From: Escherichia coli
GTDB lineage: Bacteria; Pseudomonadota; Gammaproteobacteria; Enterobacterales; Enterobacteriaceae
Assembly: GCF_002854065.1 (NCBI RefSeq)
Contig: NZ_CP024147.1
Direction: 5' to 3' (one strand)
Length of the DNA: 64,000 bases
The notes under the pieces are model-generated. The model was not told where the DNA came from, searched no databases, and saw only the letters and a program-made list of their open reading frames with translations. This document shows positions 1-64,000 of this stretch, in pieces. Positions within the stretch are counted from its first letter, which is position 1. Each line of letters starts with the position of its first letter. A program made the translations under genes and the position numbers.

Positions 1-796
1 CAATCACATCACCGCCGTGCGGGAAGTGATACAGCCGAGCGGCGGTCGTGGTGTGCTGACCGAGCCCCGAGTTGTCAGAGACATCGTTGGTCAGGATCTC
101 TTTTTGCAGCCCCAGCAACGCGTTCAGCAGGCTGGATTTACCAACGCCAGACTGCCCGGCAAAAATGCTGATGCGCCCGGTCAACGCCTCTTCCAGCGGT
201 TTTAGCCCATCCTGAGTATGGCTGGAAACCATCAATACGCGATAACCGATATTGCGGTAGATATCCATCTGCTCGTTGACGAACTCCATACCTTCGTCGT
301 CCAGCAGGTCTATCTTGTTGAGCACAATAATCGGCTCAATCTGCAAGGTTTCGCAGGCCACCAGATAACGGTCGATAATATTGAGCGACAGCTCCGGCAA
401 AATGGCGGAGACAATGACAATCTGGTCGATGTTGGCGGCAATAGGTTTCACGCCGTCGTAGAAATCCGGACGCGTCAACACTGAGGTGCGCTCATGCACC
501 GCTTCCACGATCCCTTTGACATTTACGCCTTCCGCCGCCGGTTTACCCGGACGCCAGACTACGCGGTCGCCGGTCACCAGCGAACGGATGGTACGGCGAA
601 TATTGCAGCGGTGAACGTCGCCATCGGCGGATTCCACATCAGCGTGCATACCAAAGCGGCTGATGACGATACCTTCATCAGGCTCGCCAAACAGATTGTC
701 GTCGTAGTCGGGCTTCTCCTTAGACGTTTTAAGACGACGCTGGTGATTGGCGTTCACGCGGCGCTGCTGGCCTTTGGAGAGTTTATTTTTACTCAA
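1..796 (-). CDS. rsgA: Ribosome small-subunit biogenesis GTPase RsgA (YjeQ); N-terminal ~265 codons, 3' end beyond window start
   Basis: Minus-strand frame open from window edge up to a TTG at 794-796; translation starts [42 protein letters not shown], recognisable RsgA N-terminus; divergent from orn. Confidence 0.85.
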
Positions 797-890
797 TCGT
801 ACAGACTCCTGGTCGCCCCTGATGGGCAAAACATCTATGATACACGCAATTGTGGATCAATATAGTCACTGTGAATGGGTGGAAAATAGC

Positions 891-1436
891 ATGAGTGCCA
901 ATGAAAACAACCTGATTTGGATCGATCTTGAGATGACCGGTCTGGATCCCGAGCGCGATCGCATTATTGAGATTGCCACGCTGGTGACCGATGCCAACCT
1001 GAATATTCTGGCAGAAGGGCCGACCATTGCAGTACACCAGTCCGATGAACAGCTGGCGCTGATGGATGACTGGAACGTGCGCACCCATACCGCCAGCGGG
1101 CTGGTAGAGCGCGTGAAAGCGAGCACGATGGGCGATCGTGAAGCTGAACTGGCAACGCTCGAATTCTTAAAACAGTGGGTGCCTGCGGGAAAATCGCCGA
1201 TTTGCGGTAACAGCATCGGCCAGGATCGTCGCTTCCTGTTTAAATACATGCCGGAGCTGGAAGCCTACTTCCACTACCGTTATCTCGATGTCAGCACCCT
1301 GAAAGAGCTGGCGCGCCGCTGGAAGCCGGAAATTCTGGATGGTTTTACCAAGCAGGGGACGCATCAGGCGATGGATGATATCCGTGAATCGGTGGCGGAG
1401 CTGGCTTACTACCGCGAGCATTTTATCAAGCTGTAA
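891..1436 (+). CDS. orn: Oligoribonuclease
   Basis: Track ORF 747..1436; Orn begins at internal ATG 891 ([29 protein letters not shown], DEDDh exonuclease); 181 aa. Confidence 0.95.
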
Positions 1437-1529
1437 AATTTTTCCTGGTCACGTAAGCGTCGGAATCCACTTGCGGCGGCGTGATTTTGACGCTAAATTG
1501 AACGCCTTGCTGATAATTTCAGCACTTGA

Positions 1530-1600
1530 GATAAAAACTCAAAAAAAATTTTTTAGGGGGGTTGCAGAGGGAAAGATTTCTCGTATAATGCGCCTCCCGT
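1530..1600 (+). promoter_or_regulatory. Candidate sigma70 promoter for glyVXY: A/T-rich upstream tract, TTGCAG (1562-1567), 16-bp spacer, TATAAT (1584-1589), GC-rich discriminator GCGCCTCCC
   Basis: Motifs read directly in sequence about 60 bp upstream of first tRNA; GC-rich discriminator typical of stringently controlled stable-RNA promoters. Confidence 0.5.
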
Positions 1601-1646
1601 AACGACGCAGAAATGCGAAAATTACGAAAGCAAAATTAAGTAGTAC

Positions 1647-1722
<76 letters not shown>

Positions 1723-1758
1723 AAATTTGAAAAGTGCTGCAAAGCACAGACCACCCAA

Positions 1759-1834
<76 letters not shown>

Positions 1835-1869
1835 AAATTTGAAAGTGCTGCAAAGCACAGACCACCCAA

Positions 1870-1945
<76 letters not shown>

Positions 1946-1959
1946 AATTCTTCTCTCAA

Positions 1960-2215
1960 TAAAATATCCACAGCGACGCGATGCGTTATTGCTGGTTTTT
2001 GTTGTCTCTGACAAACTCTTGTAAACAGAGTTATCCACAGCCTCAGGCCGTAATCTTAACTTCAAAGAAACTTCGCACGGTGAATAGTATTTTTTTAACC
2101 TATTGATAGATAATTTAAAAATTAAGATTTCGTTTTGTCGAGTCGATCACTTGACGATTTTATTCGTCTTGAATTGCAATGCGTTTTTATTTTTATTCAC
2201 AAGCTGTGGATGAAT
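1960..2215. promoter_or_regulatory. datA: datA-like DnaA-titration locus: DnaA boxes ATATCCACA (1964-1972), TTATCCACA (2031-2039), TTATTCACA (2193-2201), inverted TGTGGATGA (2205-2213); IHF-consensus site TATCAATAGGTTA on minus strand (2096-2108)
   Basis: 9-mers matching the TTATNCACA DnaA-box consensus and a WATCAANNNNTTR IHF match read in the non-coding interval between glyY and queG, where datA lies in K-12 as I recall. Confidence 0.55.
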
Positions 2216-3354
2216 CAGGCGTCACGCGGTAACCCTTTTTCAATTACCCGAACCAGACGCTGTTTTTTCGGCAATTGCACTTCGACTATGCACGCATTTC
2301 GCCTCTCGATTTGCTGCGCCATCGCCCACGCTATGTGCTCATCAAGAAGTGGGTGCTCACCTTTGCGACTCTCCAGCGCCGCCAGAATCGTTTCATCCCA
2401 GGGCGCATTGCCTAATGCCACGGCGATATTACGCAGCCAGCGCAGGTGACCTATACGGCGAATCGCCGAACCTTCCGTGACTTTTAAAAACTTCTCTTCG
2501 CTCCAGGCGAATAACTCAATGAGTTCCGGTGCGTGTAGCGGCTTACGCGGGCTGAAATCGTCTTCTGTAGTGAGTTGTGAATAGCGATTCCACGGGCAGA
2601 TAAGCTGGCAGTCATCGCAACCGTAAATACGGTTTCCCATTAACGGTCGCAACTCTTCCGGGATCGCCCCTTCCAGTTCGATGGTGAGATAAGAGATACA
2701 GCGGCGAGCATCGACGGTATATGGCTCGACGATGGCACCGGTCGGGCAAATCGTCATACAGGCCACGCATTTGCCGCATCCTTCCTCGACTGGTTGATCC
2801 ACGGGCAGCGGAATATCGACCAGCAATTCGCCTAAAAAGAAGAACGAACCGGCCTCGCGATTGAGGATAAGTGAGTGCTTACCTGTCCAGCCGAGCCCAG
2901 CTTTTTCAGCTAACGGGCGCTCGAGAATAGGCGCAGAATCGACAAACGGTCTAAAATTCAGCGAAACACAATGTTGCTGAATCATCTCGCCCAGCTTTTT
3001 GAGTCGGTTGCGCAGAAGTTTGTGATAGTCACGGCCCAGCGCATAACGGCTAACATAGCCGAGTTTGGGGTTTTTCAGCGTGCTGGCAAATGCGGCGTTA
3101 GCAGGAAGGTAATTCATCCGCACGCTGATCACGCGCAGCGTACCGGGCAATAACTCATGGGGGCGAGCGCGCAGCATACCGTGACGTGCCATCCAGTCCA
3201 TTTCGCCGTGGTATTGTTTGTCCAGCCATGCTTGCAGTTTGGGCTCGGACTCGCTGAGATCGGTATCGGTAATACCTACCTGCTGAAAGCCCAGTTCCAG
3301 CCCCCACTGTTTAATTTTTTGCGCTAACTGATTGAGATCGAGGGGCTCTGACAT
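2215..3354 (-). CDS. queG: Epoxyqueuosine reductase QueG (YjeS), 4Fe-4S / cobalamin enzyme
   Basis: Track ORF 2215..3462; QueG starts at internal Met (MSEPLDLNQLAQKIKQWGLELGFQQVGITD); two CxxCxxCxxxCP ferredoxin motifs; 379 aa. Confidence 0.93.
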   Translation of the reverse strand: MSEPLDLNQLAQKIKQWGLELGFQQVGITDTDLSESEPKLQAWLDKQYHGEMDWMARHGMLRARPHELLPGTLRVISVRMNYLPANAAFASTLKNPKLGYVSRYALGRDYHKLLRNRLKKLGEMIQQHCVSLNFRPFVDSAPILERPLAEKAGLGWTGKHSLILNREAGSFFFLGELLVDIPLPVDQPVEEGCGKCVACMTICPTGAIVEPYTVDARRCISYLTIELEGAIPEELRPLMGNRIYGCDDCQLICPWNRYSQLTTEDDFSPRKPLHAPELIELFAWSEEKFLKVTEGSAIRRIGHLRWLRNIAVALGNAPWDETILAALESRKGEHPLLDEHIAWAMAQQIERRNACIVEVQLPKKQRLVRVIEKGLPRDA

Positions 3355-3367
3355 GACGGACCATACA

Positions 3368-5333
<1,966 letters not shown>

Positions 5334-5351
5334 CCTTTGAAAGGTGGCGGG

Positions 5352-6680
5352 ATGATGTATCGCATCAGAAATTGGTTGGTAGCGACGTTGCTGCTGCTGT
5401 GCGCGCAGGTGGGTGCCGCGACGCTCTCTGATATTCAGGTTTCTAACGGCAATCAACAGGCGCGGATAACGTTGAGTTTTATTGGCGATCCTGATTATGC
5501 GTTTAGCCATCAAAGCAAACGCACCGTGGCGCTCGATATCAAACAAACGGGCGTGATTCAGGGACTGCCGTTGTTGTTCAGCGGTAATAATCTGGTGAAG
5601 GCGATTCGCTCCGGAACGCCTAAAGATGCACAAACGCTACGGCTGGTGGTCGATCTTACCGAAAACGGTAAAACCGAAGCGGTGAAGCGGCAGAATGGCA
5701 GCAATTACACTGTCGTCTTTACGATTAACGCAGATGTGCCACCGCCGCCGCCCGTGGTTGCGAAACGCGTTGAAACGCCTGCGGTTGTCGCACCGCGCGT
5801 CAGCGAACCGGCGCGCAATCCGTTTAAAACGGAAAGTAACCGCACTACGGGTGTTATCAGCAGTAATACGGTAACGCGTCCGGCAGCCCGCGCGACGGCT
5901 AACACTGGCGATAAAATTATCATCGCTATTGATGCCGGACACGGCGGTCAGGACCCTGGCGCTATCGGCCCCGGCGGTACGCGGGAGAAAAATGTCACCA
6001 TCGCCATTGCGCGTAAATTACGTACCTTGCTCAATGACGATCCGATGTTTAAGGGCGTTTTAACCCGTGACGGGGATTACTTTATCTCGGTGATGGGGCG
6101 CAGCGATGTGGCACGTAAGCAAAACGCCAATTTCCTCGTGTCGATTCACGCTGATGCCGCACCGAACCGCAGTGCGACTGGCGCTTCCGTATGGGTGCTC
6201 TCTAACCGTCGCGCCAACAGCGAAATGGCCAGCTGGCTGGAGCAGCACGAGAAACAGTCGGAGCTGCTGGGCGGGGCGGGTGATGTGCTGGCGAACAGTC
6301 AGTCTGACCCCTATTTAAGCCAGGCGGTGCTGGATTTACAGTTCGGTCATTCCCAGCGGGTAGGGTATGATGTAGCGACCAGTATGATCAGTCAGTTGCA
6401 ACGCATTGGCGAAATACATAAACGTCGGCCAGAACATGCCAGCCTTGGCGTTCTGCGTTCGCCGGATATCCCATCAGTACTGGTCGAAACCGGTTTTATC
6501 AGCAACAACAGCGAAGAACGTTTGCTGGCGAGCGACGATTACCAACAACAGCTGGCAGAAGCCATTTACAAAGGCCTGCGCAATTATTTCCTTGCGCATC
6601 CGATGCAATCTGCGCCGCAGGGGGCAACGGCACAAACGGCCAGTACGGTGACGACGCCAGATCGCACGCTGCCAAACTAA
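5352..6680 (+). CDS. amiB: N-acetylmuramoyl-L-alanine amidase AmiB
   Basis: Track ORF 5337..6680; signal peptide [23 protein letters not shown]; Amidase_3 domain ([14 protein letters not shown]); LysM-like C-terminus; internal Pro5 tract. Confidence 0.92.
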
Positions 6681-6689
6681 GGACGATTG

Positions 6690-8537
6690 ATGCCAATTCA
6701 GGTCTTACCGCCACAACTGGCGAACCAGATTGCCGCAGGTGAGGTGGTCGAGCGACCTGCGTCGGTAGTCAAAGAACTGGTGGAAAACAGCCTCGATGCA
6801 GGTGCGACGCGTATCGATATTGATATCGAACGCGGTGGGGCGAAACTTATCCGCATTCGTGATAACGGCTGCGGTATCAAAAAAGACGAGCTGGCGCTGG
6901 CGCTGGCGCGTCATGCCACCAGTAAAATCGCCTCTCTGGACGATCTCGAAGCCATTATCAGCCTGGGCTTTCGCGGTGAGGCGCTGGCGAGTATCAGTTC
7001 GGTTTCCCGCCTGACGCTCACTTCACGCACCGCAGAACAGCAGGAAGCCTGGCAGGCCTATGCCGAAGGGCGCGATATGGACGTGACGGTTAAACCGGCG
7101 GCGCATCCGGTGGGAACGACGCTGGAGGTACTGGACCTGTTCTACAACACCCCGGCGCGGCGCAAATTCCTGCGCACCGAGAAAACCGAATTTAACCATA
7201 TCGATGAAATCATCCGCCGCATCGCACTGGCGCGTTTCGACGTCACGATCAACCTGTCGCATAACGGCAAAATCGTACGCCAGTACCGCGCGGTGCCGGA
7301 AGGCGGGCAAAAAGAACGGCGCTTAGGCGCGATTTGTGGCACCGCTTTTCTCGAACAAGCGCTGGCGATTGAATGGCAACACGGCGATCTCACGCTGCGC
7401 GGCTGGGTGGCCGATCCAAATCACACCACGCCCGCACTGGCGGAAATTCAGTATTGCTACGTGAATGGTCGCATGATGCGCGATCGCCTGATCAATCACG
7501 CGATCCGCCAGGCCTGTGAAGACAAACTGGGGGCCGATCAGCAACCTGCATTTGTGTTGTATCTGGAGATCGACCCGCATCAGGTGGACGTCAACGTACA
7601 CCCCGCCAAACACGAAGTGCGTTTCCATCAGTCGCGTCTGGTGCATGATTTTATCTATCAGGGCGTGCTGAGCGTGCTACAACAGCAACTGGAAACGCCG
7701 CTACCGCTGGACGATGAACCCCAACCTGCACCGCGTCCCATTCCGGAAAACCGCGTGGCGGCGGGGCGCAATCACTTTGCAGAACCGGCAGCTCGTGAGC
7801 CGGTAGCTTCGCGCTACTCTCCTGCGCCCGCCTCAGGCAGTCGTCCGGCTGCCCCTTGGCCGAATGCGCAGCCAGGCTATCAGAAACAGCAAGGTGAAGT
7901 GTATCGCCAGCTTTTGCAAACGCCCGCGCCGATGCAAAAACCAAAAGCGCCGGAACCGCAGGAACCTGCACTTGCGGCGAACAGTCAGAGTTTTGGTCGG
8001 GTACTGACTATCGTCCATTCCGACTGTGCGTTGCTGGAGCGCGACGGCAACATTTCACTTTTAGCCTTGCCAGTGGCAGAACGTTGGCTGCGTCAGGCAC
8101 AATTGACGCCGGGTGAAGCGTCCGTTTGCGCCCAGCCGTTGCTGATTCCGTTGCGGCTAAAAGTTTCTGGCGAAGAAAAATCGGCATTAGAAAAAGCGCA
8201 GTCTGCCCTGGCGGAATTGGGTATTGAATTTCAGTCCGATGCGCAGCATGTGACCATCAGGGCCGTGCCTTTACCCTTACGCCAACAAAATTTACAAATC
8301 TTGATTCCTGAACTGATAGGCTACCTGGCGAAGCAGTCCGTATTCGAACCTGGCAATATTGCGCAGTGGATTGCACGAAATCTGATGAGCGAACATGCGC
8401 AGTGGTCAATGGCACAGGCCATAACCCTGCTGGCGGACGTGGAACGGTTATGTCCGCAACTTGTGAAAACGCCGCCGGGTGGTCTGTTACAATCTGTTGA
8501 TTTACATCCGGCGATAAAAGCCCTGAAAGATGAGTGA
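6690..8537 (+). CDS. mutL: DNA mismatch repair protein MutL
   Basis: 615-aa ORF; GHKL ATPase motifs ([16 protein letters not shown]); begins [20 protein letters not shown]. Confidence 0.96.
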
Positions 8538-9480
8538 TATCAGTAAGGCGAGCCTGCCTAAGGCGATTTTTTTGATGGGGCCGACGGCCTCCGGTAAAAC
8601 GGCGTTAGCCATTGAGCTGCGTAAAATTTTACCAGTAGAGTTGATAAGCGTTGATTCTGCCCTTATTTACAAAGGGATGGATATCGGGACGGCGAAGCCG
8701 AACGCTGAAGAGTTACTCGCCGCGCCGCACCGATTGCTGGATATTCGCGATCCGTCGCAGGCTTACTCGGCTGCTGATTTTCGCCGCGATGCGCTGGCGG
8801 AGATGGCCGATATCACCGCGGCGGGGCGGATCCCACTGTTAGTGGGCGGTACGATGTTGTATTTCAAGGCATTGCTGGAAGGGTTGTCGCCGCTACCGTC
8901 GGCAGACCCGGAAGTGCGGGCCAGAATTGAGCAACAGGCGGCAGAGCAAGGTTGGGAGTCATTGCATCGTCAACTTCAGGAGATCGATCCGGTTGCGGCA
9001 GCAAGGATTCATCCAAATGATCCACAAAGGCTTTCCCGGGCACTGGAAGTTTTTTTCATTTCGGGTAAAACTTTAACGGAACTGACGCAAACGTCAGGAG
9101 ACGCTCTACCGTATCAGGTGCATCAGTTCGCCATCGCCCCGGCGAGCCGTGAACTGCTCCATCAACGCATTGAGCAGCGTTTTCATCAGATGTTGGCTTC
9201 AGGTTTTGAAGCAGAAGTCCGGGCGCTTTTTGCCCGAGGAGATTTGCATACGGACTTGCCTTCCATTCGTTGCGTGGGTTATCGCCAGATGTGGTCTTAC
9301 CTTGAAGGCGAAATCTCATACGATGAAATGGTTTATCGAGGTGTTTGCGCCACGAGACAGTTGGCGAAGCGGCAGATAACCTGGCTGCGTGGTTGGGAAG
9401 GGGTTCACTGGCTTGATAGTGAAAAACCAGAACAGGCGCGTGACGAAGTATTACAGGTTGTTGGTGCTATCGCAGGCTGA
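8530..9480 (+). CDS. miaA: tRNA dimethylallyltransferase MiaA
   Basis: 316-aa ORF; P-loop GPTASGKT; overlaps mutL stop by 8 nt. Confidence 0.96.
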
Positions 9481-9553
9481 ATGTGTACAATTGAGACGTA
9501 TCGTGCGCAATTTTTTCAGAATCGAAAGGTTCAAAGTACAAATAAGCATATAA

Positions 9554-9895
<342 letters not shown>

Positions 9896-9950
9896 CACGG
9901 GGAGCCAGCGATCCTGCGTTCCCCGCTGATCTATTTAGAGGGTTATACGC

Positions 9951-11231
9951 TTGTTTGACCGTTATGATGCTGGTGAGCAGGCGGTACTGGTACACATCTA
10001 TTTTACGCAAGACAAAGATATGGAAGACCTCCAGGAGTTTGAATCTCTGGTCTCTTCCGCCGGTGTCGAAGCATTGCAGGTGATTACCGGTAGCCGTAAA
10101 GCGCCGCACCCAAAGTATTTTGTAGGTGAAGGTAAAGCAGTTGAAATTGCGGAAGCTGTCAAAGCGACGGGTGCTTCGGTCGTTCTTTTTGACCATGCCC
10201 TGAGCCCGGCGCAAGAGCGTAACCTGGAGCGTTTGTGCGAGTGTCGTGTTATCGACCGCACCGGCCTTATTTTAGATATTTTCGCCCAACGTGCGCGTAC
10301 CCATGAGGGTAAGTTGCAGGTTGAGCTGGCGCAGCTGCGCCATCTGGCTACGCGCCTGGTGCGTGGCTGGACCCACCTTGAAAGACAGAAAGGCGGGATT
10401 GGTTTGCGTGGTCCGGGTGAAACCCAGCTCGAAACCGACCGTCGTTTGTTGCGTAATCGCATCGTGCAGATACAGTCGCGCCTGGAAAGAGTTGAAAAGC
10501 AGCGTGAGCAGGGGCGGCAATCGCGTATCAAAGCCGACGTTCCTACTGTTTCGCTGGTGGGATATACCAACGCCGGTAAATCTACCCTTTTCAATCGCAT
10601 CACCGAAGCGCGGGTCTACGCGGCAGACCAGTTGTTTGCCACCCTCGACCCGACGTTGCGGCGTATTGACGTTGCAGATGTCGGTGAAACCGTACTTGCA
10701 GATACCGTAGGGTTTATTCGCCACCTGCCGCACGATCTGGTGGCAGCATTTAAAGCCACGTTACAAGAGACGCGGCAAGCCACATTACTGCTGCACGTCA
10801 TTGATGCGGCGGATGTGCGTGTACAAGAAAACATCGAAGCGGTGAATACGGTTCTTGAAGAGATCGACGCTCACGAGATCCCAACCCTGCTGGTGATGAA
10901 CAAGATCGATATGCTGGAAGATTTCGAACCGCGTATTGATCGGGACGAAGAGAACAAACCGATCCGTGTCTGGCTTTCCGCACAGACCGGAGCGGGGATA
11001 CCACAGCTTTTTCAGGCTTTGACGGAGCGGCTTTCCGGCGAGGTGGCGCAGCATACATTGCGTCTGCCACCGCAGGAAGGGCGTCTGAGAAGTCGTTTTT
11101 ATCAGCTTCAGGCAATAGAAAAAGAGTGGATGGAGGAGGACGGCAGCGTAAGTCTGCAAGTTCGTATGCCGATCGTTGACTGGCGTCGCCTCTGTAAACA
11201 AGAACCGGCGTTGATCGATTACCTGATCTAA
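9951..11231 (+). CDS. hflX: Ribosome-associated GTPase HflX
   Basis: 426-aa ORF; G-domain motifs [18 protein letters not shown]. Confidence 0.96.
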
Positions 11232-11316
11232 CGGCGTAGCGTCTGAAGCGTGGAGTCATATCCTCTGGCGTCGAAAGACAACAGGGATCACCGCATAACA
11301 AATATGGAGCACAAAC

Positions 11317-12576
11317 ATGGCGTGGAATCAGCCCGGTAATAACGGACAAGACCGCGACCCGTGGGGAAGCAGCAAACCTGGCGGCAACTCTGAGGGAAAT
11401 GGAAACAAAGGCGGTCGCGATCAAGGGCCACCTGATTTAGATGATATCTTCCGCAAACTGAGCAAAAAGCTCGGTGGTCTGGGCGGCGGTAAAGGCACCG
11501 GATCTGGCGGTGGCAGTTCATCGCAAGGCCCGCGCCCGCAGCTTGGCGGTCGTGTCGTTACCATCGCAGCGGCAGCGATTGTCATTATCTGGGCGGCCAG
11601 TGGTTTCTATACCATTAAAGAAGCCGAACGCGGCGTGGTAACACGCTTTGGTAAATTCAGCCATCTGGTTGAGCCAGGTCTGAACTGGAAACCGACGTTT
11701 ATCGACGAAGTCAAACCGGTGAACGTGGAAGCCGTGCGTGAACTGGCCGCTTCTGGTGTGATGCTGACGTCGGACGAGAACGTAGTGCGCGTTGAGATGA
11801 ACGTGCAGTACCGCGTCACCAATCCGGAAAAATATCTGTATAGCGTGACCAGCCCGGATGACAGCCTGCGTCAGGCTACCGACAGCGCCCTGCGTGGAGT
11901 TATCGGTAAATACACCATGGACCGCATTCTGACGGAAGGTCGTACCGTGATTCGTAGCGATACCCAGCGCGAACTGGAAGAGACGATTCGTCCGTATGAC
12001 ATGGGTATCACTCTGCTGGACGTCAACTTCCAGGCAGCTCGTCCGCCGGAAGAAGTAAAAGCGGCGTTTGACGATGCGATTGCCGCGCGTGAAAACGAAC
12101 AGCAATACATTCGTGAAGCAGAAGCGTATACCAACGAAGTTCAGCCGCGTGCGAACGGTCAGGCGCAACGTATCCTCGAAGAGGCGCGTGCGTACAAGGC
12201 CCAGACCATCCTGGAAGCTCAGGGTGAAGTGGCGCGCTTTGCTAAACTTCTGCCGGAATATAAAGCCGCGCCGGAAATTACTCGCGAGCGTCTGTATATC
12301 GAGACGATGGAAAAAGTGTTGGGCAACACCCGCAAAGTGCTGGTTAACGACAAAGGTGGCAACCTGATGGTTCTGCCGTTAGACCAGATGCTGAAAGGTG
12401 GTAACGCCCCTGCGGCGAAGAGCGATAACGGTGCCAGCAATCTGCTGCGTCTGCCGCCAGCCTCTTCCTCCACAACCAGTGGAGCAAGCAACACGTCGTC
12501 CACCAGTCAGGGCGATATTATGGACCAACGCCGCGCCAATGCGCAGCGTAACGACTACCAGCGTCAGGGGGAATAA
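11317..12576 (+). CDS. hflK: FtsH modulator HflK (SPFH/band-7 family)
   Basis: 419-aa ORF; Gly-rich N-terminus, single TM, SPFH domain. Confidence 0.96.
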   Translation: MAWNQPGNNGQDRDPWGSSKPGGNSEGNGNKGGRDQGPPDLDDIFRKLSKKLGGLGGGKGTGSGGGSSSQGPRPQLGGRVVTIAAAAIVIIWAASGFYTIKEAERGVVTRFGKFSHLVEPGLNWKPTFIDEVKPVNVEAVRELAASGVMLTSDENVVRVEMNVQYRVTNPEKYLYSVTSPDDSLRQATDSALRGVIGKYTMDRILTEGRTVIRSDTQRELEETIRPYDMGITLLDVNFQAARPPEEVKAAFDDAIAARENEQQYIREAEAYTNEVQPRANGQAQRILEEARAYKAQTILEAQGEVARFAKLLPEYKAAPEITRERLYIETMEKVLGNTRKVLVNDKGGNLMVLPLDQMLKGGNAPAAKSDNGASNLLRLPPASSSTTSGASNTSSTSQGDIMDQRRANAQRNDYQRQGE

Positions 12577-12578
12577 CG

Positions 12579-13583
12579 ATGCGTAAGTCAGTTATCGCGA
12601 TTATCATCATCGTGCTGGTAGTGCTTTACATGTCTGTCTTTGTCGTCAAAGAAGGTGAGCGCGGTATTACGCTGCGTTTTGGTAAGGTACTGCGTGACGA
12701 TGACAACAAACCTCTGGTTTATGAGCCGGGTCTGCATTTCAAGATACCGTTCATTGAAACGGTGAAAATGCTCGACGCACGTATTCAGACCATGGACAAC
12801 CAGGCCGACCGCTTTGTGACCAAAGAGAAGAAAGACCTGATCGTCGACTCTTACATCAAATGGCGCATCAGCGATTTCAGCCGTTACTACCTGGCAACGG
12901 GTGGTGGCGACATTTCGCAAGCGGAAGTGCTGTTGAAACGTAAGTTCTCTGACCGTCTGCGTTCTGAAATTGGTCGCCTGGACGTGAAAGATATCGTCAC
13001 TGATTCCCGTGGTCGTCTGACCCTCGAAGTACGTGACGCGCTGAACTCCGGTTCTGCGGGTACAGAAGATGAAGTTACTACCCCGGCGGCAGATAACGCC
13101 ATTGCCGAAGCGGCAGAGCGCGTAACGGCTGAGACGAAGGGCAAAGTTCCGGTCATCAACCCGAACAGTATGGCGGCGCTGGGTATTGAAGTTGTCGATG
13201 TGCGTATCAAGCAGATCAACCTGCCGACTGAAGTGTCTGAAGCGATCTACAACCGTATGCGCGCCGAGCGTGAAGCGGTAGCGCGTCGTCACCGTTCACA
13301 AGGTCAGGAAGAAGCGGAAAAACTGCGCGCGACTGCCGACTATGAAGTGACCAGAACGCTGGCAGAAGCTGAGCGTCAGGGCCGTATCATGCGTGGTGAA
13401 GGCGATGCCGAAGCAGCCAAACTGTTTGCTGATGCATTCAGTAAAGATCCGGACTTCTACGCATTCATCCGTAGCCTGCGTGCTTATGAGAACAGCTTCT
13501 CTGGCAATCAGGACGTGATGGTCATGAGCCCGGATAGCGATTTCTTCCGCTACATGAAGACGCCGACTTCCGCAACGCGTTAA
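12579..13583 (+). CDS. hflC: FtsH modulator HflC (SPFH/band-7 family)
   Basis: 334-aa ORF starting 3 nt after hflK stop; N-terminal TM + SPFH domain. Confidence 0.96.
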   Translation: MRKSVIAIIIIVLVVLYMSVFVVKEGERGITLRFGKVLRDDDNKPLVYEPGLHFKIPFIETVKMLDARIQTMDNQADRFVTKEKKDLIVDSYIKWRISDFSRYYLATGGGDISQAEVLLKRKFSDRLRSEIGRLDVKDIVTDSRGRLTLEVRDALNSGSAGTEDEVTTPAADNAIAEAAERVTAETKGKVPVINPNSMAALGIEVVDVRIKQINLPTEVSEAIYNRMRAEREAVARRHRSQGQEEAEKLRATADYEVTRTLAEAERQGRIMRGEGDAEAAKLFADAFSKDPDFYAFIRSLRAYENSFSGNQDVMVMSPDSDFFRYMKTPTSATR

Positions 13584-13610
13584 TATAACGACTGCGGTAC
13601 AGGTCAATAA

Positions 13611-13650
13611 AGCCACCGCATCCTCAGGGATGTCGGTGGTTTTCTTTTTC
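13611..13650 (+). terminator. Rho-independent terminator after hflC
   Basis: CCACCG...CGGTGG stem followed by TTTTCTTTTTC. Confidence 0.6.
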
Positions 13651-13664
13651 TATAAGGATAATGA

Positions 13665-13862
13665 ATGAATTCGACAATCTGGCTGGCGCTTGCCCTGGTT
13701 TTGGTACTGGAAGGTTTAGGGCCGATGCTTTACCCGAAGGCATGGAAGAAGATGATCTCTGCGATGTCCAATTTGCCCGATAATATTTTACGTCGTTTTG
13801 GCGGTGGACTTGTGGTTGCGGGCGTTGTGGTCTACTACATGTTGAGGAAAACGATTGGCTGA
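13665..13862 (+). CDS. yjeT: Small inner-membrane protein YjeT (DUF2065)
   Basis: 65-aa hydrophobic ORF MNSTIWLALALVLVLEGLGPMLYPKAWKK; conserved position between hflC and purA. Confidence 0.8.
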   Translation: MNSTIWLALALVLVLEGLGPMLYPKAWKKMISAMSNLPDNILRRFGGGLVVAGVVVYYMLRKTIG

Positions 13863-13962
13863 ACAAAAAACAGACTGATCGAGGTCATTTTTGAGTGCAA
13901 AAAGTGCTGTAACTCTGAAAAAGCGATGGTAGAATCCATTTTTAAGCAAACGGTGATTTTGA

Positions 13963-15264
<1,302 letters not shown>

Positions 15265-15468
15265 TTCTGGTACGCCTGGCAGATATTTTGCCTGCCGGGC
15301 TAACAGTGTGATACATTGCTGTGTCGGTTAAGCCATTACGCTATCCGACACAGTGTTAAATCCTCGCTTTTTTCCTTCCCCGAACTGAAATAAATTAGCG
15401 ACACAGCTTGTGGCTGGTTTATCATCAATATAAATGTATTTTTTCCCGATTTCCCTTTTGAGGTTGAT

Positions 15469-15894
15469 GTGCAGTTAACGAGTTTCACTGATTACGGATT
15501 ACGTGCGCTGATCTACATGGCGTCATTGCCAGAAGGGCGGATGACCAGTATTTCTGAAGTGACTGACGTCTACGGCGTCTCCCGTAATCATATGGTCAAA
15601 ATAATCAATCAACTTAGTCGTGCCGGCTACGTGACTGCTGTTCGTGGAAAAAATGGCGGCATTCGCCTGGGTAAACCGGCGAGTGCGATACGTATTGGTG
15701 ATGTGGTGCGCGAGCTGGAGCCCTTATCGCTGGTGAATTGCAGCAGTGAGTTTTGCCACATTACACCTGCCTGTCGGTTGAAACAGGCGCTTTCTAAGGC
15801 CGTGCAAAGTTTTCTTACGGAACTGGATAACTACACGCTTGCCGATTTGGTTGAAGAGAATCAACCGCTTTATAAATTATTGCTGGTGGAGTGA
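15469..15894 (+). CDS. nsrR: NO-sensing transcriptional repressor NsrR (Rrf2 family)
   Basis: 141-aa ORF; Rrf2 HTH, three Cys cluster ligands ([12 protein letters not shown]). Confidence 0.95.
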
Positions 15895-15932
15895 CGAAAA
15901 TCTTCATCAGAGATGACAACGGAGGAACCGAG

Positions 15933-18374
15933 ATGTCACAAGATCCTTTCCAGGAACGCGAAGCTGAAAAATACGCGAATCCCATCCCTAGTCGGGAATT
16001 TATCCTCGAACATTTAACCAAACGTGAAAAACCGGCCAGCCGTGATGAGCTGGCGGTAGAACTGCACATTGAAGGCGAAGAGCAGCTTGAAGGCCTGCGT
16101 CGCCGCCTGCGCGCGATGGAGCGCGATGGTCAACTGGTCTTCACTCGTCGTCAGTGCTATGCGCTGCCGGAACGCCTCGACCTGGTGAAAGGTACCGTTA
16201 TTGGCCACCGTGATGGCTACGGCTTTCTGCGGGTTGAAGGGCGTAAAGATGATTTGTATCTCTCCAGCGAGCAGATGAAAACCTGCATTCATGGCGATCA
16301 GGTGCTGGCGCAGCCGCTGGGCGCTGACCGTAAAGGTCGTCGTGAAGCGCGTATTGTCCGCGTACTGGTGCCAAAAACCAGCCAGATTGTTGGTCGCTAC
16401 TTTACCGAAGCGGGCGTCGGCTTTGTGGTTCCTGACGATAGCCGTCTGAGCTTCGATATCTTAATCCCGCCCGATCAGATCATGGGCGCGCGGATGGGCT
16501 TTGTGGTCGTAGTCGAACTGACTCAGCGTCCGACTCGCCGCACCAAAGCGGTGGGTAAAATCGTCGAAGTCCTTGGCGATAATATGGGCACCGGCATGGC
16601 GGTTGATATCGCTCTGCGTACCCATGAAATTCCGTACATCTGGCCGCAGGCTGTTGAGCAACAGGTTGCCGGGCTGAAAGAAGAAGTGCCGGAAGAAGCA
16701 AAAGCGGGCCGTGTTGATCTGCGCGATTTACCGCTGGTCACCATTGATGGCGAAGACGCCCGTGACTTTGACGATGCAGTTTACTGCGAGAAAAAACGCG
16801 GCGGCGGCTGGCGTTTATGGGTCGCGATTGCTGACGTCAGCTACTATGTGCGTCCGCCAACGCCGCTGGACAGAGAAGCGCGTAACCGTGGCACGTCGGT
16901 GTACTTCCCTTCGCAGGTTATCCCGATGCTGCCGGAAGTGCTCTCTAACGGTCTGTGCTCGCTCAATCCGCAGGTAGACCGCCTGTGTATGGTGTGCGAG
17001 ATGACGGTTTCGTCGAAAGGCCGCCTGACGGGCTACAAATTCTACGAAGCGGTGATGAGCTCTCACGCGCGTCTGACCTACACCAAAGTCTGGCATATTC
17101 TGCAGGGCGATCAGGATCTGCGCGAGCAGTACGCTCCGCTGGTTAAGCATCTCGAAGAGTTGCATAACCTCTATAAAGTGCTGGATAAAGCCCGTGAAGA
17201 ACGTGGCGGGATCTCATTTGAGAGCGAAGAAGCGAAGTTTATTTTCAACGCTGAACGCCGTATTGAGCGTATCGAACAGACTCAGCGTAACGACGCGCAC
17301 AAGTTAATTGAAGAGTGCATGATTCTGGCGAATATCTCGGCGGCGCGTTTCGTTGAGAAAGCCAAAGAACCGGCACTGTTCCGTATTCACGACAAGCCGA
17401 GCACCGAAGCGATTACCTCTTTCCGTTCAGTGCTGGCAGAGCTGGGGCTGGAACTGCCGGGCGGTAACAAGCCGGAACCGCGCGACTACGCGGAGCTGCT
17501 GGAGTCGGTTGCCGACCGTCCTGATGCAGAAATGCTGCAAACCATGCTGCTGCGCTCGATGAAACAGGCGATTTACGATCCGGAAAACCGTGGTCACTTT
17601 GGCCTGGCATTGCAGTCCTATGCGCACTTTACTTCGCCGATTCGTCGTTATCCTGACCTGACGCTGCACCGCGCCATTAAGTATCTGTCGGCGAAAGAGC
17701 AGGGGCATCAGGGCAACACCACTGAAACCGGTGGCTACCATTATTCGATGGAAGAGATGCTGCAACTGGGTCAGCACTGTTCGATGGCGGAACGTCGTGC
17801 CGACGAAGCAACGCGCGATGTGGCTGACTGGCTGAAGTGTGACTTCATGCTCGACCAGGTAGGTAACGTCTTTAAAGGCGTAATTTCCAGCGTCACTGGC
17901 TTTGGCTTCTTCGTCCGTCTGGACGACTTGTTCATTGATGGGCTGGTCCATGTCTCTTCGCTGGACAATGACTACTATCGCTTTGACCAGGTAGGGCAAC
18001 GCCTGATGGGTGAATCCAGCGGCCAGACTTATCGCCTGGGCGATCGCGTGGAAGTTCGCGTCGAAGCGGTTAATATGGACGAGCGCAAAATCGACTTTAG
18101 CCTGATCTCCAGCGAACGCGCACCGCGCAACGTCGGTAAAACGGCGCGCGAGAAAGCGAAAAAAGGCGATGCAGGTAAAAAAGGCGGCAAGCGTCGTCAG
18201 GTCGGTAAAAAGGTAAACTTTGAGCCAGACAGCGCCTTCCGCGGTGAGAAAAAAACGAAGCCGAAAGCAGCGAAGAAAGACGCGAGAAAAGCGAAAAAGC
18301 CATCGGCGAAAACGCAGAAAATAGCTGCAGCGACCAAAGCGAAGCGTGCGGCGAAGAAAAAAGTGGCAGAGTGA
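15933..18374 (+). CDS. rnr: Ribonuclease R (RNB family 3'-5' exoribonuclease) with Lys-rich C-terminal tail
   Basis: Track ORF 15891..18374; start at [23 protein letters not shown]; RNB and S1 domains; 813 aa. Confidence 0.96.
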
Positions 18375-18432
18375 TCATTACCCTCTTCAAACAGAAGAGG
18401 GTTAGATTGCTGACAAAATGCGCTTTGTTCAT

Positions 18433-18530
18433 GCCGGATGCGGCGTGAACGCCTTATCCGGCCTACATAATCACGCAAATTCAATATATTGCAGGGATCA
18501 TGTAGACCGGATAAACGTAGTGCATCAGGC
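18433..18530. repeat. REP/BIME palindromic elements
   Basis: GCCGGATGCGGCGTGAACGCCTTATCCGGCCTAC and inverted partner TAGACCGGATAAACGTAGTGCATCAGGC. Confidence 0.8.
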
Positions 18531-18554
18531 AAAACGTAAACAACGAGTACATTA

Positions 18555-19286
18555 ATGAGCGAAATGATTTACGGCATCCACGCAGTGCAGGCCCTGCTGG
18601 AGCGCGCCCCTGAACGTTTTCAGGAAGTCTTTATTTTAAAAGGCCGTGAAGATAAACGTCTGTTACCGCTGATTCACGCCCTTGAGTCTCAGGGCGTGGT
18701 TATCCAGTTGGCAAACCGCCAATATCTCGACGAGAAAAGCGACGGTGCCGTGCATCAGGGCATTATCGCCCGCGTGAAGCCAGGACGTCAGTATCAGGAA
18801 AACGATCTGCCGGATCTGATCGCTTCGCTCGATCAACCGTTCCTGCTGATCCTCGACGGTGTAACCGATCCGCACAACCTCGGCGCGTGCCTGCGTAGCG
18901 CGGACGCTGCTGGCGTTCACGCGGTGATTGTGCCGAAAGATCGCTCCGCACAGCTCAACGCCACGGCGAAAAAAGTAGCCTGCGGCGCGGCAGAAAGCGT
19001 TCCACTGATTCGGGTGACTAACCTTGCGCGCACCATGCGTATGTTGCAGGAAGAGAATATCTGGATCGTCGGTACGGCAGGCGAGGCGGATCATACACTC
19101 TATCAGAGCAAAATGACCGGACGCCTGGCGCTGGTGATGGGCGCGGAAGGTGAAGGTATGCGTCGCCTGACCCGTGAACATTGCGATGAGTTGATCAGCA
19201 TCCCAATGGCAGGAAGTGTTTCTTCTCTGAACGTTTCGGTTGCAACCGGAATTTGCTTATTTGAAGCGGTTCGTCAGCGCAGCTAG
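18555..19286 (+). CDS. rlmB: 23S rRNA (guanosine2251-2'-O)-methyltransferase RlmB (SpoU/TrmH family)
   Basis: 243-aa [25 protein letters not shown]; SPOUT motifs. Confidence 0.95.
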
Positions 19287-19299
19287 TTCCTCTGAATTA

Positions 19300-19340
19300 T
19301 GAAAAGCCATCCAGATTTGGATGGTTTTTTTTTGTCTATA
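19300..19340 (+). terminator. Rho-independent terminator after rlmB
   Basis: CCATCCAGATTTGGATGG hairpin followed by T9. Confidence 0.7.
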
Positions 19341-19412
19341 GCTGGTAAGATAATTACGTACTGCAAATATTCATTTTATTAATATTTAAACTAAATCTAT
19401 ATGGAATAATAT

Positions 19413-19814
19413 ATGACATGGAATCCGTTGGCGCTGGCGACGGCGCTGCAAACTGTACCTGAACAAAATATTGATGTAACAAATAGCGAGAACGCATTAA
19501 TTATTAAAATGAATGATTATGGCGATTTGCAAATCAATATTCTTTTTACTTCCCGCCAAATGATTATCGAAACCTTTATTTGTCCGGTAAGTAGTATCAG
19601 CAATCCAGATAAATTTAATACCTTCTTATTAAGAAATCAGAAGATGATGCCGTTGTCATCGGTAGGAATCTCCAGCGTGCAACAGGAAGAGTATTACATT
19701 GTTTTCGGGGCGTTATCGCTTAAATCTTCTCTTGAAGATATCCTGCTTGAGATAACCTCGCTGGTAGATAACGCATTGGATCTGGCTGAAATTACAGAAG
19801 AATATTCACACTAA
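19413..19814 (+). CDS. yjfI: Uncharacterised protein YjfI (DUF2170)
   Basis: 133-aa ORF; first gene of tightly spaced yjfI-yjfC cluster. Confidence 0.85.
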   Translation: MTWNPLALATALQTVPEQNIDVTNSENALIIKMNDYGDLQINILFTSRQMIIETFICPVSSISNPDKFNTFLLRNQKMMPLSSVGISSVQQEEYYIVFGALSLKSSLEDILLEITSLVDNALDLAEITEEYSH

Positions 19815-19832
19815 TTACAAGGACGGGTATTT

Positions 19833-20531
19833 ATGGGAATTTTAAAAAGTTTATTTACGCTGGGGAAATCGTTTATCTCCCAGGCGGAAGAATCCATTGA
19901 AGAAACCCAGGGTGTGCGCATGCTGGAACAGCATATTCGTGACGCTAAAGCTGAACTCGATAAAGCCGGAAAATCTCGCGTTGATCTGCTGGCGCGGGTG
20001 AAATTAAGTCACGATAAGCTGAAAGATTTACGTGAGCGCAAAGCCAGTCTGGAAGCCCGTGCGCTGGAAGCGTTAAGCAAGAACGTTAATCCGTCGCTGA
20101 TTAACGAAGTTGCTGAAGAAATCGCGCGCCTTGAGAATCTCATTACCGCTGAAGAGCAAGTGTTGTCGAATCTGGAAGTCTCCCGTGATGGCGTGGAAAA
20201 AGCAGTTACAGCGACAGCGCAGCGTATCGCTCAGTTTGAGCAGCAAATGGAAGTCGTTAAAGCCACTGAAGCCATGCAGCGTGCACAACAGGCTGTAACA
20301 ACCTCTACCGTTGGCGCATCTTCCAGCGTTTCGACAGCGGCAGAATCCTTAAAACGCCTGCAAACGCGTCAGGCAGAACGTCAGGCTCGCCTGGATGCTG
20401 CCGCACAGTTGGAGAAAGTCGCAGACGGTCGCGACCTTGACGAAAAGCTGGCGGAAGCCGGAATTGGCGGTAGCAATAAAAGTAGCGCCCAGGATGTATT
20501 AGCAAGACTGCAACGCCAACAGGGCGAGTAA
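19833..20531 (+). CDS. yjfJ: PspA/IM30-family protein YjfJ (coiled-coil, ESCRT-III-like)
   Basis: 232-aa ORF, heptad-rich; resembles PspA/Vipp1. Confidence 0.88.
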   Translation: MGILKSLFTLGKSFISQAEESIEETQGVRMLEQHIRDAKAELDKAGKSRVDLLARVKLSHDKLKDLRERKASLEARALEALSKNVNPSLINEVAEEIARLENLITAEEQVLSNLEVSRDGVEKAVTATAQRIAQFEQQMEVVKATEAMQRAQQAVTTSTVGASSSVSTAAESLKRLQTRQAERQARLDAAAQLEKVADGRDLDEKLAEAGIGGSNKSSAQDVLARLQRQQGE

Positions 20532-20581
20532 TTTTTTTGCCAGCCTCACTGCAAGGCTGGCAACTATTTTAAGGATAAAAT

Positions 20582-21241
20582 ATGTCTGGTTTTTTCCAGC
20601 GTCTGTTTGGCAAGGATAATAAGCCTGCTATCGCTCGCGGTCCGCTGGGACTTCATCTCAATAGTGGCTTTACGCTCGACACGTTAGCGTTTCGTTTGCT
20701 GGAAGATGAATTGCTGATTGCGCTGCCGGGTGAGGAATTTACGGTAGCCGCTGTCAGCCACATCGATCTGGGCGGCGGTAGTCAGATTTTCCGCTACTAC
20801 ACTTCAGGCAATGAGTTTCTGCAAATCAATACCACCGGCGGCGAAGATATTGATGATATTGATGATATCAAGCTCTTTGTCTATGAAGAGAGCTACGGTA
20901 TCAGTAAAGAGAGTCACTGGCGCGAGGCGATCAACGCCAAAACGATGGGGGCAATGACCTTAAACTGGCAGGAAAAACGCTGGCAGCGATTTTTTAACAG
21001 CGAAGAACCGGGAAATATCGAACCCGTCTACATGCTGGAAAAAGTAGAAAATCAAAATCATGCTAAATGGGAAGTCCATAATTTTACCATGGGCTACCAG
21101 CGGCAAGTGACCGAAGATACTTACGAATATTTGCTGCTAAATGGTGAGGAATCTTTTAACGATCTCGGCGAGCCAGAGTGGTTATTTTCGCGCGCGTTGG
21201 GTGTCGATATCCCGCTGACATCACTTCATATTATTGGTTAA
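20582..21241 (+). CDS. yjfK: Uncharacterised protein YjfK (DUF2491)
   Basis: 219-aa ORF in cluster. Confidence 0.85.
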   Translation: MSGFFQRLFGKDNKPAIARGPLGLHLNSGFTLDTLAFRLLEDELLIALPGEEFTVAAVSHIDLGGGSQIFRYYTSGNEFLQINTTGGEDIDDIDDIKLFVYEESYGISKESHWREAINAKTMGAMTLNWQEKRWQRFFNSEEPGNIEPVYMLEKVENQNHAKWEVHNFTMGYQRQVTEDTYEYLLLNGEESFNDLGEPEWLFSRALGVDIPLTSLHIIG

Positions 21242-21258
21242 TTACAAGGACGTTTACA

Positions 21259-21657
21259 ATGCATATACTGGATTCACTTCTTGCCTTTAGTGCCTATTTT
21301 TTTATTGGCGTGGCTATGGTGATTATTTTTCTGTTTATCTACTCCAAAATTACACCGCACAATGAATGGCAATTAATCAAAAACAATAATACCGCAGCGT
21401 CACTGGCGTTCAGCGGTACATTGTTGGGTTACGTGATCCCCTTATCCAGTGCGGCAATCAATGCGGTGAGTATTCCAGACTATTTCGCCTGGGGCGGGAT
21501 TGCACTGGTGATTCAGTTACTCGTTTTTGCTGGTGTCAGACTTTATATGCCCGCATTAAGCGAAAAAATTATTAATCACAATACCGCAGCAGGAATGTTT
21601 ATGGGAACCGCCGCGCTGGCTGGCGGTATTTTTAACGCAGCTTGTATGACATGGTAA
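21259..21657 (+). CDS. yjfL: Inner-membrane protein YjfL (DUF350)
   Basis: Track ORF 21178..21657; start at MHILDSLLAFSAYFFIGVAMVIIFLFIY; 132 aa, multiple TM segments. Confidence 0.85.
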   Translation: MHILDSLLAFSAYFFIGVAMVIIFLFIYSKITPHNEWQLIKNNNTAASLAFSGTLLGYVIPLSSAAINAVSIPDYFAWGGIALVIQLLVFAGVRLYMPALSEKIINHNTAAGMFMGTAALAGGIFNAACMTW

Positions 21658-21666
21658 TGGACGATC

Positions 21667-22305
21667 ATGGCCAGAAAACGCAAATCAAGAAATAACAGTA
21701 AAATTGGTCACGGAGCGATCAGTCGCATTGGTAGACCGAATAATCCTTTTGAACCGCGTCGCAATCGCTACGCACAAAAATACTTAACGTTGGCGCTAAT
21801 GGGCGGTGCCGCTTTTTTAATAGTCAAAGGATGGAGTGAAAGTAGCGATGTCGATAACGACGGCGACGGAACGTTTTACTCGACTGTGCAGGATTGTATT
21901 GATGACGGTAATAATGCCGACATTTGCGCGCGTGGCTGGAACAACGCCAAAGCAGCATTTTATGCCGATGTTCCGAAGAATATGACTCAGCAGAATTGTC
22001 AGTCTAAGTACGAAAATTGCTACTACGACAACGTTGAACAGAGTTGGATCCCGGTCGTTTCTGGATTTTTGTTAAGCCGGGTTATTCGTAAAGATCGCGA
22101 TGAGCAGTTTGTTTATAACAGCGGCGGTTCCTCTTTTGCTTCGCGCCCCGTCTGGCGCAACACTTCTGGTGATTACTCCTGGCGCTCCGGTTCTGGCAAA
22201 AAAGAGTCTTACTCTTCAGGCGGCTTTACCACCAGAAAAGCGTCGACCGTTTCGCGCGGCGGCTATGGTCGTTCTTCCAGCGCCCGTGGGCATTGGGGAG
22301 GCTAA
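21667..22305 (+). CDS. yjfM: Uncharacterised protein YjfM (DUF1190); Cys-rich centre, Gly/Ser/Arg-rich C-terminus
   Basis: 212-aa ORF; basic N-terminus, TM, Cys-rich segment, low-complexity tail. Confidence 0.85.
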   Translation: MARKRKSRNNSKIGHGAISRIGRPNNPFEPRRNRYAQKYLTLALMGGAAFLIVKGWSESSDVDNDGDGTFYSTVQDCIDDGNNADICARGWNNAKAAFYADVPKNMTQQNCQSKYENCYYDNVEQSWIPVVSGFLLSRVIRKDRDEQFVYNSGGSSFASRPVWRNTSGDYSWRSGSGKKESYSSGGFTTRKASTVSRGGYGRSSSARGHWGG

Positions 22306-22307
22306 CC

Positions 22308-23471
22308 ATGCTGAGACACAACGTTCCTGTGCGACGGGATCTGGACCAGATCGCCGCTGACAACGGTTTCGACTTTCATATCATCGACAATGAAATCTAT
22401 TGGGATGAGAGTCGGGCTTACCGTTTTACTCTGCGCCAGATTGAAGAGCAGATCGAAAAACCGACTGCGGAACTGCATCAGATGTGCCTTGAGGTGGTGG
22501 ATCGCGCGGTTAAAGACGAAGAGATCCTGACGCAACTGGCGATCCCGCCGTTGTACTGGGATGTGATCGCTGAAAGCTGGCGCGCACGCGATCCTTCGCT
22601 GTATGGCCGGATGGATTTTGCCTGGTGTGGCAATGCGCCGGTGAAGCTGCTGGAGTACAACGCCGATACGCCGACCTCGTTGTATGAGTCGGCTTATTTC
22701 CAGTGGTTGTGGCTGGAGGATGCCCGGCGCAGTGGCATTATTCCGCGTGATGCCGATCAGTACAATGCCATTCAGGAACGCCTGATTTCACGCTTTAGCG
22801 AGCTTTACAGTCGGGAACCGTTTTATTTTTGCTGCTGTCAGGACACCGATGAAGACAGGAGTACCGTGCTGTACTTGCAGGACTGCGCCCAGCAGGCAGG
22901 GCAGGAGTCGCGGTTTATCTACATTGAAGATCTCGGTTTGGGCGTCGGCGGCGTACTGACCGATCTTGATGATAATGTCATCCAGCGTGCATTTAAGCTG
23001 TATCCGCTGGAGTGGATGATGCGTGACGATAACGGTCCGCTGCTGCGCAAGCGTCGCGAGCAATGGGTGGAGCCGTTATGGAAAAGTATCTTGAGTAATA
23101 AAGGGCTAATGCCGCTGCTTTGGCGCTTCTTCCCTGGTCATCCTAACCTTCTTGCATCCTGGTTTGAGGGTGAAAAACCGCAGATTGCCGCTGGCGAAAG
23201 CTATGTGCGTAAACCGATCTACTCGCGCGAAGGCGGAAATGTCACCATTTTCGACGGCCAGAATAACGTCGTTGACCACGCTGATGGTGATTACGCCGAT
23301 GAACCGATGATCTACCAGGCGTTTCAACCTCTGCCGCGATTTGGCGATAGCTACACACTCATCGGTAGCTGGATTGTCGATGATGAAGCGTGCGGAATGG
23401 GGATCCGTGAAGATAACACGCTGATCACCAAAGACACCTCACGTTTCATTCCGCATTACATTGCTGGATAA
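22308..23471 (+). CDS. yjfC: Glutathionylspermidine synthase-like ATP-grasp protein YjfC
   Basis: Track ORF 22293..23471; start MLRHNVPVRRDLDQIAADNGF; ~387 aa. Confidence 0.9.
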   Translation: MLRHNVPVRRDLDQIAADNGFDFHIIDNEIYWDESRAYRFTLRQIEEQIEKPTAELHQMCLEVVDRAVKDEEILTQLAIPPLYWDVIAESWRARDPSLYGRMDFAWCGNAPVKLLEYNADTPTSLYESAYFQWLWLEDARRSGIIPRDADQYNAIQERLISRFSELYSREPFYFCCCQDTDEDRSTVLYLQDCAQQAGQESRFIYIEDLGLGVGGVLTDLDDNVIQRAFKLYPLEWMMRDDNGPLLRKRREQWVEPLWKSILSNKGLMPLLWRFFPGHPNLLASWFEGEKPQIAAGESYVRKPIYSREGGNVTIFDGQNNVVDHADGDYADEPMIYQAFQPLPRFGDSYTLIGSWIVDDEACGMGIREDNTLITKDTSRFIPHYIAG

Positions 23472-23554
23472 GAATGTTTTAGCAATCTCTTTCTGTCATG
23501 AATCCATGGCGGTGACCATACTAATGGTGACTGCCATTGATGGAGGGAGACACA

Positions 23555-25180
23555 GTGCACTGGCAAACTCACACCGTTTTTAATCAAGCTATACCATTAA
23601 ATAACAGCAACTTATACCTGTCTGATGGCGCGCTTTGCGAAGCGGTAACGCGTGAAGGTGCTGGCTGGGATAGCGATTTTCTAGCCAGTATTGGTCAGCA
23701 GTTAGGAACGGCTGAATCCCTTGAACTGGGGCGGCTGGCGAATGTGAATCCGCCTGAATTATTGCTCTACGATGCGCAAGGACGCCGTCTGGACGATGTG
23801 CGTTTTCACCCCGCCTGGCACCTGCTGATGCAGGCGCTATGTACCAATCGGGTGCACAATCTTGCCTGGGAAGAAGACGCTCGCTCCGGCACATTTGTGG
23901 CGCGCGCGGCGCGTTTTATGTTACATGCGCAGGTTGAGGCAGGGTCGTTATGTCCGATAACCATGACCTTTGCCGCCACGCCATTGTTGTTACAGATGTT
24001 ACCCGCGCCGTTTCAGGACTGGACCACGCCGCTATTGAGCGATCGCTACGATTCTCACTTATTGCCAGGTGGGCAAAAACGCGGTTTGTTGATTGGCATG
24101 GGCATGACGGAAAAGCAGGGCGGTTCCGATGTTATGAGCAACACCACCCGTGCAGAGCGTCTGGAAGATGGCTCTTATCGGCTGGTGGGGCATAAATGGT
24201 TTTTCTCGGTTCCGCAAAGCGATGCGCATCTGGTGCTGGCGCAGACCGCGGGTGGTCTGTCCTGCTTTTTTGTGCCGCGCTTTTTGCCTGACGGGCAACG
24301 CAACGCGATTCGCCTCGAGCGGCTGAAAGATAAGCTGGGTAATCGCTCTAACGCCAGTTGCGAAGTGGAGTTTCAGGATGCCATTGGTTGGTTGTTGGGG
24401 CAGGAAGGGGAAGGAATTCGTCTGATCCTGAAAATGGGTGGGATGACGCGTTTTGATTGCGCCCTGGGTAGCCATGCCATGATGCGCCGTGCATTTTCGC
24501 TGGCGATTTATCATGCACATCAACGCCATGTTTTTGGTAATCCATTGATCCAACAGCCCCTTATGCGTCATGTCTTAAGTCGCATGGCACTTCAGCTTGA
24601 AGGGCAAACGGCGTTGCTGTTTCGTCTTGCGCGAGCGTGGGACCGGCGTGCCGATGCCAAAGAAGCCCTGTGGGCGCGTTTATTTACGCCTGCGGCAAAA
24701 TTTGTGATCTGCAAAAGAGGTATGCCGTTTGTGGCCGAAGCGATGGAGGTGCTGGGCGGCATTGGTTATTGCGAGGAGAGCGAGCTGCCGCGGCTTTACC
24801 GGGAGATGCCGGTAAACAGTATTTGGGAAGGTTCCGGCAATATTATGTGCCTGGATGTGTTGCGCGTTCTCAATAAGCAAGCGGGCGTATACGACTTATT
24901 GTCGGAAGCATTTGTGGAAGTGAAAGGGCAGGATCGCTATTTTGATCGCGCGGTTCGTCGTTTACAGCAGCAGCTGCGTAAGCCAGCTGAAGAACTGGGG
25001 CGAGAGATTACTCATCAGCTATTCCTGCTGGGCTGCGGTGCGCAAATGTTGAAATATGCTTCTCCGCCAATGGCGCAGGCGTGGTGTCAGGTGATGTTAG
25101 ATACGCGCGGCGGCGTACGGTTGTCAGAGCAGATCCAGAATGATTTATTGCTGCGGGCGACGGGGGGAGTGTGTGTGTAA
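23555..25180 (+). CDS. aidB: Adaptive-response protein AidB (acyl-CoA dehydrogenase family)
   Basis: Track ORF 23537..25180; 541 aa from GTG at 23555 (HWQTHTVFNQ); ACAD fold. Confidence 0.93.
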   Translation: MHWQTHTVFNQAIPLNNSNLYLSDGALCEAVTREGAGWDSDFLASIGQQLGTAESLELGRLANVNPPELLLYDAQGRRLDDVRFHPAWHLLMQALCTNRVHNLAWEEDARSGTFVARAARFMLHAQVEAGSLCPITMTFAATPLLLQMLPAPFQDWTTPLLSDRYDSHLLPGGQKRGLLIGMGMTEKQGGSDVMSNTTRAERLEDGSYRLVGHKWFFSVPQSDAHLVLAQTAGGLSCFFVPRFLPDGQRNAIRLERLKDKLGNRSNASCEVEFQDAIGWLLGQEGEGIRLILKMGGMTRFDCALGSHAMMRRAFSLAIYHAHQRHVFGNPLIQQPLMRHVLSRMALQLEGQTALLFRLARAWDRRADAKEALWARLFTPAAKFVICKRGMPFVAEAMEVLGGIGYCEESELPRLYREMPVNSIWEGSGNIMCLDVLRVLNKQAGVYDLLSEAFVEVKGQDRYFDRAVRRLQQQLRKPAEELGREITHQLFLLGCGAQMLKYASPPMAQAWCQVMLDTRGGVRLSEQIQNDLLLRATGGVCV

Positions 25181-25238
25181 GCGTATACGACTGATGCGAC
25201 GCTGGTTTCGATTAACTAAATGAAATATGTGAAAATTG

Positions 25239-25272
25239 TAGGCCGGACAAGGCGCTCGCGCCGCATCCGGCA
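25239..25272. repeat. REP element
   Basis: AGGCCGGACAAGGCGCTCGCGCCGCATCCGGCA palindromic unit. Confidence 0.75.
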
Positions 25273-25296
25273 TTGTTCATTTGCTGTAGATGACAC

Positions 25297-25572
25297 TCAT
25301 GCATACAGTATCGCCTGTACGCGCCAGTTATCAGGCTGCTGGTCTTCGTACATGGTAATAATGCGGTACCATGACGCACCTTGTTCATCGGCCTTTAACG
25401 CCACGATACGTTCCACGTCCTGCGGATCCCCTGAAATATTGCTAACTGAGATCTGACCTATTTCATTCAGGCCCGTCACGCAGTCAGCACTGGCGAATTC
25501 TGCAGACTGTGCCGTGGCGCTCGCAGGATAAGTCACTAATTGCAGCGAGGGTGAGGCAAGTAATTGTTTCAT
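25297..25572 (-). CDS. yjfN: Periplasmic DUF1471 (YhcN family) protein YjfN
   Basis: Track ORF 25297..25599; start at MKQLLASPSLQLVTYPASATAQSAEF; 91 aa. Confidence 0.85.
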   Translation of the reverse strand: MKQLLASPSLQLVTYPASATAQSAEFASADCVTGLNEIGQISVSNISGDPQDVERIVALKADEQGASWYRIITMYEDQQPDNWRVQAILYA

Positions 25573-25720
25573 CGTCAGCTCCATTTTTCGTTTCCCCACA
25601 TGTTGCAGGGCATTCCATCGCGGTAATAAACGCCCAGGCTTCCAGCCGGTAATTTATTGTGCACAGGTAAACGCATAGGGACGCAAAGCAATGTAAAGCT
25701 GACTATGTAAGTTGTCTGAT

Positions 25721-26050
25721 TTATTTACGGTACAAAATGGCTTGTGAATACCACTGTCCTGTCACGATGGTTTCGTCCACCATGACGACAACGTAATAAT
25801 CAGCTTTTGCAGCGACAGCTTTCGCTTTGATTTCTGCTAATGCGTCATCCGGAGAACCCCGAACCATCGTGCTTACGCTACCTATTCGCTGTAACCCTTG
25901 CGTCTGGTCGCGGCGAATCTCTTGCGGATGGTCCGTTACTGGCGGTGCTGGCTGTGGCGTACCTTGCAGTGCGCTACAGGCACTTAACATCAACACCAAT
26001 AATAAACTGGCAAACCGGTAAATAACGCTATTACGTTTCCTGCTAACCAT
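25721..26050 (-). CDS. bsmA: Biofilm stress and motility lipoprotein BsmA (YjfO)
   Basis: Track ORF 25721..26149; start MVSRKRNSVIYRFASLLLVLMLSACS (lipobox LSAC); 109 aa. Confidence 0.88.
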   Translation of the reverse strand: MVSRKRNSVIYRFASLLLVLMLSACSALQGTPQPAPPVTDHPQEIRRDQTQGLQRIGSVSTMVRGSPDDALAEIKAKAVAAKADYYVVVMVDETIVTGQWYSQAILYRK

Positions 26051-26231
26051 AGTGTAGTGCCTTATTAATTTAACTTTGGGGGAATGTTCCCGAATTGTTA
26101 CCTGGTACGCGATTTTCGAATGAAAACGTGACGAAAGCGTAACCCACATCTCAACATTATGAACTAATACCGCCAGCAGAAACTTGTGCTAAGGATTTCT
26201 TCATGTCATACCAGACAAAAAGGAGAGACAG

Positions 26232-26981
26232 ATGATTGAAATAGAATCACGCGAGCTGGCAGATATTCCCGTTCTTCATGCTTATCCTGTCGGACAAAAA
26301 GATACCCCGTTACCGTGCGCGATTTTTTATCACGGCTTTACTTCGTCCAGTCTGGTGTATAGCTATTTTGCCGTTGCGCTGGCGCAGGCTGGTTTGCGGG
26401 TGATCATGCCGGATGCGCCCGATCACGGTAGTCGTTTTAGTGGCGACGCAGCGCGGCGGTTAAATCAATTCTGGCAAATCTTGCTACAAAGTATGCAGGA
26501 ATTCACTACTTTACGTGCGGCAATAGCCGAAGAAAAGTGGCTGCTTGATGACCGTCTGGCAGTCGGTGGTGCGTCGATGGGCGCGATGACGGCACTGGGG
26601 ATTACCGCTCGCCACCCCACGGTGAGATGTACCGCCAGCATGATGGGATCGGGCTATTTTACATCACTCGCCCGTTCACTGTTTCCACCGCTGATACCTG
26701 AAACGACAGCACAGCAGAATGAATTCAATAACATTGTCGCGCCGCTGGCAGAGTGGGAAGCGACAAACCACCTGGAACAACTTAGTGACAGACCTCTACT
26801 GCTGTGGCATGGCCTCGACGATGACGTTGTGCCTGCCGACGAATCACTACGTTTGCAGCAGGCCTTAAGCGAGACGGGACGGGATAAACTGCTAACCTGT
26901 TCATGGCAGCCAGGCGTGCGTCACCGCATTACGCCTGAGGCGTTAGATGCTGCAGTGACATTTTTCCGCCAGCATCTTTAA
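26232..26981 (+). CDS. yjfP: Esterase YjfP (alpha/beta hydrolase)
   Basis: 249-aa ORF with nucleophile motif GGASMG. Confidence 0.9.
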
Positions 26982-27733
26982 ACACGCAGAATGCTGACCC
27001 CTTGCGCTTCCAGTTGTTGCAGGATTTCCGGGTTAGCATTTTTGCCGGTGATCAGCATATCAATTTGATCGGCACGGCTAAAAAGCATTCCCGCGCGTTC
27101 GCCAATCTTACTGCTATCAACCAGTACCACCAGTTTCCCTACCACGCTCAGCATCTTCTGCTCTGCCATTGCCGTCAGCATATCGGTTTTATACAACCCT
27201 TCTGCTGTCAGTCCTTTGCCGCTGGTAAACATCCAGTGCCCGGCATAGAGACTGTTTTCGCTGCCCTGCGGGCTTAAAGTGATGGACTGACTTTTGTTGT
27301 ACTGTCCGCCCATAATGATCACGCTGTCATGTTCTTGATCGATCAGGTAATTTGCCAGCGGTAGATAATTAGTGATGATTTGCACTGGCTTGCCACACAT
27401 TTCCCGCCCAAGCAGAAACGCGGTGGAGCCGCAGTTGATGACTACGCTTTCGCCCGGATTAACCAGCTGCGAGGCCGCTTTAGCGATACGTACTTTTTCA
27501 TCGTGATTCTGCGCCTGATGCAGATTCATCGGCGTCCAGCGCGGGCGCTGTTGGGTAATAGCTTCTGCGCCATTGCGCACTTTTTTCAGTTTGCCGCTTT
27601 CGTCAAGTTTATTGATATCGCGTCGCGCAGTGGCAGGCGAAATTCCCAGACGCTCAACGACTTTCTCAACGGTCACAAAGCCCAATTGTGCGAGCATTTC
27701 CAGGAGGATTTGATGTCTTTGTGCTTCAGTCAT
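26978..27733 (-). CDS. ulaR: DeoR-family repressor UlaR of L-ascorbate utilisation
   Basis: 251-aa [46 protein letters not shown]; convergent 4-nt overlap with yjfP. Confidence 0.95.
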
Positions 27734-27840
27734 GAGCTATTCCGATAAAATTTGATTTTTTTAGATGATATTTGAAATAGCCAGGAAATACTACGCCGGA
27801 TAGCGCGAACTACTCCACGCTATCCGGTATAAACGACAGA

Positions 27841-28905
27841 TTACAGGAATGACTTGAACGGCAGATCCGGTTCAATAGTGAAGCAATCATCGAAACCACG
27901 CGGATAGTGGTACTCGAAGTTGTCTTTATCCAACGGCCAGGTAAATTTGCCGCCAACCTGCCAGATAAACGGCTTGAAGCCATACTTCAGGCGATCTTTT
28001 TTCATCTCCCACAGCACGCGGATCTCTTGCGGATCGGCCTGGAAGTTTGACCAGATATCGTGGTGGAACGGGATAACCACTTTCGCATTCAGGGCTTCAC
28101 CCATACGCAGCATATCGGCGCTGGTCATTTTGTCGGTGATACCGCGCGGGTTTTCGCCGTATGAACCTAAAGCCACGTCGATCTGATGTTCGTTACCGTG
28201 CTTCGCATAATAGTTAGAGTAGTGGGAGTCGCCGCTGTGATACAGGGAGCCGCCAGGCGTTTTGAACAGATAGTTCACCGCGCGATCGTCCATGCCGTCC
28301 GGCAGTACGCCAGCCGCTTTTTGATCGGCAGGCAGGGTGATCAGTGCAGTACGGTCGAAAGCGTCAAGCGCATGAATTTCAATGTCTTTCACTTTTACAA
28401 CATCGCCCGGTTTGACCACGATGCAACGCTCTTTCGGTACGCCCCAGCCAATCCACAAATCCACACAGGTTTTCGGTCCAATGAACGGTACGTCATCAGC
28501 ACAGTTCTGCATCACAGCAGCAGCGACGTTGACGTCGATATGATCGTTGTGATCGTGAGTCGCCAGTACCGCGTCGACCTGGCGAATCGCAAACGGATCA
28601 AGAACAAACGGGGTGGTGCGCAGGTTTGGCTGCAGTTTTTTCACGCCAGCCATGCGCTGCATTTGGTGACCCTGTTTCATTAACGGGTTACCGTGACTTT
28701 GTTTGCCAGTGCCGCACCAGAAATCAACGCAAACGTTGGTGCCACCTTCCGATTTTAACCAGATCCCGGTGCAGCCAAGCCACCACATCGCAAATGTGCC
28801 AGGAGCGACCTGTTCTTGTTCAATTTCTTCATTCAACCAGCTACCCCACTCCGGGAAAGTGCTCAGGATCCAGGATTCACGGGTGATACTTTTCACTTTA
28901 CTCAT
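27841..28905 (-). CDS. ulaG: L-ascorbate-6-phosphate lactonase UlaG (metallo-beta-lactamase fold)
   Basis: Track ORF 27841..28911; [23 protein letters not shown]; HxHxDH motif (THDHNDH); 354 aa. Confidence 0.95.
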
Positions 28906-30657
<1,752 letters not shown>

Positions 30658-30672
30658 TAAGGAGTTTTGATT

Positions 30673-30978
30673 ATGACCGTACGTATTCTGGCTGTGTGTG
30701 GCAACGGACAAGGCAGTTCCATGATCATGAAGATGAAAGTGGACCAGTTTTTAACCCAATCAAACATTGACCACACGGTAAACAGCTGCGCGGTTGGCGA
30801 ATACAAAAGCGAGTTGAGCGGCGCGGATATCATCATCGCTTCTACGCACATTGCGGGCGAAATCACCGTGACCGGCAACAAATACGTGGTCGGCGTGCGC
30901 AACATGCTCTCTCCTGCCGACTTTGGCCCGAAACTGCTGGAAGTGATCAAAGAGCATTTCCCGCAGGACGTGAAGTAA
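30673..30978 (+). CDS. ulaB: Ascorbate-specific PTS EIIB component UlaB
   Basis: Track ORF 30667..30978; [16 protein letters not shown] (phospho-Cys loop); 101 aa. Confidence 0.95.
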
Positions 30979-30987
30979 GGACGCGCC

Positions 30988-31451
30988 ATGAAATTACGTG
31001 ATTCGCTGGCGGAGAATAAATCCATCCGCCTGCAGGCTGAAGCAGAGACATGGCAGGACGCAGTGAAAATCGGCGTTGACCTGCTGGTGCGGCGGATGTT
31101 GTCGAGCCGCGTTACTACCAGGCGATTCTGGATGCGGTTGAACAGCACGGTCCGTACTTTGTGCTCGCACCAGGCCTGGCAATGCCGCACGGTCGCCCGG
31201 AAGAGGGCGTTAAGAAAACCGGTTTTGCGCTAGTGACGCTGAAAAAGCCGCTGGAGTTCAACCACGAAGATAATGACCCTGTGGATATCCTCATCACCAT
31301 GGCGGCGGTCGATGCCAACACGCACCAGGAAGTAGGCATCATGCAGATCGTCAACCTGTTTGAAGATGAAGAAAATTTCGACCGTTTACGTGCCTGCCGT
31401 ACCGAGCAGGAAGTACTGGATCTCATTGACCGCACCAACGCGGCAGCTTAA
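30988..31451 (+). pseudogene. ulaC: ulaC (ascorbate PTS EIIA) disrupted by a 1-nt deletion near 31089
   Basis: Track splits it into ORF 30988..31233 (correct for 34 aa [34 protein letters not shown], then out of frame) and ORF 31161..31451 (UlaC C-terminus [18 protein letters not shown]...DRTNAAA); total span 464 nt, not a multiple of 3. Confidence 0.85.
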
Positions 31452-31464
31452 GAAGGAATTGAAG

Positions 31465-32115
31465 ATGTCATTACCGATGTTGCAAGTCGCGCTGGACAAC
31501 CAGACTATGGATAGCGCCTACGAAACCACTCGCCTGATTGCCGAAGAAGTCGACATTATCGAAGTGGGCACCATTCTGTGCGTGGGCGAAGGCGTGCGTG
31601 CGGTTCGCGATCTGAAAGCGCTTTACCCGCACAAAATCGTACTCGCAGACGCCAAAATTGCCGATGCGGGCAAAATTCTTTCTCGTATGTGCTTCGAAGC
31701 CAATGCTGACTGGGTGACGGTAATTTGCTGTGCGGATATCAACACCGCCAAAGGCGCGCTGGACGTAGCAAAAGAGTTTAACGGCGACGTGCAGATTGAA
31801 CTGACCGGCTACTGGACCTGGGAACAGGCGCAGCAGTGGCGCGACGCAGGCATTCAGCAGGTGGTTTATCACCGCAGCCGTGACGCGCAGGCCGCAGGCG
31901 TGGCGTGGGGCGAAGCGGACATTACCGCGATCAAACGTCTTTCCGATATGGGCTTCAAAGTGACCGTCACTGGTGGCCTGGCGCTGGAAGATCTGCCACT
32001 GTTCAAAGGCATTCCGATTCACGTCTTTATCGCGGGCCGTAGTATCCGTGATGCCGCTTCTCCGGTGGAAGCCGCACGTCAGTTCAAACGTTCCATCGCC
32101 GAACTGTGGGGCTAA
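31465..32115 (+). CDS. ulaD: 3-keto-L-gulonate-6-phosphate decarboxylase UlaD
   Basis: Track ORF 31360..32115; start [22 protein letters not shown] with RBS AAGAAGGAATTGAAG; 216 aa. Confidence 0.95.
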
Positions 32116-32124
32116 GGAGCGGAT

Positions 32125-32979
32125 ATGTTGTCCAAACAAATCCCGCTTGGCATCTATGAAAAAGCGCTCCCCGCCGGGGAGTGCTGGCTGGAACGCCTGC
32201 AACTGGCAAAAACGTTGGGCTTCGATTTTGTCGAGATGTCGGTAGATGAAACGGACGAGCGCCTGTCGCGCCTCGACTGGAGCCGCGATCAGCGTCTGGC
32301 GCTGGTGAACGCGATTGTTGAAACCGGCGTACGCGTACCGTCAATGTGCCTTTCTGCTCATCGTCGTTTCCCGCTGGGTAGCGAAGATGACGCGGTGCGG
32401 GCGCAGGGGCTGGAGATTATGCGTAAAGCTATCCAGTTCGCTCAGGACGTCGGCATTCGCGTGATCCAGCTGGCGGGCTATGACGTTTACTATCAGGAAG
32501 CCAATAACGAAACGCGTCGTCGTTTTCGTGACGGCCTGAAAGAGAGCGTTGAGATGGCAAGCCGCGCGCAGGTGACGCTGGCGATGGAGATCATGGATTA
32601 TCCGTTGATGAACTCCATCAGCAAGGCGCTGGGCTACGCGCACTATCTCAACAATCCGTGGTTCCAGCTCTACCCGGATATCGGCAACCTGTCGGCGTGG
32701 GACAACGATGTGCAGATGGAGTTGCAGGCCGGAATCGGGCATATCGTCGCAGTACATGTGAAAGACACCAAACCTGGCGTCTTCAAAAACGTGCCGTTTG
32801 GCGAAGGTGTAGTGGATTTCGAACGTTGTTTCGAAACGCTCAAACAGAGTGGCTATTGCGGGCCGTACCTGATTGAGATGTGGAGCGAAACGGCGGAAGA
32901 CCCGGCGGCAGAAGTGGCGAAAGCGCGTGATTGGGTGAAAGCGCGCATGGCGAAAGCGGGCATGGTGGAGGCGGCATAA
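32125..32979 (+). CDS. ulaE: L-ribulose-5-phosphate 3-epimerase UlaE
   Basis: 284-aa [29 protein letters not shown]. Confidence 0.95.
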
Positions 32980-33665
32980 TGCAAAAGCTAAAACAGCAGG
33001 TATTTGAAGCCAACATGGAGCTGCCGCGCTACGGGCTGGTGACCTTTACCTGGGGCAACGTCAGCGCTATCGACCGCGAACGCGGGCTGGTGGTGATCAA
33101 GCCCAGCGGCGTTGCCTACGAAACCATGAAAGCGGCCGATATGGTGGTGGTTGATATGAGCGGCAAGGTGGTGGAAGGGGAGTATCGCCCATCTTCCGAC
33201 ACTGCGACGCATCTCGAACTCTACCGTCGTTACCCGTCGCTTGGCGGCATTGTCCATACCCACTCCACTCATGCCACCGCATGGGCGCAGGCGGGGCTGG
33301 CGATCCCGGCGTTAGGCACCACGCACGCTGACTACTTCTTTGGTGATATCCCGTGTACGCGTGGATTAAGCGAAGAAGAGGTGCAGGGTGAGTATGAACT
33401 GAACACTGGCAAAGTGATTATCGAAACGCTGGGCAACGCCGAGCCGCTGCATACGCCGGGAATTGTGGTGTATCAGCACGGACCGTTCGCCTGGGGGAAA
33501 GATGCCCACGACGCGGTGCATAACGCGGTAGTGATGGAAGAAGTGGCGAAAATGGCGTGGATTGCGCGCAGTATTAATCCACAACTCAATCACATCGACA
33601 GCTTCCTGATGAATAAACACTTCATGCGTAAGCACGGCCCTAACGCTTATTACGGGCAGAAGTAA
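32979..33665 (+). CDS. ulaF: L-ribulose-5-phosphate 4-epimerase UlaF
   Basis: Track ORF 32931..33665; start [21 protein letters not shown] overlapping ulaE stop (TAATG); 228 aa. Confidence 0.95.
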
Positions 33666-33672
33666 AACACGC

Positions 33673-33755
33673 GCTGCGGAAATTTCCTTCCTCGGGAGAT
33701 AACTGGTCTAATTCCGCAGCCGTTTTTCAAAAAAAGCCCCCTGCGAAGGGGGCAA
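33673..33755. terminator. Back-to-back terminators between convergent ulaF (+) and yjfY (-)
   Basis: Plus: GCTGCGGAAATTTCC...GGTCTAATTCCGCAGC then CGTTTTTC; minus: GCCCCCTTCGCAGGGGGC followed by T7. Confidence 0.65.
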
Positions 33756-33793
33756 AGCAAACTATGGCAATGTTTCGTTGGTTATACCTGGTG

Positions 33794-34069
33794 CTAGCGA
33801 TAAATATCCGCGCTGGCGTGCATATTGCCGTTACTCCCCGGTTCCCGCATCAGAATTACGTGGTAGTACGTTGCGCCTTGCGCATCTGTTTCTTCATTTA
33901 ATGCCTGACGTGCTTCGCTTTCAGTGGCGAAATTATGATTGATATAAATCACGCCTAAGCTTTGCACATCGTCCATATTTCTGGCCTGGTGGTTATTAAT
34001 TTCAATGGCTGCCCATGTATTTGCACTTAGCAAAAGCACAGCCAGAAGGGCTAAAACTCGACTGAACAT
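33794..34069 (-). CDS. yjfY: Periplasmic DUF1471 (YhcN family) protein YjfY
   Basis: Track ORF 33794..34138; start MFSRVLALLAVLLLSANTWAA; 91 aa. Confidence 0.85.
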   Translation of the reverse strand: MFSRVLALLAVLLLSANTWAAIEINNHQARNMDDVQSLGVIYINHNFATESEARQALNEETDAQGATYYHVILMREPGSNGNMHASADIYR

Positions 34070-34377
34070 AGATACCTCCTCGACGGCTGACTTTGTGTGC
34101 TCTCCTCTGTGATGATCTTCTGATTTAATTTTAATCAATGATAAAGAAGTTGATGGTGACCATTTCTGATGCAGTTGTTCGAAAAAACACTGTGACGGAA
34201 TGTGATGAACTTCAAATCAGCGGTTTAGAGGTTATTTGCGAAAGGGGAGATTTATTTCTGCTCCGCCCTTGAGTTTAGCGGGGTATGTCAGTACTATAAC
34301 GCGTCATTTTTCAGCCGACCTTTAACACGTTCCTTGCCTCCCCGGGATTCGGCTGACCCAGACAGGAGGCTGAATAA

Positions 34378-34791
<414 letters not shown>

Positions 34792-34797
34792 TTTCTG

Positions 34798-35344
<547 letters not shown>

Positions 35345-35373
35345 TCGGTCACGGTCCATTAATACGACTTTGA

Positions 35374-35835
<462 letters not shown>

Positions 35836-35857
35836 TTCGTTATTCAACGAGACGTAA

Positions 35858-35890
35858 AAACGCCGACCAGTGGTCGGCGTTTTGCTTTAT
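35858..35890 (+). terminator. Rho-independent terminator of rpsF-priB-rpsR-rplI operon
   Basis: CGCCGACC-AGTG-GTCGGCG hairpin followed by TTTTGCTTT. Confidence 0.8.
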
Positions 35891-35936
35891 AGCGAAAGCG
35901 TTACAACTGGTAGTATAACGCTCTGATATCTATTAA

Positions 35937-37214
35937 TTAGCTTGTCGCTAACTGTACTTGCGGTTCTTCATCTTTAACTTTGATAAGCGTCCACAGCGCA
36001 ATGGCGCCAATAATGTCAAAGAAAGCCAGGGCAATAAAGAACGGCGCGAAGCCGATAATGTGAACGAATGCCCCGATAAACAGGTTGAAAATCAACTGAC
36101 CGCTCCACGCACAGGCTCCTGCCATACCCACTGCGGTAGCTACTTCGTCTTTTTTGAACAGATCGCCACCCAGAGTTGCTGCTACAGTAGAAAGACATTG
36201 ATGCGAGAACGCGCCAATACTAATCAGTAATACGGCAATGTAGGGATTTTCGACAATACTCACCAGGCCAATCGTCATCATAATGACGGCTGCAATAGTG
36301 AAGGTAATTCTTCGTGAGTTAATTAAACTCACGCCGCGATCGTGGAAGAACTTCGCGACAAAACCACTGGCTAAACAGCCGAGATCGCCCAGCAGGAAAG
36401 GCAGCCAGACGAACATGGCAATTTCTTTCAGGCTAAAATGCAGCGTTTCGACGAAGAAAATCGGCACCCAGAAGTTAATGGTTCCCCATGCCGGGTCTGC
36501 GAGAAAACGCGCGATGCCAATCCCCCAGAAATTACGTTGGCTGAGGATATGCTTGATTGACGTTTTTTCTTTCTTATCTGTTTTAAGATGCTGTTCTTGC
36601 CCTGATTCAATATAGTGGCGCTCTTCATCAGAAAGGCGTTTGGCATCTTTCGGATCTTTATAACAAAAGAACCAAAATAAAGCCGCGAGCAAAGCAAGGC
36701 TACCTGAAACAATAAACGCAAATTGCCAGCTATGAAACATAATGCACCAGGCAATCAACGGTGGAGCAAGCATCGCGCCGAGTGAGGTGCCCATATTGAA
36801 AACACCTGTCGCCACGCCACGCTCTTTTGCCGGGAACCATGTTGATGCGGTTTTTACACCCGCCGGAATTGCCGACGCTTCGCTGAAACCCATCAGGGCG
36901 CGCATAAATGCCAGACCTGACCACGTTCCGGTTAGTGCATGGCCCATTGTCGCCAGGCCCCAAATTGCGGCACATATCGCAAAACTTAACTTCAGACCCA
37001 CGGTATCAATAAAGAAGCCCATTACCGGTTGCCCTAATGTATAGGCCAACTGGAATGCACTGACAATCCATGAATATTGCTCTTTAGTTATTCCGGTTGT
37101 CTCCATAATCGTTGGAGCCGCAATACCTAACGCCGTTCTGTCCAGATAATTGATTACAGTGATAAAGCATACGAGGGCAATCATATGCCACCGGTAATTC
37201 GGTAATGACTCCAA
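35937..37214 (-). CDS. MFS transporter, anion:cation symporter (ACS) family, ExuT/GudP-like; 5' end abuts IS1 (track start codon TTG lies inside the IS1 terminus; first native in-frame ATG gives MIALVCF...)
   Basis: 425-aa ORF with ~12 predicted TM segments and ACS-family sequence character (resemblance to ExuT from memory); not at this position in K-12 as I recall. Confidence 0.75.
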   Translation of the reverse strand: MESLPNYRWHMIALVCFITVINYLDRTALGIAAPTIMETTGITKEQYSWIVSAFQLAYTLGQPVMGFFIDTVGLKLSFAICAAIWGLATMGHALTGTWSGLAFMRALMGFSEASAIPAGVKTASTWFPAKERGVATGVFNMGTSLGAMLAPPLIAWCIMFHSWQFAFIVSGSLALLAALFWFFCYKDPKDAKRLSDEERHYIESGQEQHLKTDKKEKTSIKHILSQRNFWGIGIARFLADPAWGTINFWVPIFFVETLHFSLKEIAMFVWLPFLLGDLGCLASGFVAKFFHDRGVSLINSRRITFTIAAVIMMTIGLVSIVENPYIAVLLISIGAFSHQCLSTVAATLGGDLFKKDEVATAVGMAGACAWSGQLIFNLFIGAFVHIIGFAPFFIALAFFDIIGAIALWTLIKVKDEEPQVQLATS

Positions 37215-37215
37215 C

Positions 37216-37719
37216 TTATTGATAGTGTTTTATGTTCAGATAATGCCCGATGACTTTGTCATGCAGCTCCACCGATTTTGAGAACGACAGCGACTTCCGT
37301 CCCAGCCGTGCCAGGTGCTGCCTCAGATTCAGGTTATGCCGCTCAATTCGCTGCGTATATCGCTTGCTGATTACGTGCAGCTTTCCCTTCAGGCGGGATT
37401 CATACAGCGGCCAGCCATCCGTCATCCATATCACCACGTCAAAGGGTGACAGCAGGCTCATAAGACGCCCCAGCGTCGCCATAGTGCGTTCACCGAATAC
37501 GTGCGCAACAACCGTCTTCCGGAGCCTGTCATACGCGTAAAACAGCCAGCGCTGGCGCGATTTAGCCCCGACGTATCCCCACTGTTCGTCCATTTCCGCG
37601 CAGACGATGACGTCACTGCCCGGCTGTATGCGCGAGGTTACCGACTGCGGCCTGAGTTTTTTAAATGGCGGAAAATCGTGTTGAGGCCAACGCCCATAAT
37701 GCGGGCGGTTGCCCGGCAT
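37216..37719 (-). CDS. insB: IS1 transposase InsB (expressed as InsAB' by -1 frameshift)
   Basis: 167-aa [61 protein letters not shown]. Confidence 0.95.
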
Positions 37720-37913
37720 CCAACGCCATTCATGGCCATATCAATGATTTTCTGGTGCGTACCGGGTTGAGAAGCGGTGTAAGTGAACTGCAGTTGCCAT
37801 GTTTTACGGCAGTGAGAGCAGAGATAGCGCTGATGTCCGGCAGTGCTTTTGCCGTTACGCACCACCCCGTCAGTAGCTGAACAGGAGGGACAGCTGATAG
37901 AAACAGAAGCCAC
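37638..37913 (-). CDS. insA: IS1 protein InsA (transposition inhibitor / N-terminal part of transposase)
   Basis: 91-aa [94 protein letters not shown]. Confidence 0.95.
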
Positions 37914-37971
37914 TGGAGCACCTCAAAAACACCATCATACACTAAATCAGTAAGTTGGCAGCATCACCCAT

Positions 37972-38610
37972 CTACTGCGCACGAATAAAACTGCCATCCG
38001 GCTGGCGGGTAAACAGGACCTGTTGATTATTCCCCGTATCAATAGTTAAGCCCGTCACCACGCCGCTGGCGTTCTGGCGGATTTTCACCATCTGCCCGTT
38101 TTGCAAATTACTCAGCGGCTTACCCGCGCCTTCTACCTGCGCCATTGCATAGACATCGGTAGCGGGCAGTCCGTGGTCGCGGAACAGCTGCGCCATCGTT
38201 TTACCGGGTTCGACACGGTAAGAGCGCCATTGATTATCAATTCCGCTATCTGGCTGGAATGGTTGTGTTTGGGTAGTTTGCGGCTGTTCTTCTGGCTGGC
38301 CTTCCTGTATAGGTTCTGGAGCGACCGGAGCCACCTGATCAGGATCATTTTGTGGTGTGACTAATTGCGCCCGCAGCTGTTCTTCTGTCGGCGGTTGTGA
38401 TTGCGACTGAATATCTAACTGCGCTTCACGCGTCACCACCGGCGCGTTGGGCGTATCATCAGATGGAAGCAGAAATCCGACCACCAATATAATGGCGGCA
38501 ATAATGATCCCCCGACGATGCATCGGCGGCAGCGGGTCCATGAAGCGAAAATTGTCCGGCGCGTGCCAGACTTTCTCCAGGGTTGGTTTTAGTTCAAAGC
38601 GCCCGGGCAT
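37972..38610 (-). CDS. ytfB: Cell-division protein YtfB (OapA / LysM-like domain)
   Basis: Track ORF 37972..38646; start MPGRFELKPTLEKVWHAPDNFRFMD; Pro/Gln-rich linker; stop codon 3 nt from IS1 end. Confidence 0.9.
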   Translation of the reverse strand: MPGRFELKPTLEKVWHAPDNFRFMDPLPPMHRRGIIIAAIILVVGFLLPSDDTPNAPVVTREAQLDIQSQSQPPTEEQLRAQLVTPQNDPDQVAPVAPEPIQEGQPEEQPQTTQTQPFQPDSGIDNQWRSYRVEPGKTMAQLFRDHGLPATDVYAMAQVEGAGKPLSNLQNGQMVKIRQNASGVVTGLTIDTGNNQQVLFTRQPDGSFIRAQ

Positions 38611-38828
38611 GGTTTCCTCCTGCTCCGCGTCTTGTTCCTCAATCATAGCCTATGAATAAGCTAACGCTATGATGTCCGTGGTAAACCCGCCTTTATTATA
38701 TTCATACGGGATATTGCTATTGTTTCTTTTTCCCCGGGATTTGTCATCATTCCTGCGACAAAGTTTTACCCAAAGAAGTGTGGCTGATATGCTGCCCGCT
38801 ACTTTTATACCCTAAGAAAGGAAATACG

Positions 38829-39449
38829 ATGACCACCCCAACTTTTGACACCATCGAAGCGCAAGCAAGCTACGGCATTGGTTTACAGGTAGGCCAACAA
38901 CTGAGTGAATCTGGCCTGCAAGGGCTGCTGCCGGAGGCGCTGGTGGCTGGTATTGCAGATGCGCTGGAAGGCAAACATCCGGCTGTTCCGGTTGATGTGG
39001 TGCATCGCGCGCTGCGTGAAATCCACGAACGCGCCGATGCCGTTCGTCGTCAGCGTTTCCAGGCGATGGCTGCCGAAGGTGTGAAATATCTTGAAGAAAA
39101 TGCCAAAAAAGAAGGTGTGAACAGCACCGAATCTGGCCTGCAATTCCGCGTGATCAACCAGGGTGAAGGCGCAATTCCGGCACGTACTGACCGCGTTCGT
39201 GTTCATTACACCGGTAAACTGATCGACGGCACCGTGTTTGACAGCTCCGTTGCTCGTGGTGAACCCGCTGAATTCCCGGTTAATGGCGTGATCCCTGGCT
39301 GGATTGAAGCACTGACTCTGATGCCGGTAGGTTCTAAATGGGAACTGACTATCCCGCAGGAACTGGCCTATGGCGAGCGCGGCGCTGGCGCATCCATCCC
39401 TCCGTTCAGCACCCTGGTGTTTGAAGTCGAGCTGCTGGAAATCCTCTAA
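38829..39449 (+). CDS. fklB: FKBP-type peptidyl-prolyl cis-trans isomerase FklB
   Basis: Track ORF 38778..39449; start [22 protein letters not shown]; 206 aa. Confidence 0.95.
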
Positions 39450-39750
39450 GCAGCGTATTCTGTTCCCCTCGAGCCAGAGGGGAGCAGGCATTTAGCAATA
39501 AACCCTTCAGTTTGCCAATCGGCGATATTTTGTGTTGCAAACGCTCCGTAAGCGTGTATTTTTGTGAGCTGTTTCGCGTTATCACCGTGATATGACACTC
39601 ACTTTAAACATAAAATTAACATTAGATCTAAATCTTAGTATTCATCCCACGTATTGTTTCCTAATATCGATGAGTCCCGATACAGATTCGTCGTATTATA
39701 GACTGACTAAAGGCCGCAGAGCCTGAACAACACAGACAGGAAGAAAAAAC

Positions 39751-41163
39751 ATGGTAGATCAGGTAAAAGTCGTTGCCGATGATCAGGCTCCGGCTGAACA
39801 GTCGCTACGGCGCAATCTCACAAACCGGCATATTCAGCTTATTGCCATTGGCGGCGCCATTGGTACGGGGTTGTTTATGGGATCCGGTAAAACAATCAGC
39901 CTTGCCGGGCCGTCGATCATTTTCGTTTATATGATCATCGGTTTTATGCTCTTTTTCGTGATGCGGGCAATGGGGGAATTGCTGCTTTCGAATCTGGAAT
40001 ACAAATCTTTTAGTGACTTCGCTTCCGATTTATTAGGGCCGTGGGCAGGATATTTCACTGGCTGGACTTATTGGTTCTGCTGGGTGGTTACCGGTATGGC
40101 GGACGTGGTTGCCATCACGGCTTATGCGCAGTTCTGGTTTCCGGGGCTATCTGACTGGGTCGCCTCGTTGGCGGTGATAGTGCTGTTGCTGACCCTGAAC
40201 CTCGCCACCGTGAAAATGTTCGGTGAGATGGAGTTCTGGTTTGCGATGATCAAAATCGTCGCCATCGTGTCGTTGATTGTCGTCGGCCTGGTCATGGTGG
40301 CGATGCACTTTCAGTCACCGACTGGTGTGGAAGCGTCATTTGCGCATTTGTGGAATGACGGCGGCTGGTTCCCGAAAGGCTTAAGTGGCTTCTTTGCCGG
40401 ATTCCAGATAGCGGTTTTCGCTTTCGTGGGGATTGAGCTGGTAGGTACTACTGCTGCGGAAACCAAAGATCCAGAGAAATCACTGCCGCGTGCAATTAAC
40501 TCTATTCCGATCCGCATCATTATGTTCTACGTCTTCGCGCTGATTGTGATTATGTCCGTGACGCCGTGGAGTTCGGTAGTCCCGGATAAAAGCCCGTTTG
40601 TTGAACTGTTCGTGTTGGTGGGGCTGCCTGCTGCTGCCAGCGTGATCAACTTTGTGGTGCTGACGTCTGCGGCTTCTTCCGCTAACAGTGGCGTCTTCTC
40701 TACCAGTCGCATGCTGTTTGGTCTGGCGCAGGAAGGTGTTGCACCGAAAGCGTTCGCTAAACTCTCTAAACGCGCAGTACCCGCGAAAGGGCTGACCTTC
40801 TCTTGTATCTGTCTGCTCGGCGGCGTGGTGATGTTGTACGTGAATCCAAGCGTGATTGGCGCGTTCACGATGATCACGACGGTTTCCGCGATTCTGTTTA
40901 TGTTTGTCTGGACGATTATCCTTTGCTCATACCTTGTGTATCGCAAACAGCGTCCGCACCTGCATGAGAAGTCAATCTACAAGATGCCGCTCGGCAAGCT
41001 GATGTGCTGGGTATGTATGGCGTTCTTTGTGTTCGTCATCGTGCTGCTGACGCTGGAAGATGACACCCGCCAGGCTCTGCTGGTTACCCCACTGTGGTTT
41101 ATCGCGCTGGGGCTGGGCTGGTTGTTTATTGGTAAGAAGCGGGCTGCTGAACTGCGGAAATAA
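39751..41163 (+). CDS. cycA: D-serine/D-alanine/glycine:H+ symporter CycA (APC family)
   Basis: 470-aa ORF MVDQVKVVADDQAPAEQSLRRNLTNRHIQLIAIGGAIGTGLF. Confidence 0.96.
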   Translation: MVDQVKVVADDQAPAEQSLRRNLTNRHIQLIAIGGAIGTGLFMGSGKTISLAGPSIIFVYMIIGFMLFFVMRAMGELLLSNLEYKSFSDFASDLLGPWAGYFTGWTYWFCWVVTGMADVVAITAYAQFWFPGLSDWVASLAVIVLLLTLNLATVKMFGEMEFWFAMIKIVAIVSLIVVGLVMVAMHFQSPTGVEASFAHLWNDGGWFPKGLSGFFAGFQIAVFAFVGIELVGTTAAETKDPEKSLPRAINSIPIRIIMFYVFALIVIMSVTPWSSVVPDKSPFVELFVLVGLPAAASVINFVVLTSAASSANSGVFSTSRMLFGLAQEGVAPKAFAKLSKRAVPAKGLTFSCICLLGGVVMLYVNPSVIGAFTMITTVSAILFMFVWTIILCSYLVYRKQRPHLHEKSIYKMPLGKLMCWVCMAFFVFVIVLLTLEDDTRQALLVTPLWFIALGLGWLFIGKKRAAELRK

Positions 41164-41207
41164 CCGCATTATCATGCTGGATGGCGCAATGCCATCCAGC
41201 TTTTAGA

Positions 41208-41870
41208 TTACTCACCCGCCAGCGCGCGTGGGAACAGTACATTGTTTTCCAGACTGATGTGATCCATCAGGTCATCAATCAGTTCATTAATGCCGTTATA
41301 CATCGCTTTCCAGGTGGTGCAGGCTTCTGGCGGCGGTGTGACGTTATTGGTAGTGTGTTTGATCACTTCCAGCAGTTCGCCCGCTTCATCGTGCTCGCTT
41401 TCCATTACGCTGATTGGCCCCATTGCCTGGCTGCCCATGCCTTGTTTGATCATCGGGAAGAGGATCTGCTCTTCTTTCATCATGTGGCTGGAAAGCTCTT
41501 CATGCAGCATGGTCAGGTATTTTGTCAGCCCTTTTGGCACGCTCGGTTTGTCGGCGTGAACGCGCTCGACTTTAGTCGCTTGCAGGATCAGCTCCGGCAG
41601 TTGCTCGCGGTGACGATCGTGGTAGCGCACGATGATATGGTCGATGATTTCTGCCAGCGGGGCGCTACGCCAGTCTTTCTCAATCGGTTGTTCAGCAAGC
41701 TTTGCCAGCTCAGCTTCAATGACCTCAACATCCAGTTCTTTACGTGCCGCCGCACGCGCCAGCGTTTGCTTACCGCCGCAGCAGTAATCCATATCATATT
41801 TACGAAACAGAGCCGAAGCGCGAGGGATAGAGAGCGCCAGTTCACCTAAAGGTTGGTCGCGATAAGCCAT
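41208..41870 (-). CDS. ytfE: Iron-sulfur cluster repair di-iron protein YtfE (RIC)
   Basis: 220-aa [36 protein letters not shown]; hemerythrin-like. Confidence 0.95.
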
Positions 41871-41977
41871 AGCTGATACCTCATTCTTAATAAGATAAGA
41901 TGTATTTTAAATGCATCTTTAAGGCAAATGCTATAACCCTTACGTAGCAGAGGCTTATTTAACTCACTGCCAGTATG

Positions 41978-42952
41978 TCAACTTTCTGAGACAGATTCAG
42001 TTAAAGGCTTTTCCGGTTTTGCTCTGACTGCAATGACCACGCCAACCACTAACAGCGCGATACCGCTCAGCGTCATCAGCGGCGGCATTTGCTGGCGTAT
42101 CAAAAAGGTGTACAGCAAACCTGCCAGTGTTTCGAAAACGATCAGCGGCCCGAGAATCACTGTCGGTAATCGCTGGCTGGCGACGTTCCAGCAGAGTGCG
42201 CCAACCCATGAGCAAAGCACGGCTATCGCAACCATCAGACTAATAAACACCAGCGGACGGGGGCCAAAAGGTAAGGAGAAGTCCGGCGTTTGTATATTCA
42301 GCCAGTAACAGGCGACGAGATAGCCGATGAGAGAAACCGGCAGCGTGACCAGCGCCTGCGCCGTCGCCCACATCATCGGATGTTTGTCGGGATTTTCCCG
42401 CAGCCAGCGGGCGTTGCGCAGGGCATACCATGCCCAGCAGACCACGGAAACTAACGCTAGCACGATGCCAGAGGTATAACGTGCCCAGTCAAAATCGGGG
42501 AGTCCGTGGTTTAACTCAGCAATATTCACACACGCCAGGCCGATGCCAATACAAATCAGTGCCGGGGCGAGTTTTCCCCACGCGAGTTTGCCGTCTCGCT
42601 GGCTATAAAGCAGATTGGCAAAGACAGGAATGACCACCGGCAGGGTGCCAATAATCATCGTAGAAACAGGCGCGCCAGTACGTTGAATGGCACTGGCAAG
42701 GCAGAAGTAATAGATGAGGTTGCCCATCATAGTGAGCATCAAGGCGGTAAGCCAGTCGCGACGCGCCAACTGACGCAGACGCACGCGTCCCAGCCAGGCA
42801 ATGGGTAGCGCAATTAACCCTAACGCCAGATAACGCCCCATCGACTGCAACATCGCCGGGTATTCCGGCACGATCAACGGCCCGACAAAAATAAGCCCCC
42901 ACATCAACCCTGCTAACAGGGCGTACAGCACGCCGCTAATCATTACTGGCAT
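41978..42952 (-). CDS. ytfF: Inner-membrane DMT/EamA-family transporter YtfF
   Basis: 324-aa track ORF, 10 TM; start codon choice (MPVMISG vs MISG) uncertain. Confidence 0.88.
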   Translation of the reverse strand: MPVMISGVLYALLAGLMWGLIFVGPLIVPEYPAMLQSMGRYLALGLIALPIAWLGRVRLRQLARRDWLTALMLTMMGNLIYYFCLASAIQRTGAPVSTMIIGTLPVVIPVFANLLYSQRDGKLAWGKLAPALICIGIGLACVNIAELNHGLPDFDWARYTSGIVLALVSVVCWAWYALRNARWLRENPDKHPMMWATAQALVTLPVSLIGYLVACYWLNIQTPDFSLPFGPRPLVFISLMVAIAVLCSWVGALCWNVASQRLPTVILGPLIVFETLAGLLYTFLIRQQMPPLMTLSGIALLVVGVVIAVRAKPEKPLTESVSES

Positions 42953-43051
42953 CCATTGGTCTGTCAGAAGAAACGTTCAGGAAGCAGACATGATTGCTCC
43001 CGGCATCCCGTCATTATCAGAGAGGATGCGGGAGGATGCCACTTTAATTAA

Positions 43052-43915
43052 CTATTTATTAACATTAAAAAGATGGCTTACGCTTTCGGCTAACGTTGTC
43101 GTTGGGCGGCCAATCAATTTGCTCAGCGTTTTGCTGTCATCAAACAGACCGCCTTTCGATGCGCCAACGTCAGAATCCGCCAGCATATCCGCCAGTCCGT
43201 CAGGCAGGCCAACGCTTTTCAGCGCCGCAGCGAAATCGATTTCGCTCAGATTTTGATAGGTAACCTGTTTGCCGCTCTGTTTGGTCAGCTCTGCCGCTAA
43301 CTGTGTCAACGTCCAGGCACTATCGCCCGCCAGCTCGTAAACCTTGCCTTCGTGACCGGCTTCGCTAATCACGCGTGCCGCAGCTGCCGCATAATCTGCC
43401 CGCGTTGCCGAGGCAATTTTGCCATCGCCCGCGGCACCGATAAATACGCCGTGCTCCAGTGCTGCCGGGGCGCTGGCGAGATAGTTTTCGGTGTACCAGC
43501 CGTTGCGCAGCAGGGTGTAAACGATGCCAGAATCAGCCAACATTTTCTCCGTCTCGATGTGCTCATCGGCGAGGCCGAGCGGAGATTTATCCGCGTGAAG
43601 CAGACTGGTATAAGCGATAAATTTCACGCCAGCCGTCTTTGCGGCATTAATAACATTACGATGCTGCGGGGCACGTTGACCCACTTCGCTGGAAGAGATC
43701 AGCAGTAGTTTTTCCACTCCCTGAAGTGCAGATGTCAGTGCGGCTTCATCGCCGTAGTCAGCCTGACGCACGGTAATGCCTTGTGCTGCCAGGGCCTGGG
43801 CTTTTGCCGGATTACGAACGATAGCCACTATTTGTTGGCTGGCAGGAACCGTTTTCATCAAGGATTCAATAACATAGTGACCAAGTTGGCCAGTGGCACC
43901 AGTAATAGCGATCAT
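43052..43915 (-). CDS. qorB: NAD(P)H:quinone oxidoreductase QorB (YtfG), NmrA-like
   Basis: 287-aa ORF MIAITGATGQLGHYVIESL (Rossmann GxxGxxG). Confidence 0.93.
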   Translation of the reverse strand: MIAITGATGQLGHYVIESLMKTVPASQQIVAIVRNPAKAQALAAQGITVRQADYGDEAALTSALQGVEKLLLISSSEVGQRAPQHRNVINAAKTAGVKFIAYTSLLHADKSPLGLADEHIETEKMLADSGIVYTLLRNGWYTENYLASAPAALEHGVFIGAAGDGKIASATRADYAAAAARVISEAGHEGKVYELAGDSAWTLTQLAAELTKQSGKQVTYQNLSEIDFAAALKSVGLPDGLADMLADSDVGASKGGLFDDSKTLSKLIGRPTTTLAESVSHLFNVNK

Positions 43916-44003
43916 GGGAAGTCTCCATCGTTTTGTCTTGTGTTTAAATACGCTAACACCTAAACTTACTTTTAGTAAGTACGTACAAAAAGGTAAGTAT
44001 GAA

Positions 44004-44384
44004 ATGAGTCAGGTTAGCCTGTCGCAACAACTGAAAGAGGGTAATCTCTTTGCGGAACAGTGCCCGTCGCGCGAGGTGTTGAAACACGTCACCAGCCGTT
44101 GGGGGGTATTGATTCTGGTGGCGCTACGCGAAGGTACTCATCGCTTTAGCGACCTGCGGCGCAAAATCGGTGGGGTGAGTGAAAAGATGCTTGCGCAGTC
44201 GTTACAGGCGTTAGAACAGGATGGTTTTCTTAACCGTATCGCGTATCCGGTGGTGCCGCCGCATGTGGAATACAGCCTCACGCCGCTGGGCGAGCAGGTG
44301 AGCGAAAAGGTTGCTGCACTGGCGGACTGGATTGAGTTGAATTTGCCCGAGGTGTTGGCGGTGCGGGATGAACGTGCGGCATAA
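44004..44384 (+). CDS. ytfH: HxlR-family transcriptional regulator YtfH
   Basis: Track ORF 43893..44384; start MSQVSLSQQLKEGNLFAEQCPSREVLKHVTSRWGVLIL; 126 aa; divergent from qorB. Confidence 0.9.
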   Translation: MSQVSLSQQLKEGNLFAEQCPSREVLKHVTSRWGVLILVALREGTHRFSDLRRKIGGVSEKMLAQSLQALEQDGFLNRIAYPVVPPHVEYSLTPLGEQVSEKVAALADWIELNLPEVLAVRDERAA

Positions 44385-44385
44385 C

Positions 44386-44485
44386 TGCCGGATGCGCTGA
44401 GCTTATCTGGTCTACGGTGCATGGCTTGTAGGGCGGATAAGATGCGCCAGCATCGCATCCGACAAAAGTGCCGGATGCGGTTGAT
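44386..44485. repeat. REP/BIME palindromic elements
   Basis: CTGCCGGATGCGCTGAGCTTATCTGG..GTAGGGCGGATAAGATGCGCCAGCATCGCATCCGACA..GTGCCGGATGCGG. Confidence 0.8.
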
Positions 44486-44511
44486 GATTTATAGGTCGAA
44501 AAAGAAGTGTT

Positions 44512-46484
44512 TTACTTACTCAAATCCACCTGATAAATCGCAAACCCGATATCATCGGTCGCGACTTTATTCATCGGATATTGCCCTTTCTCTTTAATAA
44601 ACGCTGCGGCTTTATCTGACGGGGAAGTTTCGAAACGGATATCCAGTTTCTTATCGCCGGCTATCGGTGCTAAACGCCAGTTGTTATCTGCCGCCGGGTG
44701 AATTTCCCCCGCACGTTTCGACTCATCAGCAATCCACGCTGCCAGCACCGAGCGGTTCTCATCCGGTGAAGCAAAAGCGATATGGCTGTCGCCCGTACCG
44801 GCAAATTTGCCGCCGTAAGCGCGATAGTTATTGGTGGCAACGAGGAACATGGCGTTCGGATCAATCGGCTTGCCGTTAAAGGTCAGGTTCTTAATCCTTT
44901 CCGCATTGGCATTAACCATCTGGCACTCGCCGTCATAACGGGCAGGCTGGGTAACATCAATCTGATAATTCACACCATCAATCACATCAAAGTTATAGGT
45001 GCGGAAACCATCCCAGTTGATGAGTGACTGTGGTTTCGTGTTGTCAGGATCAATCTGGTTAAACTGTCCGGCGGAGCACTCCAGCCACTCTTTCACCTCT
45101 TTACCGCTGGCTTTCACCACAATCAGCGTATTGGGGTAGAGATAAAGATCGGCGGCATTACGGAAGGTCAACTGGCCTTTTTCCACCTCCACATAGCTTG
45201 CCGGATCATTTTTGCGACCACCAACTTTAAACGGTGCAGCAGCTGAAAGCACCGGCAGTTTTGCCAGATCCGGATCGTCCTGAATGTAATGCTCGACATA
45301 CGCTTTTTGCGCGTTGTTCACCACCTGCACGGTCGGATCGTCCTGCACCAGCGCCAGATAGCTATACATATTGTCGGCGGATTTACCGATTGGCTTGCTG
45401 ACGAACTGGCGTGTGGCATCGTGATCGGCTTTGAGTGTTTCTACCAGCTTGCTGTCTTCCGCCGCGAGGGATTTTTTATTGGCGATGTCGTAAATCGGCC
45501 GTGCTTCCGCTTTCGCCTGCGTCACCTGCCATTTACCGCTGTTATTACTGAGTTGTAAGTCGACCACCCCAAGATGATCGCCCCACATGCCCGGCATTAC
45601 CGCCGGAACACCATTCAGCGTGCCTTTCGCGATATCAGCCCCTTCGATACGATATCAGCCCCTTCGATATCAGCAAAATCTTTACCTGGGAAAACGGCGT
45701 GAGCATGGCCAAACATAATGGCGTTAACGCCAGGAATTTCACTGAGGTAATAAACTGAGTTTTCCGCCATCACTTTATACGGATCGGCAGATAGCCCGGA
45801 ATGCGCCAGAACGACAACGACATCGGCACCTTTCTCGCGCATTTCAGGCACGTATTTGCGCACGGTTTCGGTAATATCATTCACCGTCACTTTTCCGGAT
45901 AAATTAGCTTTATCCCAGCCCATGATTTGCGGCGGCACGACGCCAATATAGCCAATCTTCAGCGTCTGTTTTTTTCCGTCTTTATCGACCACTTCGGTAT
46001 CTTTAATTAAATACGGTGTAAACATTGGCTGTTTGGTTCTGGCGTCAATGACGTTGGCATTTACATAAGGGAATTTCGCTCCCGCCAACGCATTTTTCAG
46101 GTAATCCAGACCGTAGTTAAATTCATGATTGCCGAGTGTACCGACCGTATAATCCAGCGTATTCAGCGCCTTATAAACCGGATGAACATCACCTGCTTTT
46201 AATCCTTTCGCCGATATGTAATCGGCCAGCGGACTCCCCTGAATCAAATCGCCGTTATCGACCAGTACGCTGTTTTTCACTTCATTGCGGGCATCGTTAA
46301 TCAGGCTTGCCGTACGTACCAGTCCGAATTTTTCCGTGGCGGTGTCTTTGTAATAATCGAAATCCATCATGTTGCTATGCAGATCAGTGGTTTCCATGAT
46401 ACGTAGATCGACCGTCGCTGCATTCACACTGGCGGCAATCAGCGTGGCCAGGAGCGTTGCGCTAAACTTAATCATCAGGGACAT
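44512..46484 (-). pseudogene. cpdB: cpdB (periplasmic 2',3'-cyclic-nucleotide 2'-phosphodiesterase / 3'-nucleotidase) split by a 20-bp tandem duplication
   Basis: N-terminal ORF 45615..46484 (signal peptide [36 protein letters not shown], ends ...[19 protein letters not shown]) and C-terminal ORF 44512..45597 ([15 protein letters not shown]...) are adjacent and co-directional; removing one 20-bp copy rejoins them in frame. Confidence 0.85.
45630..45669. repeat. Perfect 20-bp tandem duplication CGATATCAGCCCCTTCGATA x2 inside cpdB
   Basis: Read directly: 45630-45649 and 45650-45669 identical. Confidence 0.9.
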
Positions 46485-46664
46485 CCTTTTATCATCGGGA
46501 ATACGAAAGAAAAGGGAGAATAAACGCCTTACTTATAGAACAGTGAAGAATGCCACAATTTTACGCTTTGAAAATGATGACACTATCACAGTTGGCGCAT
46601 TCATTAACGATAGGGTATAAGTAAAACAATAAGTTAACACCGCTCACAGAGACGAGGTGGAGAA

Positions 46665-47405
46665 ATGTTAGATCAAGTATGCCAGCTTGCACGGAATGCA
46701 GGCGATGCCATTATGCAGGTCTACGACGGGACGAAACCGATGGACGTCGTCAGCAAAGCGGACAATTCTCCGGTAACGGCAGCGGATATTGCCGCTCACA
46801 CCGTTATCATGGACGGTTTACGTACGCTGACACCGGAGATTCCGGTCCTTTCTGAAGAAGATCCTCCCGGTTGGGAAGTCCGTCAGCACTGGCAGCGTTA
46901 CTGGCTGGTGGACCCGCTGGATGGCACTAAAGAGTTTATTAAACGTAATGGCGAATTCACCGTTAACATTGCGCTCATTGACCATGGCAAACCGATTTTA
47001 GGTGTGGTGTATGCGCCGGTAATGAACGTAATGTACAGCGCGGCAGAAGGCAAGGCCTGGAAAGAAGAGTGCGGTGTGCGCAAGCAGATTCAGGTCCGCG
47101 ATGCGCGCCCGCCGCTGGTGGTTATCAGCCGTTCCCATGCAGATGCGGAGCTGAAAGAGTATCTGCAACAGCTTGGCGAACATCAGACCACGTCCATCGG
47201 CTCTTCGCTGAAATTCTGCCTGGTGGCGGAAGGGCAGGCGCAGCTGTACCCGCGCTTCGGACCAACGAATATTTGGGATACCGCCGCTGGTCATGCTGTG
47301 GCTGCAGCTGCCGGAGCGCACGTTCATGACTGGCAGGGTAAACCGCTGGATTACACTCCGCGCGAGTCGTTCCTGAATCCGGGATTCAGAGTGTCTATTT
47401 ATTAA
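46665..47405 (+). CDS. cysQ: 3'(2'),5'-bisphosphate nucleotidase CysQ
   Basis: 246-aa [25 protein letters not shown]; inositol-monophosphatase motifs (WLVDPLDGT). Confidence 0.95.
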
Positions 47406-47952
47406 TTAATTTATGCAGCAGGTCCATCACTTGCTGCACCTCTTCCTGTGTGAGCGCCCCGTCTTTGGCCCATTGCACGCGACCATCCTTATCCAGCACC
47501 ACTACAGCGGAACTTTCTTCATCCAGCTGCCAGGCACCGCGCGCGACGCCATTGCTATCGACAATAAACTGCGACCAGGGATAAAGCTTTTTATTACTCT
47601 CCAGACTGCTGCGCACAAACATCCCTGAACCCGGAATCGCGTCGTCGGTGTTAACAATGGTGGTGGTCTGGTAGCGATCGTGCGGTAACTTCGCTGATTT
47701 AATCGCTTCAATCAGCGTCGCGTTTTTCTCTTTTGCAGAGGTGCGACCAGCAATATGTTGCAGTACTCGCACTTTTCCCACTAACTGTGCGCTGTTCCAG
47801 GTTTTGTAGCTAAACTGATCTTTATCAAGCACCAACTCGCCTCGATCGGTAATGCCAATCGGCGGCACTCGCTGACCGGTTTCGAACTGATGTGCGGAAG
47901 CCATCATCGGCAACAGCAGGCAGGTGAGTGCCAGAATCTTGCTTAGGGTCAT
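47395..47952 (-). CDS. ytfJ: Periplasmic protein YtfJ (DUF1107)
   Basis: 185-aa ORF with signal peptide [20 protein letters not shown]; convergent 11-nt overlap with cysQ. Confidence 0.9.
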
Positions 47953-48276
47953 GGTGTTTCCTTCTTATGATATGCAGGTGATCCGACCACTTGGGTCTGA
48001 GTTTTAATCATATGTGCTATTTATCGAATTTCCCGCAAGTGTGATGCCAGTTTGCGGTCAAGCGCACAAATCATATGAAAAATGAATGCTTATACTGAAG
48101 ACCGCGCTTCGGTAAAAAGATAATTCTGAATAATTGTAACCTTTAGGTAAAAAAAGTTATACGCGGTGGAAACATTGCCCGGATAGTCTATAGTCACTAA
48201 GCATTAAAATTTGCGCCTCATAATAGTTGGGCCGATTGTGGCACCGCACAGGCGTAATACTCAGCAGGAGATAACA

Positions 48277-48483
48277 ATGAAAATTTTCCAACGGTACAAC
48301 CCACTTCAGGTGGCGAAGTACGTAAAGATCCTGTTCCGTGGACGGTTATACATCAAGGACGTTGGCGCTTTTGAATTTGATAAGGGTAAGATTCTTATCC
48401 CAAAAGTGAAGGATAAGCTGCATTTGTCAGTGATGTCCGAAGTTAACCGTCAGGTTATGCGTCTGCAAACAGAGATGGCTTAA
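48277..48483 (+). CDS. ytfK: Small protein YtfK (DUF1107)
   Basis: Track ORF 48211..48483; start [38 protein letters not shown]; 68 aa. Confidence 0.88.
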
Positions 48484-48544
48484 CCAAAGTGCTATGCAGT
48501 AATAAGACGGCTCCTGATTCAGGAGCCGTTGATGTTTCTGGGGG

Positions 48545-49888
48545 TTACGCGACGCTTTCTTCTTTATCTTTAGCGTCAGGCAGTTTTGGCGAAAGGGCGG
48601 TGGCCTTGCTGTCGATCCGGGTCACCAGCAGCTGGTCGATGCGGTAGTTATCGATATCCACCACTTCAAATTTGTAGCCGGCGAATTTCACCGAATCGGT
48701 GCGTTTCGGGATCTTACGCAGCATAAACATCATAAAGCCGCCGATGGTTTCGTAGTTGCCCGACTGCGGGAACTCGTCAATATCCAGCACGCGCATGACG
48801 TCGTCAATTGGGGTGCCGCCGTCAATCAGCCATGAGTTCTCATCACGGGCGACAATCTGCTCTTCCAGCCCCTGGCCGACCAGATCGCCCATCAGCGTGG
48901 TCATCACGTCGTTGAGGGTGATGATCCCCACTACCAGCGCGTACTCGTTCATGATCACCGCGAAGTCTTCACCTGCGGTTTTAAAACTTTCCAACGCCTC
49001 TGAAAGGGTTAACGTATCCGGCACAATCAGCGTGTTGCGAATTTGTACGCCGCTGTTCAGTGCCAGGCTTTGGTTAGCCAGCACGCGGTTCAGCAGGTCT
49101 TTAGAATCGACATAACCGATGATGTGGTCAATATCTTCATTACAGACGAGGAACTTAGAGTGCGGATGTTCCGCCACTTTATTCTTCAGACTTTGCTCAT
49201 CTTCGTGGAGATCAAACCAAATCACGTTTTCACGCGGTGTCATTGACGACGGAACGGTACGGGATTCCAGCTCAAAGACGTTTTCAATCAGCTCGTGTTC
49301 CTGTTTACGTAACACGCCCGCCAGCGCACCGGCTTCCACTACCGCGTAGATGTCATCAGAAGTGATGTCATCTTTACGTACCATTGGCAGTTTGAAAATA
49401 CGGAAGATTATGTTCGCCAGTCCGTTGAAGAACCACACCAGCGGGGTGCAAACGTACAGGCAGAAGCGCATCGGGTTGATGATACGCAAAGCGACAGCTT
49501 CTGGCGCAATCATACCGATGCGTTTCGGGGTTAAATCCGCAAACAGGATAAACATGCCAGTCACTAACGAGAAAGAGAGAATAAAGCTCAGTTGCTCAGA
49601 GAGCTCTGCCGACATATAGCGGGAGAACAGGCTGTGAAAAGCTGGAGAAAATGCCGCATCACCGACGATACCGCCGAGAATCGCCACTGCGTTCAGACCG
49701 ATTTGGACCACGGTAAAGAACATGCCGGGATTTTCCTGCATATTCAGAACGCGTTGGGCATTTATATTGCCTTCATCAGCCAGCAGTTTAAGTTTGATTT
49801 TGCGTGAGGCGGCAAGCGAGATCTCGGACATCGAGAAGAACGCACTTACAGCGATCAAGCAGAGTATGACTAAAATACTGTTTAACAT
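48545..49888 (-). CDS. ytfL: Inner-membrane protein YtfL (DUF21/CNNM + CBS pair + CorC_HlyC; UPF0053)
   Basis: 447-aa ORF MLNSILVILCLIAVSAFFSMSEISLAASRKIKLK. Confidence 0.93.
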   Translation of the reverse strand: MLNSILVILCLIAVSAFFSMSEISLAASRKIKLKLLADEGNINAQRVLNMQENPGMFFTVVQIGLNAVAILGGIVGDAAFSPAFHSLFSRYMSAELSEQLSFILSFSLVTGMFILFADLTPKRIGMIAPEAVALRIINPMRFCLYVCTPLVWFFNGLANIIFRIFKLPMVRKDDITSDDIYAVVEAGALAGVLRKQEHELIENVFELESRTVPSSMTPRENVIWFDLHEDEQSLKNKVAEHPHSKFLVCNEDIDHIIGYVDSKDLLNRVLANQSLALNSGVQIRNTLIVPDTLTLSEALESFKTAGEDFAVIMNEYALVVGIITLNDVMTTLMGDLVGQGLEEQIVARDENSWLIDGGTPIDDVMRVLDIDEFPQSGNYETIGGFMMFMLRKIPKRTDSVKFAGYKFEVVDIDNYRIDQLLVTRIDSKATALSPKLPDAKDKEESVA

Positions 49889-50064
49889 ATCTTATCCGAC
49901 CTTTCAGGCCAGATCCTCGGAAGGGGAAGTTGATTAATTTGTGTGAAATACACATTGAAAGCCGATTCGAAGAAAGTGAACCGGCATTTTCAGTGGCTAG
50001 TATAGCGTAAGGTACTGTAAAGTCGCCAGAGGGTTAAAATTCAGACTGCTGATAAATGCAATAC

Positions 50065-50165
50065 TGCCTGATGCGCTATGCCAATCAGGCCTACGCAGTC
50101 CTTGCAATATATTGAATTTGGACGATTTTGTAGGCCTGGTAAGGCGTTTACGCCGCATCTGGCAT
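50065..50165. repeat. REP/BIME palindromic elements
   Basis: GCCTGATGCGCTATGCCAATCAGGCCTAC ... GTAGGCCTGGTAAGGCGTTTACGCCGCATCTGGCA. Confidence 0.8.
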
Positions 50166-50210
50166 AAATAAAGCGCACTTTATCAACAATCTACATTTGT
50201 ACCCGTAACG

Positions 50211-50849
50211 CTATGCTTCCGGTGGCAGACAGACGCCAATTCCGCCAATTCCACAGTAACCATACGGGTTTTTATGCAGATATTGCTGGTGGTCATCTTC
50301 GGCATAATAAAACGGTGTGGCGTTAGCGATTTCCGTGGTGATGTGACGATCATCATCGGCGGCAAGCATCGCCGCCTGAAAACGTTCCAGACTGGCGCGA
50401 GCTGCGGCATCCTGTTCTGGGGTCAGCGGATAAATCGCTGAACGATACTGCGTGCCGTGGTCATTGCCCTGACGCATTCCCTGGGCGGGATCGTGATTCT
50501 CCCAAAATACCTGTAGCAACTGCTCATAGCTGATGACGGAAGGATCGTAAACAATGCGTACCGCTTCGGCATGACCCGTATCACCGGAGCACACTTCCCG
50601 ATAAGTCGGATTTGGCGTATAGCCTCCGGTATAGCCTGCGGCGGTGCTGTAAACGCCGGGTAACTGCCAGAACAGACGCTCCACACCCCAGAAACAACCC
50701 ATCGCAAAAATGGCAATCTCCATTCCGTCAGGTACATTGGTCATTGAGTGACCGTTGACCGCATGCAGCGTGGCTACGGGCATCGGGGTGTTACGTCCAG
50801 GCAGGGCATCGGCGGGGGAAACCAGATGCTTTTTATCAAATAAACTCAT
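50211..50849 (-). CDS. msrA: Peptide methionine-S-sulfoxide reductase MsrA
   Basis: Track ORF 50211..50915; start [22 protein letters not shown]; active-site GCFWG; 212 aa. Confidence 0.96.
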
Positions 50850-51012
50850 GGTGTCGCTCTCCCGAAAATCGGTCATTGGGGTTAAGGTTGTAACAAGAGG
50901 CGTATTTGCACACAATAACCACCGTGAATAGGTCTAAAGTAAAACATAAGAAATATTTGGGGTTTAGTCTGCTTTTTAATCCATATTACTGGATTTTTGT
51001 TAAGCCGTTTAA

Positions 51013-56564
<5,552 letters not shown>

Positions 56565-56566
56565 CA

Positions 56567-56908
56567 ATGCGAATATTTGTCTACGGCAGTTTACGCCACA
56601 AACAAGGCAACAGTCACTGGATGACCAATGCCCAGTTACTGGGCGATTTCAGTATCGATAACTACCAGTTGTATAGCCTGGGCCACTATCCAGGCGCAGT
56701 TCCGGGGAACGGAACAGTACACGGTGAAGTTTATCGTATTGACAACGCCACGCTGGCCGAACTTGATGCCTTGCGCACCAGGGGCGGTGAATACGCGCGC
56801 CAGTTGATTCAGACGCCGTACGGGAGTGCATGGATGTACGTTTATCAACGACCCGTCGATGGATTAAAGCTAATTGAAAGCGGCGACTGGTTAGACAGGG
56901 ATAAGTAA
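56567..56908 (+). CDS. ytfP: Gamma-glutamylcyclotransferase-like protein YtfP
   Basis: 113-aa ORF MRIFVYGSLRHKQGNSHWM (YGSL motif). Confidence 0.93.
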   Translation: MRIFVYGSLRHKQGNSHWMTNAQLLGDFSIDNYQLYSLGHYPGAVPGNGTVHGEVYRIDNATLAELDALRTRGGEYARQLIQTPYGSAWMYVYQRPVDGLKLIESGDWLDRDK

Positions 56909-56916
56909 TAATAAAA

Positions 56917-56947
56917 GCACGCCACCTTCGGGTGGCGTTGTTTTATG
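56917..56947 (+). terminator. Rho-independent terminator after tamA-tamB-ytfP
   Basis: GCCACC-TTCG-GGTGGC hairpin followed by GTTGTTTTAT. Confidence 0.7.
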
Positions 56948-57287
56948 CGATGTATCTCGCGATTTTTTTTTGTAACTTTTCCATCTTTTGCTTTTCTCTC
57001 CGAGCCGCTTTCCATATCTGCAATCGCATAAAAAACTCTGCTGGCGTTCACAAATGTGCAGGGGTAAAACGGGGGCACGCTTTGAACGGTGAGTATGAGT
57101 GAGGTCGGCTAACTTCCAGCAAGTGGCTATGAACAGCAAAATGGTGGTCGGGTTTGCTTGTTCTTACCGTTCAAGCCTTGCAACCGCTGAGAATAATGAT
57201 GGTGGAATAGAGAGTTTATTTATCGCGGGCATAAAAAAACCCTTACTAACCGAAGCCCGGCGTTCAGGGTTATTGCGCTAGAAGAAC

Positions 57288-57818
57288 TTATTTATTCTTT
57301 GCGCGCTCGAAGGAAGCAACGATTTCAGCTTTAGCGGCTTCTGCGTTTTCCCAACCTTCAACTTTCACCCACTTGCCTTTTTCGAGGTCTTTGTAGTGCT
57401 CGAAGAAGTGAGCGATCTGCGCTTTCAGCAGCTCTGGCAGATCGTTAACGTCTTTAATGTGATCGTATTCTTTGCTCAGCTTTGTGTGCGGAACAGCAAT
57501 CAGTTTCGCATCTTCACCGGCTTCGTCGGTCATTTTCAGAACGCCAACCGGACGGCAACGGATCACAGAACCCGGCTGCAGCGGGTACGGAGTCGGGACC
57601 AGTACGTCAACCGGGTCACCGTCCAGAGACAGGGTGTGGTTGATGTAACCGTAGTTGCACGGATAGAACATCGCGGTGGACATGAAGCGGTCAACGAACA
57701 GTGCGCCGCTCTCTTTGTCGATTTCGTATTTGATCGGATCTGCGTTAGCCGGGATCTCAATAACAACGTAGATGTCTTCCGGCAGATCTTTACCCGCAGG
57801 GACGTTGAGTAAGCTCAT
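57288..57818 (-). CDS. ppa: Inorganic pyrophosphatase
   Basis: 176-aa [48 protein letters not shown]. Confidence 0.98.
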
Positions 57819-58127
57819 GTCTGTTTCCTTTAAAAATATGTGGCAAACAAGTGCCGAGTATTATAGCCAACTCGCGCCGAATGTCTTCGCTTGTTTTCGT
57901 CTTCATTTTCCTTTTTCGCCAATTTTAAGACGGTATACAGAGCAGGAAAATCCATAACCGTAGCCGCATTTTTCATAGTGAGATGAAAGCGATTACAAAC
58001 TTGTGATTAACGTTTTATTTACTTCTTTGAAGTGTGATGTAACGCAATCCGTTACATAACGAATTGTCTATAGTTTTTTCGCGAACATCTTTTCACCAAT
58101 AATAATTACCCCGACGAGGACAACCCT

Positions 58128-59084
58128 ATGTGGAAACGCTTACTTGTAGTCTCTGCAGTCTCGGCAGCCATGTCGTCTATGGCGTTGGCCGCTCCATTAA
58201 CCGTAGGATTTTCGCAGGTCGGATCGGAATCTGGCTGGCGCGCCGCAGAAACCAATGTGGCGAAAAGTGAGGCCGAAAAACGCGGAATTACGCTGAAAAT
58301 TGCCGATGGTCAGCAAAAGCAGGAAAACCAGATTAAAGCGGTACGTTCCTTCGTCGCGCAAGGGGTGGATGCGATCTTTATCGCTCCGGTGGTTGCGACT
58401 GGTTGGGAACCGGTATTAAAAGAGGCGAAAGATGCCGAAATCCCGGTCTTCTTGCTCGATCGTTCTATTGATGTGAAAGACAAATCTCTCTATATGACCA
58501 CCGTCACTGCCGACAACATTCTCGAAGGCAAGTTGATTGGTGACTGGCTGGTAAAAGAAGTGAATGGCAAACCATGCAACGTGGTGGAGCTGCAGGGCAC
58601 TGTTGGGGCCAGCGTCGCCATTGACCGTAAGAAAGGCTTTGCCGAAGCCATTAAGAATGCGCCAAATATCAAAATTATCCGCTCGCAGTCAGGTGACTTC
58701 ACCCGCAGTAAAGGCAAAGAAGTCATGGAGAGCTTTATCAAAGCGGAAAACAACGGCAAAAACATCTGCATGGTTTACGCCCATAACGACGACATGGTGA
58801 TTGGTGCAATTCAGGCAATTAAAGAAGCGGGCCTGAAACCGGGCAAAGATATTCTGACAGGTTCTATCGACGGCGTACCGGATATCTACAAAGCGATGAT
58901 TGATGGCGAAGCGAACGCCAGTGTTGAACTGACGCCGAATATGGCAGGTCCCGCCTTCGACGCGCTGGAGAAATACAAAAAAGACGGCACCATGCCTGAA
59001 AAGCTGACGCTGACCAAATCCACCCTTTATCTGCCTGATACCGCAAAAGAAGAGTTAGAGAAGAAGAAAAATATGGGGTATTGA
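58128..59084 (+). CDS. ytfQ: Galactofuranose ABC transporter periplasmic binding protein YtfQ
   Basis: 318-aa ORF with signal peptide MWKRLLVVSAVSAAMSSMALAAP. Confidence 0.95.
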   Translation: MWKRLLVVSAVSAAMSSMALAAPLTVGFSQVGSESGWRAAETNVAKSEAEKRGITLKIADGQQKQENQIKAVRSFVAQGVDAIFIAPVVATGWEPVLKEAKDAEIPVFLLDRSIDVKDKSLYMTTVTADNILEGKLIGDWLVKEVNGKPCNVVELQGTVGASVAIDRKKGFAEAIKNAPNIKIIRSQSGDFTRSKGKEVMESFIKAENNGKNICMVYAHNDDMVIGAIQAIKEAGLKPGKDILTGSIDGVPDIYKAMIDGEANASVELTPNMAGPAFDALEKYKKDGTMPEKLTLTKSTLYLPDTAKEELEKKKNMGY

Positions 59085-59092
59085 GGGTTGCT

Positions 59093-59200
59093 ATGCCTGA
59101 TGCCGATTCGTAGGCCGGATAAGGCGCTCGCGCCGCATCCGGCGGTGGTGCGCTGAAGCCTGATGCGACGCTTACCGCGTCTTATCATGCCTACTGGGAG
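59093..59200. repeat. REP/BIME palindromic elements
   Basis: GCCTGATGCCGATTCGTAGGCCGGATAAGGCGCTCGCGCCGCATCCGGCGG ... GCCTGATGCGACGCTTACCGCGTCTTATCATGCCTAC. Confidence 0.8.
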
Positions 59201-59223
59201 CACGCTTTACACCGGGGGAAACC

Positions 59224-60726
59224 ATGACGACTAACCAACACCAGGAGATCCTCCGCACCGAAGGATTAAGTAAATTTTTCCCCGGCGTCAAAGCGTTAGA
59301 CAACGTTGATTTCAGCCTGCGCCGCGGCGAAATCATGGCGCTGCTCGGTGAAAACGGGGCAGGAAAATCAACGCTAATCAAAGCATTAACTGGTGTATAC
59401 CACGCCGATCGCGGCACCATCTGGCTGGAAGGCCAGGCTATCTCACCGAAAAATACCGCCCATGCACAACAACTCGGTATCGGCACCGTCTATCAGGAAG
59501 TAAACCTGCTACCCAATATGTCGGTCGCTGATAATCTATTTATAGGCCGCGAACCCAAACGCTTCGGCCTTCTACGCCGCAAAGAGATGGAAAAGCGCGC
59601 CACCGAACTGATGGCATCTTACGGTTTCTCCCTCGACGTGCGCGAACCGCTCAACCGCTTTTCAGTCGCGATGCAGCAAATCGTCGCTATTTGCCGGGCT
59701 ATCGATCTCTCTGCCAAAGTGCTGATCCTCGATGAACCCACCGCCAGTCTCGACACCCAGGAAGTGGAGTTACTGTTTGACCTGATGCGTCAGTTGCGCG
59801 ATCGCGGCGTCAGCCTGATTTTTGTCACTCACTTTCTCGATCAGGTCTATCAGGTCAGCGATCGGATCACCGTCTTACGCAACGGCAGTTTCGTAGGCTG
59901 TCGGGAAACGTGCGAGCTACCGCAGATCGAACTGGTAAAAATGATGCTGGGGCGCGAGCTGGATACCCACGCGCTACAGCGTGCCGGGCGAACATTGTTG
60001 AGCGACAAACCCGTTGCCGCGTTCAAAAATTACGGCAAAAAAGGAACGATCGCACCGTTTGATCTCGAAGTACGCCCCGGCGAGATCGTCGGTCTGGCTG
60101 GATTGCTGGGATCAGGACGTACCGAAACCGCCGAAGTGATCTTCGGTATCAAACCTGCTGACAGCGGCACGGCGTTGATCAAAGGCAAACCGCAAAACCT
60201 GCGATCGCCACATCAGGCTTCGGTACTGGGCATTGGCTTCTGCCCGGAAGACAGGAAAACCGATGGCATCATCGCTGCCGCCTCGGTGCGGGAAAATATC
60301 ATCCTCGCTCTCCAGGCCCAGCGCGGCTGGCTACGTCCCATTTCCCGCAAAGAACAGCAAGAGATTGCCGAACGCTTTATCCGCCAGCTTGGCATTCGCA
60401 CACCTTCAACTGAACAACCGATTGAATTTCTCTCTGGCGGCAATCAGCAAAAAGTGTTGCTTTCACGTTGGCTACTGACCCGACCGCAATTTCTGATCCT
60501 TGATGAGCCAACTCGCGGCATTGATGTTGGTGCCCACGCCGAGATCATCCGCCTGATTGAAACGCTATGCGCCGATGGTCTGGCGCTGCTGGTGATCTCC
60601 TCCGAACTGGAAGAACTGGTGGGCTATGCCGACCGGGTGATCATCATGCGCGATCGCAAACAGGTGGCGGAGATCCCGCTGGCAGAGCTTTCCGTTCCGG
60701 CGATCATGAACGCCATTGCGGCGTAA
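59224..60726 (+). CDS. ytfR: Galactofuranose ABC transporter ATP-binding protein YtfR (two fused ABC domains)
   Basis: 500-aa ORF; two Walker A sites (GENGAGKST, GLLGSGRTE) and two signature motifs. Confidence 0.95.
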   Translation: MTTNQHQEILRTEGLSKFFPGVKALDNVDFSLRRGEIMALLGENGAGKSTLIKALTGVYHADRGTIWLEGQAISPKNTAHAQQLGIGTVYQEVNLLPNMSVADNLFIGREPKRFGLLRRKEMEKRATELMASYGFSLDVREPLNRFSVAMQQIVAICRAIDLSAKVLILDEPTASLDTQEVELLFDLMRQLRDRGVSLIFVTHFLDQVYQVSDRITVLRNGSFVGCRETCELPQIELVKMMLGRELDTHALQRAGRTLLSDKPVAAFKNYGKKGTIAPFDLEVRPGEIVGLAGLLGSGRTETAEVIFGIKPADSGTALIKGKPQNLRSPHQASVLGIGFCPEDRKTDGIIAAASVRENIILALQAQRGWLRPISRKEQQEIAERFIRQLGIRTPSTEQPIEFLSGGNQQKVLLSRWLLTRPQFLILDEPTRGIDVGAHAEIIRLIETLCADGLALLVISSELEELVGYADRVIIMRDRKQVAEIPLAELSVPAIMNAIAA

Positions 60727-60736
60727 GGAGAACAGT

Positions 60737-61762
60737 GTGATGCCTCAATCTCTCCCGGACACTACGCCGCCGAAAAGGCGCTTTCGCTGGCCAACGGGAA
60801 TGCCGCAGCTGGCGGCACTGTTGCTGGTGCTGCTGGTCGATAGCCTGGTGGCCCCGCATTTCTGGCAGGTGGTGCTCCAGGATGGGCGTTTATTCGGTAG
60901 CCCCATAGACATTCTTAACCGTGCGGCCCCCGTTGCGCTGTTGGCTATCGGAATGACGCTGGTGATCGCAACAGGTGGGATTGATCTCTCCGTGGGGGCG
61001 GTGATGGCTATCGCCGGAGCCACAACGGCTGCGATGACGGTCGCGGGATTCAGCCTGCCGATTGTTTTGTTAAGCGCCCTGGGCACTGGCATCCTGGCGG
61101 GATTGTGGAACGGCATACTGGTAGCGATCCTCAAAATTCAGCCGTTTGTTGCCACCCTGATCCTGATGGTCGCCGGGCGCGGCGTGGCGCAACTGATCAC
61201 CTCCGGACAGATCGTCACGTTTAACTCGCCGGATCTCTCATGGTTTGGCAGTGGATCGCTGTTGTTCCTGCCAACGCCGGTCATTATCGCGGTGCTGACG
61301 CTTATCCTGTTCTGGCTGTTGACCCGCAAAACGGCGCTGGGGATGTTTATCGAAGCCGTTGGTATCAACATTCGGGCGGCAAAAAATGCCGGGGTAAACA
61401 CGCGGATCATCGTCATGCTTACCTACGTGTTGAGCGGGCTGTGTGCGGCGATTGCGGGCATTATCGTGGCGGCGGATATTCGCGGTGCCGATGCCAATAA
61501 CGCCGGGTTATGGCTGGAGCTGGACGCCATTCTCGCGGTGGTTATTGGCGGCGGATCGCTGATGGGCGGACGTTTTAACCTACTGCTTTCGGTGGTGGGG
61601 GCGCTGATTATTCAGGGGATGAACACCGGAATTTTGCTTTCGGGCTTTCCGCCAGAGATGAACCAGGTTGTAAAAGCGGTGGTGGTTCTTTGCGTGCTGA
61701 TTGTCCAGTCGCAACGCTTTATCAGTCTGATTAAAGGAGTACGTAGCCGTGATAAAACGTAA
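60737..61762 (+). CDS. ytfT: Galactofuranose ABC transporter permease YtfT
   Basis: Track ORF 60716..61762; likely start GTG/ATG at 60737-60742 (MMPQSLPDTTPPKRRFRW); ~341 aa. Confidence 0.92.
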   Translation: MMPQSLPDTTPPKRRFRWPTGMPQLAALLLVLLVDSLVAPHFWQVVLQDGRLFGSPIDILNRAAPVALLAIGMTLVIATGGIDLSVGAVMAIAGATTAAMTVAGFSLPIVLLSALGTGILAGLWNGILVAILKIQPFVATLILMVAGRGVAQLITSGQIVTFNSPDLSWFGSGSLLFLPTPVIIAVLTLILFWLLTRKTALGMFIEAVGINIRAAKNAGVNTRIIVMLTYVLSGLCAAIAGIIVAADIRGADANNAGLWLELDAILAVVIGGGSLMGGRFNLLLSVVGALIIQGMNTGILLSGFPPEMNQVVKAVVVLCVLIVQSQRFISLIKGVRSRDKT

Positions 61763-62744
61763 TTTGCCACTGATGATCACCATCGGCGTCTTTGTGTTGG
61801 GTTATCTTTACTGCCTGACCCAGTTTCCCGGTTTTGCTTCCACAAGAGTGATCTGCAATATCCTGACCGATAACGCCTTTCTTGGGATCATTGCCGTTGG
61901 CATGACCTTTGTGATCCTCTCCGGTGGGATCGATCTCTCCGTCGGTTCGGTGATCGCCTTTACTGGCGTGTTTCTGGCAAAAGTGATTGGCGATTTCGGC
62001 CTCTCGCCGCTACTGGCGTTTCCGCTAGTGCTGGTGATGGGCTGTGCCTTCGGCGCATTTATGGGGCTTTTGATCGACGCCCTGAAGATCCCGGCATTTA
62101 TCATTACCCTGGCGGGGATGTTCTTTTTGCGCGGTGTCAGCTATCTCGTTTCGGAAGAGTCGATTCCGATAAACCATCCCATTTATGACACGCTCTCAAG
62201 CCTTGCGTGGAAAATCCCTGGCGGCGGTCGCTTAAGTGCGATGGGACTGCTGATGCTGGCGGTGGTGGTTATCGGCATATTCCTCGCGCATCGTACCCGT
62301 TTTGGTAATCAGGTATACGCCATTGGCGGCAACGCAACGTCGGCAAACCTGATGGGGATTTCTACCCGCAGCACCACTATTCGCATTTATATGCTCTCCA
62401 CCGGACTGGCAACGCTGGCGGGGATTGTCTTCTCGATTTATACCCAGGCCGGATATGCGCTGGCGGGCGTAGGTGTGGAACTGGATGCTATCGCCTCAGT
62501 GGTAATTGGCGGTACGCTTTTGAGCGGTGGCGTTGGAACGGTATTAGGGACGCTTTTTGGCGTGGCGATTCAGGGGCTAATTCAGACTTATATCAACTTT
62601 GACGGTACGCTGAGTTCCTGGTGGACGAAAATCGCCATCGGCATTTTGCTGTTCATTTTTATTGCCTTACAGCGTGGATTAACGGTGCTGTGGGAGAATC
62701 GTCAGAGTTCGCCAGTGACAAGAGTCAATATTGCGCAGCGATAA
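61749..62744 (+). CDS. yjfF: Galactofuranose ABC transporter permease YjfF
   Basis: 331-aa ORF MIKRNLPLMITIGVFVLGYLYCLTQFPGFAS, overlapping ytfT 3' end by 14 nt. Confidence 0.95.
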   Translation: MIKRNLPLMITIGVFVLGYLYCLTQFPGFASTRVICNILTDNAFLGIIAVGMTFVILSGGIDLSVGSVIAFTGVFLAKVIGDFGLSPLLAFPLVLVMGCAFGAFMGLLIDALKIPAFIITLAGMFFLRGVSYLVSEESIPINHPIYDTLSSLAWKIPGGGRLSAMGLLMLAVVVIGIFLAHRTRFGNQVYAIGGNATSANLMGISTRSTTIRIYMLSTGLATLAGIVFSIYTQAGYALAGVGVELDAIASVVIGGTLLSGGVGTVLGTLFGVAIQGLIQTYINFDGTLSSWWTKIAIGILLFIFIALQRGLTVLWENRQSSPVTRVNIAQR

Positions 62745-62776
62745 AAACGCCTCTCCGTGTGGAGAGGCGCAGGAGA

Positions 62777-63775
62777 TTACGCGTCCGGGAATTCACGGAT
62801 AAAGCGTTCGACATCTTCAACCATATGGTCGTTGCCGACAAAGAACGAACGGCGCTGGTGCAGAGTTTCCGGGATGATATCCAGAATACGCTCTTTGCCA
62901 TCGCTCGCTTTACCGCCCGCTTGTTCCGCCAGGAATGCCATCGGGTTGCACTCATACAGCAAACGCAGTTTGCCGTCCGGGTGGCTGGCGGTGCTTGGGT
63001 AGAGATAAATACCGCCTTTCAGCAGGTTACGGTGGAAATCCGCGACCAGTGAACCGATATAACGTGAGGTATACGGGCGGTTGGTGGATTTATCTTCTTC
63101 CTGGCAGAATTTAATGTACTTCTTCACCCCGTTCGGAAACTTAATGTAGTTTCCTTCGTTGATGGAGTAGGTTTTGCCTTTCTCCGGGAAGCGCATCCGT
63201 TCCTGGCACAGGCAGAAAACGCCCAGCGAAGGATCGTAAGTAAAGGCGTGAACACCGCATCCGGTGGTGTAAACCAGCATGGTAGAGGAGCCGTATACCA
63301 CGTAACCTGCCGCAACCTGTTTGTTACCAGGCTGGAGGAAATCTTCTTCCGTTACCGGCGTGCCAACAGGCGTAACGCGGCGGTAGATGGAGAAAATGGT
63401 ACCGACAGAGACGTTAACATCGATGTTGGACGAGCCATCCAGGGGGTCCATCAGCACCACGTATTTTGCGTGTTCACAGCCTTCAAAGACGACAATCTCA
63501 TCTTCTTCTTCAGAGGCAATGCCCGCAACGATATCGCGTGCTTTCAGTGCGGCTTTCAGTTTTTCATTAGCGAACAAGTCGAGTTTCTGCTGAACCTCGC
63601 CCTGCACGTTCTCAGCACCGCTGGCACCCAGGATATCAACCAGTCCTGCTTTGTTGATATCGCGATGGATAATCTTGGCGCCCAGTTTTATTGCCGACAG
63701 CAAAGCAGTGAGCTCACCGGTAGCATGAGAAAACTCGTGCTGCTTTTCGACAATAAATTCACCTAACGTTTTCAT
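62777..63775 (-). CDS. fbp: Fructose-1,6-bisphosphatase class 1
   Basis: Track ORF 62777..63958; start [26 protein letters not shown]; 332 aa. Confidence 0.97.
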
Positions 63776-63950
63776 AAAACTTTCCCTGCAATGTTTATGG
63801 AGTAAAGCGACCGCAACAATCTTAACAAATAATCTCAATGTTGCGCTCAGGTGAATCGCGCCAGCAAATTGCGGATTATCCTGAAATGCGTTTCTCACTT
63901 GCCCGACATATGCGTAAAATGAGCGGCAGATTAAAAAAGGATAGTGACGT

Positions 63951-64000
63951 ATGCGCATTCATATTTTAGGAATTTGTGGCACATTTATGGGCGGTCTGGC
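63951..64000 (+). CDS. mpl: UDP-N-acetylmuramate:L-alanyl-gamma-D-glutamyl-meso-diaminopimelate ligase Mpl; first 16 codons only, continues beyond window
   Basis: ATG at 63951 followed by [17 protein letters not shown] (Mur-ligase N-terminal nucleotide-binding loop); divergent from fbp. Confidence 0.8.

Follow-up and report, generated by a model that had tools for sequence, protein, structure and literature searches.

The cpdB gene, encoding the 2′,3′-cyclic-nucleotide 2′-phosphodiesterase/3′-nucleotidase, lies in the analyzed stretch of Escherichia coli DNA (64,000 nucleotides, hereafter the window) in the order ytfH-cpdB-cysQ, as in K-12 (b4212-b4214). Alignment with K-12 cpdB (b4213) revealed 52 substitutions and a 20-nt insertion that consists of a second copy of a 20-bp unit (Table 1). 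When one copy is deleted, a single open frame is recovered, which measures 1953 nt when counted from an upstream ATG and 647 codons when counted from the start used in K-12 (MIKF), in agreement with the initial annotation of this DNA, which had predicted that removal of one copy would restore a cpdB of about that length. The repaired protein is identical to K-12 CpdB at 640 of the 647 residues; since the seven substitutions are at residues 87, 97, 305, 393, 471, 472, and 514, there is no difference from K-12 within the 19-residue signal sequence. Its scores are 1239.8 bits with the TIGR01390 equivalog (cut-off, 883) and 1202.3 bits with NF006938 (cut-off, 486), with both profiles covered end to end, and Pfam assigns residues 24-260 to Metallophos and residues 357-549 to 5_nucleotid_C. 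The repaired gene thus has the NCBIfam score, the position between ytfH and cysQ, and the two-domain architecture with an N-terminal signal peptide of a cpdB ortholog. Synteny, the TIGR01390 score, and the low number of differences from K-12 bear out the earlier assignment of the gene as cpdB, but the N-terminal domain, which had been called a 5′-nucleotidase domain, is the metallophosphoesterase catalytic domain (Pfam Metallophos).

Direct reading of positions 45620-45679 (...CCTTTCG CGATATCAGCCCCTTCGATA CGATATCAGCCCCTTCGATA TCAGCAAAAT...) shows the unit twice head to tail, in two perfect copies. Tandem Repeats Finder reports 45630-45669 as an array of period 20 with 2.0 copies, 100% matches, and 0 indels, and an exact string search of the whole window places the 20-mer CGATATCAGCCCCTTCGATA at 45630 and 45650 only; the perfect back-to-back duplication that had been noted here is thereby confirmed. 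The extra copy is absent from E203449, OkiPb01684, and 2018-10-1CC, and also from K-12, the comparison that had been proposed as a check. By our own arithmetic, the number of perfect 20-bp tandem doublets expected by chance in a 64-kb sequence is ~64000/4^20, or ~6e-8. The base preceding the array (45629) is G, whereas the unit ends in A, and the base following it (45670) is T, whereas the unit starts with C. Because the flanking bases mismatch the unit ends, the array can be neither extended nor rotated; its placement is therefore unique and the duplication blunt, with 0 bases of junction microhomology. The doublet is the sole such repeat within a coding region of the window, in which Tandem Repeats Finder detected only two other arrays, a tRNA-Gly triplet and a weak 15-bp array. 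The former, three tRNA-Gly(GCC) genes in tandem at 1647-1947 (glyV, glyX, and glyY of K-12), is the only strong one and is ordinary.

On the minus strand, the insertion shifts the cpdB frame after Ile275 (K-12 numbering) and leads through 11 aberrant codons to a stop at 45615-45617. The uninterrupted frame encoding both domains that a functional cpdB requires is thus missing from the window. What remains are two ORFs, and the ORF list agrees with the initial annotation on both: an N-terminal one of 289 codons that ends at this stop and a separate C-terminal one of 361 codons. In the 5′ fragment, the signal peptide and the rest of native residues 1-275 are followed by 11 frame-shifted residues, and the fragment matches positions 1-258 of TIGR01390 with 493 bits. 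The 3′ fragment, which begins 18 nt past the stop of the 5′ ORF, comprises the final ~68 N-domain residues and the whole 5_nucleotid_C domain and matches profile positions 266-626 with 714 bits. Both scores are below the cut-off of 883.

Table 1. Features of the cpdB locus in the window.
Feature	Position	Strand	Remarks
cpdB pseudogene (2′,3′-cyclic-nucleotide 2′-phosphodiesterase/3′-nucleotidase)	44512..46475	-	1964 nt, compared with 1944 nt in K-12
5′ fragment ORF	45615..46484	-	289 aa from the upstream ATG; 286 aa from the K-12 start at 46475
3′ fragment ORF	44512..45597	-	361 aa; starts at internal Met287; no signal peptide
Copy 1 of the 20-bp unit	45630..45649	-	CGATATCAGCCCCTTCGATA on the + strand; the 20 nt that intact cpdB alleles lack
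Copy 2 of the 20-bp unit	45650..45669	-	Identical to copy 1
Third occurrence of the 10-bp motif CGATATCAGC	45665..45674		Other occurrences at 45630-45639 and 45650-45659

To search for the doublet in other genomes, we used a 50-bp junction query (5 + 40 + 5) that has no 28-mer in common with the single-copy allele and so cannot seed there. The query matched 145 of 5,426 complete E. coli genomes (~2.7%), 143 of them perfectly, and always at one place per genome and on the chromosome; as a few strains are present under two accessions, the number of distinct carrier strains is slightly lower than 145. The RefSeq annotation was examined for eight carrier genomes, among them CP53, 2013C-4991, 97.3, PD4, 027_SK3, PK6, and FACU 2024, and it labels cpdB "frameshifted" in every one of them. 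The exact 286-aa truncated product, aberrant tail included, is encoded on at least 1,000 public contigs, and so is the 361-aa fragment (on at least 1,000); source names of these records include [quoted passage not shown]. An assembly or sequencing artefact in the source genome therefore has a negligible probability in our view. Indel errors do occur in long-read assemblies, a general point with nothing specific to this site, but a clean 20-bp duplication is an atypical signature of read error, and recovery of the identical junction in 145 independently assembled complete genomes, together with the presence of the product on contigs from several sources, effectively refutes this explanation. 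In strain 97.3, cpdB is moreover the sole pseudogene among 66 features over the region homologous to the window, which argues against poor assembly. The doublet inside an intact cpdB ORF had been named as the observation that would contradict a frameshift; no genome of this kind was found, and the near-identical E203449 and OkiPb01684, which are intact, have a single copy.

Carriers were obtained from pigs, poultry, cattle, humans, wildlife, and water on several continents, with many pig and poultry isolates among them. According to published typing, 14EC001 is ST793 and 14EC007 and 14EC017 are ST301 (PMC6206212), so that the allele spans more than one sequence type and includes clinical isolates of both. 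Both ST301 isolates have eae; in 14EC001, other LEE genes (tir, espA, and espF) are present (PMC6206212). One carrier, FACU 2024, has an additional 1-bp deletion inside copy 1 (CGAT-TCAGC), equivalent to window position 45634, for a net gain of 19 nt; either ongoing pseudogene decay or an error in the sequencing of that genome could account for it.

We consider it very probable that the doublet represents a real loss-of-function allele of cpdB that is passed on vertically and derives from one 20-bp tandem duplication, its single origin and the loss of activity being the inferred parts of this reading. The duplication would have arisen once, on one E. coli haplotype of the cycA-cpdB-tamA region. 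CpdB consists of an N domain (residues 20-354) and a C domain (residues 355-647) (PMC7922932), and the crystallized N domains of homologues (3JYF and 5EQV) align to CpdB residues 16-354. With the frame shifted after Ile275, the exported product would end 79 residues before the end of the catalytic N domain and would lack the entire substrate-binding C domain. The downstream 361-codon ORF, if translated, would give a product that lacks a signal peptide and stays in the cytoplasm, so that the two pieces of CpdB could not reassemble in the periplasm. Judging from the predicted products, carriers are expected to lack periplasmic 2′,3′-cNMP phosphodiesterase, 3′-nucleotidase, and cyclic-dinucleotide phosphodiesterase activities.

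Both ORFs might alternatively be made and provide CpdB activity, either together or through the N fragment alone. The ORFs are separated by only 18 nt, both are still open in the carriers examined, and the metal-binding and catalytic motifs (GNHE and GHAH) all precede residue 275 and are thus contained in the first ORF. In addition, the complete isolated N domain retains 2′,3′-cNMP phosphodiesterase activity, although it loses the 3′-nucleotidase and dinucleotide activities (PMC7922932), and some residual activity of the 275-residue fragment may therefore persist. Nevertheless, the break falls inside the N domain, at residue 275 of 20-354, and not at the domain linker; the missing signal peptide of the second ORF would place the halves in different compartments; and the isolated C domain is inactive (PMC7922932). 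A young pseudogene would be expected to have open frames in any case, and one carrier has acquired an additional deletion. A functional split gene is accordingly very improbable, and we favor loss of function.

How the duplication formed was examined by comparison with the single-copy allele. Alignment shows that the native allele contains CGATATCAGC twice with a 15-bp period. The initial annotation had put forward a native short direct repeat as a plausible substrate for slippage; the repeat is real, but slippage as the mechanism is unsupported, because its period is 15 bp and not 20, and slippage on it would give in-frame changes of 15 bp in either direction rather than a gain of 20. Among 5,426 complete E. 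coli genomes, there are no length variants at the native repeat, that is, neither a 15-bp in-frame duplication allele nor a 15-bp deletion allele of cpdB was found. Slipped-strand duplication would have a unit bounded by a short repeat (X-Y-X to X-Y-X-Y-X), whereas here neither junction has any microhomology. A query that only three copies of the 20-mer could seed matched nothing in the collection. Hairpin-assisted duplication was considered on account of two GATATC palindromes whose 6-bp stem is nearly coextensive with the unit; the predicted fold is weak and unremarkable (-4.5 and -6 kcal/mol, z ~ -1.4, with 14-17 of 200 shuffles folding equally well), and this candidate was rejected. The footprint of an excised insertion sequence, in the form of a 20-bp target-site duplication, was also set aside; we know of no E. 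coli insertion sequence that makes 20-bp target duplications.

All carriers have one local haplotype of ~12-20 kb around cpdB, which argues for a single origin of the doublet. Over positions 38000-53000 of the window, only 148 records are at least 99% identical, essentially the carriers and three single-copy strains: on this haplotype, 145 genomes have two copies and three strains have one. Local comparison shows that carriers have positions ~38-59 kb of the window in common, with mosaic blocks of divergence beyond, and in a 15-kb alignment of seven carriers from the USA, China, Cuba, and Switzerland, only 0-2 SNPs were found within 3 kb on either side of the doublet. When the repaired gene was used as the query, E203449 (Mali), OkiPb01684 (Okinawa), and 2018-10-1CC (Viet Nam) were the only single-copy strains on the carrier cpdB haplotype among the matches listed. 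The first two have an intact cpdB. 2018-10-1CC, with a single 20-mer on a sister haplotype, has a 1-bp cpdB deletion of its own, equivalent to window position 46169, and is annotated as "frameshifted"; this is a second, separate inactivation of cpdB in a close relative. The next-closest cpdB alleles are 99.4% identical and very common among the matches listed, and K-12 is an outlier at 97.3%.

Two groups of carriers can be distinguished. Group I (the window, 97.3, and 027_SK3) has T at 45278 and one allele of the msrA-tamA block at 50083-51462, and group II (PK6, CP53, 2013C-4991, and PD4, and most carriers by identity score) has C at 45278 together with the alternative allele of that block. 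The SNP at 45278 is nonsynonymous (Gly393Asp in CpdB), and K-12 and most strains have G393. OkiPb01684 matches group I at every informative site, including the derived T, and apart from the doublet differs from 97.3 by three SNPs across 41.1-59 kb. E203449 matches group II, even at three sites that are present in some but not all carriers of that group. Both doublet states thus occur on both haplotypes, in all four combinations, and this four-gamete conflict, which the SNP at 45278 creates, means that the claim of a single origin requires reversion, recombination, or recurrence. The pattern fits a single gain that was precisely reverted twice, a single gain with a recombined tract of less than 4.8 kb, or two identical gains. 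Two independent identical gains are very unlikely, because the junctions have no microhomology and the doublet occurs on no other haplotype. OkiPb01684 and E203449 could be revertants, recombinants, or ancestral forms.

These single-copy relatives raise the possibility that the doublet is a mutational hotspot or reversible switch, gained and lost repeatedly, with cpdB toggling between OFF and ON within lineages. On this view, the strains with one copy would be precise revertants, or the carrier groups independent gains. Perfect tandem repeats of 20 bp can undergo precise RecA-independent deletion, and the position of one intact single-copy strain close to 97.3 and of the other within the opposite carrier sub-haplotype is what such a switch would produce. 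On the other hand, copy numbers of one and two only were observed, with no triple copy found; the doublet occurs on no other cpdB haplotype among ~5,280 genomes; and the blunt junctions speak against repeated identical gains. The region is also mosaic, so that recombination of a short tract between 45278 and 50083 accounts for the pattern as well, and the further deletion inside copy 1 of one carrier suggests decay rather than toggling. Two copies of a 20-bp unit are, in addition, not the hypermutable simple-sequence tract of a contingency locus. We thus regard a switch as doubtful, though it deserves some weight. Somewhat less probable still is a specific version of it, in which the doublet is a slow reversible OFF switch of a pro-virulence periplasmic nuclease. 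After a single gain, it would have spread in an E. coli lineage that comprises several STs and is largely associated with livestock, and two or more precise reversions (in OkiPb01684 and E203449) would have restored an intact cpdB. If this were true, selection on extracellular 2′,3′-cNMP or cyclic-dinucleotide hydrolysis would alternate between niches. An inherited loss-of-function allele remains our preferred explanation.

The surroundings of cpdB are mosaic as well. Dense SNP blocks (20-66 per kb) between otherwise near-identical strains are found at 39005-41106 (fklB-cycA), 50083-51738 (msrA-tamA), and 59000-63999 (ytfR-ytfT-yjfF), a typical signature of homologous recombination tracts, so that local haplotypes represent the clonal tree poorly. 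Six SNPs (39697, 42596, 43239, 44496, 47943, and 51145) are private to the window in comparison with nine aligned relatives, so that the source strain is identical to none of the complete genomes examined; the nearest genomes are those of the O68:H12 strain 97.3 and of KFu015. An IS1 element at 37201-37968 (InsA ORF, 37638-37913; InsB ORF, 37216-37719; NF033558 match) stands in place of a ~7-kb island that is found in 97.3, CP53, OkiPb01684, and E203449 and encodes a TetR regulator, a 3-ketoacyl-ACP reductase, a sugar-phosphate isomerase, an enoyl-CoA hydratase, a CoA transferase, and an FAD oxidoreductase. The adjacent MFS transporter gene (35937-37214) now starts inside the end of IS1, and the loss of the island looks like an IS1-mediated deletion private to the source strain. 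Relative to K-12, the window also lacks ytfI (~1.2 kb, in the cysQ-ytfJ interval) at 47405-47410 and the chpS-chpB toxin-antitoxin pair (in the ytfP-ppa interval) at 57071-57200, as do the closest relatives.

CpdB is described as promoting the virulence of avian pathogenic E. coli and of Salmonella, and it hydrolyzes cyclic dinucleotides that are sensed by host STING (PMC7922932, PMC9958556). In a tblastn survey, cpdB was absent from only 0.3% of E. coli genomes (PMC9958556). Such a survey is blind to frameshifts, so that this value understates the functional loss of cpdB, to which the doublet allele (2.7%) and insertions of IS elements both contribute. On the evidence of its reading frame, the doublet allele alone probably makes ~2.7% of complete E. 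coli genomes CpdB-null. The allele is already represented in RefSeq as a frameshifted pseudogene and in protein databases as fragments and is therefore not new, and our literature searches found no paper on it. It is an ordinary lineage-specific pseudogene and reveals no new biology, and it can serve as a lineage marker and provides a natural set of knock-outs for testing the role of CpdB.

Compared with its known counterparts, the window allele shares with K-12 cpdB the ytfH/cysQ locus, the 647-codon frame once repaired, and the Metallophos and 5_nucleotid_C domains; it differs by the 20-nt insertion after codon 275, by the premature stop, and by 2.7% divergence at the DNA level. The "frameshifted" cpdB genes of RefSeq (EAH50_RS22110 in CP53, C6P55_RS17165 in 2013C-4991, and IEC98_RS20295 in 97.3) have the identical 40-bp doublet at the same position and on the same haplotype and show no difference at the doublet, the window being set apart by a few private SNPs. 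Other natural inactivations of cpdB in E. coli affect the same gene but are different events at different positions, and none has the doublet. Insertions of IS1, IS3, IS4, IS5, ISVsa5, or ISKpn26 in cpdB were found in at least 29 complete genomes of the common haplotype among the matches listed, indicating that the gene has been lost repeatedly in E. coli. The lacI site with CTGG x3, reportedly recognized as a tandem-repeat frameshift hotspot by Farabaugh and colleagues in 1978, resembles the doublet in that the copy number of a tandem unit causes the frameshift, and precise loss of one cpdB copy would restore the frame. The cpdB unit, in contrast, is 20 bp long and present in two copies, with no natural copy-number series or evidence of high-frequency switching. 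[quoted passage not shown] 2021, PMC7922932) likewise have the catalytic and specificity parts on two polypeptides. They were cut at the 354/355 domain boundary, which left the N domain active, whereas the break in the window allele falls at residue 275 and gives an N domain shortened by 79 residues and extended by 11 aberrant ones and a C-terminal piece that has no export signal.

Follow-up and report, generated by a model that had tools for sequence, protein, structure and literature searches.

Overlapping 3′ ends of the convergent genes cysQ and ytfJ in Escherichia coli, and the ytfI presence/absence polymorphism at their junction

Tail-to-tail overlapping gene pairs are a well-described class in bacterial comparative genomics, and the cysQ and ytfJ genes of Escherichia coli resemble the members of this class in that they share their last codons and their stop codons on opposite strands, over a short distance; nothing sets them apart within it, and they are one more conserved example. 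A literature search on cysQ together with ytfJ returned no paper on their overlap. That insertions are tolerated where two core genes converge is a general idea, and the cysQ/ytfJ junction is like the integration hotspots between core genes in that it holds different cargo in different lineages, although it differs from these in that its inserts carry neither an integrase nor recognisable mobile-element machinery.

In the closest described case both the locus and the polymorphism are the same. Higashi et al. (2016, PLoS Genet; PMC4720273, S10 Fig) give ytfI as an example of a strain-specific segment inserted in the K-12 chromosome, where it nucleates H-NS binding that spreads over cpdB, cysQ, ytfJ, and ytfK; strains SE11 and SE15, which are without ytfI, show no H-NS binding at this locus (PMC4720273). 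The DNA described here is of the ytfI-less type, like SE11 and SE15. As presented in that figure (PMC4720273) the locus illustrates H-NS spreading, whereas the overlap of the two genes, the polarity of the change as judged from outgroups, and the frequencies of the two states in the population are added here. The ytfI polymorphism itself is thus already known, being both in the literature (PMC4720273) and visible in RefSeq annotation.

We have examined the junction in a stretch of 64,000 nucleotides of E. coli DNA (assembly GCF_002854065.1, contig NZ_CP024147.1), referred to as the window, in which the following features are relevant:

46665–47405, plus strand: cysQ, 3′(2′),5′-bisphosphate nucleotidase, 246 aa (open reading frame list, Pfam, and the RefSeq annotation of identical CUWW06 DNA)
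47395–47952, minus strand: ytfJ, YtfJ family protein (PF09695/TIGR01626), 185 aa (open reading frame list, Pfam and NCBIfam profiles)
47395–47405, no strand assigned: tail-to-tail overlap of 11 nt, CTATTTATTAA (sequence and open reading frame list)
47405–47410, no strand assigned: empty site matching the K-12 ytfI insertion (blastn of the window against K-12)

The original prediction was that cysQ and ytfJ converge with an 11-nt overlap at 47395–47405, and the sequence, the open reading frame list, and the NCBI PGAP annotation all agree with it. The cysQ stop codon is the TAA at 47403–47405 of the plus strand and that of ytfJ is the TAG at 47397–47395 of the minus strand, such that each stop codon lies within the open reading frame of the other gene. 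The same 11-nt overlap is annotated by PGAP (RefSeq) in CUWW06, the DNA of which is 100% identical; over 1.5 kb around the junction the window is 100% identical to CUWW06 and 97.5–100% identical to practically every complete E. coli genome. CysQ has a match to the Pfam Inositol_P profile (1.2e-51) and is full length, with 99.2% amino acid identity to the K-12 protein, while YtfJ, which has a signal-peptide-like segment at its N-terminus, is matched by PF09695 over residues 24–181 and by TIGR01626 over residues 1–183 of its 185 residues. Because the profiles reach residues 181 and 183 of YtfJ, and because CysQ is full length, both open reading frames are genuine up to their 3′ ends. With two genuine reading frames, nucleotides in common, and conservation of the overlap, cysQ and ytfJ are a convergent overlapping gene pair.

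Comparison with K-12 reveals where the two genomes part. The gene order in MG1655, as seen in both its annotation and the alignment, is cpdB, cysQ, ytfI, ytfJ, ytfK, paeA, with ytfI encoding a product of 312 aa, and this agrees with the statement in the original prediction that K-12 has ytfI between cysQ and ytfJ. Homology to K-12 breaks after position 47405 and resumes at 47410, with 4 nt in the window where K-12 has 1,225 (blastn), and the further statement that the window has no ytfI between the two genes is therefore also correct. A direct overlap of the same kind in K-12 would have spoken against the claim; on alignment the cysQ and ytfJ stop codons of K-12 are separated by a gap of 1,212 nt that holds ytfI, and the claim stands. 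The window carries the empty allele of a ytfI presence/absence polymorphism. The two alleles differ in the YtfJ C-terminus, which is ...DLLHKLINK* in the window and ...DLLQKLLK* in K-12. We note separately that the end of ytfJ also varies among insert-free alleles: at 47404–47412 the sequence is ATTAATTAATTT in the insert-free allele of E. coli and ATTGAGCAACTT in that of other Escherichia without the insert, with four GC-to-AT changes clustered in 7 nt that give YtfJ ...LINK* in place of ...LLNK*.

Both states are common in E. coli. The insert-free state was counted with an 80-nt probe across the junction. Of 5,426 complete genomes of E. coli, 3,794 match the probe from end to end and have the direct cysQ–ytfJ junction, CFT073 among them; S88 has the same direct junction, as seen with a separate 1.5-kb probe. 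Given the number of genomes that match end to end, the overlap is not a sequencing accident. The 1,225-nt segment of K-12 is present in 1,623 of the 5,426 genomes, and nearly full length in 1,604, its carriers including K-12 derivatives, O157:H7, O55:H7, and O145. Summed, the two states cover almost every E. coli genome, with an insert-free majority of about 70% and a ytfI-bearing share of about 30%. Identity of the segment to that of K-12 ranges from 80% to 100% within E. coli, and a divergent Escherichia lineage (locus L006) has a copy of ytfI with 69% protein identity. This diversity of the ytfI island indicates that presence and absence of the segment have long coexisted in E. coli, as an old polymorphism that is still segregating.

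Which of the two states came first can be judged from related species. One genome per GTDB species was scanned with YtfJ, yielding 80 loci in each of which both stop codons were located, and cysQ and ytfJ overlap by 11, 7, or 4 nt in 74 of these species-level loci (Enterobacteriaceae). The 11-nt overlap is found at 39 of the 80 loci, in other Escherichia (E. whittamii among them), Citrobacter, Salmonella arizonae, Klebsiella, Raoultella, Kosakonia, and Pseudocitrobacter; the 7-nt overlap is found at 29, in Enterobacter, Lelliottia, Leclercia, Pluralibacter, and Silvania; and the 4-nt overlap is found at six, in Kluyvera, Yokenella, and Trabulsiella. The three lengths are phase-constrained across species, differing by one or two codons plus register, and there is DNA between cysQ and ytfJ at only six of the 80 loci. 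With an overlap in 74 of the 80, the interlocked arrangement is the ancestral one within this part of the Enterobacteriaceae and is retained in the window. Thus, although the facts that the original prediction gave on K-12 and on the window stood, its implied polarity, in which the window is missing a gene, did not, as the window has the ancestral and majority state. The ancestral form of the locus is most probably a pair of convergent core genes with interlocked 3′ ends and with neither intergenic DNA nor an intrinsic terminator between them, and the derived form arose by insertion, exactly at the junction, of an AT-rich foreign segment of about 1.2 kb with an orphan YtfI and a strong hairpin at each end, which also gave ytfJ its slightly altered C-terminus.

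The interlocked arrangement raises the matter of how the two transcripts end. Two converging genes may be served by a bidirectional intrinsic terminator, and the nearby ytfK/paeA convergent pair provides an example, with an 11-bp stem hairpin at 48506–48530 that a consensus scan finds to be terminator-like on both strands. The cysQ and ytfJ genes converge likewise, but at their junction there is no hairpin plus U-tract in either direction, and K-12 gains hairpins through its insert alone. In the window the consensus scan found no hairpin plus U-tract after the cysQ or the ytfJ stop codon, the fold of the 60-nt junction is no more stable than that of its shuffled versions (z = +0.31), and an Rfam search found no known RNA at the junction. 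The sole hit of the scan near the junction lies within cysQ:

47373–47389, plus strand: 7-bp hairpin CTGAATC-CGG-GATTCAG in the last cysQ codons (L-N-P-G-F-R; terminator consensus scan)

At −7 to −8 kcal/mol this hairpin is weak; together with the junction fold it bears out the expectation that the overlap leaves no room for separate terminators.

Since there is no significant terminator at the junction in the window, transcripts would have to run into the opposite gene. Antisense transcription in E. coli is known to be suppressed by Rho. Without the insert, each RNA polymerase would be expected to carry on into sequence antisense to the opposing gene, where the read-through RNA, untranslated past the stop codon, could be stopped by Rho, by polymerases meeting head-on, or by both. 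That colliding RNA polymerases can end transcription where genes converge has been described (bioRxiv 10.1101/2022.10.23.513370). The composition of the read-through RNAs was assessed in 78-nt windows, and one stretch stands out:

47406–47600, plus strand: C-rich, G-poor stretch on the cysQ read-through, antisense to the 3′ part of ytfJ (78-nt composition windows)

Over these approximately 200 nt, C ranges from 0.29 to 0.38 and G from 0.18 to 0.22, with a C/G ratio of 1.4–2.0, whereas the ytfJ read-through has a C/G ratio of about 1.1 for approximately 270 nt and no marked bias of C over G. The stretch is a candidate Rho loading region by its base composition, which is compatible with Rho after cysQ and less so after ytfJ. 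Taking the locus as a whole, we regard it as highly probable that the best explanation is that of an ancestral overlap in the window and a derived insertion of ytfI in K-12, with termination in the insert-free state presumed to be by Rho or by collision.

Conservation of an overlap without a terminator in 74 of 80 species might be taken to mean that the arrangement is itself under selection, with cysQ and ytfJ controlling one another's expression in the way of an excludon, by antisense RNA or by transcriptional interference, and the bidirectional hairpin of ytfK/paeA would fit with this in that the absence of a terminator is not general to the region. However, conservation is expected in the absence of any regulation, as with interlocked stop codons most insertions and deletions harm both proteins, and the conservation of the overlap thus needs no regulatory explanation. 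Moreover, the overlap varies in length (11, 7, or 4 nt), and insertions that part the two genes are tolerated in six lineages. We consider such functional coupling to be unlikely, and view with similar doubt the corresponding proposal for K-12, in which antisense 3′ ends would couple the expression of cysQ and ytfJ and the ytfI insertion, with its hairpins and its nucleation of H-NS, would uncouple or silence the locus. If the coupling did operate, K-12 would be unrepresentative of cysQ and ytfJ expression in most E. coli and in other enterics.

The polarity could also be read in the opposite direction, with ytfI present in an ancestor of the strain's lineage, or of all E. coli, and later removed, so that the overlap in the window would be a restored state. 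The diversity of the segment (80–100% nucleotide identity in E. coli, 69% amino acid identity in L006) does imply long residence at the locus, and the E. coli empty allele differs from that of other Escherichia by four clustered GC-to-AT changes (TTAATTAAT versus TTGAGCAAC) that are readable as a scar. Nonetheless we judge a secondary loss to be quite improbable, as the empty allele matches E. whittamii, Citrobacter, Salmonella arizonae, and Klebsiella in both the 11-nt architecture and the reading frames, and a deletion would need to re-create these with single-base precision. Joining the left and right junctions of K-12 by a simple deletion does not yield the sequence of the window. Homologous recombination with an empty allele is a possible route, yet it requires that the ancestral allele persisted. 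Ancestral overlap with a later insertion of ytfI is thus the reading that we prefer, with the caveat that some insert-free lineages could descend from insert-bearing ancestors and have regained the empty allele by recombination. A deletion scar formed from the K-12 junctions was considered as a specific candidate and was ruled out; the differences between TTAATTAAT and GAGCAAC need substitutions.

The insert of K-12 has the composition of foreign DNA: its GC content is 0.35 overall, as compared to about 0.52 (0.51–0.55 for the flanking genes), and 0.29–0.40 in 200-nt windows, as compared to 0.51–0.61 in the flanks. YtfI has no sequence match in Pfam, NCBIfam, or the PDB, and a phage search found no phage homologue. 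Its 'plasmid' matches are to four records of 0.66–4.9 Mb, and these look chromosomal, so there appear to be no genuine plasmid copies. The only PADLOC match of YtfI, to Cas6b (E = 8e-4 over 41 residues), is marginal and was treated as a chance match. A repeat search revealed no flanking repeat of at least 14 nt at the insert, and CCATTATTTGA at the right junction, examined as a possible trace of a target-site duplication, agrees with the overlap CTATTTATTGA in 8 of 11 positions, a resemblance that is not significant in such AT-rich sequence. A hairpin lies directly after the K-12 cysQ stop codon (−21.4 kcal/mol, z = −5.9), and a second lies after ytfI (−14.9 kcal/mol, z = −3.0) and is followed by AAAAUUAUUUUUG.

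The weak hairpin at 47373–47389 was compared with random synonymous recodings, weighted by local codon usage, of the 13-residue peptide at the 3′ end of cysQ, and 22% of these fold at least as stably; the codons for Asn-Pro-Gly-Phe (AAY CCN GGN TTY) are self-complementary through the genetic code, and the hairpin is a by-product of the coding sequence. That it should, together with the T-rich stretch after it, be an intrinsic terminator of cysQ placed inside the coding sequence is very improbable and was rejected, even though the consensus scan flags it in both the window and K-12 and a hairpin is possible at the equivalent codons of other genera (CCCGG-CTT-CCGGG), because it has no excess stability in the recoding control and the junction fold has a z of +0.31, because release 7–9 nt past the stem would be expected to precede the cysQ stop codon and to yield non-stop mRNAs, and because K-12 has the much stronger hairpin just downstream of cysQ.

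The junction is a recurrent insertion site, with unrelated cargo in each lineage; five unrelated inserts are present at six of the 80 loci. That of Escherichia albertii NBRC 107761 (L007, 4556–6059) is, like that of K-12, AT-rich (GC 0.33), but it encodes a 385-aa pentapeptide-repeat protein (PF00805, 7.6e-12) that is unrelated to YtfI and lies on the strand opposite to that of ytfI. Citrobacter youngae ATCC 29220 (L035) has an insert of 2.1 kb with two genes, one for a radical SAM/SPASM enzyme and the other for a membrane protein of 298 aa that has a C-terminal repeat rich in Cys, Gly, and Ser; this insert is flanked by a 42-bp direct repeat, 95% identical, of the ytfJ 3′ end (L035, 4507–4548 and 6638–6679), and it is the only one of the junction inserts with clear flanking direct repeats. 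The repeat looks like an att-like duplication, although there is no integrase. Kluyvera genomosp. 1 and K. cryocrescens (L061 and L064, 4556–5460) have a 0.9-kb insert of normal GC content (0.55), with an open reading frame for a peptidase S11 or beta-lactamase-like protein, and Kluyvera intermedia (L070, 4556–4626) has only a 71-nt spacer, which contains a hairpin. No integrase and no mobile-element gene was found among the open reading frames of any of the junction inserts. The junction is thus a clean, if small, example of a site between converging core genes that has received insertions repeatedly.

The overlap of cysQ and ytfJ is real and ordinary, and it matters little beyond housekeeping. 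K-12 is nevertheless not the reference state at this junction, as cysQ and ytfJ interlock with no intergenic DNA in approximately 70% of the complete genomes of E. coli and in nearly all of the related genera examined, and differences from the K-12 maps of transcription units, terminators, and H-NS binding across cpdB, cysQ, ytfJ, and ytfK are to be expected in other strains.

Several minor observations concern the neighbouring DNA and the genomes compared. The cpdB gene (44541–46484, minus strand) is a pseudogene in the window, split into open reading frames at 45615–46484 and 44512–45597; the frameshift is caused by a 20-bp tandem duplication at 45631–45670 (GATATCAGCCCCTTCGATAC / GATATCAGCCCCTTCGATAT) that is absent from K-12. 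CUWW06 has the same duplication and, in addition, an IS1 in cpdB, while the duplication is absent from the 25 top-ranked E. coli matches listed, in which a 101-nt probe spans 81 nt. Two matches score above the Rfam gathering threshold. One is the ES239 sRNA (154.5 bits), at 46476–46598 on the plus strand, which lies in the spacer between cpdB and cysQ, immediately upstream of the latter; the other is STnc450 (58 bits, truncated at the edge of the searched region), at 49950–50000 on the minus strand, upstream of paeA. Finally, CACSKA010000007.1 (L033), which is labelled Chryseobacterium sp. 18061, has a cysQ/ytfJ locus of the Enterobacteriaceae type with a 7-nt overlap, and its YtfJ and CysQ are 81% and 90% identical, respectively, to those of E. 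coli; the assembly probably carries a wrong label or is contaminated.
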